From Sporopachydermia quercuum (lineage: Eukaryota), in assembly GCA_001599295.1 (NCBI GenBank), contig BCGN01000005.1, forward strand, positions 496,001 through 560,000: DNA of 64,000 bases. The letters are read 5' to 3'. Positions within the stretch are counted from its first letter, which is position 1; each line of letters begins with the position of its first letter. The translations under genes were made by a program, and so were the position numbers. Positions 1 to 64,000 of the stretch are shown here, piece after piece. The notes under the pieces are model-generated. The model was not told the origin of the DNA. It saw only the letters and a program-made list of their open reading frames with translations, and searched no databases.

Positions 1-1739
1 CAAGAAATATCTTAAAGATGATATTCTCTGGGATTAGGTGGACCTTGAATGATAATCTTCTTAATGAACTGGTAATTGAGAATGCTCGTAACAGTTTGCT
101 AGTTTACAAACTGAAATATATTGCACCAGACTGTAATAAAGGATCATTCAGTCCCATTCTGAGGCAATCTATCACTGATCCTTATGAATCAAGAATCAGT
201 ATCAATCTATGCACTAACCCTGTTCAATACATTTCATTTCATGGAATTGCACCTTATGTTCCATTCTTTGATCCTGAAGTTGTTCCTAATGACATTCTGT
301 TGCAACTTTGGAGTGATAACTATTTTGAGAATAGTGATACGGAACTCACAAAAAGTAGCAATGGCGATAAACAACTGCAAAAACATACTGACAATAACGA
401 GCAATATGCAATTATCTCAGTTGACATCTGGAGAAGTATGGGAAGCCTTGTTATGAGATATAGACTACTATTTGTCTCTATTCCCGTGTCAATTGTTGCC
501 CTTGTTTTACTGATTCAATTTCACATCTACAGTTGTACCAAGGAGTTCATCTCGTTCTTTGACGGAATGGTTTTATTCATTAGAAATTATCTACAGTTTA
601 TAATAGTCCTGATTGCATTCCTACCATCAATTCTCTCAAACAAAACGATAAAATCATTGTTGTACTTTTTGGATCCTTCATCAAACCAATCATTACAACA
701 ATTGCTACTACTGTCCTCAGATTTAACTGTAAACGAGTTTTTTCTCGGTACTGAAGATACTTCATTATGGTTTGTCGGCACGATTATTTATCTACTTGGT
801 GTAGGTTTGGTTATCATTATCGAAAGGTTAATGACGTTAGTGGCAGAGATTGCTTCAAGTATATTGTTACTGGTGTATCGTGGTGTACTGAAGACAAATA
901 CTAAAAGAAGGAAACAAAAGATAGCAAAATTTGATTTGGAATTTAGACCAAACTCGAACAAAGCCTCAGTTTTTGATAGTAGAAGAAGAACAGTTACATC
1001 GATATTATTGTTTGCTGCTGTGATCTTCTGGGTTCCTTACCAGTTCGCATACACAGTGGGTTGTGGTGTTTTGGTTGTTACATATATTCGACTTCTAATT
1101 TCAGCCAAAGCTCAAAAAGGATCAACAAAAACCTCCAGTGCTTCACAGAATGTACCAATAGGCACTCCTGAGAGTATTGCATCTAACTTCAAGAACTATT
1201 TATTTTCTATCCTATTGATAATGTTGTGGATTCTACCTGTAAATATCCCCGTTCTAATAGTTTGGATTCATAACTTGTCAATGAGATGGAGAACACCATT
1301 TTCTTCTCACCATAACTTTTTATCGGTTGTTGCAATCATAACCCTAGTTGAAAGAATCGCATCTGGCTCTATGATCCCTAGTGCGTCCATGGCATCACAA
1401 CGATTCTTTACAGAAGTAGCATTATTATACATCTCGTTCTATTCTTTGATATATGGTTGTGAACATGCCTACTGGCTTCATCATTTGCTTAACTTTTTCT
1501 TTACTTGGTTACTTGTGATTTATATCGAAGAAGGTGTTAAGCCTGGTATTGACAACGATATAGAAATGGATAACAATGAAGTTGATGTCAATGGAATTAA
1601 TGAGAAGAATAAGAATAAGAATAGGGGTATGGCACCTGTTGGGCATTATATTGGTGTTGATCTCAACAATAGTAGTAATGGTGGGGGTATCGTGAAATGT
1701 AGTAACACTACGCATGATGATAGAAATTCTGATATTTAA
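1..1739 (+). CDS. BST1: GPI inositol-deacylase (PGAP1/Bst1), C-terminal multi-TM part; 5' end lies outside the window
   Basis: Frame is open from the window edge. Bst1-like motifs FHGIAPYVPF, LVMRYR, VPYQFAY, WILPVNIPVLIVWIHNL, TPFSSHHNFLS and YWLHHL. Convergent with STE2, as in S. cerevisiae. Confidence 0.9.
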   Translation, partial: RNILKMIFSGIRWTLNDNLLNELVIENARNSLLVYKLKYIAPDCNKGSFSPILRQSITDPYESRISINLCTNPVQYISFHGIAPYVPFFDPEVVPNDILLQLWSDNYFENSDTELTKSSNGDKQLQKHTDNNEQYAIISVDIWRSMGSLVMRYRLLFVSIPVSIVALVLLIQFHIYSCTKEFISFFDGMVLFIRNYLQFIIVLIAFLPSILSNKTIKSLLYFLDPSSNQSLQQLLLLSSDLTVNEFFLGTEDTSLWFVGTIIYLLGVGLVIIIERLMTLVAEIASSILLLVYRGVLKTNTKRRKQKIAKFDLEFRPNSNKASVFDSRRRTVTSILLFAAVIFWVPYQFAYTVGCGVLVVTYIRLLISAKAQKGSTKTSSASQNVPIGTPESIASNFKNYLFSILLIMLWILPVNIPVLIVWIHNLSMRWRTPFSSHHNFLSVVAIITLVERIASGSMIPSASMASQRFFTEVALLYISFYSLIYGCEHAYWLHHLLNFFFTWLLVIYIEEGVKPGIDNDIEMDNNEVDVNGINEKNKNKNRGMAPVGHYIGVDLNNSSNGGGIVKCSNTTHDDRNSDI

Positions 1740-2155
1740 TATAATTGCATAATTCAGTCTCTTTTCTTTTTGGAACTTTACTATTTCTTGGGTTCGATGA
1801 TGCTAATCAGCCATTGTTATTATAATAATGATTAGTGTATAATGTATAATGCTATAAGACAAATTTGATTAATTTGAATGGAACGAAAGAAGAAAAAATG
1901 TATTACATTAAGTACATGAATACTTTGTAGATATTAATCAACTTCATTCCTTGTGCAATCAGAAATCACTATCTAGCACTGGGCATTTTATTCACCAATT
2001 GAATTCACATAAAACTCTTGTTCACTAAATCAAAACTTATATGTATATAAAACATATACATAATATATACTATACCTATCAATATAAAGCGTATCTTGTA
2101 AAATTAAACTATCAGCTATTCAAATTTCCCAGAAGCAACCAATCAAGACATCCAT

Positions 2156-3379
2156 TCAATCATGTTCGTTATCCTCCATTTTCTTCTGGTGAACTGTTTT
2201 AAACACAATGTCGCTATTAATATCATCGTTATCAGATATTGAAATTTCGTTTTCTCTTTCAATATTAGTACGCCACTGTTGATTCTTTTCTATATCTTCT
2301 GAATTTGTTTCATTCAACTCTTGAGCTGGTTTATTCTTTTTACTTCTAAATCTTGGAAACAATAAAAATTGAGAGGAACCTTTGGAAGACAGGGTGCCCG
2401 GACTATTATCGTGTTCATAGTCAACACTCCAATTATCAGCAGAAGGTTTCTGAAATCCGTTAGATGTAGGATTCGAAGAGTTATTGCCTGAAGATGCCCA
2501 CATAGAAGCCAAAGGAAGTGATAATACTACGAAGAGTACTGAAATTGCAGTAAAACCTTCAGGACCTTGGTTTGGTAAACAATAATTAATCAGCACTAGA
2601 ACACCAGGAATAATCATTGTTTGAGTAGACATAATGAATAAAATATGGAAAGAGTCAAACTTTCTTAATCCTAAATATCTTCTTGATCTAATAGCCAAAA
2701 GAAGTTTAGTATTAAGAATTATTGACTGAAGTAGAATCGACACAGCGAATAGAATAATAGGTACTAGTCCAGCCCATGAAGGAATGATAGTACCCTGGTA
2801 TAGGGTGAGAATCTGAGAGATAGCAGCATATAAGTAGAAACCAATGACAATTGCTCCCATTAGTATACTAATTGCCTGAACAAAATAGCCAACTTTTAAA
2901 ACTTCTGGAGATTGAAAAATAACTCTCACTTGGAAAATCATTGATGCCTCAATAGAAGCAATGAGCAGAACTTGCATAACCGTAGTAACGCTAGTGGTAA
3001 CTAGATCACCCTCAGTTACATCATAAAAGAATCCAGTGAAATGATTACTAACACTTGAGAATGGACCAGTACAATAACTGATATATAATCCTGAATGGAT
3101 AATCATCAATATTAGAGATAATTGATTGAGAATAAAAGTTGGTGTGGTACGCCGTTTAATACATAGAATTAAAACAATACTTGTTAGACATCCCGCACCA
3201 ATTCTGACAGCCATGATAATTGCCAGTTGCACAGTTTTGATTGCAAACTTATCTATTTCACTCAACGGTACTTCATATTGAAACCCATCAACTGATGTTA
3301 TATTCACCAGTTGATCAGCTCCCGGATTGTAATTTTCGGGGAATCCAAGCGTAGGGTCACGGTTATCTATGGCATCCAT
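2156..3379 (-). CDS. STE2: Alpha-factor pheromone receptor (class D GPCR)
   Basis: Seven hydrophobic segments. Ste2 motifs TPTFILNQLSL, LIASIEASMIFQVRVIF, KLLLAIRSRRYLGLRKFDSFHILFIMSTQTMIIP and LSLPLASMWA. Confidence 0.97.
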   Translation of the reverse strand: MDAIDNRDPTLGFPENYNPGADQLVNITSVDGFQYEVPLSEIDKFAIKTVQLAIIMAVRIGAGCLTSIVLILCIKRRTTPTFILNQLSLILMIIHSGLYISYCTGPFSSVSNHFTGFFYDVTEGDLVTTSVTTVMQVLLIASIEASMIFQVRVIFQSPEVLKVGYFVQAISILMGAIVIGFYLYAAISQILTLYQGTIIPSWAGLVPIILFAVSILLQSIILNTKLLLAIRSRRYLGLRKFDSFHILFIMSTQTMIIPGVLVLINYCLPNQGPEGFTAISVLFVVLSLPLASMWASSGNNSSNPTSNGFQKPSADNWSVDYEHDNSPGTLSSKGSSQFLLFPRFRSKKNKPAQELNETNSEDIEKNQQWRTNIERENEISISDNDDINSDIVFKTVHQKKMEDNEHD

Positions 3380-3764
3380 TTTCCTTTTCCTGCCAATTTG
3401 AATTTATTTGTGAATGTGTGTCTGTGTGATCAGTAGGTTCAATTGAATAAATCAAATACCTATAANATCTTTTTGCTTTGAAATATGTAAAGCCAACAAG
3501 ATATTAACAATAAAATCTGTTGCTTTGTATGTAGTAGAGTTAATGTGTTAAATAATTGATACCTTCATGAGTTCGAGAATTACAAGTTAATCAAACGGCT
3601 TCCAAATGGTTTATAAGCTATTTCAAAATGGCTGCCAAAGAGTACAAAAACTACCAAAATGTTTTAGAATCAATTCTGTTTCTTCTAATGTAAAATCTAT
3701 ATCACATTATCTATAAACATTGATTTCTGAAACTTACAGCTCTTGAACGCTTGCTTGAGATGTT

Positions 3765-3787
3765 CATTGTTTAGGCTTGATTAGGAA
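3765..3787 (-). promoter_or_regulatory. Putative a-specific-gene operator (a2 site CATTGTT + Mcm1 site) upstream of STE2
   Basis: CATTGTT-tagg-CTTGATTAGG-AA, ~390 bp upstream of the STE2 ATG. Same architecture as the sites upstream of the a-factor genes. A PRE TGAAACA lies at 3933-3939. Confidence 0.7.
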
Positions 3788-4594
3788 GGTGAAGAAATAT
3801 GTAATTAATTTAAGGTTAACTAAACTTTAACCTTAACTAAAGATTAATTTGAAAGTTAGACATCAATTTGTAGCTTTGAGGAAACATACTGTAGATAAGA
3901 GATTATGGTTACTGCGTTTATTGGGCTGAGATTGAAACAAATTGATATTGTTTTGTACGGTGAATGTTTGCTTTCCTAATGATTTGAGTATTGTCAATTG
4001 AGTGAACTTTATGCATACATAATAATTCAGGAGGCATCGCGAATAAGGTTTGGAAAAGACTAGTAAACGATTTTCTTTCTTACAATTGGTGAGGCAAAGG
4101 TCATGTTTCTATGTAGGTATTATTACAGTGATAGTATGTATATACACTTTGTTATTTTATTAGATATGGTTGTTTTCTAATGGTAGCAATAAGTACTCTT
4201 ACTAGAGATTTTTAACACTGCGTTGTATTCTTTTCTGCTTACTCTCAACGTTACTAGATTTCATCCTCAATATAATTAGATAAGTAACATTTAATTATTT
4301 ATATTAGAAAATAATTTCTGAGTTCGCCATAAGTTTATGGCTTTATCGTTGAAAAATTGACGGAGAAGAATGGTTGAAATCATTCACTCACGGTCGACTT
4401 AGCGTTTATTTCGAACCAGGAAAGATTACCCAGTCAGTTAAAAACATGACAAATTTATGTTGTAGCCAGTAGCAATACTTATAAGCTGAAAATAATGGTG
4501 TATTTGATATTTATCATCAAATAAGTAATAGTACTTAAGTAGCAAATTAGTAACATTTACGATAAATTACATTTTTATTTCCACATCCTTATGA

Positions 4595-4666
4595 TGAGTC
4601 AGAAACTTATTGTAACAACCAGCTATGCCATTACTTATTACTAAACCACGTGACCTTTCACGTGAC
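4595..4666. promoter_or_regulatory. Gcn4/AP-1 site plus tandem Cbf1 (CDEI-type) sites
   Basis: TGAGTCA at 4595-4601; CACGTGAC at 4647-4654 and 4659-4666; (TA)n run near 4710. Confidence 0.45.
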
Positions 4667-4890
4667 ACAGTGGCATTTCACATCTATCTATATTTCTATT
4701 TGTACCTTTTATATATATATATACTATTTACTTCGCTGATTATTTACTCTCATTCTTCTCTTTCTAATTAATAAGAAGAAGAAGGAGAAGAAGGAAAAAG
4801 AGTAAGAATTCTAATACAATTCTTCAATTTTTCTTAAAATTCATTTTATTTTACTGAATGATGTATGATCAGACAGTAACATATATAGAA

Positions 4891-4973
4891 GATGCGGTGG
4901 CTCAATGGTAGAGCTTTCGACTCCAGGTTAAGTTGTCATCGAAGGGTTGCAGGTTCAATTCCTGTCCGTGTCA
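4891..4973 (+). tRNA. tRNA-Trp(CCA) with 11-nt intron (4927-4937)
   Basis: Acceptor stem GATGCGG/CCGTGTC, A-box TGGCTCAATGG, anticodon arm TTCGA-CT-CCA...TCGAA, T-loop GGTTCAATTCC, then a poly-T Pol III terminator. Closely resembles yeast tRNA-Trp. Confidence 0.95.
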
Positions 4974-5387
4974 TTTTTTTTTTCATTTTTATTTTTACTA
5001 TCATACTCTACCGAAACCTTTCATATTTTGTTTGAATCTTTTCAAGTAATCATTTACTTTGAAAGAGTAGTCAATTTTCGGTTCTGTTTCGAAGAACTAA
5101 GTTTAAATGGATTCACTCTATCGCTTACTTTTCTTGGAAGCTAGAATATGGGCAAAAGGTACATCAGGCAAAGTTAGAGGAAAAAACATTTTACTGAATT
5201 ACACACATGTGAGCACGTGTTAGCACTAAAAATACAGATATTACATTCCCAAGCATTCATTTGGAATTTGGAAGACAGTCAGAGTAGCTTGCATAATCAT
5301 AAACCATTACATTTTTGTTCCACTTCTATGTGAAAGGAAAAGCCCATAGTAACTTAAATTATTCTCTTACATTGAACATTATCTCAA

Positions 5388-5482
5388 TTTCCTAAATAAG
5401 CAAGTAAGATCTGCAAGGGAATTTCGAACTGCTATCTATTCAAATGAATGAATTTCAATGTTTCAATGTTTCAATTGTTTGA
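5388..5482 (+). promoter_or_regulatory. Mcm1-like site and tandem pheromone response elements upstream of the lipase
   Basis: TTTCCTAAATAAGCAA at 5388-5403. TGTTTCA (reverse complement of TGAAACA) at 5459-5465 and 5467-5473, followed by a near match TGTTTGA. Confidence 0.55.
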
Positions 5483-5692
5483 CAGTTGAATATTTATCAC
5501 ATTTATAGGTTCCATGGCCTCATATTCAAGTTTCCTTCTAGCAGCAAACATGTCAAAGGAGACATTTCAAACGAGCGGTACTCCCATTTATATCATGGGA
5601 AAGGAGAGCGAAATTGACCTGGAAGAAGAGAAAAAAAGACGCACTTTGAAGTGATAAGAAAGATAACTCCGTGAAGCACATTAATCAAAAGG

Positions 5693-6796
5693 ATGCAAAT
5701 TAAAAAGGTTTTAGTATGGACTACATTAACTTGTAATATATCGCTAGCAGCACCTTTGAATCCAATCGACAAAATCAAAAAATGGTTTAATCCTGGAAAC
5801 TTTGAAAGGAGTACCTCCAGTAATTATATCTCACAACCATTATACGAACAGTTCTTGGACGTCGCGCACTTAACATCGATTAGCTATTGTATTGGGAATG
5901 ATACTTGGCTCAAACAAGGAAGCTTAAACTGTCCTAAGATCTGTACAAAGTTACCACATGTAGAAGTGGTATCGGTTGTTGAGCAGGTTCTGGGGGAATT
6001 ATCATGCGCAAACTATATAGCCGTTGACCACTCAGCAAATCCAGGTAGAGTATACGTAGTATTTAGAGGTACAGGTTCTTTTATTGATACTATTACTGAC
6101 TTGCGAGTGAAAATGTCAACATATGAAGTATCAAGCAAAGAAGATGAACAACTTGATCGATGTGAAGGTTGCAAGGTTCATACTGGTTTCCTAAAATCAA
6201 GTATACATGCAGTATCTTCAATCAACAGTACAATACACAAGATAATAACTGACTATCCTAAATATGAAATAATAGTATCAGGACATTCATTGGGTGCGGC
6301 AGTTGCCTTGCTGGTCGGTATTCAACTGAAGGTAATGAACTATAACACTAATGTCTTAACTTTCGGTGGACCTAAGATCGGCAACAGTGAATTTTCTCAA
6401 TGGGTTGACAAGTCAGTATTCATAAAGAAGGAGACAATGAATAGTATTGTAAACAATCACTCTCTCAAAGGATTTGTTAGAATGTCACATAAAAACGATT
6501 TCATTACAACGTTACCTCCAAATCCATATCAGCCATGTGGAGTGGAAATACGTATTACCAGCGATCACTTGCCTCAAACTCTAAACGATATTTCAATCGT
6601 AGATAGTTCTTCTCAACTAGAAGCAAACAAGATATTTAATGGAGTCAAATCCTCAGGTAACAAAACAATAAAACTACCTGATCAAAGACCAGATGTTCCT
6701 AATACAACGATCTATTTATTGGGGATTGCTCATCAAGAGTACTTGATAGCTATGGATCAATGCATATTGATATCTCAGGTTGATTCGTTCATTTAG
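5693..6796 (+). CDS. Secreted class-3 lipase/esterase (fungal Lipase_3 family)
   Basis: Signal-peptide-like N-terminus (...NISLA-APL), VVFRGTGS, CEGCKVHTGF, nucleophile elbow GHSLG, TFGGPKIGN, HKNDFITTLPP (Asp) and AHQEY (His). Confidence 0.92.
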   Translation: MQIKKVLVWTTLTCNISLAAPLNPIDKIKKWFNPGNFERSTSSNYISQPLYEQFLDVAHLTSISYCIGNDTWLKQGSLNCPKICTKLPHVEVVSVVEQVLGELSCANYIAVDHSANPGRVYVVFRGTGSFIDTITDLRVKMSTYEVSSKEDEQLDRCEGCKVHTGFLKSSIHAVSSINSTIHKIITDYPKYEIIVSGHSLGAAVALLVGIQLKVMNYNTNVLTFGGPKIGNSEFSQWVDKSVFIKKETMNSIVNNHSLKGFVRMSHKNDFITTLPPNPYQPCGVEIRITSDHLPQTLNDISIVDSSSQLEANKIFNGVKSSGNKTIKLPDQRPDVPNTTIYLLGIAHQEYLIAMDQCILISQVDSFI

Positions 6797-7485
6797 TTTA
6801 TATAGTTAGTCGAAAGTAGTTTATCGTTTCAATAATCTTTTTCTGACAGAAAAATTTATTCTTAAAAATTACTAATAAACACTTGAACCATTAAAATAAC
6901 GGGGCAGAATCCAATTAATTATTCAACGCCAAGTAAACATAAACAACTTATTTCATAATCTATCTGCAAGTACATGCAAGAATATCCTAATTTTCACTTG
7001 TCTCTCAAACACCCTCCGGTCTTTCAAGGNTATGGGATGTCTGAGTGTCCGATAAAAGGGGTAAGACTCAGCTTATGAGAAGACAGGTATAGGCGATAAA
7101 TAGTACAGAAGTATACGACCTGTAAGGAACGAATAAGAGTGAACTAAACGGCGATAAGAATCAATTGTGTAATTCTGTGACGAGAAAAAAGTTGAATGCT
7201 TTTTGTTCAAAAGAAGTTTATTTTGGAGTAACTTGACGCTCGTTGGATAAATTGTCCTATAGGAGAAATTGATTGCTGTGTTGAATAGATTTCCTTGACT
7301 CTTTCAGGCTTTCTGATAAGTCTATATTGACACTGACATTGTTGCATTCCGAAGACGAGAACTATCTCTTGGACAAAACAATCCTATATTCAACTGAACA
7401 GACTACACACATTTTGAATCATTTACTGTTATAATATTGCTGTTATTATCAAACTGTCACACGAACTAATTTATTCTCAAACGCG

Positions 7486-8730
7486 ATGGCTCAACAATTG
7501 GTAGAAGATGAGATTACAAAATACTGGGAAATCTTCAACGGATTAGGCCCAGTAGATGGAAAACTTTCTGGAGCAAGGTTATCAGTTGTGATGAAGAATT
7601 CGCAACTTGGAGATGCACAATTAGGCAAAATTTGGGATTTGTCAGACATTGACTCTGATGGATCGCTGGATTTTGAAGAATTCTGTGTTGCTATGAGATT
7701 GATGTATGATTTGGTTAATGGTAGCATAGATGCAGTTCCGGATTCTTTACCTAAATGGCTGATTCCAAGTTCCAAAGCATATATTTTGCAAGCAAATCAA
7801 GCTGTTGAAACAGGTGATGATGCTATTTTAGGGCAAAATGGGGAATATGACGACGATGAATCGGATGAGCTCTCGAATGATTTCGATTGGTATATATCAC
7901 CCAATGATAAACTGAATTACGATGCAGTTTATTCCGCCAACTGTGATAGACTTGGTTCAGTTAAATACAATAGTTTAACTAATTTTTATCTAAACCTCAT
8001 TAACATTCCCACATCTGATATCAGAGCAGCATGGAAACTGGTCAACCCTAAAGACGAGATTTCAATCGATAAGAACCAATGCGAGGTATTTTTACATATT
8101 TTATCTCAAAGAAATGAAGGTAAAAAGATACCTTCAAGAGTTCCAGCTAGCTTGAGAGCGACTTTTGAAAAAGACAATATTAACTATAGTTTGGATCATC
8201 AACGAACGGCAAGCAGACCAGAAATCAATAAACGTGGTTCGGTTTCTGCTAATAAATCTTCGTTGGCTAATTTCTATGCATCTACAATAAGAAAACAAAG
8301 CACGGAGGTCTCTCCTGAAGGAACTGATTTTTCAGCCACCCAAGATACTGATTGGGAAGAGGTTAGATTGAAGCGGCAATTGGCGGATTTGGAGGAAAAG
8401 ATAAGGAAAACCGAGGAAGTGTTTGACCGTAAAAAGAAGTTGCGAGAGAATAGAGAGAATGGAATTTTAACCAATTCATCATCAACAGCAGCATTAATTA
8501 GAAGAGAATTTGAACAGGTATTAGAATATAAGCAAAAGAAATTAGATGAAGTAAAAAGAGGGTCAAAGAATGCTACATTGTCTCAATTATCCATTGATGA
8601 TGTCCGATCAGAAATTGAAACTATTGAATCCCATATAGCTTCATTAGAAGACCATCTCGAGTCACGTAGAAAAGAGCTGGATGGATATATAGTCAAGATA
8701 AAGGAAGCTAAGTCTGGAATTCGTACTTGA
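7486..8730 (+). CDS. END3: EH-domain endocytosis/actin protein End3
   Basis: KYWEIF, IWDLSDIDSDGSLDFEEFC (EH/EF-hand), FDWYISP, VPASLRATF and GTDFSATQDTDWEEVRLKRQL; C-terminal coiled coil. Confidence 0.95.
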   Translation: MAQQLVEDEITKYWEIFNGLGPVDGKLSGARLSVVMKNSQLGDAQLGKIWDLSDIDSDGSLDFEEFCVAMRLMYDLVNGSIDAVPDSLPKWLIPSSKAYILQANQAVETGDDAILGQNGEYDDDESDELSNDFDWYISPNDKLNYDAVYSANCDRLGSVKYNSLTNFYLNLINIPTSDIRAAWKLVNPKDEISIDKNQCEVFLHILSQRNEGKKIPSRVPASLRATFEKDNINYSLDHQRTASRPEINKRGSVSANKSSLANFYASTIRKQSTEVSPEGTDFSATQDTDWEEVRLKRQLADLEEKIRKTEEVFDRKKKLRENRENGILTNSSSTAALIRREFEQVLEYKQKKLDEVKRGSKNATLSQLSIDDVRSEIETIESHIASLEDHLESRRKELDGYIVKIKEAKSGIRT

Positions 8731-9354
8731 TGATGAGTTCTCTTTTCAAATACTATAACAATAATATAGTACATTATTCCATTTACTTCTCATAGATTTA
8801 TCTTTGGTTGGAGTCAGGTGTGACATCATATTCCCATCACTAGGGAAATAGCTATGTAGGTCCATACAACTTTCCGGATATCTAAATCTCATATAGAAAA
8901 TGCACAACTAATATTGAAAGATATTTATATAATGAATAAACAGAAGGACAATGATGATGACAATGGTGACTATTATTATGTTAACTCTTGGACTTGATTG
9001 CTAAAAATGATTGATTTTCTCTATGACAACTGAGGAATTGACTTTTTTCATCACAGTAATAAATGAAAAAATGCTGAAAGTGATTCTTTATAATAACCAA
9101 AAAAAAAACTTAATAAATAAACACAAGAATAAATCTAAACTGACAGAAAGAAGCAAGTGCATTTCAATAAAACAAAAAAGAAAGCAGACCACAGCAGGTC
9201 GTTAACCTCTCTATGGTATTTTAACAATCAAATGCAGAGCCCGATACCCAATAGACCCATTTGTATGAGCATGAGATAGATGATTAGTGAAACATTAGAG
9301 AACAACAATGTCAGGATGAAGAAAATAAAACCTATTACAACAAGCTCATCGTTT

Positions 9355-10221
9355 TCATTTCTTTTGTTCACCTTCGGTTTCAGGTTCTGGTGGAGGTGTA
9401 GGTAGTTTGAAAGACTCAGGAGCATCATCTCTACCAGGACCAAGAGGTTCCCATGAAGTAGAGCCAGCTGCAAAAACTCTGTATGCTTGGGTTAATTCTA
9501 ATGGTTCATATACGATTCTCTTCTTTTCTTCGTCATATCTAACTTCAGTATAACCAGTACAAGGGAAATCCTTTCGAAGAGGATGACCTTCGAAACCGTA
9601 ATCTGTCATAATTCTTCTCAAATCAGGATGTCCCTCGAAGAAAACACCGAACATATCATAAGTTTCTCTCTCGTACCAATTGGCACCAAAAAACATATTT
9701 GCAAGAGATGGTACAGGACTGGTTTCACTAGCATACGTCTTAACTCTTACTCTGGCATTGTATCTCACAGACAAGAAGTTATACACAACTTCAAATCTAT
9801 TTTCTTTAGTGGGAAAGTCAACACCAGTAATGTCCATAACCGATTTGAATTGACAGGCAGTATGGTCTTTCAAAAATGTACATAGAGGTATAATACCATT
9901 TGGTCCAGTGTAAATACATAATTCATCTTTCCAAACGGAGAACTTTTGAACATACTTTGGTAGGCATGACATAATGTATTTACCAAATTTGTGTAATTCT
10001 TCGACATGCTCGATGAATTGATCAGCTGGGTTCACGATAGGTTCCTGAATTTCACCAACTTTTTTTCGTGGTAAAGTACTTAAATCTAATAGCTCTTCTT
10101 CTTTGACATTCTTAGTGCTGGAAAAAGATCTAACAACTTGTGCCAATGGTTTAGCTGATCTGTAGGCCAATGGTCTTTGGACATTTCTCATTCCACTCGT
10201 TCGTATTGTTCGGCCCAACAT
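9355..10221 (-). CDS. NDUFS3: Mitochondrial complex I 30 kDa subunit (NDUFS3/NUGM/NuoC)
   Basis: Arg/Ser-rich presequence; RFEVVYNFLS and ANWYERETYDMFGVFFEGHPDLRRIMTDYGFEGHPLRKDFP. Confidence 0.96.
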   Translation of the reverse strand: MLGRTIRTSGMRNVQRPLAYRSAKPLAQVVRSFSSTKNVKEEELLDLSTLPRKKVGEIQEPIVNPADQFIEHVEELHKFGKYIMSCLPKYVQKFSVWKDELCIYTGPNGIIPLCTFLKDHTACQFKSVMDITGVDFPTKENRFEVVYNFLSVRYNARVRVKTYASETSPVPSLANMFFGANWYERETYDMFGVFFEGHPDLRRIMTDYGFEGHPLRKDFPCTGYTEVRYDEEKKRIVYEPLELTQAYRVFAAGSTSWEPLGPGRDDAPESFKLPTPPPEPETEGEQKK

Positions 10222-10926
10222 GTTATATAATTCCCTATTCTAATATATTCTCCAATTTATCAACAAATAAACGACACTCAGCTCCTTGGATAACGATGTT
10301 TTGATCACCACAGTAAAATATGATGCTGGGACGAAATCCTCCTTGCGATAACAACTTGCACTATCACAGAATATCTTAAAAAAGAGAACACTAACGAATA
10401 TCCTATCAGTTAAAAAAGATATGCCGACACAACTGTTCAATTTGAACTTCTTCCGACGGTTGATAATTCCTATATATCTCTACTACAAAAACATTAATTG
10501 CTCTATGTATTGTCTAATAGATGAAACCAAATTTCACCGTAAGTAAGCATAATAAGCATTATAATCCTCTCCTATATGATAAATGCTCCATAATACATTT
10601 TGCTTTATTGTTATTGGTTCTGGGATTACAGACAAAAGAGTATGAGGAATAAACGAGGGGCTTACGCAAGATAAAGTGTATGGGTGTTACACATAATATC
10701 TCATTATAATAATTAATGTATCAGAGGGAGACGTGAGCTTGTTAGCTCGAAGAAGTGAAGCAATAATCAGAATTAAATGAAAGAGAAGAAGCCTATACAG
10801 TGCTCCGTAAACAATTTGATATATAAGAGGTAAGAGAATACATTAGGGGAATAAATAATATTAATTATCTAATTATTGTAATATGACTAGTATGTAATGT
10901 AGTGGTAGTAATGGAGACTAAAAAGG

Positions 10927-12634
10927 TTACATTTGGTTTCTATCAGCAGTTCTTGGCTTTGCTCGAATGATATTATCAACTCTAAGTAGAACTTCAGCAG
11001 CTTCAGTAGCAGAGTTGACCACAGCACGTTTCAATTTGTAACTCTCAACGACACCTCTTTCACGCATATCAGCAATTTCACCCTTGTCAAGATCTAAACC
11101 TGATGTAGACATGCCGTTGTAAATAGACGAACGAAGCTTAGTTACCAATTCACTAGAATCAAAACCAGCGTTATTAGCTAAAATAGTAGGAAGTTTTCTC
11201 AGAGCGACAGCAAATGATTCAATAGCTAAAGATTTCTTTCCTGAGCTATTTTGAGCAGCAACATCTACAGCTTTCGACATAACCATTTCAGAGCATCCGC
11301 CTCCTAACACAGTTCTGGTTTCGACAACAGTTTGAGATAAGACGGAAAGGGCGTCATGAAGGGCTCTTTCAGATTCAGCCAAAATTTGATCAGTGGCACC
11401 TCTCAAAACAATAGTACATGCTTCTCCAGCTTTAACACCCGTGAACTTAGTCATCACTTTCTCACCAATAATAAATTCTTCTATACTATCAGCATATCCT
11501 AACTTAACTAATTCAGGATTGTCAAATGTAGAAGCAACTTCAGCACCGGTAACAAGAGCAAGTCTTTCAACACCCTCAAAATCAGCATGCTCGATAGAGT
11601 TTATATTCGAATCTGTGAATAATTGTTCAGGCCAATCGTAGATAAGTTGCCTGTTGACGAAACAGTTAATACCAAAACTTTTGATCTTTTCTACTTTTGC
11701 TTTCATTTTTTCTTTCTCAGCTTTCTCTAGAGCTGCTAACTTGGATGTAGCATCAACTTTGAANTTAGCTCCAAAGATCTTTACTTTGTCAGTGTCCATA
11801 GGCGTATTTGCAACAAGAATTTTTGCATTGATGATCTTCTTTGGTTGATTAACACCAAATCGTTTGTCTAAAATGAAACCTTCGTCTAAATATGAATCAG
11901 AAATCTTACCACCAGTAATTTTTAAAACCTGAATATGCTCTAGATTTGTAGAACCTTTTAATCGTAAAACAGCATCGACAGCAAGCTCAGCAAAATGATC
12001 CTTGTCTTGAGACAACACTTTAGAACTCAAAGTAGTCTTTGCAATATTTATCAAATCCTCTCTAAACTTTTCTTTATCTGCAGAATTATCTACAGCAGCC
12101 TTTTCCAATGCTTCAAGAGCACTGGCCGCAGCAATTCTGTAACCTTCAATAATAGTTTGGGGGTGAATTTTATCATCAATCAAATGTTCAGCTTCACGAA
12201 GTAATTCGGCTGCAAGAACTGTGACTGATGTTGTACCATCACCAACTTCATCATCCTGAACTTTACTTAAATTCACTAAAACTTTGGCAGCGGGGTTATC
12301 TAAAGGAATCGATTTCAAAATTGTTGCACCGTCATTTGTGACTGTTGCATCTCCTGTCGAAACTGATGTCAATAACTTGTCCATGCCTTTAGGACCTAAT
12401 GTAGATTTCACTAGATCACCAACGGCGATTGCCCCTATAAAAGCCGACAATCGAGCATTTTCTGCTCTTTCCTCTGTGACCTGATCACTAAAAATATTGA
12501 CAGACTATAATCTTGAGTTAGGATTCGTCTATATAATCAAAGATTATTGTTATAGCACCCATGTAACTATCCTATGCATCCAGTAGGATTAAGCATGAAT
12601 AATCAATAACGCCTAATTAAAAACCACATACCAT
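10927..12634 (-). CDS. CCT2: Chaperonin CCT/TRiC beta subunit; exon 1 = ATG only (12632-12634), intron 12505-12631, exon 2 10927-12504; 526 aa
   Basis: [21 protein letters not shown] and [12 protein letters not shown] motifs. ATG|GTATGT donor, TCCTAAC branch (12517-12523) and TAG acceptor restore the conserved start [25 protein letters not shown]. The ORF-track start is an internal TTG. Confidence 0.95.
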
Positions 12635-14565
12635 TATTGATAGTTTCAATTGAACTAATAAATAAACAACTCCGCTTATCCCTTAGTGCTCTGCTTAGAT
12701 ACTCTGTAATGCATTCATATTAGTTGGAGAATAGCACAAAATGTATATGATCAGTTTTGCCTCTGTTCTCATCATGTTTTTTCACTTCTTTTTATTAACC
12801 AGGTGTACATTCAGTTGATGAACACGAAAAAATTTCGATCTTTATGGTCACTGGTTATAGGACAGTTTTCTTGAAGTAGGGTCTGATTCCAATAAGGGAC
12901 CGTAGGAACCAAAGAAGAATGGGTTTATATATTTGAAGAACTAACTGTAAAGATATATAGATGGAGACATGAAGTCTCTTCCAATTTTTCCCGACCTTTC
13001 GGAATAAATTGGAGCATGCTGAGGCAAAACCTGTGGCATTTGGGTGAATTATAACTTTAAAGTAAGATGGATATTTCTATGCAATGAGATGAATGAATAG
13101 TTGGAGAATGGATGAATAATTCGTATANTAGGATTGAGTATTGATGGTGAATGTCAGTGTTGAGATGTTAGTGGAATTATCAATTACTTTTGGTTATATC
13201 CTTATTTCAATTTTATTTTAGTGGGCATCAAATCTGGTTAGCTAGGCAGTCGCAGATCTGTTTTATCTCATCCCCACATTTTGGAATGATGGATAAACGG
13301 AAAAACCGATGAAGAGGATAACGACATTGTAAGACTTCCTAAACCTGTTCAAGCTTGCATAGCTAATCGTATCAACTATAATAAGGATGGTCTTATTTAT
13401 TCCTATAAGGTTTTACATACACAATATAACTCAAACAAAAATGATAGAGATTGTGATTGCAGTTACTTTTGAGTACTCTTTCTATTCCCAAGACCTCTCA
13501 TAATAAAGACGGCTTGTACCTTTACTGCGGAATATGTATTTGTTCAACAACCAAGTAATAACCATTCTCCTTATATGCACCGTAGTAAGATCCCAATTAG
13601 CTGACTATTATCAAAGTATAGCGCTCTAAATTATATTCATCATCTTAACTTTTACATAATATTCTTTCATTCTTACTGCTTTATCTATGTTGCTACATGA
13701 ATGACCTTTGCACAGGAAATAAAATAGTCATACTATATTATGACTTCCACCAATAAGTATTATTATTAAAAGGCACTTGTCATGTTGCAAATTCTTCTTT
13801 CATCAAGATATATCACTCTCTTTCTTCAGATCAACAAAGTTTCTTGGTAATAATTATATAGATAATGAAACATCCTATTATGGCGATTCCTAACAGAAGT
13901 TTTTTTCTTAGCGATTTAGGATTGTATGTTCTTCCCCAATCAGTATTCCTTAAATTATGGTGACCATACAGTTGAAACAATCATTAGAATAATAAATTAA
14001 AAGCGTTATGATGAAAATTATAATACCTTGATAAATAAAAAGATAGGAATTGAATATAGCAAATAAAACGGTACATTCAAAAGGTTTTACTCAAAGGCAA
14101 AATAATTATCATTGTTTTCGCTTTGATTTGTCAAATATAGGATAGAGACAGTTAAAGGATATACGATGGTCAAACATTGTCAAGTCTAGATATAAATAAA
14201 AGAACAAGTGAACATTAAACAACAATAAGCGTTATTTTGAGTTGATCTAACTGACTACTGAAATAAGNGTTCCAGGGTTATGATTCATTAGCTATCAGAA
14301 CACGAAGAACGAGAGTTTTAAAATAATTTGTAACTGTCTTGTGTTGAATATTGGGGTTGGGTTACGGTATAGTTTTATGGCCGGGAGTCTACATCCACCA
14401 GTATTGGGATATCAGGGAGTATTTGATGGGATTATATTATAAGTAATAATTAATGAGAGTTTTGAAATTTCAAACGTTTTCACCAAATCAACCATCATTC
14501 AGAATTACAAGCATTATTGTTCATTAGCATAGAGTACACACAGCCTGCGACAATACACCTTCAGC

Positions 14566-16287
14566 ATGACAAAACAAGATGAATTTACATTGGCGACTGA
14601 GCCAGCTGTGAAATCAGCAGAGAATCCACCCACTACAGAAGATCTAGAAAAAGAAACAAAACTAAGGCGAACGCATAGGAAAGCTAAGGAAGTAATCAAA
14701 ACTTCCTGGTCACGAATTTCATTTGCCCTACCCCCAATTCAGAAGAAGGAAACAGCATCAGATAGGGATCGCCGTATCAAACAACTATTCAAAGTTCTAG
14801 ATGTAAATGGGAATGGTAGGTTAGATCTAGCATCATTGCTTCAGGCATTTAAAGCTATCAATCATCCATTTCAGAATTCCCCAGAAGCAGTGAAAGAAAT
14901 TTTCTTGATATTGGATTCTAATAACGATAATATCATTGAGTTTAGNGAGTTTAAAACATTTGTCGAAGAAACTGAAGGTCATCTTAGAAAGGTCTTTCAA
15001 AGTATAGATGTGGATAAAGATGGAGAGCTACAAAAATCAGATATCAAACGAGCGTTACTTAAGGTTGGCATTGATGCTTCAGAGGCAAACGTTGATCAGT
15101 TTTTTGCGTATATGGACAAAAAGAATGATGGGAAAATCACCTTTGATGAGTTTGTTGATTTTCTTTTATTCATTCCAATTGATTTGGATTTATCAATTTC
15201 TCTGACAATCAGAGCAGCATATAAGTTTTTCATTGACGATTTAGATTTGAATCCGGATGGTGATGTTACATTTACCTCGGAAGGTTCTCACGGAGTTGGC
15301 TACTTTTTAGCTGGTGGTCTAAGTGGAGTGGTATCGCGTACATGTACTGCACCATTTGATCGATTGAAAGTTTTCTTGATAGCTAGGACAGATTTGGTCC
15401 CTAAGGGTACCAAGATTCAAAAGAAGACAGTTTTACCCGGCGTAAAAACAATCACATCTCATAAAGTAGAGCAAACAGTTGTCTCGGTCACCAAAAGAGC
15501 TAGAAGTCCTTTATTTGAAGCTGCTAAAACTTTGTGGCGTCAAGGAGGTATTCGAGCATTTTATGTTGGTAACGGTTTAAATGCTATGAAAGTGTTCCCT
15601 GAATCCGCTATTAAGTTTGGTTCATTTGAAGCATCCAAAAGGTTTTTTGCACGTTTGGAAGGAGTTAATGATGCAAGTGAGCTTTCTCAAGTATCTACTT
15701 TTCTTTCTGGTGGTTTTGCTGGTGTGGTGGCCCAGTTCGTGGTTTATCCTATTGACACAGTGAAGTTCAGAGTTCAGTGCGAGTCATTATCATCACCACA
15801 CAAAGGTAATGCTCTTCTAATCCACACGATAAAGTCGATATATGCAAAGCAAGGACTATATGGTTATTATAGAGGTATTCTAGTTGGTGTCGGTGGTATA
15901 TTTCCATATGCTGCTCTGGATCTGGGTACTTTTACTGCTCTCAAGCGTTGGTACATTGCCAGATCGGCAATTGAACAAGAATGCTACGAGTCAGAAGTGA
16001 AGATGGGAAACCTCCAGGTTCTGAGTATGGGTGCATTAAGTGGATGTGTAGGTGCTACTATGGTTTACCCAGTTAACCTATTAAGAACAAGACTGCAAGC
16101 TCAAGGAACTGCTGCCCATCCTTATACGTATACGGGCTTTAATGATGTTCTTAGACAGACAATCAAACGTGAAGGCTACAAAGGTTTATTCAAAGGTTTG
16201 GTACCCAATTTGGCGAAAGTTGCACCCGCTGTTAGTATAAGCTATCTTACGTACGAAAACTTGAAGCGATGGATGGGGTTAGAGTAA
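14566..16287 (+). CDS. SAL1: Ca2+-binding mitochondrial ATP-Mg/Pi carrier (SCaMC)
   Basis: N-terminal EF hands (DVNGNGRLD, DSNNDNIIE, DVDKDGEL, DKKNDGKIT) plus three carrier repeats (APFDRLKV, YPIDTVKFR, YPVNLLRTRLQ). Confidence 0.95.
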   Translation: MTKQDEFTLATEPAVKSAENPPTTEDLEKETKLRRTHRKAKEVIKTSWSRISFALPPIQKKETASDRDRRIKQLFKVLDVNGNGRLDLASLLQAFKAINHPFQNSPEAVKEIFLILDSNNDNIIEFXEFKTFVEETEGHLRKVFQSIDVDKDGELQKSDIKRALLKVGIDASEANVDQFFAYMDKKNDGKITFDEFVDFLLFIPIDLDLSISLTIRAAYKFFIDDLDLNPDGDVTFTSEGSHGVGYFLAGGLSGVVSRTCTAPFDRLKVFLIARTDLVPKGTKIQKKTVLPGVKTITSHKVEQTVVSVTKRARSPLFEAAKTLWRQGGIRAFYVGNGLNAMKVFPESAIKFGSFEASKRFFARLEGVNDASELSQVSTFLSGGFAGVVAQFVVYPIDTVKFRVQCESLSSPHKGNALLIHTIKSIYAKQGLYGYYRGILVGVGGIFPYAALDLGTFTALKRWYIARSAIEQECYESEVKMGNLQVLSMGALSGCVGATMVYPVNLLRTRLQAQGTAAHPYTYTGFNDVLRQTIKREGYKGLFKGLVPNLAKVAPAVSISYLTYENLKRWMGLE

Positions 16288-16557
16288 TGGTTATTAACAA
16301 TATAGGATGCTGAGTATAATAATATACTAATTCTTATCACTTTTTACCTGAAGATGTAGAAAACATATATCTAGAATCCCATCAAAAAAGAAAAAATATC
16401 TACGTGGATAGAACCAGTGAATACATAAGTATAAAACTAATAAACCAGAATAGCAATTTCCAAGGATTATATGTAAAAAATAATATGAGTACAAGATCAA
16501 TTGATCGTCACAATAAACATTACGTCAACTACATCCAAGGTCCTCTTCATTGTTTAT

Positions 16558-17307
16558 TTAATCTGACTTTTCAGCCAAAACTTCAGAGATCATTTCATTA
16601 GTGGTGGTTTCGGATTTCTCAACACCTGATGAAACTGCTTCAGCAACAGATGAAGCTGCACCAGAAGAAGTATTGGGCTTAGCAACAAATCTTTGTTTCA
16701 AAGAAGAAGGAATCTTGTCTTCCAAATTCTTCAAGTGAGGAGCAGCAACTTCAGATACCTTTTCCTTAGCTTGAGTAGCTTTTTCCTTACCAACCTTAAC
16801 TACAGTGTCAATGGTTTCATCAATGACAGGGTAGAATTTAAGATAAATAGGTGGAACAACAAAGGCCAATACAAAGTATGTGGTGATAAGAGTGGAAATA
16901 CTCAACAAGCTAGTTAATTTGTGTAAGAAGTATGAAATACCTGCAGCAGTTGTTGTCTTCTTGATATCTTCAGCATAAGCTAACTTTTGAATGGACAAGA
17001 TTGACTTGTCTAAACAGGAAGCTAATTTGGTGACAGCTTTATCAATGCTTTCCTTCGACAAGGAGTAATATTTGGGGTGATACTGTGTAACAAAACCACC
17101 TTTAGATCCATTCAATTTCGAACCAACAAATTCAATGGAAGAAGACAAAGCCAATGCCACGAAGGCAACAAAAAAGAATGTTGCTGCCAAGTTAACATTC
17201 TTCAAGATATACAACAATGTGAATCCACCAACGAAAACNTTGCCAGTGGCAACAGGATTCTTCCAGGTGAGCAATTCTGGAAAGTTGTTGAACTTGGGAG
17301 AACTCAT
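16558..17307 (-). CDS. RTN1: Reticulon ER-shaping protein
   Basis: LLTWKNPVATG start of the reticulon domain and two long hydrophobic hairpins. Confidence 0.88.
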   Translation of the reverse strand: MSSPKFNNFPELLTWKNPVATGXVFVGGFTLLYILKNVNLAATFFFVAFVALALSSSIEFVGSKLNGSKGGFVTQYHPKYYSLSKESIDKAVTKLASCLDKSILSIQKLAYAEDIKKTTTAAGISYFLHKLTSLLSISTLITTYFVLAFVVPPIYLKFYPVIDETIDTVVKVGKEKATQAKEKVSEVAAPHLKNLEDKIPSSLKQRFVAKPNTSSGAASSVAEAVSSGVEKSETTTNEMISEVLAEKSD

Positions 17308-20258
17308 CGTTAAATATTATTTTGTTCTTTGTGTGACAAATAAAAGTTNAGTTAATGCAACTAAACTGTTAATGATTGTTAGTTGTTGAATCCAAAATTA
17401 TTGAATTCCAAACAAATTAGTTTCGAAATGATAAAAAGTTGCTCGATAAAAAGTGATATGTTGAGATATCGGTAAAGATTGTTGATTTAACTGATTGATA
17501 TAGATGTAACCAACAAAACTTTTTCGTTTGATACTTGGATTAATCAATGATCTCAATATTTCTCAGTGTTCAACAGATTTAACTACTTGTCAATCTATCT
17601 ATCTTTCTTACTATATATAGCTAATCAACTCAATATATAGATACTTTCTTATTATCAATTGTTCTGTTTGTTACAATTAATCCGAATAATCCTTCTCTTA
17701 TAAAAATAAATATTGAACTAAAAAGAAAGAGAAAAACAGGCAAATACTCATGAGACAAAAAAAGAACCGGATTGGATACCTGAGAAAATTTCCCTTGTGA
17801 CAATCACAAAGTAATTACACCATAATGTGAGAATGGCCGCAAGATTTATTTGATTACGAAATCAAAAGAAAATGAACGTGCAAATGGACAATAAGTTTGA
17901 TTAGTAAAACAAAGGACAAAGATAAGAGACGTGCATGATATTTATGGAGAGCTGATGATATTTATTTAACACATTAGTGTTAAATAAATAGATTTGAAAG
18001 ATTATACATATTTACAGGTTTTCCTGGTTTATGAAAATGATTTAAGTATGAACAATAAGTAGTCAAATTTCCAAATGAGGTTGTCTGTCAATAAGCTGTG
18101 CGAACGGGCTAAAATAGTGAGTAAACTGGCAATCGGTTGCGTAATTGTCTGCATGGAACTATAACTATATTTGAGGGGACGATTGAACGATTGGTTCAGT
18201 AACAGTTGAGTGGATGGAGAGAAGTAGCCTCTTAGGAGGTAAGTAAAACATATATGTACTGGGCTAAACTATTTTTAATTGAAGAGAGAAGAAAAGATAA
18301 TATGGTATCTTGATTTAAAGTACGAAATGATGGATGGCTGCTGAGTCATAAAATTGGGTTGAGAACTGACAGCGAGGTAAGGCTTGAGTAGTTATTGGAA
18401 AATTTATTTCAGTCAATTAAGCATCAGCTATATCAATTATTACGAATCATGGAAGTATATAAACTGTGCTATAATCTTCCACTTTAATGCATCTTCAGAT
18501 TACCAGTCACAGTTTCGAACAACCAGGCCCGCTGTCGTCATGTGTATCATTGAAGTTTGTTCATAACATACGAGTTGAGAATTCATTTTTTACTAGATGA
18601 TCTGCGAGCTATTATTATTATTATTATTGGCTGTCCCACAGCAGGCCATTCCGTCTAAGCCCATTACTTCATTAGAATCTGAATATCTAATGATGGTTGT
18701 TTCACCAGACCTACTTCTTTGACACCACAAGGATCTTGCGAACTCTTGTAAGCAGCTTATCGTTATCTTCTTCATGGATTGCAGAACTATTTTGATTACA
18801 TAATCGACGAAAGCAAAGCCTTTGGGCCCGACTATTAAAGTTTTTTCTCTTCTAGATTGGATGGGACAAGAGAGATACAATTAATATTTCGTAGAAGTAT
18901 GGGATGTAGGGGTTGGAGATCTGAAGTGCAAAAATAGTATTACATTAAGTAGTCAATGGAATTCTAATGATGCAGGAAAATAAATTCCAATATTTTGGGC
19001 ATTATTAATTTATTAATGTACTGAGATAATAATTAGATAATCTATTAAGGCTGTTCGATGTGTAGTTGAACGGACAGCAACCTGCTGTGTTGCTTGATGG
19101 ATCACTATTGTTTTGAGATATTAAGGAGTTGTAAAGTTACCAATCACTACATATTAATCTACAACGAAATTTGAAATTTGATTATTAATTATTAGAAGCC
19201 ATCTTACTCTTTTCTTAGATTGTACGTAAAATATCAAGAATATCAGAAAGAAGGAGATAAAATTTTTTAAGCTGTCCTGATAAGTCCCATTATATGATTA
19301 ATGATTTGTCACATTGGTGACTATAGGTATAACAATTGAGTTTTGTCCCGATTTAGAGTCTCTTCTAGACTTCGAACTTTTGAAACAAATGCATAGGTAA
19401 TATGACCAGTTATTCCAGTTTAAAATGAGGGTATCATAATTTTGAAATGTTTTTCCTTCTTTTCTAATTTATCTATAGTTTCATTATTGACTGAAATGTT
19501 TACTTCAAGGTTATTATAATTATTTCTGACACATTCCTCTATTCTCTTGAGTATGACATGATTGTGCATTAATCTCTGAGAATGCCAGAGATTAGGTTGC
19601 AATGAAAGTTAGTAATTTGGTGAAAGCTTAACTTAGTAGTGAACATTTACGTTGTCTTTTCATAACAACCTAGTTTAGGCTAAAATGGGCTTCAAAACCT
19701 TATTAGCGCTTGAAACAATGCATTACTTTCNAAGATCCAACGAAGAACAACTAGGTTATCAATTATTTATTTTTACCACTACATTAGGAACAATTTGATT
19801 TCTTTTCTCTTCGAAACAAAACGTTTTGATGTAGTCATGACTTTCCGAAAGTATTAAGGAGTGCTTTCCACCCCGTACATGAAGAGTAAACACGTGCTGA
19901 CAGCAAAACGTTATCAGCTTACCAGTTGAATATGTATGCTGAAGATCATTCATACTAATATACAATAGACTTATAATTGTTCAATTTTCAAAACCATATA
20001 AAATTCTCTCCCATGAAAAGCTTATACACGAAACATATCCCTATACTAAAACCAGCAAAATGAAACCTTATACACAAAATATATCCCCATACTAAAACTA
20101 ACCAAGAACAAGAAAACGTACCTAAACATTTATAACTAAAATCATTCACAATCGACAAAGTAGTTTTGATAATCAACTATAACCATACCCACCAGTCGTA
20201 TACAGGAAACGGAAAGAAAGATCGAAATATAAGTTGAGTTTTTTCTCGATCAGTCGAC

Positions 20259-21530
20259 CTAGTAGTATCCACATTGATTAGGATATTGGCGGTCAGAAAG
20301 AGGTTGAGGAAATAGACCATATTGAGCCAATAATCTAAAATCCCATTCAATTGAACCCTCAGTTTTATAAGTCCAGAATATCCAGCCTTTATTTAACTCA
20401 GCTGCATCAAGCTGAGCTTCAATATACCTTCTTGTATCACTCTTCTTCTCGTCAGTCCACTGGGTGATATCATTGATGCCTGCACATTGTCCCATATAGT
20501 ATGATCCGGTACCGTCCTTGTAGTAGGAACCATCGTATCTATAACCAATACCAACACCATTTAACCATTTGGTGCAATCTGTCAAAGCCCCACTCCATTC
20601 ACCAACAACGTTCCATAAATCTTCAGTTGAATGAGAATCTGATCCTTGTTGACATGCAAATTGAACATGGTCATCAATACCACGCTCAAGTTCTCCAGAA
20701 GAAAAAATTTGATATCGATGATGATCTAGGACAACACTCCAGTAATCTGGCACCTTCATAAATCCATTAAAATAACCAATTGGCATAAAAGCATCATGAA
20801 TAACTAAAGCTGAATATGATCCAGAGTTACGTAAGACGTCGTAACTATTATAGTAAAACTGCTTAATGAGATCCATATCAAATGCAGGACCTAAGGGTTC
20901 ATTTAAAATTTGAACTCCAGCAACAACATCACTGAATTGATCCGAACCATATTTTGTTGCAACTGTCGCAACCACTTCATTCAATAATGCTGCGTTATCT
21001 CCTTCTTGGAATCCATAGTTATCTCTTAAACCAGAATTGTCAAATCCATTTTGAGATCCAGGGGCACCATGAATATCAACCCAAACTGACAATCCTAATT
21101 GCCTAGCCCATTCAATTGCCTGGTCGAGGTATGCTTCAGCACCTTGAACATAAGGATCATCAGGTTTCAATGCAAAGGCCCAGTAGCCAATTGGAATTCT
21201 TACAAGATTGAGTCCATAATTCTTGATATCAGCCAAATCGCTATATGTGATGAATGTTGACCAATGCTCTTGTAATCTTGCTGCTGCTTCATCTTTACCC
21301 AAATACTGTGTATAATGATATTCATCTAAAGGTGTGTCCGCTTCTTCGCCAAAAGCTTCAAACAATGATGGTGTAATCCATGGTTCAAGAACTAACCAAC
21401 CTCCCAAGTTGACTCCTTTAACAATTTCCGCTTCATAGTCATATGTTCTTTTCATTAACGTTGGACCAGCAATTGTTAATTTCAACTGAACAAGCAAGAT
21501 CAGGAATAAAGTATTGAATTTGAAATTCAT
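20259..21530 (-). CDS. EXG1: Secreted exo-1,3-beta-glucanase (GH5), 423 aa from the ATG at 21530
   Basis: Signal peptide then Kex2 site (MKR|TYDY). GVNLGGWLVLEPWITPSLF, VRIPIGYWAF, HGAPGSQNGFDNSGLR; catalytic NEP and GEWS. The ORF-track start is a non-ATG codon within the upstream repeat. Confidence 0.95.
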   Translation of the reverse strand: MNFKFNTLFLILLVQLKLTIAGPTLMKRTYDYEAEIVKGVNLGGWLVLEPWITPSLFEAFGEEADTPLDEYHYTQYLGKDEAAARLQEHWSTFITYSDLADIKNYGLNLVRIPIGYWAFALKPDDPYVQGAEAYLDQAIEWARQLGLSVWVDIHGAPGSQNGFDNSGLRDNYGFQEGDNAALLNEVVATVATKYGSDQFSDVVAGVQILNEPLGPAFDMDLIKQFYYNSYDVLRNSGSYSALVIHDAFMPIGYFNGFMKVPDYWSVVLDHHRYQIFSSGELERGIDDHVQFACQQGSDSHSTEDLWNVVGEWSGALTDCTKWLNGVGIGYRYDGSYYKDGTGSYYMGQCAGINDITQWTDEKKSDTRRYIEAQLDAAELNKGWIFWTYKTEGSIEWDFRLLAQYGLFPQPLSDRQYPNQCGYY

Positions 21531-21570
21531 TTTGAAAGTTGAATTACAGTCAATGCTAATAAATAATAGA

Positions 21571-21631
21571 ATAATAAACAAGAATAAACAAGAATAAACA
21601 AGAATAAACAAGAATAAACAAGAATAAACAA
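21571..21631. repeat. 10-bp tandem repeat (AGAATAAACA)x5 plus a partial copy just upstream of EXG1
   Basis: Perfect copies at 21581-21630. Confidence 0.9.
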
Positions 21632-24077
21632 CTGACGAAGCAAACGTAGTTCAAGTATTAGATAGCTTCGGTATAATAATGAACTTCACTATAAATAAAC
21701 TAACGAACGAATGCTATAGGAGGAGTTCAACTGACAATCCATAAACAGTTTATAATGAAAAGAATCAAAATAAATATAGGTAAATTAAATGAAAATCATT
21801 ATAGAAATTTATCTGATTTTCTAACATTTCGAAGTCTTTTTCAATTAGGAGAAAGGAAAGATCCACTAGAGAGAATAGTTTAATATATATGATTTCTGAA
21901 ACTTGATCCAAGTTGGTTTTTCAGTTTAAGTTTGAAGGGGATGGCATTTTTTTGTTACTTTGGAGAACTTAAAGTGATTTAAGTTCGTATTGATAAAAGG
22001 TTAAATTGAAAAATACCCCTTTGATGGGTTTGTTCTATTTTAATACTCTACTTTACTTTCGAGTGTCCGAATATCTTACCGTTGTCCTGACATGAAGAGA
22101 CACGCTGTACTGCATGAGTTGTAATGAAGTAGAAACAACAAACATGAATATCAGTTCGAACGACCAGGAAATAGTTTGATATGAAAGAGGACCACTTCAA
22201 GAACTGTAATTATATGAAGAGATGATCACGATATTGATTCGTGACTATATACTTTTTGACTTTTTGCTTTTTAGCTCCGACATATGAGAGCTTCCCCACA
22301 AATCTAAAGACCCATAACCCAACTTTCAAAAGAGTGTTATATTCAAATACCTTAAAAACTAGGTAATTTAACTGTGAGTTGAATAGGTTTTATAACCATG
22401 AGGAATGATATAACAATACTTGGTTTAGTATAAGAGTTACCCGGAAGTATGCTGCTATACGGAATAAAATAATAGTAGTGGGTTAGCTAAATCAGATCTG
22501 TCAATCATAATAAAGAATAGCTCGATAAATTCCTATGCAGAACAACAGCACTGAAAAATAAACAATAAAAATAGCTACAATAATCATAAGAATATGACAA
22601 TGAGTTTGATTGAGCTTTCCAATGGTTTAAAAAGGAAGTTCGTATTTCCGGCTTAATTGTCCCGCCTAATGAAATTACAATTTTTTCAGGAACGTAATAT
22701 AAATAGTTCTCATGTGTATTTTCTATACTGCAAGCATGCTTGAGAAGGATGGGACTAGACAGTTCTGTCGACAAAGGTTTACAGTGTGATTTCAGTCAGC
22801 TTTAAGGAACCGTTTACCTTCCGGACAGCAATGTATGGCTATTTTAATTTGGTACTAATCTGTTTTGGTGCCCACCAAGGTTAAAATTGAATATTATTAA
22901 CTCTCGGATTACGAAGGCAATAAAACAAATAGATTGTTTCATAGATAAACCGTAATAAAGTTGAAACGTAACAACGGTCGATGGAAACAAAGCGTACCTC
23001 CCAATTAATATTGTAATGCTAATTACAAGTAATCTGTAGCTCGTATGAAGCAGAGATTTAACCGTCAGATTGAGACTCATTCAGTATATTTTTGAAAAGT
23101 TGTTGGTATTATACATAGTGGAACAATATTATTAAGCAATCAGAATTTTATTCATGCTTTTCAACTTCAAGAATTTGAAGGCTGGTTGGTAATCTTGGAA
23201 AGCAGTAAAATATCACTAACTCCCAAGATTACCCAATTGTTGGACGAATAATTGGAAGCGTCCCGAAAGATGTGACTTAAATTGAGACGAAATCACATGG
23301 GCATGAACTGTTGATGAATAGCAATATTCCTGAGAAAGAAAAAACAAAGATCAAGCACTCAAATATAATGTGAAGATTTAAACAAACATTTGAGATATTT
23401 TGAGAGTATGTATCGATACCAAGAAATTACTCCCGTCTTAACGAACATAAAGAACAGTACCGTAAGAATATTGTTTTTGTCAGTCATACCTAAAACTTCA
23501 ATACAAATGTCCTCCGAGGCTTATCGTGTCCGCATGCATAAGCAACCATATACGGAAAACAATACCATAGAAAAATATAAGCAAGCTATGAGAAAAGCCA
23601 CTGATTTAATAACAGAGGAATGGTTCTAAATACATATGCTTCCAGAGAAATAAAAAAATAATTGATTGAATTGGAAGTTAAGAACTGAAAATACAGTCAG
23701 TTATATAATTTTGTTTTGCGGAGAGCTAATGGAAAACTAGGTAAGTTATTAATGAGTAAGTGAGCCGGGATTCGCAGTTAGTAGTTACATCCTGGTCTTT
23801 CCCAGATCATCAAATCTATGTAGTTAAGTATTTCTTTCTGAATCATTCATTAATCGTCAGTTTTTCGTTGAACCTCATCAAAATCACACTTTTTTTGATA
23901 TGTAAACAGAATAATCAGTCATCAATGTTTAACTTACTGGTCCCTGCGCCTTATATGTACCAACAACCAAATAATCATTCGAACCTGCAATAATCATAAA
24001 ATGTATTCTCATCGTTGATCAATTACACTACGAGCTCCGTTTCATTCAAGCATTCAAATCATATTCGGATCAACAAG

Positions 24078-24095
24078 ACGCGTTCAGGTTCGCGT
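24078..24095. promoter_or_regulatory. MCB-like cell-cycle elements in the EXG1-YOX1 divergent region
   Basis: ACGCGT at 24078-24083 and TCGCGT at 24090-24095; further CGCG near 25073 and 25968. Confidence 0.4.
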
Positions 24096-25415
24096 TTACA
24101 GTCTGTAATTAAAGTTTAAATTAAAGTTTGAATAAATGAAATATCAACAATGTTGTCTAATCATTTTACCAGATTGGGAACAAATGAAATTAACATGAGT
24201 AGGTAATCTCAATTGATCTCGACAATTGACAGAAGAGACTATATGGTATGGAAAACAAATCAAGTATTCAACATCTTAATTGTTTACCAAGGATTGGGGA
24301 CGTACAATTCCAAACTGCCTAAGCATCACATTCTTTGGTATCTGTTTTACGTTGATCTTTCACATATACATCCGAATGAATCTGCCCTAAGCTTAAACAT
24401 TGTAGAGAACTCTTCAAATTAGAAGGGTCCCTCCAACCCATCCCTTTTTTTCAATTTTTCAGTTGATAAAGAACTATGTTTTATATTCCGATCGCATAAA
24501 TGTTCCCTATTGATAGCAACACCATGTCATTTAGTCCCAGACTAGTAAAAGTCTTCTTTCCCAAATCTCATTCTTTGACTCATGTCTCTACCTCTTGAGC
24601 TTGGGTTGAGGAACAGAAAATTGGTAAAGTTTTGATCCACTGATTAAAGTTTGCTGCATTTGCTCTAGCAGCAAAAATCATTCATGCAAAATTCCAATAG
24701 AATCGTGACTGATGTCTCAATGTTTTAATCAACTGTTGATCATGGAGTAGGAAAAAAGCAAGAAAGAGTTAAGATATTTGATTGCTAATCGTTTAGATAC
24801 AAGGAATCTAGTGCAAAAATTGTATTTGTATGTTGAAGAGTCAATTAATATTGAGCTTTCACGGTCCATGATTGGGGGGCAGCATATAAACTCTCTCTGA
24901 AAATACCCTAGAAGACCATTTCTTTGATAACAGGGCTAAAGCTATTGCTGAATTGTACTATTTCCTCTTCCAAACAAATAAAGTTGTTGCTACAATTATG
25001 GTAAAAACAGCTATAGCAAAGGTCTAACGTTACGGAATAATAGACATCATAGTATGTTGTTTGCATATTCTTCGCGTATCGACAATTGAAAAGCCAAACC
25101 TCCAATTACCTTTCTTAATTTGGAAAATATTCTTCGCACTATTTGTAGGGTATAAACTTTATTTTATTATTATTGATCCCTGACTTTCTTGAGAAATAAA
25201 TGAATCTAGAATGATGAGAGGATGTAAGGAAACTCCTATTGCTTGAGAAGAAGTGTGTTAATGTATTAAAAGATAGATGACTATTTGTTTCCTAAATAGA
25301 TTTCGCTTTTCGAGCAAAACCAGTCGAATTATTTCAACGCTCAATTGCATCCATCTTTTTCACACTCGATGTTCTCAACACTAAGTTTGGTTTCTATTCA
25401 ACAAATAATACCACT

Positions 25416-25431
25416 TAATTACCCAAAAGGG
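25416..25431 (+). promoter_or_regulatory. Homeodomain site TAATTA abutting an Mcm1/ECB-like site upstream of YOX1
   Basis: TAATTA-CCCAAAAGGG, ~600 bp upstream of the ATG. Confidence 0.45.
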
Positions 25432-26025
25432 ACCAATGTTTTCTGAAAGCAGCGCAAGCTAGTTTAGCTTTTAGTGGGAATTTCTTTAAACTTTATTTAG
25501 CGAGAGGAAATAGCGACTAGTAGTAAAACTTTAAAGGACCTATCAATTCTACGTGAAATGTATAATAGATCTGAACACCATCAACACAACAACAGAAGAT
25601 AGAAGGACGTGCATGTTGTCGAAAACGGTAAATTGATATAAAAAATAAGCACCAAAGTTTAGTAATTTGCCTTAAAGAAATCTAATTGATTCAATTTGGT
25701 GATTTTCACTCTAAATTGATTAAGCTTTACTACTTAGTCTGGTCATATATATACTGTTCAACTGCCCTTCTTATTTCGACCTCAATCTATTTCGTTTTGA
25801 CATCACTCATATCTTTATGATGTTGCCTGTTTCACTTTCATCAAGAAATAGTCAAACCATTTTCTTTCGCTAATTTTTCTTTCGAATATTGAACGTGGGA
25901 TTATTTGATGTGATTCGATCATTCAAATCTCATTCGCTCATTTAAGAAACAGAATCCTTTTTCACGACGCGCCTGTTTCTCGACTAAGGCGTTAAGTCAA
26001 CCAGAAAATAAAAACATAAATCGAA

Positions 26026-27354
26026 ATGTCTTTGCCAGCTTTAAGACCAACTTCATCACCAAGCAGACACGCTTTAAGAACACATAGATCATTAGCATCG
26101 CAAATTCCTTTGTCAAAGAGCGCGCAATTCGGTGGAATCTTGCCTCCTATTTCTTCACTTTTGAATTCATTACCTGAACCAATTCACTCATCTCCGACGG
26201 AAACACCTTTGAAACAGCCAATCTCTGTATCGACCGCTACATCATCATCCTTATCAACCAATACACCTTCATTTCATAGAAATGCTACATACCCTAGTTT
26301 AAACAAATTTTCACTATCAATTAAACTATCAAATACTTCATCATTGGTNCCTAGTGGCCCTTTATCGGCTCCTCTGCCGAAAATCGACGGTACATCAGTA
26401 GCAACTTCTACCGCCATTATCAATTCGACTTCTACTTCAGTCTTATCAACAACTCCAACCTCTGAACCAACTAACATAGAGGACTCTATTCCATCAAGTG
26501 TTACCTCATCTTTGTTTTCTGCTTCTACCAGAAAAAGTAGTGCTATCAACTCTTCGCCTCCTTCATCGCCTTCACCACCTTCGCCTTTACCGTCGACTAA
26601 ATCATTTGCATTTATCTCTCATTCATTGTCGACGTTTCCTTCACAAGCCCCGGAAATCGATGATGCTCAATTAGCAAGAAGGAAAAGACGACGAACATCT
26701 CCAAATGAATTGGGAATTCTTCAAAATGAATTCAACTTGAATCCCCGTCCTTCGAAATCAAAACGTATTGAGATTGCTAATAAAGTGTCAATGACAGAAA
26801 AAGCAGTACAGGTTTGGTTTCAAAATAGACGACAATCTCTAAGACGACATTCTTGTTCAGATGACTCTTTGTCTAACATCTCACCTGAACGTCTTACTTT
26901 TATTGAATCTGCTTTTACATCTAAGATCAATCAAGAAACTCCAACAAAGAGATCTAGTGAATTTCTCAATTTAAATGGGCATCCAGGCATGAATGATAAT
27001 ATTGGCACTAATACGAGTAGTATCAATGAATCTACTTCTTTGTCAGTTAATGAAAATCGTGCTGCCACCACCACTTCTCTTACAAAATATGATTCTGACT
27101 CAACTGATGTTGAAATCTCACCTTCACCCAAGAATCATGGTCTGAAGCTGATGATGTCTATTGATGGTAAGGCAATTGTTGCACCTCCATTAAGAAGATT
27201 AAATGATAATGATTTGAACAAGCCAAGAAATATTCACTTTGGTAGAAATAGCAGCAATACCAATTCTTTTAATCACAAGAAGCACACCAAAACTGGTTCC
27301 GTTACTGCCTTAGAATGTGTGGAAAATTTATTATCATTGAGGTCAGCAAAATGA
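26026..27354 (+). CDS. YOX1: Homeodomain transcriptional repressor, Yox1/Yhp1 family
   Basis: [33 protein letters not shown]...[13 protein letters not shown] and C-terminal [11 protein letters not shown]. Confidence 0.9.
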
Positions 27355-27618
27355 TGTTACGATTAATGTACTATTACTAAGTTTAATTCGTCAGGATACA
27401 AATGATATTTATGAACAAGATAAAAAATAAATTATGCATATATCTAGAAAGAAATAACTGACGTAAGGAAGAAAGTTAAGTATGTAGGATTTGATTTTGG
27501 ACGCGAACAATCAACCTTTTGGTTTGTGGTAGACACTAGTATTAACTTTCAGTTGTAGAAGGAGTAGTCGTCGAGCTCTCGTAGCTTTTTCTTTATATGC
27601 CATTGGAAAGTGACTGTC

Positions 27619-27738
27619 TTAAGCGATAACACATTGGGGAACATAGAATGGTCCAATCATGATATTATCTTTGGGAGCTTCATTGTCCTTAGGGGCAGCA
27701 GAGGAAGCAGCAGTAGAAGTGGTGAAAGAAGATTGCAT
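27619..27738 (-). CDS. MFA1: a-factor mating pheromone precursor, copy 1 (39 aa): MQSSFTTSTAASSAAPKDNEAPKDN-IMIGPFYVPQ-CVIA
   Basis: Hand-translated; too short for the ORF track. C-terminal CAAX CVIA, KDN before a hydrophobic mature peptide, S/T/A-rich pro-region, AAAATG start context and a near-identical paralog at 30005. Confidence 0.93.
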   Translation of the reverse strand: MQSSFTTSTAASSAAPKDNEAPKDNIMIGPFYVPQCVIA

Positions 27739-28083
27739 TTTGACTGATTTAAGAATCTGATTGGTATTTCAATAAACGAATTTGTTTAGCTTGTGTATTG
27801 ATTTGTTCTGTTGTTGATGCTTAGTTATTTTGGTTGATTGTTTGCTTGAAAATAGTGTTAGAAATGATTTTGGTAGTCGTTTAAAGAAGGAAGGACTTAC
27901 TGGTTTATATAAATTTATAACAAGGTGAAAATCTCAAGTTTGAAAAAGCAAAACATTATTTTTTTAGATTCTGAAACATTAAAAGAATAAAAGTTTTCAA
28001 TTTAGGATACAGCAGAGGCTTATCTGCTATTGCTGATGAGAATGGATCAGAGCATCAGAACTTATTAATGATTTTCATATGCC

Positions 28084-28106
28084 CATTGTGTAATACCGAT
28101 TAGGAA
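28084..28106 (-). promoter_or_regulatory. Putative a2-Mcm1 operator upstream of a-factor copy 1
   Basis: CATTGTG-taat-ACCGATTAGG-AA, ~350 bp upstream. PREs TGAAACA at 27972-27978 and TGAAACG at 28237-28243. Confidence 0.7.
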
Positions 28107-28750
28107 TGTGAAAGTTTTAAAGTTGAGAGATAATTTTTAAGTTGTAGTGTTTAATTTTGATTTCATTCTTAGTTAGCTATCTAGTTCTTAGAACACTTGA
28201 TTTATCACCTTTTCATTAAGATTGAAATTAAAGATTTGAAACGTTGCACTCATCTTATATTGAGATCACTTAATTTAGGACCAAAACATTTNGTTCTTTC
28301 TGTATCTCACTATAACTTATAAGACTACAATAATGAAGACAGACGAGTTGTCGAACTATGAATCTAGCATCTGATCTCATAATTGAATGCCCTGTTATGA
28401 GACACACTATTTTATTTTTNCTACTACTAGTACCTCAACTTGCAACCTGGTATGAGACACAATTTATTCACCGTTTTCCAGACCACCCAAACACCCATTG
28501 TTTTTCATCATCCAAGCAGATTTTTCAGTTCATGTTGGTTGATTACCACTATGTACTTTCTATGTATCAGCATCTTTTGTGTTATCGTTCTACAACCTAT
28601 AGTACATTTGCTGTTTGCCAATTCCGTCTACTAGTTACTTCGTAATATATAGTTAGGAGGTAGTCTTAACTAGTTTCAACCATCGTTTGTATTTGGGTGT
28701 TTGTATTTGGGTTTTTGTTGAAACCAAGAAATAGAAGAAACTAGTTCAAG

Positions 28751-29584
28751 ATGTTTCGACAAGTTTTCAGCAAATCAACATCTTGTGTGTCAAGAGTGCT
28801 ATCTAGATCATTAGCTACAGTTGCTGAAGCCTCATCTGTTACTGAAGTTCTTCCCAATGCTAAAGGTATGTTTTTAGTTTTGTGAGCACTTAACTGAATC
28901 ATAGGTATTCTAACATTCTTTTCAGATGCTCCTAGATATGTGTTAACTCAAGTACGGGAATTTCCTTCATTAGAACCTCAAGCCTTTCAACCAGTTGCAG
29001 CAGATGTGCTACACTTACCTCTTCGTCGAGATGTTTTATGGAAAGCAGCTGTTCATGAAGCTGATTGTGATCGTGTAGGATCTTCTAATCCTCCAGGTAG
29101 AAGTGATATGGGTTACAGTAGAAAGAAGCTAAGGCCTCAAAAAGGCTCTGGTAGAGCTCGTATGGGTGATAGAGGATCTCCGACAAGACACGATGGTGGT
29201 AGAGCATTAGCTAGAACAGCTCCCAACGACTATACCACTAAACTNCCAAATAAAGTATACAACTTGGCATTAAGGACAGCTCTAAGTTATCATTACCGGA
29301 GAAACACATTATTTGTCATTGGAAATGAAACAGGCGCTGAATTGCCAACGTCAGATGAGGTTGCAGGCGAATACTTTTTAGATTTCCACAAACTAAGGAA
29401 ACTGAATGTGTTATTCATTGTTGATACAGAAAGAATCAACTTGCATAAAGCAACTTTGGGTTCAAAGACTAAAGTTGATATCATTCAAAAAGAAGAAGTA
29501 GAGGTCCGGGATATATTAAGAGCAAATAGAGTCTTTGTCGAATTATCTACTTTGGAATGGTTTGGAGAAACCCGGGAGGCATGA
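28751..29584 (+). CDS. YML6: Mitochondrial ribosomal protein uL4m; exon 1 28751-28865, intron 28866-28925, exon 2 28926-29584; 257 aa
   Basis: [15 protein letters not shown] and [35 protein letters not shown] motifs. GTATGT donor, TTCTAAC branch and CAG acceptor join an in-frame mitochondrial presequence ([24 protein letters not shown]). Confidence 0.93.
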
Positions 29585-30004
29585 ACATTTCGGATTCATT
29601 CGTGTATATATACTTAATAAACCAAACTGTATGAACTAATTGGTGTTTATTCTCTGTTTGTAAGTTTTATTCATTTATTATATGACCTGACAACGTTTAG
29701 GATGGACTATGAAAGTCATAGTGCAAAAACTGATGAGAGCTTGCAGTATTCATTTGTATCATTTGAAAGTTTGACTACTATAATTACGGCAGATTTTCGT
29801 ATCAAATTTGATTATCTTTGAATAAACAGTGAAAAAAGAAAACTATCAAGTAGAAGAAAAGGGTTGTGTTGCCATGTTGAACAATATGCTGATGCACAGC
29901 TTCGAAATGAAATGTTGAATTCTGTTGTTTGTAAATGCCACAATTTGATAATGAAATTTTGCAATTTAGACCAAACCAAGAACAGAAATAAGCATAAGCA
30001 ATAA

Positions 30005-30124
30005 TTAAGCAATGACACATTGAGGAACATAGAATGATCCAATCATGATATTATCTTTGGGGGCTTCATTGTCCTTAGGGGCAGCAGAGGAAGCAGCCGT
30101 AGAAGTGGTGAAAGAAGGTTGCAT
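30005..30124 (-). CDS. MFA2: a-factor mating pheromone precursor, copy 2 (39 aa): MQPSFTTSTAASSAAPKDNEAPKDN-IMIGSFYVPQ-CVIA
   Basis: Hand-translated. 113/120 nt identical to copy 1 (5 synonymous, 2 nonsynonymous differences). MQP start and CVIA end as in S. cerevisiae a-factor. PREs at 30329-30335 and 30386-30392. Confidence 0.93.
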   Translation of the reverse strand: MQPSFTTSTAASSAAPKDNEAPKDNIMIGSFYVPQCVIA

Positions 30125-30779
30125 TTTGACTGATTTAGATTTTGTTCGTGATTTATTATTGTTTGTATAAACGTGAGTAAGCTGTAACTGTTTAGATATT
30201 CTATGGTAGATTGTTGGATGATAATAGCATAAAGGTTCTGAATCTGATCAGAAAATGTTTGATGCTGGAGAGATTGTGTTCTCCTTATATATTCTCATCT
30301 GAAGTCTGAGTTCCCTGTAAACCAACTCTGAAACATAGAAATTATCTAGTTCAATGATAGTAGTTTATCAATTTATTTCTTAGTTTGTTTCAAATACTAA
30401 AACATTTTGATAGATGAGCTTTTGTCAATCTTTATCATCATTTGATATTCTATTTTTTTGATAGGGAAGAAATAATTAGTGCAACTTAAGGTTTAGCTAA
30501 GTTCTATAATAAATTTTGTTTTAAGAGAAAAGAAACAAACGCGAACAGTTCATTCCACAGGGCAAATTATATATAGTATAGTATCTGGTGATTGAGTTGA
30601 GCTAAAACAAAAAAAGGCCTATTTAGTTTAATAGTTGCAACTACAGAAGAGCAGTGAGAAGGCAATATTATCTCAAGCTAAGAGTACATAAACAGAGAAC
30701 TTAATGCCCACTTCCTCATTGCCTAGTTTGAGATTAAGTTCTCCCTACTTTTTCAATTACCCAATATAGAATTATAGTT

Positions 30780-30811
30780 CGTTGTGCTCTCCGCATTAGG
30801 ATTGAACAATG
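30780..30811. promoter_or_regulatory. Symmetric a2-Mcm1-a2-like operator upstream of a-factor copy 2
   Basis: CGTTGTG-ctct-CCGCATTAGG-attg-AACAATG; the right arm is the reverse complement of CATTGTT at the same 4-nt spacing. Confidence 0.6.
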
Positions 30812-31159
30812 GGCTTCTATAACACGTTAATTTCCGTATCAAAGCATTAGTTTCGAGACTACCATAAAGAAATTAATAAAGGTATTAGAAAAAAGAATGA
30901 AAGAATAGCACTTTACAGTGGTTGCATGTTGATTGGTTGATTGAAATCCAAGTCCTTGTGGAACTTAACGGTGCCAGATTGATGGCTTGGAAACATGTTT
31001 AGTGTTTGAATCAGAGGAAACGGCACGAATTTCCTTTTCTATTTTATAATAAAAATTCCAGTATTGGAAGCTGCACAATTCGCTTCACAATAGAGTAGAA
31101 GAACTAGTTTTTGAAATTTTCGGTGGCATACCTGAATAATCATGAACATATTATTTAGG

Positions 31160-31184
31160 AGTAGTAGTAGTAGTAGTAGTAGTA
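31160..31184. repeat. (AGT)n microsatellite
   Basis: agtagtagtagtagtagtagtagta. Confidence 0.8.
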
Positions 31185-32010
31185 AATAAGAAACTCAACG
31201 ACAAATTGACAATGAGGTTCTCAGAAGCAGCTGCTTAAATTTGAAACTCTACTCCCACCGGTAATACACTACAGCCTGTACAAAGATTATAAATGACATA
31301 TAGTGCTACATTAAAAGAGATAAAATCACCTGAAGTATACTAAGTAGAAAACCAAAAACCCAACCAATCAATAACCACCAAGATTCATCATCTCATATAA
31401 TAGCGGAAAAGCACAGTACTATATTCAACGTTTTCTGCACATTGTTTTACGAAATAATTATTGCTTACTAAAGAAACAAAAAAAAAACACTCTGATTACT
31501 GTCCAGAGATACTTGTCAGTAGTCACCATTCCTCAACAAAGAAGAGCGTCTCATGTACTACTCAAATATAAGACTATAGCAGTAGCAGATCTAGAAAGCT
31601 CACTTGAACAAGTAATCATATTTTTAACTCACAATGTGTAACTATCCCCACATAAAGCTAATATTGTAGATATTTATAATTCTTTCACTCAATTGTGATA
31701 TCTTTTCAAATCTCAAAAAATTTGATATGATACCAGCAATTATATTTAATAATTCGCTCTACAGCTTAAAGTGAATCGAAGGAGTAAATCCGGATAAAAC
31801 GTTGTTTCTAACAGTAACCTTGATTGAAATCAAACCTTACCATAGTTGACAAAAGGAAAACCCCAGTTAGATAAATGGCAGTATGAGAAAATGAAAGAGA
31901 GACAAGATGTATAAGAAAACAGTAATCATTGATACATGAATTAGAGCCACCATTCACTGGAACATCAGCTACTCTATTGAGAGAGAAAGAATTCATCAAG
32001 AAGTAGATAA

Positions 32011-32101
32011 TTAGCAAATGACGCATTGAGGAACATAAATTAGTTCAATTATGATTTATCCCAGAGGAAGCAGCAGTAGAAGTGGCGAAAGCAGGTTTCA
32101 T
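32011..32101 (-). pseudogene. Degenerate third a-factor copy (internal deletion plus frameshift)
   Basis: The ATG frame reads MKPAFATSTAASSGINHN*. A different frame gives IIIELIYVPQCVIC*. ATG-to-stop distance is 91 nt, and the APKDNEAPK segment is missing. Confidence 0.8.
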
Positions 32102-32671
32102 TTTGATTTAGTTGAGTTTCCTTGAGATTTGAGTGTAAGCGAGTGCTGAGCTATGCTTATTGTTGATTTGATGTTTATTAGTTTTCAGTTTTGTTCAAAG
32201 GAACGAAAAAACTGAAGCAGGAATGACCATNGATAAGTCACCCTCTTGTATACTTTTATCGTCAGATAATCCTGTTTTAAAACAGTCAAAATTAGCCTTT
32301 CGTCAATTTCGATATCAAATTCTCCTGTAATGTGAAATGAGGTCTTTCCAATACAGTAATCGGAAAGATTCACTTTCATCATTCTTACGATGGCAGAGCA
32401 AATTTAGAGTTCAGGAAGAAGAACTTTAATCTCAATAAAACGAGCTAGTGTAATTAAAGTTCACACTCACAACTGAAACTTCATTCGCAAGACTTCCTCA
32501 TTAAGATCAATCAATGAAGTATCGAAGCAAGTCAAATCAGGTCTTGCACTAATTTCTTTCATGGCAGGCAGGTTTCACTAAAATCTTTCCGATTCTAATG
32601 ATGAGAGTAATAAACTGTTTGAATGTTTGAAACCACTATAATTGTTTCTCGGTTCATTGTGTCAGGTCCGT

Positions 32672-33859
32672 TTATCGTCTCAGAAGTAAGTAAAGTAATG
32701 ATGCACATGTGATAACAACTGCAGCTCCTCTGGCAGTAGAACAGTAGAGTATTGTTCCTATTGACCAATCAACAACATTGCTGAGAGGAACTCTATATTT
32801 TAATGGCACTAATTCAACTCTAACATGATTATCTGCTTCAAAACATGACTCTTCGGGAACATTGATTATAGAATAAACTGGTTTGTGATCTGAATACTCA
32901 ACATCTGGTATTGAATTGTAGGTAATTAAACATTCGTCAGGATAATTGAAATGCAATATTCTGTCGCAGTATGAAGGTATCCTTCTTAAATCGTAGGTCT
33001 GTGTATACGGTGAGAATTTATAAGTTGGTTTAAACCTGATTCGCTGTTCAATCAAATTATAGTTGGTGAATGACAAATACCGGGTTAGTTCATCATATGA
33101 CTCGAAATTTTCTATGGNAAAGGTAGACGTATCGGACTTGTTATTACACCACCCTAGATATTCGCTCAATGGTGTACTACTAATAAATTCATCGTCAGCT
33201 TCATTCATATCATTTTCTTCAACAGGCAATGCCATTCTATAATTCAAATCACCTAATATGAACAAGTGCTCGGTCTCAAATATACTTGAGCCACCTGTGT
33301 TCAAATGATGTGACAATTCGGCAAAGTCCTCATTACGTTTTTGAAAATTCTTTGCTCCTTCATTAGCTGACAAGTGAGCAGCAACAAACGTTAATGTTGT
33401 TGATTTTCTTTGGATTCGCATTGCTACTGCACATTTCATAGATGAATTACAGTACCCAAATGGCAATACTCCATTACTAATGGAATTCAGTCTGATCAGT
33501 TCGGGTTTTGTTGTGAATACAAGTAATAGAACTGCCCCTCGAGTGACAGAATCTACTAAGAAGAAATTTGTAACTGATATATCTTCATCATCAGAATACC
33601 TTTGGTTCAGCGTTTCTCTTACTAAGTTTTCATATTCTTTCGCTACTGCAGATGCGATGAAAGAAAAACATGAATTCAGTATGCTCGTTGTTTCTTCGAA
33701 TGCGAAGACCAAAATTTCCGGATCCGTTGGTAATGTAGGACATACGTTATCAATGAATAATTCACGATTGTCTGTTGTTAATGGCTGCTTAGCACAGTTG
33801 AATGTCAACAAATATAAGGGAAACATTGTCTTGTGATCAACGACAGCTGAACAAAACAT
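32672..33859 (-). CDS. INP54: Tail-anchored inositol polyphosphate 5-phosphatase
   Basis: LYLLTFNCAK, FVAAHLSANEG, LFILGDLNYR, FKPTYKF, RIPSYCDRIL and SDHKPV motifs; C-terminal hydrophobic anchor. Confidence 0.9.
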   Translation of the reverse strand: MFCSAVVDHKTMFPLYLLTFNCAKQPLTTDNRELFIDNVCPTLPTDPEILVFAFEETTSILNSCFSFIASAVAKEYENLVRETLNQRYSDDEDISVTNFFLVDSVTRGAVLLLVFTTKPELIRLNSISNGVLPFGYCNSSMKCAVAMRIQRKSTTLTFVAAHLSANEGAKNFQKRNEDFAELSHHLNTGGSSIFETEHLFILGDLNYRMALPVEENDMNEADDEFISSTPLSEYLGWCNNKSDTSTFXIENFESYDELTRYLSFTNYNLIEQRIRFKPTYKFSPYTQTYDLRRIPSYCDRILHFNYPDECLITYNSIPDVEYSDHKPVYSIINVPEESCFEADNHVRVELVPLKYRVPLSNVVDWSIGTILYCSTARGAAVVITCASLLYLLLRR

Positions 33860-36800
33860 TTCTGACTAAAAAATGCAGTAATATATAGAACAGTTGACAA
33901 AACATGAAATTTGTTTGATATATCAGACAAATTATATCAGGGTCTGGGGATGTTGAGTGTTGTCTTAGTGTTATTTCTCGTATTCTGATACAGGAGTAAG
34001 ATAAGAAGTAAAAAAAATTGCGCCTGAATCCTCGAAAATGGTTGAGGGATGCTATTTATTTTTCCTTTCCTGTGAGCTATTGAACAACAACAAAGCCGCG
34101 TCAATTTCTAGTGCATCTAACAAGGAGTTTTCCAATCAGTAAACCGTGATATTTAATTTGCACCCTTTCTGAACGATGGATTCAACTAGTATTTCACCAA
34201 GCAGAGTAATGAATGATAAATGAAAACAGTGAGATGTGATGATTGAAATCGTTTTAGGTGACAGAGTTATCATATGCATTAAAATGCAGGATTATGTAGG
34301 AACATGCGCCTAAAAAAACAAAACATGATTATTATGGTCAGTGTTACATGTAAAAAACAACCATAATGTTTCTGTATGCGAATTCTTCCTACTTTAAATG
34401 AATTAGTATCTATTGAAGTGATTATGTAAGGTCAATCATCGCTATTGAACATTGGTAGCTTGCTGAAGTAGAGTAGTTGTGCACCGTATTAGTACAAATT
34501 GTCTATAAACATAGATTCTATCAATATATAATCCTCAATGCAATTTGTTTTTGTCGATTCAAATAACAAAAAGGAGTTGGTTGATACAATTTTTTCTTTC
34601 TTTTAGCCTCCAATAGNAACATATATATTTCCTTCACAATGAGAACGATGCCATTATTTTACATTTAATAGTCTTTACCAACATCTACCTTATAATGAAC
34701 AACTGTCTCTCCTATAAATTTCACAGCATACAATCTTCATGCTGTAATGAAAATGGTTAAATATTGTCCATCATAACAGAGTTTGAATCAACTCAAGAAA
34801 TACCTTCCTAATTTCGTACACGTTTTGCTGCCAGCCTCCATAAATCATTCCTTCACCTCAAATATCTTTCTACTTATCTTTCTACTGTATTATCTCAATC
34901 ATCACTGTAGTCCTTAGTGTAACAACTCTTCCATAATAATCATCGACAACATGTTATCCATTCAACCTCTTTTTCTTTCTTTCAGAATCACTTTTATGGT
35001 TCCGTACACTCATTCAAGCAACTTCCCCGCAATAAAAATTAGAAACATTCTCATTATGTAATCTTACGGCCTAGTTACTACTTTTCATCAATGTCAAAGG
35101 TATAATACTATTATCAATTATTTGATGTACAGAATAGTACTTTCAATAAACATTATATAGCATTATGGTATTATGTTTTGACTGTGAACATAAGCATGTG
35201 TTATAGGAATCTAAAGCAAGTATATCTTACTAAAGTTGGATGTACTATGAGAAATTGAAATTTTGGTGTACCAATTTGGGAACTTGGGAACTTTTTAACT
35301 TATGTGTGATGATGAGATGAAATGTAGTTGATGAGTCTTACTATTAGATAATTGATTTCTTCTAAGCTCTGAATTCACAAGGTATTCAAGAAAAATAAGA
35401 AAAAATGGATATTTTGACTGGATCAGGCAACATAATACTTTATTGATATACTGGGATGTTCAGTTGAGAAGTAAAGCATGGAGATTATTCGATAATTTCC
35501 AATGCTACTTAAAAAATTGAACCAATTTAGCTTATTAAATAAGGAAACTAGAATTTTAGTCAATCAAATACTGCTAAGAATCTCAAGGTGAAAGAATTCT
35601 GTAACTCGAGTATTTACTTTGTTTGTTCGTTATTAATAATACCAATTAACCTCGTACTACTCTTATTTATCAGATTGGTCTTGCATTAATGAACAAAGTT
35701 GAGTTTAAGGTTCTCAACTTGCATACGACTACATATGGAGAAAGAAATACCATTGTTAATTCTTCAACCCGTTGTTCAATTACCTCTCACAAGTTCATTA
35801 TTTATTCAATACGATAGAAAAACAGCTCTAATGTGCAAACTGACTTTTAATATCAGCACTGATACAACCAAACAATCCTCAATAAATGAAAATTTACATT
35901 CATTCACTCAACTCTTTAGCTGTTAGTGGCCTACAGAGCAAACGTCTCAACTTGATGGCTCATCATTTGAACTAAATGAAACAACTAAAGAGGACTTTGG
36001 GATTTTGGGATTATCAACTAGTTGGTCTAGGGCATCACTTCATCCCGTTATGGTAAAATTACTTATCCAACTACCGTATTACACATATTTTAGTTGCCCT
36101 TGACATAGTNAAGTCTTTCGTAGATTCTCATTTGACAGGTTATGAATCACCATTTAATTACATTGCTTGCCCTCAAGCTTTTGGTTATTCCAGTCATTTA
36201 CCAAAGTCTTAACTGCAATCTTTAAACTCTTAAACAAATTATATCATCAGTACTCTATTCTTTTTTCAACTATCAATTATATATTTCATATTTCCAATTG
36301 TTTTTCTTAACTGCTCCATCTTTATTCTTGTTCTTCCGTGTCCAACAAATGATAACCCCAACCAAGTTAATAAGTTTTACCGTATAATATACGTAGGCGC
36401 ATCATCACTTTCCCCACTTTTGACTTTAACATTATTTCCTCTTTCGCACAGGGTTTTTAAGAAAGTTTAGAATTAGTATATTTAGCTCCAAACTTATTAC
36501 AAAGAATNAGAATTAATTGAAAGATATATATAATACAAGGAAGGCAAGGAAGGGGTATGAACTTATCACCAACAACTAATGAGATGAAAACCAGGGAAAT
36601 AATAATTAGATAGTTGGAATAAGTGTTATAGAGATACCTGAAGACGAATGCTGGGAATGCTTTCTCTGAGAATATTTGTTATCGTAGAATCGTGATAGTA
36701 TTGACTTCGATTTTTTGAACACTTTTATCAAAGGCTCAAAGGTTCAAAGGTTGGGATATATTAAGTATTATTCATTGACCATTATTTAGTACTGTCAGGA

Positions 36801-37005
36801 AGAATATCCTGTTGGTTCTTTTATTCAAGCATTCAGTTTTGATCACTGCAATTGAAGAGAAATAGAAAAAGTTCTGCAGATAGACCAAAAAGAACATTAA
36901 AGATAGAGAAGAAACTGATCAAGAAAAGGCTATTCATTGTCATCATACAATATTGAAAGTTACCTCTCTATCGTCTCTCTTATAATCATCTTTTTGTTCT
37001 CAGAA

Positions 37006-38364
37006 ATGGAAATTCACAATTTTTATCCCAACAAAGCCCACAGCATTCATGATTTCAGCAGAAAGGAAGCTTCAAAGGACAAATCAATATCCTCACCTGG
37101 ATCATTATCATCAAATACTTCTACACTATCAAATGTATCAGAGTTAACCAGCTTCTCAAGTAATCTTGCGTCTAGCAAAAGTGCCGGTTCTCAAGAATCT
37201 GTCAGCTACTTTTTGCCAAACATGACAAATCATCCGCAACATAGCTCCAATTTTCTCAGTTATGGTAGTTCCAATTTTGGAACTAATGATACTCAAGGGT
37301 TTAGTAACAGTTTTGGGAGTGGAAACACTAACTCTGGTAGCGCAAATTATACCACCAGTAAGTTTCAAGAAGGAGTTTTTGAGAAAAGTGAGCAATCCAG
37401 ATTTAATTTGCATAATGCAACTACAAATCCTTCTTTTTTTGGCTTTGCCTCTAATACTAGTTCAAATTTACAGCAGTTTAAACCTGAAAGAAGATCCAGT
37501 ATTAATGTTGCATCTATTCAAACAAATCTTTCGGCACAAGTAATTCCACAGTCGATGGAGACTTCAAGAAGACCATCTTTCAATGCTGAGTTTCCAACAG
37601 AAAACATTGTAAGTCCCCAGATCCCTGATTACTTGAATCAAAATGCACCATTTATAGAACCCACAATTTCATCTCCTCATCATCGCTCGCTTTACTTGGA
37701 GTTTTCAACATATTTCTTGCAAGATCATGATCATAGAGTACCTATGCATCCAGACAAACTAGCTCATTTTGTTTCTTCACCTTTGAATAACTTTTCAACT
37801 TTGTCATTACCATGTTATCCAGCTACTATATCCACATTAATACTTGTTGCATTTAAATGTGGTAGATCAGATATTTATCAATTGCCATCTTCAGTTGATA
37901 TGATTGTTAGATATGGTGACATTGTAATAGTTGATGCTGATAGAGGAAAAGATATGGGATTGGTAGTTTGCCAATTGGATCACGAACAAGCCAAGATTTT
38001 CAAATTCAACCAATTTGCAATTCAGAATAGAACGCTACAAATGAGTGAATCTAATGTAACCTTGCCACCTGTTNATCTCCCTAAACCGATTATTAGATTT
38101 GCTCAACCCATTGAAGTAACACAATTGAAGTCTAAACTTACTGATGAAATTAATGCTAAGCTCCTCTGTCAAGAGAAGTTAGCAATGATGGTAGGAAATA
38201 TAGGCTCTGGTAGTATGGTGATTTTAGATGCAGAGTATCAATGGGATAGGAGAAAGTTAACATTTTTTTATCAAACATTAAGAGGAAGAGTTGATTTTAG
38301 AAGTTTGGTCAAGGAGTTGTTCCGTATATATAAGACTAGAATATGGATGTGTGCTGTTAGTTGA
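37006..38364 (+). CDS. PSP1: PSP1 C-terminal domain protein
   Basis: LVAFKCGRSDIY, GDIVIVDADRGKDMG, DAEYQWDRRKLTFFY and RVDFRSLVKELFRIYKTRIWMCA. First ATG at 37006; the ORF-track start is TTG. Confidence 0.85.
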   Translation: MEIHNFYPNKAHSIHDFSRKEASKDKSISSPGSLSSNTSTLSNVSELTSFSSNLASSKSAGSQESVSYFLPNMTNHPQHSSNFLSYGSSNFGTNDTQGFSNSFGSGNTNSGSANYTTSKFQEGVFEKSEQSRFNLHNATTNPSFFGFASNTSSNLQQFKPERRSSINVASIQTNLSAQVIPQSMETSRRPSFNAEFPTENIVSPQIPDYLNQNAPFIEPTISSPHHRSLYLEFSTYFLQDHDHRVPMHPDKLAHFVSSPLNNFSTLSLPCYPATISTLILVAFKCGRSDIYQLPSSVDMIVRYGDIVIVDADRGKDMGLVVCQLDHEQAKIFKFNQFAIQNRTLQMSESNVTLPPVXLPKPIIRFAQPIEVTQLKSKLTDEINAKLLCQEKLAMMVGNIGSGSMVILDAEYQWDRRKLTFFYQTLRGRVDFRSLVKELFRIYKTRIWMCAVS

Positions 38365-40251
38365 TGATGAATTTTTAATGCTGTCATGATTATACAAATG
38401 AAAGATTTAATATATATTGGATATAGATTTATAATAGTATTTTTTTATAAAGGAAATTATGTATAAAGGAGAGAGTACTGGTTCTTGTTGAAAAAAGGTT
38501 GTATAGTGCGGTACTAGTAAGTTCATTGTCCTTATCATCCACATCGAAGAATCAACTGCACCTACCGTTTATATATATCATTTTACCTCATTTAAGTCAA
38601 AACTGTAGGTAACTCTACATTTTATCAATCCTGGACAACATCTCACTTCACAGGCCAATAGATCTCAATCAATGATAGTTGGATCATACCTAACAATCAA
38701 CATACCTACGAAATCGAGTTTAGAGCACCATTTCTAACGTACATACAACGCAAAAAAATGCAGCTATTTGAAATTTGTTGAAGAGAACTGAGTAACCAAT
38801 CTAGTGTACTTTTTTCGCCTGTTTTTAGTTGAAAACAAGTGTAGAATGAAGCATGGGTTTCCTCATTGACATGACCTTTTCATAGCTTTTTCTTTGAAAG
38901 AAACTGCTTATCAAACTTTATTTCTATTCAGATGGACTACGTTATTTCAGACTGTCGAAGTACATAAACGAAGATTGATATCTTTGAATGAGTTTAAGAG
39001 TGATCAGATTAATTTGTTGGATATTAGCTTTTCAGCCCTTACATAAGATAGAAAGAAAGTTTTATTTATTTAATTGCTTTTAGTTGCTTGTTTTCTACTT
39101 GCTTTCATCTTCAAAATGCTCATTAGAATGCAAATAATTCTCTGAAAAAACTAGACTCTCTGCTGCTAAATATAGTTCAACCAATGGTTCACACAAAAGA
39201 GGCATACTACTTAAACTTTCTTTGTCTTAACTTCGAAATTCTTTGTCAACTTAAATCATTATCTATGCTATCTGAAAATTGATCATTTCCAGAAACAGAC
39301 TAACTCATTGTTCTCAAAAGACAATTCAATTTTAATCATTTACCTACAGCCTTCTCACTCTCTTCTACTCTTCAGTTCAATTCATGATATCATTTCTCTT
39401 ACACTTTCTTCCTAATTACCCACCCAATTAGACGCAATTAAGCTTTTGTGTGCTTCGAAACTTACTTATACTTCCCTCTGCATTAACCTACGCCTTACCT
39501 GCATATCTCTTGTACTAAAAAGACTTCCGCATGGATCATTTGATGCTCTTCTCTCAGAAAGAGAATCTTTTTCCTTTTTATAGTGGTAATAGACTGAAAT
39601 AAGGCTACTCATCGAATTTTACACTTTTCTATAAACTTCTAAAATTCATAAGTTTTCCTGTTCTTTGTCCTGTTCCTCTCATTTTCTTGAGCAGATTGTC
39701 ATTTTATTCCATCCTAAATGCTTGTCATTTGCATTATCTACTGAACGTTGTGCGAAATCACCTATTCTCTACTGGTCTGCATATTATCGGGGCACAGGCA
39801 TCTAATGGAAGACGGCAGACAGGCTATAAACATCAGGATTATTTAATACCGAGGATTTCAACTTGATCAACTGACTGATTTCCAGAAGCAGCTAATGTCT
39901 AAATCATTTTATTTATTACCTTCATTTCTCAACACCATTAGTTATACTTTCTTGCTTTCTTTCTGTAGCCAAGCTTAATGGAAATTTTCTCGCAGAGCAT
40001 CGCAGCATAGCCTAGGATCAACTAACGGGAAGGAAAGTACTACAAAAAAAAACACTAACCACTAAAACTCATACAAATAAAATAGGAACATATTTGCATT
40101 CCTTCTTATTATAAGTATTAATTTATGACAAAGAATCGTATAAATAATATATGAAAGCTTGTCATAAATATATAGGGTTTTTTATGCAGAAAAGGACAAA
40201 TTGGAAAACACTCATTTATTAACAAACTCGCTCGTACGAGTAAATAGAAAA

Positions 40252-41337
40252 ATGAGAAGATTATCGTTTGGATTGAATAAATTCTCGTGGGCGGAAAGGT
40301 TTCATTCTTGGAATGGATTTGATTTGATATTCACTATCATGCTGATTGGGATCTATATCGGGTGCAATCAACTGAAACCCTTTGACCGAGATTTCTATAT
40401 CAACGATTTAACAATATCTCATCGCATTGCATCAACTGAAAGAGTCACATCAAGGCAATGTGTAGCAATTGCATTATGTGTACCTGTTGGATCAATAATA
40501 ATAGTTACACTATTATTAGAATCAGGCAATAAATGGACCAAACTGCGATTAATGTACCTTTCAATTATGGGACTTGTTATTTCATTATGCGTGAATGGTA
40601 TTTTAACTGATATCTTGAAAAACTGGATAGGGAGACATAGACCTGATTTTATTGCAAGATGTGTTCCTGATGAGTCTACTTTGGAGAATGTCTTTGTAAC
40701 ATCGGCAGTATGCACAACGACAGATGCTGATCGATTATTAGATGGAATGAGATCAACTCCTTCAGGTCATTCATCAACCTCGTTTGCTGGATTGTTTTAT
40801 CTGACTCTATGGTTCCTTGGCCAGTTCTTAGCCTTAAGAGATGGAGTTGAATACTACAAGAGTTTCATTGCTTTGGTTCCTTCTATTGGTGCTGCTTTAA
40901 TTGCTTTATCAAGGACGGAAGATTATAGACACCATTTTATCGATGTCATTCTAGGATCTATTCTAGGTATATGTGTTGCATGGTACACCTATCGAAAGAT
41001 CTTCCCTAAACTTCATTCTGATGTCAGCTTTAAACCTTATGATAAACCAAGCTTTATATTTACCCCGGTGTTTGGTGACGCTAAGAAAGATGATTACGAG
41101 GAGATACTCTCACAATCAGACATTGAGAATCAAATAAGAGCCACTGAAATGGGTCCTTACGCCGGAAGTACCGGAAGTAGGTCCAGAGTCTCTCTAAATG
41201 GTTCTACATATGTGCCGGATTATCCTAGTTATAACTCTCACAGGACGGATGGTTCGCCATCCATTGTCGACAGAGGGTACAATGAAATGGGAGGTGAACT
41301 GAATAAAAGTGTATTGGATACACATGGTAGAAGATAA
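40252..41337 (+). CDS. DPP1: Diacylglycerol pyrophosphate phosphatase (PAP2 family)
   Basis: Three PAP2 motifs KNWIGRHRP, PSGH and SRTEDYRHHFID; multiple TM segments. First ATG at 40252. Confidence 0.88.
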   Translation: MRRLSFGLNKFSWAERFHSWNGFDLIFTIMLIGIYIGCNQLKPFDRDFYINDLTISHRIASTERVTSRQCVAIALCVPVGSIIIVTLLLESGNKWTKLRLMYLSIMGLVISLCVNGILTDILKNWIGRHRPDFIARCVPDESTLENVFVTSAVCTTTDADRLLDGMRSTPSGHSSTSFAGLFYLTLWFLGQFLALRDGVEYYKSFIALVPSIGAALIALSRTEDYRHHFIDVILGSILGICVAWYTYRKIFPKLHSDVSFKPYDKPSFIFTPVFGDAKKDDYEEILSQSDIENQIRATEMGPYAGSTGSRSRVSLNGSTYVPDYPSYNSHRTDGSPSIVDRGYNEMGGELNKSVLDTHGRR

Positions 41338-42978
41338 ATACAATACGAGTAGATATAACTGTCTGGATAGCTCATACAACAGGTATTGATAGATCAAGAT
41401 GAACTCTTGGTCATCATAATAAATCAAAAAGTCTTAGAAAAGAAGCAGTTTTGTTTTTTCTGAAGAATATTCCTATGGTCAAATTCCTTCTACTATGTTA
41501 CTCCCATAACGCCTTTCTCCTCATTTCATCGCATCAAACATCACAGTGATTTTACAACTTTTGTTCGGCCTTACTTTCAAACCGCATGAACTCCATAGAA
41601 ATCAATAGATTCAAGGAGTATATGAATATCATTCATTGTGTTACATATGTATTCTTCCCTATTTTATATACCATTTTCTCCAATAATCCTATGTATAATC
41701 TTCATTTGCGATCACCCTTCGTTGTCTCGAAGCATTACAAATTGCGATACATTTTTGTCCTTTGATTAATGTCGCGTGACAACTATTACAGGATTATCTC
41801 TATCGAGATTTTCTGGACAAATGTGACCTGNAGAAAACATGAAACAGCTTGTGGGACATAATATCATCTAGCCTATTGAGACATCTTAAGTGAAGTAAGT
41901 GACAAGAGGAATTCCGGTTGCAATAGACAGTTGGAATAGCATAAGAGTGAAAATCACTTCGAAGGAATGAAATTCACCTTAAAATAAGAGTGATTACCAC
42001 TTTAGGACATATTAATCAACGTTTTTCTTATTTTATCTTATATTCTGCTACTACAACCAACATATGACAGTCGTACATGAAGTGTTAATCTATCGATAGC
42101 TAGAAATATTTGCAGGAACAAGACAAGAGAGGCTAGAACCTGACAAGACCAGAAGATTTATCCGACAATCTGAGAACATAACATTTCTGCTATATTATTC
42201 TACCACATAGAATGACAAATAATCTCCAATTCCTCAAACTTTACTTGAACTACACATCCTTCCAACAATTTGTATGATTAATTACTTATTTCATTCTTAA
42301 CCGTTTGGGCAGCTTTCTCTAAGTAGCCCATCAACAACTCCTTCTTCTACATTATCACATGCATTTTCATATACTTATTCTCGCATTGTCACACTTCTCA
42401 TCACTTAGATCTCTCACCCCCCACCTTCTGAGTCTCCTTAACTTTGTCCCTTATCTATCTTTATCCGGACAATATGGCAATTAGGAAATTTCAAGCCTTT
42501 GATGTATTTTTACTACAAACCCCAATCCGCAAACTTCCTTCTACTTATTATCATCATACTATTGTTCTGCGACTGTTTATTATGGTAGAAGCTCCATATA
42601 AACGAAAGATTATCACGATAGACATTGAATTGGAACTTGTCAAAACTGGGGATTTTGAAATTTTGTCGCATTAAGAAGCTTGCAATTCATCACAGCATTC
42701 AATTTACGTGGATTTATACTATACCCAATCCTTGTAACCATAACATATGGTTTTTGTAGAGAAGAGAACCCTGAATGCAAAATAGCCAAAGTAACACTGG
42801 TTGATATTAATCGACGATAATTACTACAAGGCTTGACAATCATCAAGGCCTTCAATAGAACAAAATAGCTTATCAGGATACAGCACACTGAGCAAGAAGA
42901 ACTTAGCATATGATAAAAAGTTGACCGGAATAAACAACACAATATAAAGAACTCATCCAATACAATAAACTAGCAAAA

Positions 42979-44712
42979 ATGTCATTTTCCTTCAAATTAT
43001 TCTCAACGGGAACGTTGTCCTTTTTTCAAACAAGTTTGAAACTGCAGAAAAGTAATATAGAACTTTCGAAGCAAGAAAACCATGGACAGAATGTGTCATC
43101 AACAGATAGCAATAGCAATAACAGCAGTAGTAGTATGACTGACTCTACTAATACTAATTCTAATGCTAACCTTACAGCAAAGAGCACATCATCAAATACT
43201 GCAGCGAATCATCAACAGCAAAGAAAACGGAGTTTTGATCATGACATTTCATCATTAGCCGCTACTGCTTATTATCTACCGCATCATTTAGTTAACCTTC
43301 AACGACCTAAACAACAGCTACAGCAGAAACAACCAGCAAATGAAGACTCTGGTGAATACATCGACTTTGCAAATATCACAACTTTGCTGAACACGATTTT
43401 CCCTTCCCTGCCAGTAGGAAGCTTAGCTATTGCTAAATTAACCGGTGGTATCACCAATATGCTACTGAAATGTACCTATTCAAACTTACAACCACCAGAA
43501 ACTACTCAAGCAGAACCACGTGATGATGGCAGTCCTACAAGTCTTACAGTATTAGTTCGCGCTTATGGTGAAGGAACAGACGTTATCATCGACAGAGATC
43601 GTGAGTTTGTTTCTCATTTGCATCTTCATGCATTAAAATTAGCCCCTACTTTATACGCAAGATTTGGTAACGGTTTAGTATATGGTTTCATTCCAGGAAG
43701 GTCTATTCATCATACAGAAATGGGCCATGAGGATATTATGCCTTTTGTTGCTGGAAGATTAGGACAATGGCATGCATTATTAGACGGAGAGAAGATTCAG
43801 GAAGGAATTTTAAGAATCAAACAAACGGCTAAATTTCAAACAACTCAAACAGGTTCATTTACTAAGGACATTTGGAGTCTGCTGGATTCGTGGATTTCTA
43901 TTATGCCCAACAAACCAGGGAAAAACTGTAAAGAATCGCTAAGAAAAGAACTATTTTGGCTGAAATCAAATATATCAAAACTAGGTGGTCCTTTGGTCAT
44001 TGGTCATTGCGATTTATTATCTGGTAATATCGTAGTACCAGAAGCTTATCCTGATGAAAAAGAATCCGAACAAGAATTGTCGTTATCCTCTTCATTGTCA
44101 ATAACATCATCTTCTGCATCGTCATCCACATTTGAATCATCGTCATTATTGGCGACTGCTGATAATGACTCCGAATATGAAGGTTCAGGCTACGTTTATA
44201 GAAATCCTATAAACTTCATTGACTATGAATATACAATGTTAACTCCAAGAGCATTTGATTTAACAAACCATTTCATGGAATGGCAAGGGTTCGAATGTGA
44301 TGTTTCAAGAATTCCACCTCCAAGAAGGGAAAATGAAACTATGCGTTCATTTGCTAAAGAATATTTGACATCATTTGCTGAGTTCTATCAAATTAAGTAC
44401 GGTGTGAAATATGATGATGCGTATTTCAAGGGAATACCTTTAGGACCTCGTGATGGGCACTCCACTTGCACATCATTGTTTCTTGATAGTAATGAGTATG
44501 ATGTTGAGCAAATATCTGTTACAGAAGATGAGATTGATGGTTTGATTGATGAACTGGCATTATATTGGGGAATGCCAGGGTTCTATTGGGGTATTTGGAG
44601 TGCTATCCAATCTACGATTTCATTAATTGACTTTGATTATGGTCAATACAGTGATAATAGACTAGAAGAATATTGGAGGTGGAGAGATAGTGTTGAAGGT
44701 GTTTTTGATTAG
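42979..44712 (+). CDS. EKI1: Ethanolamine (choline/ethanolamine family) kinase
   Basis: LTGGITNML, VLVRAYGEGTDVIIDRDRE, LYARFGNGLVYGFIPG, Brenner motif HCDLLSGN, FIDYEY and FYWGIWSAIQ. Confidence 0.82.
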   Translation: MSFSFKLFSTGTLSFFQTSLKLQKSNIELSKQENHGQNVSSTDSNSNNSSSSMTDSTNTNSNANLTAKSTSSNTAANHQQQRKRSFDHDISSLAATAYYLPHHLVNLQRPKQQLQQKQPANEDSGEYIDFANITTLLNTIFPSLPVGSLAIAKLTGGITNMLLKCTYSNLQPPETTQAEPRDDGSPTSLTVLVRAYGEGTDVIIDRDREFVSHLHLHALKLAPTLYARFGNGLVYGFIPGRSIHHTEMGHEDIMPFVAGRLGQWHALLDGEKIQEGILRIKQTAKFQTTQTGSFTKDIWSLLDSWISIMPNKPGKNCKESLRKELFWLKSNISKLGGPLVIGHCDLLSGNIVVPEAYPDEKESEQELSLSSSLSITSSSASSSTFESSSLLATADNDSEYEGSGYVYRNPINFIDYEYTMLTPRAFDLTNHFMEWQGFECDVSRIPPPRRENETMRSFAKEYLTSFAEFYQIKYGVKYDDAYFKGIPLGPRDGHSTCTSLFLDSNEYDVEQISVTEDEIDGLIDELALYWGMPGFYWGIWSAIQSTISLIDFDYGQYSDNRLEEYWRWRDSVEGVFD

Positions 44713-45733
44713 ATTGTGAGAATTATGGATAACAAAACGGAGTATCTGGTGATTTGTTATTGATTTTTGGTTAATGGTTTGGTAAAGGAATGAATAAGAA
44801 AATGAGATAGAAAAAGACAGAAAGACAGAAAGAAAGAAAGAAAGAAACCAATGTATTAATAGACAGAAGAATGATTTTTATTGTTACTAAAGCTATTTAC
44901 ACTTCTATTATTATTAGCATTTATAAGCATTAGTATAGTCATTATGAGTATGCATTTCTATGTTGATAAATATGTTTTAATTGTTGATGAATATACTGTA
45001 GAGTATAAAGGAATTCGTGTAACTTTTAGGAAATAGTTTATGTCAGTTAGCAAATGAATCTGCAAGAAACCCTCATGTTTAGTTAACAGCATCATTTGTT
45101 TTGTTGATAATAGTAATATTCTCGTTTTATCATTAATTTGAATTGAAGCCTCACAAAGTACCATGCAGACAATTTATGATAAGCTCATTTATGCTAAGAA
45201 GCTTTTTGTTTATTAACTTACATTGATAAGTTCAAATATTACAGCAAAGAACAATTGTTGGGTATATTGAACATTAATTGAATGAAAGCATGAATTTGTA
45301 GTTCATGTCGCCCGTGAGCAATTTATGTCATGTCGCTCTGTCAGTTATGCAATCTCTGTAACTTATGTAATTATTAATGCAATTATTCATGAGTATTCAT
45401 TAGTTGATTTTGCTTCTCTGCTGCATGTCATAAATCAATTAATGCATCAACAGATATTCAGATATCCAGCCATAACTAAAAGAATATTGAAATCACATTT
45501 ACTAGCCTATTAATTATCCATAAAGTATTGATGGATCATTTCATCAGCTGTGGAATTATTAATTGACATTTCTAGTTGTATTACTAATCATTAATCATTA
45601 ATCAATAAATTATTCGATAAAATATTGATTTGCTTTTCCTCAAAGTTCTCCAGTAACTCATTCAGTCATTTAATAATCAAAGCAATTAAAGNAATCAAGC
45701 AATAACCATCTGAATAATAAATAAGTAATTCAC

Positions 45734-48316
45734 TTATTCTAAAGAGCTGAATTCTGAGTCAATCTCTTCAACCTCTTGGTACTGTTTTCTGGTATTTCTG
45801 GTACTACAATTACAAGTAATGCGTTAGTATTTGTTGAATAAGGGTTGATAGCCTTTTAGCATACAACATATTTGAATTCAATATAATCTTGAAAAATTCA
45901 GTGTACCATAGCATATTAGAGGATTCCTGTTGATACTTGTGGATAGTACTAGCTTCGTACACCGTTGATTCAATTGCCACCTTTTGATTCCTGTTTCTCC
46001 TTTCATTGTTGTTCTAAAAATAAACTTTTCTGTAAGAATCCTTCATTGAAAACCTTTCATTTCATTCATTCCTTCATTCGATGCTTCATTCTCCCTGTTG
46101 AAGTACTATATTCAGCTGTTCCAATTCAATGATATTTCCTGCAGTTGACAGTCCAACAACAGCAATGAAAATCAATCCATAATATCAGCAAGTATCATAT
46201 AATAAAGACATAGAATCAAGTAGCTATTCTCATTTTCAATACTTACGGTCGTTTTCTTATTTTTTCAGTTTCTTCTTCTTCTTCTTCTATTTGGATTATT
46301 TCATCATCAACAAAATTATCATCACCAAAATCATCATCATCTATGGCAAAAGATTGAGAATTCGAATCTGATTCAGAACTTGACACAACTTCTCTTGATT
46401 TTCTCTTGTTATTCTTATTTGTTTTCGTTGACTTTACTGGTTTGGCAGTTGTTGATCTCGTTGAGCTTTTTGGTTTAACAATTTTCTTCTCATTTGAATT
46501 TGTTTTCCTTGTTTTTACTGCTGAGGTTGTTGTAGTTAGAGTTGAAGTTGAAGTTGAAATGTTATGCTTCTGTTTGGGTTTCTGATACTTTTGTTAGTAA
46601 AACGTATAAACTAGTAAAAGGGTGACCAACAAAGCAATAGCACTAATAAACAGAAATGTGACTCATCAAACTGTTTTCCCTCTCTTTTGATCATTAATTC
46701 TATTCTTCCTTCCTACTTTTCTCTCTTTTTCTTCGAACAATACTTACATCAATAAATGAGTCCTTATCTATATCATAATTAGCCATTAATCCATCTAACT
46801 GTTCCTTCAGTGATGTTTCTACGAACTCTTTTAATGCATTTTTATCATCCTTATCAACAAATCTTCTAACCGCTTCATTCATTCCATTTTCTGGTAATAA
46901 TTCCAAATTGTCCTGGCCTAAAAACGTTTGCACTAATTCTTGGATTTTAACGTTTTCTACTCCGTCATCTTTTCCGGACTTGTCTGAACCTCCATTATTG
47001 CTTCCATTGTTCTTGCCGTTTCTATTCCCGCTATCATTTCCGCTATTCTGGTTATTCTTCCCTAGGGCCGAACCCAAATTCCGAGACCTCCGTTTATGGA
47101 AATTGACAACCCCATTAACATTAGCAACAATTCCCACAAATCTATTGGAAAATCGACGAGGATTCTCAACTTCATAACCACCAGAATAATCAACATTCAA
47201 TCTAATCAACGGCAGCGGAATCTCGTTGTTTTCTCTATCAAAATCTTCACCTTGTCTTGATAGCCACTGGCTTTTGGCGTCTTGTACTAAAGAATTAACA
47301 AGATTTATCAAATATCTCGTAACCAGATTCTTGCTTTTCGGACCAGGAGTTAAACCGGAATTACTTAAATCAATATTCCGTAAGATAAAGGGTCTAATCG
47401 TCGTTAATGGTATTGCTTGTAACGAATAATTACGTTTATGAATATTAATAATGAAGACATGTTTCTCTGCAACCTCAGACTCTGATAAAGAGGTTGCAAC
47501 TGATGAACCAGGCTGTAGAACTTCAAATTGGCTTATTGGGTTGTATTTCGGTACCGGTATACATTCATGTTCATGGCCCCATACTACTAGATCTAATAGG
47601 TTCGGCAGGAAATACTCAGGGATGTAATTAGTCGCACTGTGGGCTATATGATTCTGATGAATAGCCAAAATATTGAACCATTCGCCCTGAGCAATATTTG
47701 GTTGTAGAAACTTCACTTTCTCATCGCGGAAGGTCCTATGGAGCCTTTCATCTCTAATGCTTGGTAAGCCATAGAGAGCTAGTTTCGTTACCCCTTTTTG
47801 AAATAATAAAGGAACCACTGTTATATCGTCATTCTGAGAGATTTGACCGAAATGATTGATCAATCCTGTGGTTGATAAGACATCCATTGGTGCCAATAGT
47901 CCTTCACCTGCTGCATCATCATGATTGCCAGAGATTGAAAAGAATGGTAAAGAAACGTTAATATTTGGATCTTCATAGTTGACATAGTTGAACAGAGGAT
48001 CATTAATAACTTCGCTAGTATCACCAATAACTTCCAATTCGCATGGTTTGTCTCCAAGACAATACTGTCGTAATAATCTTATAACATGATACATCGATTT
48101 CTTTGATGGTTTATTGATATGGAATAGATCACCAGCTTGAAGGATCATATCAACGTCGTTATCCTTTGCAATGGCTAAGATTTCCTGAAACGTTTTCCAT
48201 GCGTCATCTCCAAGAATTGCGTCACTTTCGCCATATCCGATATGATTATCCGTGGTGATTAGGATGGAGATAGTGTCAGGGCCTTTTGGGGTCGATTGTA
48301 CTCTAAGCACATCCAT
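45734..48316 (-). CDS. MRE11: Mre11 nuclease; predicted exons 46748-48316, 46247-46581 and 45734-45803 (657 aa)
   Basis: Phosphoesterase motifs TDNHIGY, GDLFH, ISGNHDD, HQNH, WGHEHEC, QPGSSVATSL and ENPRRFSNRF. Intron 1 (46582-46747): GTAAGT...TACTAAC...CAG. Intron 2 (45804-46246): GTAAGT...TACTAAC...TAG. Both joins keep the frame; exon 3 is less certain. Confidence 0.93.
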
Positions 48317-49238
48317 CAAGAAATGGGGTAGAATTATGCAAATATTGGGTTTTGGATTGGATTTAAAAGGATGCTAATGTTTGAAATGGCAGTGTCAAGG
48401 ATGAAACTTTTCCCGGATCCCGGAATTGATTCCGAAGCGGATTCAGAACGGGAAGTTATCTTGTGATTAATCCAAGGCGATATACCGAGATACTGAGTTG
48501 GATATTCGATTATGTAATTCAAAATTGAGATGTGTAGTCTTCAGAGTTGCCCCTCAAAGCCTTTGCAAGGTTTTTTTTTTATTCTGAAGACTGAAGAGTT
48601 AAGTAACGTGTCAACTGCATAAATACTTTGAGGTGAAATAAGCGCTTATTATATTCTAAATACGAAGGTATGTTCTTAAAGGTATGACAACTTGTATAAT
48701 GTTGTTCAGTACATAAAAAATAGGTGGAATATTAGTACTTTCCATAGATCATTCAATGACCATTTATCTCCAATCTTTATAGTTGTCCCTAAAATATCAC
48801 ATGACAATTACAAGCCTTTTATGATTACATTATCTGATTCAATTGAGTGACTTTCGGGACGGAAGATAAACAAACTCCACAAAGGCACTTGTTTCTCTTC
48901 CGACAGCCAATTTAGAGCCAACTTTTTCGGCTCAATTTCCCAATTCGAGACATCGCAATTAATAAATTGCATTCTATTGTATAAGCCTCTATTAGAATTT
49001 CAACAACTGTTTCTTACAATAGAATCACAGTTCATATTTCAACGCACATACATCATATAGATGCGTTCATCGAGAAACACATAACCAACGGAACTAGTGC
49101 GGAATAGAGCGGCACAACAGTTGGGAAGTCTGCCTAAAACGGCAGTATTGAACCATACTAATACGGTATACCTTCCGAGAAACCTTATTTCTCACTTTAT
49201 TCCAGCCATTGTCATCTAATCATCGTCTTGAAGCCNCA

Positions 49239-54782
<5,544 letters not shown>

Positions 54783-56870
54783 AGAGGAGAAGTTAGAAGT
54801 TCGGAAATGATATTAGAGAATTACGGAGACTATTATNAGTTTTTAATATTTCGGAAAGTATAATGAAATGTCGGAAATTATGTGCTTACCTCTAGTTTAT
54901 CAAAATGTATGACAGCTTCTTTCAACAGAACTCACACAATGCTGTTTTATTAAACAGACGAACCAATAAATCGTTATTCCCTTCTATTTGCACCAAAATA
55001 AGCTGCCTGAAAGGGACAAAGATTTTTAATTCCCATCCATTCGTCATTTGTATGTTGTAATTTACAGTTCTTCAGCCATTGACAGCAATTCATTCGTTCA
55101 TTCGATTGTCGGCTCAGTTTTTTACAACAATTTGCAACTATTCACAGTACACAATTTTTCCATTACAATAGGGAAGTTTCTTCCAAAAGAATTTGATTGG
55201 ATAGAGGCTCTTTTGGCCCCATTTTTTTCCATTTGGTCACCGTACTTTTTCTATAAATACAATCCATCTGCTGCTGATAGAACAATAATGCACTGCAAAT
55301 TAGGTATTTCTAGGTATTTCTTCCTGGGTGCGTATTGAGGTTTTATTCTTCTTTCTAGAAAAAAAGAAGAGTGATTTAGCGACCAGTGAATAAAAATTCA
55401 TTAGCTTGTCCTGCTAATCAAAATAAAGAAAACCAGTTGTGAGAGAAAAACTCCGTACAAATGAGGAAGTCCAAACATACAATCTATGCGATTCACTTGA
55501 CTTTCAGTAATTGGCACCCTTTTACTATAAAAATTTCATCTCCAATAAACGATAGCTTGTTTTTACCTCAATTCGCTCTTAACTTTTTTTTTTTCATTCA
55601 TTATAATCTTAATTGATTTGTTGTTTGTTATCCTTTCTTGCTAATCGCCTTTTCATGGATCACTTCACGTCTCCATCTGTTGAGTCCCCCAAGGGACAGT
55701 ATGATAAGACGATAATGCTATTCAATAGTGGGCAATGGAACCGAACTGAGTTGAACAAAAATAAGGAAATTTGCTGTCGTTTCGAATTATTTATAGTTGC
55801 GTGCTTTGATGGAATTTTTTTTTTTGATTTGTCGTTAAGATTGATTGAATTGCTCGAGCATTGCGAATAAGCAAGCAGATGAATTGCTTCTTCTGTCGGT
55901 AAGAAAGAACAATAAAGATATCCGGTTCCTGAAGAGTTAGGGTTGTATTGTCCGGGTCAAACTGAGGACGGAACTACGGTAAGTAAGAAAGTGAGGCACG
56001 ATCACACTGGCCGCAGGGATGAAAAAGTAATAGTGGGATGAATTATTATGTATTGTATCTCATGAATTAAGGGATTTGCAATTTTTAGGAAGAATCATCT
56101 TCGGGATTGGCTAGTTTTTATCCAGAACTCGTATGAAATCAGTTGCTCATGTTTGTAGGTCAGAGGAGGATCTCTCCACCNTAGCTCAATAGGGAAAGCA
56201 TATGTCGTCGTACAATCAATGTAAATAGTAGGATATTCAAAGGATTTATATAAACATTCTAATAATGTACGGTATCAAATACTTAACAATAATCAGTCAT
56301 TCTACTCTTTCATATACCTCTTAGAAATCTTACCATATCCTCATCCCAATATTCCTACCTTTCCCCGATCCCTCTCTTTCCCGGATCGCTTATTTTATAC
56401 CACACCCATAAATTGTCACGTGTCCTGTTCCATGTGGCAATGACATTCTCTTCATCCNCAAACCCACTATGACATTTCATCTGCTCCATACATTCTTCAT
56501 TTTGTCACACTTGTCACACTTGTCCCCCTTGTCGCATTCAGCCCTCATAAGTCTTTTTGTGATCGTAAAACCCCCAACCTCCTACCAATTGCTTTACTCC
56601 ATTTTTCTTATTGACAGTAAATCATTACTATTTATCATACAAACCACCGCATTTATCAACCAATCTATAATAATTCTGTCAATTCTTTGTCAGGACAGAA
56701 CCCTGATAATTGTGATGAGATTGATTCTTTGATTCATCTCAATTGTGGCATTTGTCCTGTTTTTTTTTAGGATAGACCTAAACCTAAGGATTAACCATAG
56801 TATAAACAACAATCAAGGATAATAAATAGCATATCAAACTATTTTAGCATATTGAGAATAAACAAAGATA

Positions 56871-59800
56871 ATGTCAGACTTCCCGTCACATACACCTTTC
56901 AAGGTGAGATCCATTTACGAATACACGTCGGATCATCCGGATGATTTGCCCTTCGGAGTTGGTCAACAGATTACTGTTGACGTTATTGAAGATGATGAAT
57001 GGTTTACCGGTAGTTACACTGATAAAGATGGTGTAATACAAACGGGGATGTTTCCTAAGAATTTTGTTGAGTACGAGAAGCCGAAAGTGCCTGTGACAAG
57101 ACCAGGCCACGGTCGGAATGCGACTGAGACTGGACCAGAGCGGACCACGGAACCCGTTGCACCCGCTGCACCCGCGGCTGTTGCTAAGCCACAGTCTGAG
57201 AATGACGGATGGGGCGATGGTGAAGACATTGAAGATAGTGAAAATGAGGAAGATTATCAGCCACCAAAGCCTGTAATAGCTCCTGAGGTGGTTGCCCCAA
57301 AGCTGGAACCGGGGGCCGAACCGGACCCGGAAAATGTCTATGGATCGGAAGCTGACGCCGCAGCTAATCCTAAACCAAAACCTAAACCTAAACCGAGCTT
57401 GCCTTCACCATTCCCCAAATCGGATACAGGTCTATCCGAAAAGAAACAGACTCCGACAAAAGAGCATAAAGATCCAGGTTTGGGATCTCCGCCGACTCCA
57501 AAGGGTAGAAATAACGCCTTTCTTAATCGAATTGCCGCTTTTAACACTTCCGACGATCCTGCTCCGTTACCTACATTTTCTCCTAAACCTTCTTCTCATA
57601 TTAAAAAGCCATTTGTTGCTCCGGCTCCTTCTGCGTATGTGCCTCCTCCTATTGCAAGTATTTCTCATACTGTTCATGTTGATCGCCGAGCTACCAGTCC
57701 CGATGCACGTGATCTTTCGGGATCAAATGCCGACTCTAAGCCGGATCATGAGTCACAATACTCCAATAGCTTGGTGGAGGAAGACGAAGGGCCCAAAATG
57801 AGTTTGAAAGAACGAATTGCATTGTTACAAAAAAAACAAATGGAGGAACAAGCCAAAGCGGAAGCCGCTCTGCGGAAGAAAAAAGAGAAAAAGAAGAAAT
57901 TAGCCGAGGGGAAAGAGAACAGAGACACAAATGAGGCAGCCCACGGAATAGAGGACTTAACTTTAGCCGATTCTGCTTCTTCCGCCCCATCGGGTAGATC
58001 AGGTAGTATTGCTTCCGCTAGTAGTATGGGAACAGATACTGATTCAGTATCTTTAGTGCCACCAATTCCAAATCTGGCGGAAATAGACTCTATTATTGAA
58101 AGCGACGATTTTGACGACGCTACAGAACAAGAATTACAAACCGGTACCGAAACTGACAGGGTGGCACAGCAGGACACTCAATTTCAGCCGGGAGGTGAAT
58201 TAAAGGTGACTCAACCGGAAGAAAACGACTCCAATGCCGAAAATAACTCGGGTGACGGATCAGAGCGTACTGATCCCGACGAAGACTCCGACGAAGACGA
58301 AATAGATGCTGAGGAACGGAGAAAAATGGACCTTCGGGCCAGAATGGCCAAACTTTCCGGTGGAATGGGAATGCCAGGAATGGGATTACCCGGAATGATG
58401 ATGCCTGGCTTTGCGTCTGTTCCATCATCCGTTACGAAGAAAAAGAGTAGTAAGACCCGGAAACAGTCAGAACAATCTTCTGAAGAGCAAGCAGAAGAGT
58501 TCAGGGAAGCCCCGAGAATGGTCCCAATGGTACCAATTGTTCCCGTCGGTCTACCGGGGATGAATCCTATTGCTCCGCCCGTTGCACCTCCTGTTGCCAT
58601 TGATTCCGATGCTGAATCCGATGCTGAATCCGATGCCGACGCGGAAGCCGACGCCGAATCCGATATTGAGGCGAAAGAAGACATAGAAGTAGAAGCACCT
58701 ACGGACGAGATAAACGTGGATTCAACTAGCGAAATAAATGTTGCACCAGAGTTGGAGCTCATATCTAACAATGAGACGGAATTGGAAGTAATTCATCCTA
58801 AAAAGGCAGGCGAGTTCCTAAGTTATGATCCCAGTAACCAAAACGGGAAAGGGAGCCGAAAAGGGAAAAGAAATCCTGAGGATACCGAAATAGGCGAAGA
58901 AGAAGACGAAACGGGAGGGGAAGAAGACGAAAGTAGTGATAGAAAAGAGGAAATCTCCCATATTGCTACTGCTCCTCCTGTTCCGCCTACCCCTGCTGTG
59001 CCACCTGTTCCTCCCATTCCTTCTCACACAGCCACAATTTCTACCCCTCCGTCCCAGCCTCATCAAACACATAGAGCCCCTCCCCCGCCTCCTCCAGCCG
59101 CTGCTCCTCTTCCCCCTGTTCCCGCAATCCCAGCCGTTTCAGCTGTTCGAACTGCACCACCGGTTCCGATCCCAATGCCAAAACCAATAGCTGGCTCCGA
59201 GGAAACCATAGAAATAGAAGCAGAAGCCGAGTTTTCGGATGAAATCACTGGTTACGAAGCGGATGAGGATACCGATATAAACGCCCAACAATCGGATGAC
59301 CCCGCAAGTTACCCCACCAGCACAGTAAAAAGCACCCCAACCCGCTCGGAGATCCCGATCCCGAGACTTCCCAGCCGATCCTCAACACTTCCGCCGCCGA
59401 TTCCNAACGTTGGGGCTATTCCTCTTCCCCCTGTTTCCCCTCCAGATATTCCAAATGCCGCGCCGCCTGTTCCTCATGCAATTAGGCGTGCCGCCACTGA
59501 AGAGGGGTTCGGATCGGCTACTACTACTGCACCCCTATTTCCCCCGCCACCCCCTCCTCCAGGAGCTGCGCCACCAATTCCAATAGCTAGCAAGCCACCT
59601 CCTGGCCCGCCAGTTTCAACGGCAATTTCTTCTACTGAGCCACCGGTTACTCCCCATGCTGTTCCTATTACATCTCCCACTGCTTCAGCTCCTCCAGCTC
59701 CAACTACTGTGTCACCAGTTGCCCAACATTCCCCATCAATGCCCATCAGATCGTCCCGAGAACTGTCCCGCTCTAAGACCATCATTTCCGAAACCGCGGG

Positions 59801-60638
59801 AAGAATTGCGCAAAACATCGATTTAGCGGAAACCTCGGATTGGTGGCTGTACCCGAACCGGGCACCCCCCTTCATTGAGACGGAAGCCGACAAGGGAAAC
59901 CTTATTTTCGAAACAGACGAGTCACAAACAGCAAGAAGAGGAGGCAGAGTGACTGTCCAAAGGGAAGTGTACGTTCTCTATCCCGACTACTCCCAAACTA
60001 TAATCTCATGCAGCTATGACGCGCACGATGCAGGAAATACTGCCCAATTCGAACAAAGTCACGTGGAAGCCCCGTTCACTCTGCGCCAGGATCAACTGCA
60101 GCAAATATACACAAAATACGGGAATCAAATCAACCAAAAACTGGCCAAATTGGGANTCTCTTCCAACAGTAACGGAACAACCGTTGCCGGATTAGGCAAA
60201 ACCGAGAACTTTGTCTCCTATTTCACGGATCAAGTTCCGGGTATCTTGCGCCGCATCGGATTCAAAACGTACGGAGCCATCGTTTATGAAAATTTGGGAA
60301 ATGCCAGCGTTAAACAACACGATGAGATTCGACCCGGTGATGTGATCTTATTCCAAAATGCTGTTTTTAAAGGACATAAAGGTTTGCATCAGAAGTACAC
60401 TACTGAGGTTGGCAAGGTGTATATGGGAAATGGATCAGAAAGCGGAAATAACAGCAACGGAGTTAAAGTACTTGTTGGATTTGTTAGTGAATGGGATGGC
60501 AGTAAAAACAAGGTTAAAGTGTATGAACAGACAGAAAGCGGGAAAGTTAAGATTGACAGTTATAAGATTTCCGATTTGAAAACAGGTGAAGTGAAAGTGT
60601 TCCGATTGATTGGGAGAGATTTCGTGGGATGGGATTGA
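56871..60638 (+). CDS. BBC1: SH3-domain, proline-rich actin patch regulator Bbc1
   Basis: N-terminal SH3 (PFKVRSIYEY...GMFPKNFV), KMSLKERIALLQ, LRARMAKLSGG, ITGYEADEDTD, long polyproline region and conserved C-terminus (IRPGDVI...VKVFR...FVGW). Confidence 0.92.
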   Translation: MSDFPSHTPFKVRSIYEYTSDHPDDLPFGVGQQITVDVIEDDEWFTGSYTDKDGVIQTGMFPKNFVEYEKPKVPVTRPGHGRNATETGPERTTEPVAPAAPAAVAKPQSENDGWGDGEDIEDSENEEDYQPPKPVIAPEVVAPKLEPGAEPDPENVYGSEADAAANPKPKPKPKPSLPSPFPKSDTGLSEKKQTPTKEHKDPGLGSPPTPKGRNNAFLNRIAAFNTSDDPAPLPTFSPKPSSHIKKPFVAPAPSAYVPPPIASISHTVHVDRRATSPDARDLSGSNADSKPDHESQYSNSLVEEDEGPKMSLKERIALLQKKQMEEQAKAEAALRKKKEKKKKLAEGKENRDTNEAAHGIEDLTLADSASSAPSGRSGSIASASSMGTDTDSVSLVPPIPNLAEIDSIIESDDFDDATEQELQTGTETDRVAQQDTQFQPGGELKVTQPEENDSNAENNSGDGSERTDPDEDSDEDEIDAEERRKMDLRARMAKLSGGMGMPGMGLPGMMMPGFASVPSSVTKKKSSKTRKQSEQSSEEQAEEFREAPRMVPMVPIVPVGLPGMNPIAPPVAPPVAIDSDAESDAESDADAEADAESDIEAKEDIEVEAPTDEINVDSTSEINVAPELELISNNETELEVIHPKKAGEFLSYDPSNQNGKGSRKGKRNPEDTEIGEEEDETGGEEDESSDRKEEISHIATAPPVPPTPAVPPVPPIPSHTATISTPPSQPHQTHRAPPPPPPAAAPLPPVPAIPAVSAVRTAPPVPIPMPKPIAGSEETIEIEAEAEFSDEITGYEADEDTDINAQQSDDPASYPTSTVKSTPTRSEIPIPRLPSRSSTLPPPIXNVGAIPLPPVSPPDIPNAAPPVPHAIRRAATEEGFGSATTTAPLFPPPPPPPGAAPPIPIASKPPPGPPVSTAISSTEPPVTPHAVPITSPTASAPPAPTTVSPVAQHSPSMPIRSSRELSRSKTIISETAGRIAQNIDLAETSDWWLYPNRAPPFIETEADKGNLIFETDESQTARRGGRVTVQREVYVLYPDYSQTIISCSYDAHDAGNTAQFEQSHVEAPFTLRQDQLQQIYTKYGNQINQKLAKLGXSSNSNGTTVAGLGKTENFVSYFTDQVPGILRRIGFKTYGAIVYENLGNASVKQHDEIRPGDVILFQNAVFKGHKGLHQKYTTEVGKVYMGNGSESGNNSNGVKVLVGFVSEWDGSKNKVKVYEQTESGKVKIDSYKISDLKTGEVKVFRLIGRDFVGWD

Positions 60639-60880
60639 TGGTTATATTTTTTGATAGGTTTACTGTTTTACTGTTTTACTATGGACATGAAAACCTGTTA
60701 AGTGAATCTTGGTATATAGTATTTGCTTAGATCTTATTGAGCATGATTGAAATGGGAGATGATATCAATCTGTTAGTTTCTAGTTAAATTAATGTAATAA
60801 ATTATGGTGAATTAATTGAGTAAGTCAAAATGCTGATATTCGTCGCTTATGTCATATAGATTATGCAGAAATACAATTTG

Positions 60881-60888
60881 GTCACGTG
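60881..60888 (+). promoter_or_regulatory. Cbf1 site upstream of SAM synthetase
   Basis: GTCACGTG in the BBC1-SAM2 intergenic region, consistent with sulfur/methionine regulon logic. Confidence 0.4.
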
Positions 60889-61943
60889 GTTTGTAAGAAT
60901 ATTCCGGAAATAATAGTAAACGTGGGATCAGCGATGAGAAATACCCAGGATATCATATGTGAGACATGTGAGAGAGGACTACTGATGATATCGCCGGCAA
61001 ACGGAGGTTTTTAATGGGCAATAATTGATATACTTCCTAACTATAATAGAATTTGTAGTCTATAAGGACATAAACATGTGGGTTGTTTATTTTATACATT
61101 TTTAGTGGAATTATTGTATATATCACAAGAATATGACTTTCATATAATTATTTCCGAGATTGCTATTACGGAAACGATACAATAGATTCATCTTGTTCAT
61201 TCTACACAAGAGTCTTCATAAATATACTGGCTGACTCCTGTTTTTGGCCAGTTTACTCATTGTATTTACTGTCAGGATTGGTTTCTAGTCAGTATTTCAT
61301 ATATAATGTAATATTCAGCCTATTATTCCAGATATTCAATGCATCCAATCAATCTCTCATGTATCCCCTTTTATTTATTCCATATAATTTCCGCCTTTTG
61401 CATAATCTCCTGTATTGCCCTATTGAACCTACTATCCGGTTAACTCACTTGACTAATCCATTGTATCGGGTTGCTATTTGACGCACACACCAGAAGCATT
61501 AGGGTAAACCATTCCATTAACATTTTTCCCAGAGTTAACCCACATTCAGGAAGACTCATTTTCCGACTACCAATTTATATTTAATCAATTCAATAAAGAC
61601 AAATCCAACCTCTAGTCTAACGCTTACTACCAAGCTCAGCTATCTCTCAGTTATCCCCTGAACCGGATCTTTGAACTGTTTTCCTTATTTAAAATTTCTA
61701 TCCGGATAAGCCTCCACAAACGCCCAAGGTCTGAACTTAAATTTTAATTCATCTCGCTCGTGTTTGTTGCTCTTCCTTTTCTACTTTTTTTCTGCTCTTC
61801 TTTACTACTTCTATAACTCTATGGAAGCATATAAACTACAGGTGAATTGTACTTATAATTGATATGACAAATATCAGTAATTGCTATTTTGTAATTCGTA
61901 ATTAGTACTATCTATCAACTTTCATCTTCTTCTCTGCTGAAAA

Positions 61944-63107
61944 ATGGATTCTAAACCAGGAGATCATTTCTACTTCACCTCTGAGTCAGTTGGAGAAGGG
62001 CATCCAGATAAAATCTGTGATCAAGTCTCAGATGCTATTCTTGACGCCTGTTTAGCCCAAGACCCTCACTCCAAGGTTGCCTGCGAAACAGCATCGAAAA
62101 CTGGTATGATTATGGTGTTTGGTGAGATCACCACTTCAGCTACAATTGATTTCCAAAAGACAGTTAGAGATACTATTAGAGAGATTGGATACGATTCATC
62201 AGACAAAGGATTTGATCATAAGACTTGTAATGTCTTAGTTGCCATTGAAGAACAATCACACGAAATTGCTAAAGGTGTGCATCATGGCCGTGATATTGAA
62301 GATATTGGTGCTGGTGATCAGGGAATCATGTTTGGTTATGCAACTGATGAGACAGAAGAATTATTACCATTGACTATCTTATTGGCCCACAAATTGAATA
62401 AAGCTCTTGCTGATGCTAGAAGAGATGGTTCTTTGCCATGGTTAAGACCAGATACCAAAACCCAGGTCACTATTGAGTACGTAAATCAAAACGGTGCTAC
62501 TATTCCTTTAAGAGTTGATACTGTTGTTGTGTCTACTCAACATGCTGATGAGATCTCAACAGAAGATTTGAGAAAAGCTGTATTAGAGCAGATCATTAAA
62601 AAAACAATCCCTGCAAGTTTACTTGATGATAAAACCATTTATCATATTCAACCGTCAGGCAGATTTGTTATTGGTGGGCCTCAAGGTGATGCAGGACTTA
62701 CTGGTAGAAAGATCATTGTTGATACTTATGGTGGTTGGGGTGCTCATGGCGGTGGTGCATTTTCTGGTAAAGATTTCTCAAAGGTTGACAGATCCGCTGC
62801 CTATGCTGCTAGATGGGTTGCTAAATCATTGGTGGCCGCTGGTTTGGCTAAACGAGCGTTAGTTCAATTTTCTTATGCTATTGGTGTTGCTGAACCATTA
62901 TCTATTCATGTTGATACTTATGGTACTTCTAAGTATACATCATCACAATTAGTTGGAATCATACGTGATAATTTTGATTTGAGACCTGGTGTTATTGTTA
63001 GAGATTTAGACCTTGCTAGACCTATATATAGACAAACTGCTGCTTATGGTCATTTTACCAATCAGAGTTATCCATGGGAGAAACCAAGAGCTTTAAAGCT
63101 TGATTAG
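61944..63107 (+). CDS. SAM2: S-adenosylmethionine synthetase
   Basis: [29 protein letters not shown] and [15 protein letters not shown]...GGGAFSGKD. Confidence 0.97.
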
Positions 63108-64000
63108 AAGTGTTCAAGATTGAGGAGATTGTTGAGGATGAGGATTATAACATGATCGTAATAGGTCAATTAGCTATAGGCCAAATGTTAGAATTGGATG
63201 CTGAAAGATAGGATAGTAAGACTGATTACAGCAACAAATGCAAGGGCAAGATAATGTTACTAGAATTGACGTTATAATTTGATTTGAATTTATGTTACTG
63301 GTTATTATCTAATCATCTGTTAATCATAAAGGTGTTGACGGCAATTATTAGTCCGGTACTAATACAGCAGAACAAACTAATCGTTGTCTTATTCTTCTCA
63401 CTAATTGTTATTGGTATTGCTTTTACTTCCATATACATCTACTATTTTACCTCGTTATTTCCATTTCCTTTCCTTTTCGTTTTTCTTCTTTAATCTTTGT
63501 TCTTCTATTCTTTCACCTTTCTTCCTTTCATCTTTTTTTTTCAGTTATGTCACATTAGTTTTGGTTGCTTAATTCAACATTTCAATCATTCAATATTCAT
63601 CTTGGTTTATCAAAAGAAACATGTTTATTTATTCATCAACGGGTTAAATAATGGAAACAATTCAAACGAATCAACGATGTTCTTTATATTTTATCCGATA
63701 TTCGCTATTCGATTTTGTTATAAACTTTTCATTATCATCTATTATTACTGTTGATAATACAAGTATCTTGTAGAACTGGTTATATAGAGAGTTGAGGTTC
63801 AGTATTTAGTAATTATTTTCAAATGAACAGATTGATTATGTAGGAGAAAGATGCTCGGAAACGATGTTTGCTCCCTGCCCAGGATTTTGGTTAATGTAGT
63901 ACAGTGATCTATGATCTATAATCTGTGGATTTATGATAGTGTGCAGGATAAGTTTTCATGATAAATGATAAAAGATGATAGCTGATCATGGTATAACAAT

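Follow-up and report, generated by a model that had tools for sequence, protein, structure and literature searches.

Two intact candidate a-factor precursor genes and a degenerate third copy in a budding yeast

RESULTS

Two short ORFs with the features of a-factor precursors

Two intact open reading frames (ORFs) of 39 codons, here called copies A and B, are very probably genuine, functional paralogous genes for a-factor-type precursors of a budding yeast, accompanied by a dead third copy, C. This reading is drawn from the sequence of a 64-kb window, the whole stretch of DNA that was analysed. A preliminary description had proposed a-factor pheromone genes at this place, and the proposal is supported by the CVIA terminus, the KDN site, conservation limited to the ORF, a near-threshold match to the family MFA1_2, and Ste12 motifs together with Mcm1/HMG-type motifs in common with the receptor gene STE2. 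The three copies are as follows.

27619..27738, minus strand: MFA copy A, intact 39-codon candidate a-factor precursor ORF (Pfam PF17317, 21.5 bits, E 1.9e-4)
30005..30124, minus strand: MFA copy B, intact 39-codon candidate a-factor precursor ORF (Pfam PF17317, 24.3 bits, E 2.4e-5)
32011..32101, minus strand: MFA copy C, pseudogene that carries two deletions (28 nt and 1 nt), has lost the Met27 codon and stops after 18 codons

Translation at both coordinates bore out what had been described, two intact minus-strand ORFs of 39 codons ending in CVIA: copy A encodes MQSSFTTSTAASSAAPKDNEAPKDNIMIGPFYVPQCVIA and copy B encodes MQPSFTTSTAASSAAPKDNEAPKDNIMIGSFYVPQCVIA, with CVIA directly before the stop codon in each. 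Both are single-exon and shorter than 100 aa, and at 39 aa lie in the size range of known a-factor precursors (about 35-42 aa); both are intergenic, with no clash with neighbouring genes, and contain neither N bases nor CTG codons. ORF lists with the default floor of 60 aa would miss ORFs of 39 aa. The window holds 412 ATG-initiated ORFs of 20 to 100 aa, 24 of them with Cys at position -4 and five with a C-aliphatic-aliphatic-X end; copies A and B are the sole mutually related pair among these short ORFs. In two DNA data sets, X1 and X3, the contigs match the window across all three copies and are possibly its own source.

The only Pfam family matched by either ORF is PF17317 (MFA1_2), with copy A and copy B aligned over 30 and 31 of the 34 profile positions (5 to 34 and 4 to 34, respectively). 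Even at E<=10, this family was matched by none of the 22 other short ORFs of the window with Cys at -4. Because the E-values are significant but both scores lie under the curated gathering cut-off of 25 bits, we regard homology of A and B to the MFA1_2 family as likely, short of formal Pfam membership.

Searches for relatives at the protein level gave no matches to copy B at E<=0.001 among 1.84 billion representative proteins (phmmer) and no candidate among 5.8 billion proteins in a word-indexed search, for which the query was extended by one in-frame upstream codon. A metagenome scan for DNA encoding FYVPQCVIA plus a stop found no loci. The shorter string VPQCVIA plus a stop is encoded at 14 metagenome loci, which we read as chance: G+C content is between 0.49 and 0.65 at 11 of the 14, and an a-factor-like frame is absent from all of them. 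In the ESM Atlas the best match (0.83) belongs to a cluster with PF08015 'Pheromone' on 22% of its members; it lies under the level that counts and is a lead only. The predicted peptide strings occur in no paper of the searched literature, a search confined to material other than supplements, where tables of predicted pheromones would sit, and the combination of 'VPQC' and 'pheromone' returned one unrelated paper.

A dead third copy completes the cluster

Relative to copy B, copy C has lost the AAPKDNEAPK part through its 28-nt deletion and a further nucleotide through the second; at the Met27 position ATG has become ATA. Its frame 0 runs into the stop after 18 codons, and the tail, IYVPQCVIC followed by a stop, lies in a different frame. 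Within 600 nt upstream of copy C there is neither a TATA box nor a pheromone-response element (PRE). The description of 32011-32101 as a degenerate copy is thus upheld by the two deletions and the early stop, and we read copy C as a dead duplicate of an a-factor gene. The cluster spans 4483 bp from A to C with all three copies on the minus strand, in agreement with the earlier statement that they share one orientation within 4.5 kb. With copy B as query, blastn and tblastn of the 64-kb window detected no copies beyond A, B and C.

Conservation between A and B is confined to the ORF

Copies A and B are identical at 113 of 120 bases. As the preliminary description had counted, five of the seven differences are synonymous; the other two are the replacements S3P and P30S. 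The resulting pS is 0.183 and pN 0.023 (pN/pS 0.13), and at least five synonymous changes arose in 2.8% of 100,000 random placements (P = 0.028, permutation). In a six-frame comparison, none of the other five frames equalled the sense frame in this bias. Identity is 94% over the CDS and 25-40%, ungapped, in the flanks: similarity begins 13 nt before the ATG and stops exactly at the stop codon, with unrelated sequence on either side. The 13 nt form an identical leader, an A-rich context ahead of the ATG.

27739..27751, minus strand: 13-nt leader TAAATCAGTCAAA before copy A
30125..30137, minus strand: 13-nt leader TAAATCAGTCAAA before copy B

Since a pS of 0.18 is far below the saturated divergence of the flanks, gene conversion limited to this sole stretch of homology may be part of the reason why A and B are alike. 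The purifying selection invoked in the preliminary description is accordingly retained in part: the permutation test and the pN/pS ratio favour it, on a sample of seven differences and with conversion a possible contributor.

Candidate promoter motifs of the short ORFs and STE2

The upstream regions of A and B contain the following elements, to which the matching site before STE2 is added; positions are relative to the respective gene. The Ste12 core is TGAAACA, as given in the literature.

27970..27979, minus strand: 10-mer ATGTTTCAGA at -241 of copy A, with the pheromone-response core of Ste12, TGAAACA, in its complement
30327..30336, minus strand: 10-mer ATGTTTCAGA, at -212 of copy B
30386..30392, minus strand: second TGAAACA of copy B, at -268 and in the opposite orientation to the first
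27905..27919, minus strand: TATA elements TATAAAT and TATATAA, at -181 and -173 of copy A
30285..30291, minus strand: TATA element TATATAA, at -167 of copy B
28084..28104, minus strand: composite of CCTAATCGGT, ATTAC and ACAATG (an Mcm1-like box and an HMG-type core with 5 nt between them), at -366 to -346 of copy A
30791..30811, plus strand: composite of CCGCATTAGG, ATTGA and ACAATG, running opposite to copy B at -687 to -667
3765..3785, minus strand: composite of CCTAATCAAG, CCTAA and ACAATG, before STE2 at -406 to -386

The 10-mer ATGTTTCAGA occurs twice in the 64-kb window, once before A and once before B. The window has three composites (box, 5 nt, ACAATG), one each upstream of A, B and STE2. 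Their letters are those we take to be the Mcm1 box and the HMG core. For patterns defined post hoc, after the sites had been seen, each strict form had an expectation of 0.02, with the observed counts reached in 0 of 100 and 2 of 100 shuffles, and three occurrences of the loose form were reached in none of 200 simulated windows. Overall, the promoters of A and B share no more 9- and 10-mers than control regions do; only the specific motifs stand out. Judged by these motifs, the composite would link A and B to STE2, a gene known to be specific to a cells.

Predicted processing and mature peptides

In both copies a KDN followed by Ile lies 11 residues ahead of the Cys, which gives predicted mature cores of IMIGPFYVPQC (copy A) and IMIGSFYVPQC (copy B), each then followed by VIA; the two 11-mers are identical at 10 of 11 residues. 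KDN, however, is present twice per precursor, at residues 17-19 and 23-25 (APKDNEAPKDN), and the mature N-terminus is ambiguous because of this repetition. The 11-mers put forward in the preliminary description therefore hold as the likely mature form, with a boundary predicted from the KDN-Ile position; the second KDN permits a 17-mer.

By analogy with S. cerevisiae, we infer the biochemical steps, the cell-type specificity and the exact N-terminus. Transcription would take place in a-type cells through the Mata2/Mcm1-type composite and be boosted by pheromone signalling through the Ste12 sites. The 39-residue precursor would be farnesylated at Cys36 of the CVIA box, VIA would be cut off and the new C-terminal Cys carboxymethylated. 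The N-terminal extension would be taken off in two steps, the last cut falling after Asn25 (KDN|I), to yield the 11-residue lipopeptides IMIGPFYVPQC and IMIGSFYVPQC. These would leave the cell through a Ste6-type ABC transporter and be recognised by Ste3 on cells of the opposite mating type.

Comparison with known a-factor systems

The a-specific promoters of S. cerevisiae carry an alpha2-Mcm1 operator, whereas the promoters of A and B have the composite of HMG-type and Mcm1-type elements. The S. cerevisiae MFA1 precursor has 36 residues, with the modified Cys at position 33 and VIA after it; Axl1 cleaves after KDN, between N21 and Y22. Copies A and B resemble MFA1 and MFA2 in having short precursors (39 aa, compared with 36 and 38), in the Cys-VIA end and a last cut after KDN, as predicted here, and in forming two paralogues whose mature peptides, again as predicted, are one residue apart. 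An alignment by eye, anchored at the Cys, sets the 11-mer against residues 2-12 of the S. cerevisiae dodecapeptide YIIKGVFWDPAC, with five of 11 positions in common (I, G, F, P, C). Copies A and B differ from the S. cerevisiae system in a predicted mature peptide of 11 residues rather than 12 and in the doubled processing motif.

The lineage of Saccharomycopsis fibuligera is reported to read CUG differently, and in this it differs from the host of the window, which has CTG at conserved Leu columns. Like A and B, its MFA1 and MFA2 are in tandem on one chromosome with mature peptides one residue apart. Pichia kudriavzevii has an MFa gene and, upstream of it, an MFa pseudogene, comparable to dead copy C, but with a 41-residue precursor, a CTIA end and one intact copy instead of two. 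The Komagataella phaffii genes MFA1 and MFA2 likewise encode CAAX precursors, of 40 residues, that were found only by a targeted short-ORF search and whose cut was predicted from Asn; they lie on separate chromosomes, share 63% identity and are predicted to yield 17-mers. Moreover, the K. phaffii genes have been validated by deletion and expression, whereas A and B are predictions from sequence.

Srikant, Gaudet and Murray describe in a preprint a successive-filter pipeline that predicted pheromone genes in 332 Saccharomycotina genomes. It looks for a cut site at an Asn that lies 5-20 residues ahead of the Cys and has an aromatic or uncharged residue after it. Copies A and B show all the features on which that pipeline selects. 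Multi-copy, clustered and pseudogenised a-factor genes are already documented in yeasts.

The host and the neighbouring genes

An intact STE2 receptor gene lies in the same window, and a homeodomain gene adjoins the cluster. These two genes raised the possibility of a MAT locus, which we rejected: Pfam found nothing at E<=0.01 in 62 of the 67 further open frames of at least 60 aa listed outside the large ORFs (all but the five that overlap copy B and the sequence 3' of it), and no HMG or alpha-box gene was seen. The window also has a complex I subunit gene, and a single tRNA is its only Rfam match.

Best identities in STE2 and Mre11 searches were 42-45% and 58%, respectively, and the query sits on long unplaced branches with no close relative. 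These two single-gene trees put the host outside the Saccharomycetaceae, the Wickerhamomyces group, the CUG-Ser1 clade and the Pichiaceae rows.

DISCUSSION

Could the ORFs be something other than working pheromone genes? That they belong to a non-coding repeat open in one frame by accident is hardly credible: the unit measures a mere 133 nt and the window abounds in short ORFs (412 of 20-100 aa), but the repeat edges are the ORF edges, the synonymous bias appears in the sense frame alone, two independent copies have retained the full frame and the CAAX box, and the family match is specific. Short prenylated peptides with a non-pheromone role are very improbable as well. CAAX boxes occur on many non-pheromone proteins and the Pfam score is below threshold; against this, the sole family match is to the a-factor family and takes in almost the whole profile, and the KDN site and the promoter motifs in common with STE2 point to mating, as does the hydrophobic core. 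No other class of CAAX peptides of 35-40 residues is known to us from budding yeasts. Somewhat less remote, though still improbable, is that the ORFs are intact but disused, relics in a non-mating lineage or strain that owe their likeness to recent duplication or gene conversion and not to selection. One of the three copies is already dead, and the low A/B pS beside saturated flanks fits conversion. Yet the start, stop, CAAX box, KDN site, TATA elements and common regulatory motifs have all been kept amid diverged surroundings, the STE2 gene of the window is likewise intact and has the composite motif too, and the synonymous bias (P = 0.028) speaks against disuse.

A different question is whether A and B are real a-factor genes whose mature pheromone is other than the 11-mer, either the 17-mers EAPKDNIMIG(P/S)FYVPQC, cut after the first KDN, or a product with another boundary. 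We consider this unlikely, although it has more to recommend it: the two KDN positions allow it, the K. phaffii a-factors are predicted as 17-mers after EDN or ADN, and the published pipeline allows 5-20 residues. On the other side, in described cut sites the residue after N is aromatic or uncharged, and here it is Glu after the first KDN and Ile after the second; counted from the Cys, moreover, the 11-mer resembles the S. cerevisiae 12-mer in length and at the five positions aligned by eye. We thus favour functional a-factor genes with 11-residue products.

The locus is a solid annotation of a known gene type, not a new kind of gene, and leaves current understanding unchanged. A broader implication depends on where the host belongs. 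The pheromone-pipeline preprint sets the limit of detectable a-factor homology at the S. cerevisiae-K. lactis horizon. It is possible, and we propose it only tentatively, that a long-branched host with complex I and CTG read as Leu, outside the four groups above, has an a-factor still matched by a Saccharomycetaceae-built Pfam model, with CVIA, KDN and five mature positions retained. If that placement is true, a-factor sequence homology would extend well past the S. cerevisiae-K. lactis horizon, and the locus would be a compact case, in an unstudied lineage, of the ancestral Mata2/Mcm1-type a-specific site common to pheromone and receptor genes.

Genes of about 120 bp such as those for a-factor are dropped by annotation pipelines, and a targeted search is therefore needed for each lineage. 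The two predicted lipopeptides, one residue apart, would enable, for a little-studied group of yeasts, pheromone synthesis, mating-type assays, pairing with Ste3 and controlled crosses. The locus also provides a data point on the pace at which a-factor genes duplicate and die, and on a-specific regulation outside the S. cerevisiae clade.

Two intact ORFs and a broken third copy

Direct reading of the sequence, together with blastn and tblastn, bears out the preliminary description of two intact minus-strand ORFs of 39 codons, here called A and B, and a degenerate third copy, C:

27619-27738, minus strand: copy A, ATG-to-stop ORF of 39 codons, translation MQSSFTTSTAASSAAPKDNEAPKDNIMIGPFYVPQCVIA
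30005-30124, minus strand: copy B, ATG-to-stop ORF of 39 codons, translation MQPSFTTSTAASSAAPKDNEAPKDNIMIGSFYVPQCVIA
32011-32101, minus strand, as A and B: copy C, degenerate third copy

With copy B as the query against the whole window, both programs matched A, B and C only. A and B differ at 7 of 120 bases, and a base count confirms that five of these changes are synonymous, as had been claimed; the other two change a residue (S3P and P30S). Of the precursor, copy C still has 13 codons at the N-terminal end and ..YVPQC at the tail. A deletion of 28 nt has taken out the AAPKDNEAPK part, a further single base is gone, the internal ATG has become ATA, and the original frame ends after 18 codons. 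Since neither A nor B contains a CTG codon, their peptides are independent of how the host reads CTG. Thirty single Ns are dispersed over the window, several within ORFs (X in translations) and none in A or B.

Contigs of two DNA data sets, possibly the window's own source, agree with it across A, B and C. Data-set contigs end within both intact ORFs, as expected of a short exact repeat. The 35-letter piece common to A and B has a depth of 180 and 50 in the two sets, against about 100 and 34 alongside, no more than a weak hint of two such copies, given that contig depth does not measure copy number and that the window may have been assembled from these runs.

Likely family and predicted processing

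The window holds 412 ATG ORFs of 20-100 aa, of which 24 carry a Cys at position -4 and 5 have a Cys-aliphatic-aliphatic-X ending, so one lone CAAX ORF would carry little weight. Unlike such a single ORF, the related pair A and B is not a product of chance. The single Pfam match of each is to the family 'Mating hormone A-factor 1&2', PF17317, whose profile has 34 positions: copy B matches positions 4-34 (24.3 bits, E 2.4e-5) and copy A positions 5-34 (21.5 bits, E 1.9e-4), both scores being slightly below the curated cut-off of 25 bits. The 22 remaining short ORFs with Cys at -4 served as controls, and not one matched PF17317, even at E<=10.

Published work on S. cerevisiae gives MFA1 a precursor of 36 residues in which C33, followed by VIA, is the modified Cys and the N-terminal extension is cut at T7/A8 and next at N21/Y22; there, Axl1 cleaves after KDN and the mature a-factor is YIIKGVFWDPAC. 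By analogy, Cys36 of the A and B precursors would be farnesylated, VIA would be taken off before methylation, and the N-terminal part would be removed in two cuts; export would be via Ste6 and sensing via Ste3. A and B have a KDN|I site 11 residues ahead of the Cys, and the mature pheromones had been given as 11-mers. This remains the better guess, because the second KDN precedes Ile, the first precedes Glu, and the length is like that in S. cerevisiae. In a by-eye alignment anchored on the Cys, I, G, F, P and C are common to the 11-mer and to positions 2-12 of the mature S. cerevisiae a-factor. Cleavage after the first KDN would instead yield a 17-mer, an alternative that we think unlikely on those same grounds.

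Possible selection and gene conversion

The likeness of A and B starts 13 nt 5' of the ATG (TAAATCAGTCAAA) and stops at the stop codon, with 94% identity in the CDS versus 25-40% (ungapped, the random level) outside. Between them pS is 0.183 and pN 0.023 (ratio 0.13). When the changes were placed at random 100,000 times under the 6:1 transition bias seen here, 2.8% of the trials had at least five synonymous ones. The synonymous bias favors purifying selection, as had been proposed, but there are only seven changes. Moreover, pS is far under the flank divergence, so gene conversion, limited to the sole stretch of homology, is probably one reason why the copies stay similar.

Genomic setting

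A, B and C are located in intergenic DNA. The genes around them, and other features of the window, are as follows:

2156-3379, minus strand: STE2 alpha-factor receptor gene, intact (Pfam STE2, E 2.7e-78)
4891-4973, plus strand: tRNA-Trp (CCA), 83 nt, in the STE2 upstream region (ARAGORN and Rfam)
9355-10221, minus strand: complex I 30-kDa subunit gene (E 2.6e-47)
21573-21631: perfect tandem repeat of the 10-mer AATAAACAAG, 5.9 copies
26026-27354, plus strand: homeodomain gene, 442 aa, Ser/Thr-rich product, directly adjoining copy A
28751-29584, plus strand: mitochondrial-type ribosomal L4 gene, between copies A and B
49239-54782: GCN2-like kinase gene, within a G+C-rich stretch
56871-60638: AIM3/BBC1-like SH3 protein gene, with several imperfect coding repeats at 58362-59401

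Copy A is flanked by the homeodomain and L4 genes; copy B lies 420 nt beyond the L4 stop codon, and copy C 1.9 kb beyond copy B, ahead of an inositol-phosphatase-like gene. The B-C spacer contains a trinucleotide run of about 9.7 copies (31156-31184; ACT on the gene strand). As read from the sequence, the L4 gene comprises exon 1 (28751-28865), a 60-nt intron (28866-28925, GTATGT...TTCTAAC...CAG) and exon 2 (28926-29584). Judging by the gene order beside the neighboring L4 gene in S. cerevisiae, the homeodomain gene may encode a Yox1-like regulator. The 4.5 kb ahead of it (21531-26025) has no ORF of >=150 aa and no Pfam matches; the AATAAACAAG repeat there is immediately 5' of the start codon of a GH5 glucanase-like gene. 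G+C rises to 41-47% at 48001-60000, versus about 34% elsewhere. ARAGORN and Rfam found no RNA gene in the window besides the tRNA. The STE2 gene is 24 kb from the a-factor genes; no MAT-type gene was found in the window, where a Pfam scan of 62 additional open frames gave no match.

Promoter motifs and alternative readings

TATA elements lie at about -170 to -180 of both intact copies (positions upstream of the ATG). The window has just two occurrences of the 10-mer ATGTTTCAGA, whose complement includes the Ste12 core TGAAACA: one is at -241 of A, the other at -212 of B. A further TGAAACA, inverted, lies at -268 of copy B, and an GTTTCAGA element lies at -354 of STE2. Overall, the number of k-mers common to the A and B promoters does not exceed that in control regions. 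A 10-nt Mcm1-like box, separated by 5 nt from the HMG-type core ACAATG, forms a composite that occurs three times in the window:

-366 of A
-687 of B, inverted
-406 of STE2 (3765-3785)

Two strict patterns, each with an expectation of 0.02, were equaled in 0 of 100 shuffles (first pattern, two matches) and 2 of 100 (second, single match), and three sites of a looser pattern were reached in 0 of 200 simulated windows, all patterns having been drawn after the sites were seen. Outside the S. cerevisiae clade, the HMG protein Mata2 and Mcm1 reportedly activate a-specific genes via composite sites of 24-27 bp. The composites at A, B and STE2 fit putative sites of this type, with the post hoc patterns in mind.

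We conclude that A and B are very probably working a-factor genes and C a dead copy. That A and B are unused relics is improbable; both keep their TATA elements and the shared motifs. Within 600 nt of the broken copy C there is no TATA box and none of these motifs. A prenylated peptide of a non-pheromone kind could also carry a CAAX box, but PF17317 matches only A and B among the short ORFs with Cys at -4, and we regard this reading as very improbable. Scarcely credible is a non-coding repeat: the copies do recur as a short repeat, but the synonymous-bias pattern appears in the sense frame alone among six frames.

Host lineage and known a-factor genes

The host retains respiratory complex I, as its 30-kDa subunit gene is in the window; neither the Saccharomycetaceae nor the family most closely related to them is known to have it. 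Most CTG codons in Mre11 and STE2, six of ten, occupy columns of conserved Leu or of hydrophobic residues, and the host therefore uses the standard code. Exact look-up in protein collections found none of five window proteins, and no close relative was found there: best identities were 42-45% for STE2, with Wickerhamomyces ciferrii as the top-scoring named match (44%), and 58% for Mre11. Quick single-gene trees of both proteins put the query at the end of a long branch that has no supported sister. It lies outside the Saccharomycetaceae rows and the CUG-Ser1 group and, in one tree each, outside the Wickerhamomyces group (STE2) and the Pichiaceae rows (Mre11). Long-branch effects are likely in both.

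Duplication and mobility are the rule for a-factor genes. Across 23 Saccharomycetaceae species they occupy 19 locations, and a single genome can have as many as five copies. Other published cases are C. tropicalis, for which as many as 12 copies are predicted, S. fibuligera, which has a tandem pair one residue apart, and P. kudriavzevii, in which a pseudogene copy lies upstream of the MFa gene. A, B and C are therefore a further case of a known kind of gene. The A and B peptide strings were absent from the papers searched, and phmmer, a word search and metagenome scans returned no relatives. [quoted passage not shown] The less ordinary aspect, if the unsecured placement is true, is that a yeast outside the Saccharomycetaceae apparently keeps an a-factor still recognizable by the family model.

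What the first reader, a model, noticed from the sequence alone, without database searches (positions are those of the whole stretch)
46900..61720. ~15-kb domain strongly enriched in CCG/CGG (TCCG, CGGA, CCGG) in coding and non-coding DNA
Seen: by hand count there are ~21 CCG/CGG trinucleotides in 52621-52850 of GCN2, versus 1 in a similar length of SAM2 (62401-62640) and 2 in the last ~420 nt of GCN2. GCN2 and BBC1 use CGG, CCG and TCG codons heavily. The words also recur in non-coding DNA (48410-48490, 54800-54880, 61430-61710) and in all codon phases. The rest of the window is CG-poor, yet the genes look like ordinary yeast orthologues. Inference: this is not simple codon bias. Candidates are a local context-specific mutation or gene-conversion process, or selected arrays of sites for a CGG-binding zinc-cluster or chromatin factor (TTCCGA also resembles the CDEIII core), marking a special chromosomal domain.
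Basis: partly seen in the sequence, partly recalled or inferred. Interest (0 to 1): 0.7.

Follow-up and report, generated by a model that had tools for sequence, protein, structure and literature searches.

The report
TCGGAA-rich islands inside long yeast genes
In this budding yeast, a hundred or more stretches of 3-15 kb, mostly lying over long ordinary genes, are densely written with the short DNA word TCGGAA on both strands by way of synonymous codon choices, which looks like an undescribed protein-binding code laid over working genes.

Summary
The enrichment is real: 502 CCG/CGG in 14.8 kb against 292 in the other 49 kb. It is not one special domain. Pattern scans found at least 105 such clusters on 11 contigs, about 4-7% of the genome, mostly over long, functionally unrelated genes and thinner deep inside large chromosomes.

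At synonymous sites, the allele that creates CCG/CGG is favoured 5-6-fold, other G/C alleles only 1.05-1.5-fold. The fitted word is T-CGG-A-A, on both strands and in all frames, transversions included. GC at motif-neutral sites is not raised. There is no nucleosome periodicity, and no cytosine methyltransferase was found. GCN2 relatives in 60 fungal metagenome loci lack the signal.

CGG-N7-CGG, the AcuK/AcuM-type zinc-cluster spacing, is about 1.3-fold enriched in 2 of 3 gene sets, and the genome encodes that factor family.

Best reading (0.55): weakly selected, cooperative landing zones for a Zn2Cys6 protein. Binding and function are inferred, not shown. Centromere, GC-biased conversion and low expression are not supported. 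The scan noted this before on other DNA of this genome (RAD50, e1-7518470).

The parts
49239..54782 (+). GCN2 ORF (1847 aa), core of the island: 260 CCG/CGG (46.9/kb, o/e 2.33) and 55 TCGGA/TCCGA; the signal fades in the last ~400 nt
   Evidence: Pfam RWD, Pkinase, HisRS-like and anticodon-binding domains; counts; segmentation
56871..60638 (+). BBC1-like ORF (1255 aa), second high block: 163 CCG/CGG (43.3/kb, o/e 1.48)
   Evidence: Pfam SH3 and AIM3_BBC1_C; counts
46700..48316 (-). MRE11 ORF, intermediate shoulder of the island (14.8/kb, o/e 1.10)
   Evidence: Pfam Mre11_DNA_bind; counts
48317..49238 (.). Divergent MRE11-GCN2 intergenic DNA, enriched (18 CCG/CGG, o/e 1.63)
54783..56870 (.). 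GCN2-BBC1 intergenic DNA, weakly enriched (22 sites, o/e 0.97; background intergenic 0.64)
60639..61943 (.). BBC1-SAM2 intergenic shoulder (16 sites, o/e 1.36)
61944..63107 (+). SAM synthetase gene, first gene outside the island (5.2/kb, o/e 0.35); marks the right boundary
49100..52700 (.). Stretch holding 10 of the 11 CGG-N7-CGG / CCG-N7-CCG direct repeats of the window (starts 49100, 49376, 49525, 49650, 50048, 51468, 51754, 52317, 52661, 52686)

Best explanation
The islands are dense fields of binding half-sites (T-CGG-A-A, either strand, about one CGG/CCG per 25 bases) for a Zn2Cys6 zinc-cluster protein, gained in this lineage. SHOWN: motif-specific, strand-symmetric choice among synonymous codons; a discrete island versus non-island state; a bias to long genes; spill-over into neighbouring genes and spacers; absence from relatives. 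INFERRED: each site is kept by weak selection of about the strength of codon bias (ln 5 is about 1.6 in scaled units). The benefit is cooperative, so a region is either above a density threshold or not; long ORFs cross it most easily, which gives bimodality and spreading. The bound protein marks the domain for a chromatin or chromosome function rather than for a pathway. The most likely function is to keep long, moderately expressed gene bodies in a proper chromatin state (about 0.3); the next is to seed meiotic axis or recombination domains (about 0.2). The best named candidate factor is the AcuK/AcuM (Ert1/Rds2/Gsm1-type) family, whose known site is CGG-N7-CGG. This is a lead, not an identification.
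For: Four-fold sites: odds ratio island vs background is 4.88 (C) and 5.99 (G) when the allele creates CCG/CGG, and 1.05-1.48 when it does not (22 vs 112 genes). Pseudo-likelihood fit: core 0.91 and 0.75 on the two strands, -1T 0.61, +1A 0.33, +2A 0.48, CpG -0.11, GC 0.13 vs 0.11 in background. Transversions take part: after C, CGA/AGA is 2.25 in islands and 0.20 outside. Motif-neutral synonymous GC is 0.357-0.380 in islands, 0.399 in background and 0.356 in blind-picked long non-island genes. CGG-N7-CGG: 115 vs 81 null in discovery, 141 vs 110 in 37 held-out ORFs, 0 of 100 shuffles reaching either, 11 vs 13 in background. AGG-N7-CGG: 57 vs 38 and 64 vs 51, with the reverse order not enriched; only 1 of 256 N7 pairs is tandem-like. 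CGG-N7-CGG is the AcuK/AcuM and Aod2/Aod5 site (PMC12719309, passages); TCGGA(A/C) is bound by the monomeric Zn2Cys6 protein Pho7 (PMC6265462, passages). Three Zn-cluster + PAS_13 loci exist (two read). Specificity ratio is 3.87 in own GCN2, 0.53 in own background and 0.27-1.12 in 60 related GCN2 loci. Length and an island neighbour predict island state (logit 1.53+-0.43 and 3.09+-0.66). Even the PRP8-family gene uses CGG for 46% of 149 Arg.
Against: No binding, expression or polymorphism data were obtained. In the third set (5 blind-picked long island genes) N7 was 28 vs 25, 59 of 200 shuffles reaching it, so it did not replicate there. N9 is enriched in all three sets (147/121, 151/127, 65/50), partly through tandem copies (26 of 298). 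Most sites are single, and paired sites are a small minority. Known zinc-cluster sites lie in promoters, whereas here coding DNA is richer than spacers. AGG-N7-CGG was found post hoc in pooled data. Many long genes are not islands (5 of 10 blind-picked), and the ACC gene 91 kb from a contig end is not one. The two AcuK/AcuM-type proteins read look ordinary, and 72 Zn-cluster hits is not an evident expansion (comparison recalled).
Confidence: 0.55

Rival explanations
1. Neutral, sequence-directed drive or protection: a protein or repair activity that recognises TCGGA lowers loss of the motif or favours the motif-bearing strand in heteroduplex repair, locally and self-reinforcingly, with no benefit to the cell.
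For: Island genes share no function. Clusters are denser near contig ends: 44 of 90 within 300 kb against 32.5% expected, p=0.0015, as recombination often is (recalled). The signal may push amino acids: Lys>Arg at 12 of 45 conserved Lys columns in own GCN2 against 1-9 or none in 13 homologues.
Against: No general GC bias accompanies it. A transition-only repair bias (VSP-like, recalled) cannot shift AGR to CGN, yet (CGA+CGG)/(AGA+AGG) rises from 0.23 to 1.05-2.56. Mere loss of CCG hypermutability would lift the ratio from 0.53 to about 1, not to 2.5-3.9 (inference). A pair-spacing preference is not expected from simple repair.
Confidence: 0.22
2. Mosaic ancestry: islands are tracts introgressed from an unsampled sister lineage whose whole genome is TCGGA-rich.
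For: The state is bimodal, neighbours are correlated and the distribution along chromosomes is patchy.
Against: Codon choices unrelated to the motif match the rest of the genome (GAA 0.72/0.71, TTC 0.44/0.43, TGT 0.70/0.71). Density follows ORF limits, drops in spacers and fades at 3' ends (last 500 nt below the middle in 22 of 29 ORFs). No fungal locus with such a bias was found among 60. It only moves the question to the donor.
Confidence: 0.08
3. A DNA-modification landscape (methylated or protected CCG/CGG), as in Dnmt5-type linker methylation (recalled).
For: CCGG and CCG are known methyltransferase targets (recalled); CpG o/e rises from 0.61 to 1.02 in the domain.
Against: No PF00145 match in the genome, while the control rang in 9 of 14 genomes. 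CpG outside CCG/CGG is not enriched. There is no 10-bp or nucleosome-scale period in overall site density.
Confidence: 0.05
4. Ordinary GC-biased gene conversion, local GC content or relaxed codon selection in weakly expressed genes.
For: Islands are 5-8 points richer in GC and have a slightly lower optimal-codon index (median 0.428 vs 0.463, p=0.048).
Against: Motif-neutral GC is not higher. GC-matched 1-kb windows (0.40-0.42) range from 5 to 46 sites. Only 10 of 61 low-index genes, and 6 of 17 long low-index genes, are islands.
Confidence: 0.03
5. Centromere-related domain marked by CDEIII-like TTCCGA sites.
For: The word TTCCGA resembles the CDEIII core bound by the zinc-cluster protein Cep3 (recalled).
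Against: There are 6-21 clusters on each of contigs C1-C8, lying over essential-type genes. No Cep3 match was found, though that search had no positive control.
Confidence: 0.02

Closest known systems
AcuK/AcuM, Aod2/Aod5 and Ert1/Rds2/Gsm1 Zn2Cys6-PAS factors and their CGG-N7-CGG sites (PMC12719309, passages; PMC10954478, passages)
   Same: CGG core; direct-repeat spacing of 7 enriched in 2 of 3 gene sets; the factor family is present
   Different: Known sites are single elements in promoters of gluconeogenic and alternative-oxidase genes. Here there are hundreds of mostly single sites per domain, inside unrelated long ORFs.
Fission-yeast Pho7, a monomeric Zn2Cys6 protein binding TCGG(A/C)... 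sites (PMC6265462, passages)
   Same: Single CGG triplet in a TCGGA context with an A/T-rich 3' side
   Different: Pho7 reads a 12-14 bp promoter site; here no preference was seen beyond about -2 to +2/+3
Hop1/Red1 cohesin-independent axis islands of S. cerevisiae (PMC9071447, passages)
   Same: Regional islands tied to longer ORFs and slightly lower expression, with no general GC rise; a Hop1-like gene is present
   Different: Those islands are defined by ChIP and read through nucleosomes by the Hop1 PHD-like domain. The word 'motif' does not occur in that paper's main text, and no telomere association was found there. The length bias here is much stronger (median 1103 vs 459 aa in a biased sample).
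CLAMP / GA-repeat density on the Drosophila X (PMC4945028, abstract and outline)
   Same: A chromosomal domain specified by evolved density of a short zinc-protein binding word
   Different: That case is a repeat expansion over a whole chromosome for dosage compensation; here it is point substitutions in codons, in scattered 3-15 kb islands
Cyanobacterial HIP1 and Neisseria/Haemophilus DNA uptake sequences (recalled, not looked up)
   Same: Short words accumulated on both strands inside coding DNA through synonymous and conservative changes
   Different: Those are bacterial, genome-wide, 8-12 bp, and tied to methylation or DNA uptake; here the word is 3-6 bp, eukaryotic and confined to islands
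Fission-yeast recombination hotspot motif 4156, TCGGCCGA (PMC6827382, passages)
   Same: A TCGG/CCGA-containing word with a chromosome-level effect; its binding protein is unknown
   Different: A single 8-bp palindrome suffices there; no such palindrome stands out here

Membership tests
Zn2Cys6 (zinc-cluster) binding sites | CGG triplet core read on either strand | tested here: met
Zn2Cys6 (zinc-cluster) binding sites | Fixed pair geometry (direct, inverted or everted) or monomer flanks | tested here: inconclusive
   Flanks T-CGG-A-A; N7 direct repeat enriched in 2 of 3 sets; inverted N4 under-represented
Zn2Cys6 (zinc-cluster) binding sites | Protein occupancy in vivo or in vitro | not testable with these tools
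   needs ChIP, footprinting or EMSA
AcuK/AcuM (Ert1/Rds2/Gsm1) regulon | Zn-cluster + PAS factor pair encoded in the genome | tested here: met
   3 loci with PAS_13 beside a Zn_clus hit; two ORFs read
AcuK/AcuM (Ert1/Rds2/Gsm1) regulon | Sites in promoters of gluconeogenic and alternative-oxidase genes | tested here: not met
   No such family among 58 island proteins scanned (19 had no family at the thresholds used); sites are denser in ORFs than in spacers. The promoters of PCK1, FBP1 and AOX themselves were not examined.
Point centromere (CDEIII/CBF3) | One site per chromosome | tested here: not met
   6-21 clusters on each of C1-C8
Point centromere (CDEIII/CBF3) | Cep3 encoded | tested here: inconclusive
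   no match, but the control rang nowhere
Dnmt5-type periodic CG methylation | C5 DNA methyltransferase gene | tested here: not met
Dnmt5-type periodic CG methylation | CpG enrichment with nucleosome-repeat periodicity | tested here: not met
GC-biased gene conversion domain | Raised GC at neutral sites regardless of context | tested here: not met
Hop1/Red1 meiotic axis islands | Association with long ORFs | tested here: met
Hop1/Red1 meiotic axis islands | Hop1 with a PHD-like chromatin-binding region | tested here: inconclusive
   HORMA gene at C3:1816 kb with a downstream Cys-containing stretch, split over several frames; exons not resolved
Hop1/Red1 meiotic axis islands | Cohesin-independent axis-protein enrichment | not testable with these tools
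   needs meiotic ChIP

The most novel reading that the evidence does not exclude
This lineage has recruited a zinc-cluster transcription factor, possibly of the AcuK/AcuM family, as a sequence-specific organiser of chromosome structure. It has rewritten the codons of many long genes into cooperative binding carpets that define meiotic axis/recombination or comparable structural domains, enriched toward chromosome ends. This would be a fungal, coding-sequence-embedded counterpart of motif-specified domains such as PRDM9 targets or dosage-compensation entry sites.
Probability: 0.22. Interest if true: 0.9.

Novelty: new variant of a known kind. Interest (0 to 1): 0.68.

Why it matters
It is a clean natural case of a second, DNA-level code written into synonymous positions, with islands and non-islands side by side in one small genome. 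Codon usage in these genes (CGG for up to 46% of Arg) is set by neither tRNA nor GC, which matters for codon-based inference in yeasts. Because the sites are synonymous, a gene can be recoded without changing its protein. That makes two old questions directly testable: whether dense low-affinity factor sites inside gene bodies do anything, and whether chromosome-scale domains in a yeast can be specified by motif density. Ten paper searches were run; those aimed at such domains listed no description of them. The library lacks most subscription papers, and no supplements were read.

Tried and rejected
Periodicity: there is no 10-bp or 140-200-bp period in overall site density in the window or in 25 island genes; only codon periodicity. 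Long direct or inverted repeats do not explain the signal. No C5 methyltransferase. The Cep3 search was blank and uncontrolled. Twelve short Zn-cluster loci scanned for unusual partner domains showed only Fungal_trans, Fungal_trans_2 or nothing; most of the 72 Zn-cluster hits were not read in full. Sequencing runs: no RNA holder listed, and three DNA rows from two studies may be the source itself. No reads were laid, so expression and polymorphism stay open. The amino-acid effect in GCN2 is only suggestive: R/(R+K) is 0.52, tied with one homologue and above the other 24, and GCN2 insertions are no richer in sites than aligned parts (0.22 vs 0.21). A strict 5'-to-3' polarity was considered: the 3' end often fades (22 of 29), but two blind-picked giant genes stay high to the stop. 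The end-of-chromosome bias among long genes alone is not significant (8/13 within 250 kb, 7/16 at 250-600 kb, 1/7 beyond; Fisher p=0.10). A replication-origin role was set aside by inference because stretches of several hundred kb on C1 and C4 show almost no clusters. Word searches of earlier findings returned only the RAD50 note.
Full report
OBSERVATION. Positions 46900-61720 hold 502 CCG/CGG (33.9 per kb, o/e 1.83) against 292 (5.9 per kb, o/e 0.59) in the remaining 49,180 bases. CpG outside CCG/CGG is nearly unchanged, 15.3 vs 12.5 per kb. The most enriched words are CCGA/TCGG, CGGA/TCCG, TCGGA and TCGGAA, with similar counts on both strands. Segmentation shows two gene-sized blocks, GCN2 (48801-54400) and BBC1 (56901-60600), with shoulders in MRE11 and the spacers. 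The genes are ordinary. The nearest named GCN2 homologues are from Nadsonia (41%) and Yarrowia (37%) over residues 1-600, so the organism is a divergent budding yeast; I did not identify it further.

NOT ONE DOMAIN. The window lies at C5:496001-560000 of a 16.4-Mb, 15-contig assembly. Compound patterns gave 3945 matches against 1333 for the reversed control, and 111 vs 10, 58 vs 3 and 67 vs 5 for three stricter ones. The 225 listed hits (100 of the 111, all of the others) merge into 105 clusters on C1-C11, a lower bound. Calibrating on 664 kb read in full gives about 6.7% of the genome in islands. The tool's forward and reverse counts differ (1535 vs 2410); doubling the forward count gives about 4%, so I state 4-7%. 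On C1-C7, 44 of 90 clusters lie within 300 kb of a contig end against 32.5% expected (p=0.0015). Density is about 6-14 per Mb within 500 kb of an end and 1-5 per Mb deeper. Clusters are not independent, and telomere repeats were seen at the starts of only 7 of 15 contigs.

WHICH GENES. In four contiguous regions, 20 of 185 ORFs of at least 150 codons are islands (21 or more sites per kb): 14/56, 3/72, 3/25 and 0/32. These regions were not blind: one flanks the window, two were chosen as rich and one as poor. The per-gene specificity is bimodal. Island frequency rises with length (4/73 below 400 aa, 5/10 above 1400 aa) and with an island neighbour; only 10 of 61 genes with a low optimal-codon index are islands. 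Ten PI3/PI4-kinase and HECT genes picked by family, not by motif, split 5 islands to 5 non-islands. Three of the non-islands lie more than 700 kb from a contig end, but the test on long genes alone is not significant. Pfam shows no shared function: XRN1-, midasin-, SEN1-, SEC3-, VPS8-, PRP8-, dynein-, CSF1-, Hobbit/FMP27-, PSME4/BLM10- and urea-amidolyase-type genes, among others (yeast gene names are recalled from the families). Spacers between two island genes are about twice background (o/e 1.37 vs 0.64).

WHAT IS SELECTED. At four-fold sites the C or G allele is 4.9-6.0 times more favoured in islands when it creates CCG/CGG and 1.05-1.48 times when it does not. A pseudo-likelihood model over 26,375 synonymous choices gives similar core weights on both strands, flanks T-CGG-A-A, no CpG term and the same GC term as background (background fit on 60 of 112 genes). 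At synonymous sites with A/T neighbours and no motif within 3 bases, GC is 0.357-0.380 in islands and 0.399 outside, so the GC rise is a product of the motif. After a C, CGA/AGA is 2.25 in islands and 0.20 outside. That shift needs A-to-C transversions, which excludes a deamination-type signature (inference). In 60 of 80 GCN2 loci from metagenomes the specificity ratio is 0.27-1.12, against 3.87 here and 0.53 in this genome's background. I left out 20 mostly short or duplicate loci by hand, and several of the 60 are the same species. The islands are therefore a gain, the background is typical, and GCN2 does not need the pattern.

SPACING. Against codon shuffles that keep the protein and local context, one short spacing stood out among 84 listed: the direct repeat CGG-N7-CGG, 115 vs 81. 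It replicated in 37 held-out island ORFs (141 vs 110), on both strands and in all frames, and is absent from background (11 vs 13). AGG-N7-CGG, found post hoc, is raised in both halves, while CGG-N7-AGG is not; inverted N4 is under-represented. Against this, a third, small set of five blind-picked genes gave 28 vs 25 for N7, and N9 is raised in all three sets, partly through tandem copies. The excess is about 1.3-fold, so most sites are single.

MECHANISM. A 5-6-base, strand-symmetric word with flank preferences, gained through all substitution types, with a weak helical-turn pairing, is what recognition by a protein would leave. CGG triplets are the common target of Zn2Cys6 proteins (PMC10954478, passages). 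Pho7 binds TCGGA-containing sites as a monomer (PMC6265462, passages). CGG-N7-CGG is the site of AcuK/AcuM and Aod2/Aod5 (PMC12719309, passages). The genome has 72 Zn-cluster matches, three of them beside a PAS_13 domain, and the two read have the expected layout. I infer weak selection per site, of the order of codon bias, with a cooperative threshold that explains the bimodal state, the preference for long ORFs and the spread to neighbours. Since targets share no pathway, the function is more likely structural: chromatin upkeep over long gene bodies, or meiotic axis/recombination domains. The latter is suggested only by analogy: S. cerevisiae axis islands favour long ORFs (PMC9071447, passages), a Hop1-like gene is present, and density rises toward chromosome ends. 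The absence of any general GC bias gives no support for high recombination there. A neutral drive or protection process acting through the same word cannot be excluded without polymorphism data. No methyltransferase, no periodicity and many islands per chromosome argue against methylation and centromeres.

COMPARISON AND NOVELTY. It works like motif-density-coded domains (CLAMP sites on the fly X, PMC4945028, abstract; HIP1 and uptake sequences, recalled) but is a member of none. It is not an AcuK/AcuM regulon in the known sense, because promoter location and target class are not met. A subphylum-wide codon study (PMC11540330, passages) discusses CGN avoidance, not local CGG islands. Searches aimed at such domains listed none; supplements were not read and could hold per-gene codon data for this species.

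VERDICT. The feature is real, genome-wide, lineage-specific and unexplained by GC, expression or methylation. It is probably a protein-read DNA code in coding sequence (0.55); the factor and the function are open. Interest 0.68.

Noticed in passing
G000 contig starts C2, C3, C4, C6, C7, C9, C10 (L041-L049) and end of C4 (L179): An 11-base telomere repeat, CCTCCCAACTA / TAGTTGGGAGG, so most large contigs are near whole chromosomes.
   Followed up: no
G000:C2:1581-1619 and C4:1898758-1898796 (L179:2000-6200): A subtelomeric element shared by the C2 start and the C4 end is itself a dense island (27-46 sites/kb) with short ORFs that have no Pfam family at E<=1e-15.
   Followed up: partly
G000:C1:1139001-1149000 (L186): A 3000-codon PI3-kinase-like gene with very low GC (0.28-0.30 over 5 kb) and 3 CCG/CGG per kb, near the middle of the largest contig; possibly a centromere-proximal GC trough.
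   Followed up: no
window 51670-51715: A GATTCG hexamer run encoding Asp-Ser repeats in a GCN2 insertion; the protein has about 190 residues absent from most homologues.
   Followed up: partly
G000:C3:1811601-1818340 (L199, L141): A Hop1-like HORMA gene split over several frames lies divergent from a short zinc-cluster gene with no other Pfam domain.
   Followed up: partly
window 61944-63107 and G000:C7:456637-457800: A second gene whose start resembles SAM synthetase lies on C7; neither copy is an island.
   Followed up: no
window 2156-3379 and 4891-4973: An STE2-like pheromone receptor ORF (name recalled from the translation) and a tRNA-Trp gene.
   Followed up: no
G000:C7 versus C1 and C4: Cluster density differs about five-fold between contigs (15.8 per Mb on C7, 3.2 on C1 and C4) and is not a simple function of contig length.
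   Followed up: partly
G000:C11:155169-156542: The third Zn-cluster + PAS_13 locus has its two domains in open frames of different length (660 and 758 aa), suggesting an intron or frameshift; not read.
   Followed up: no
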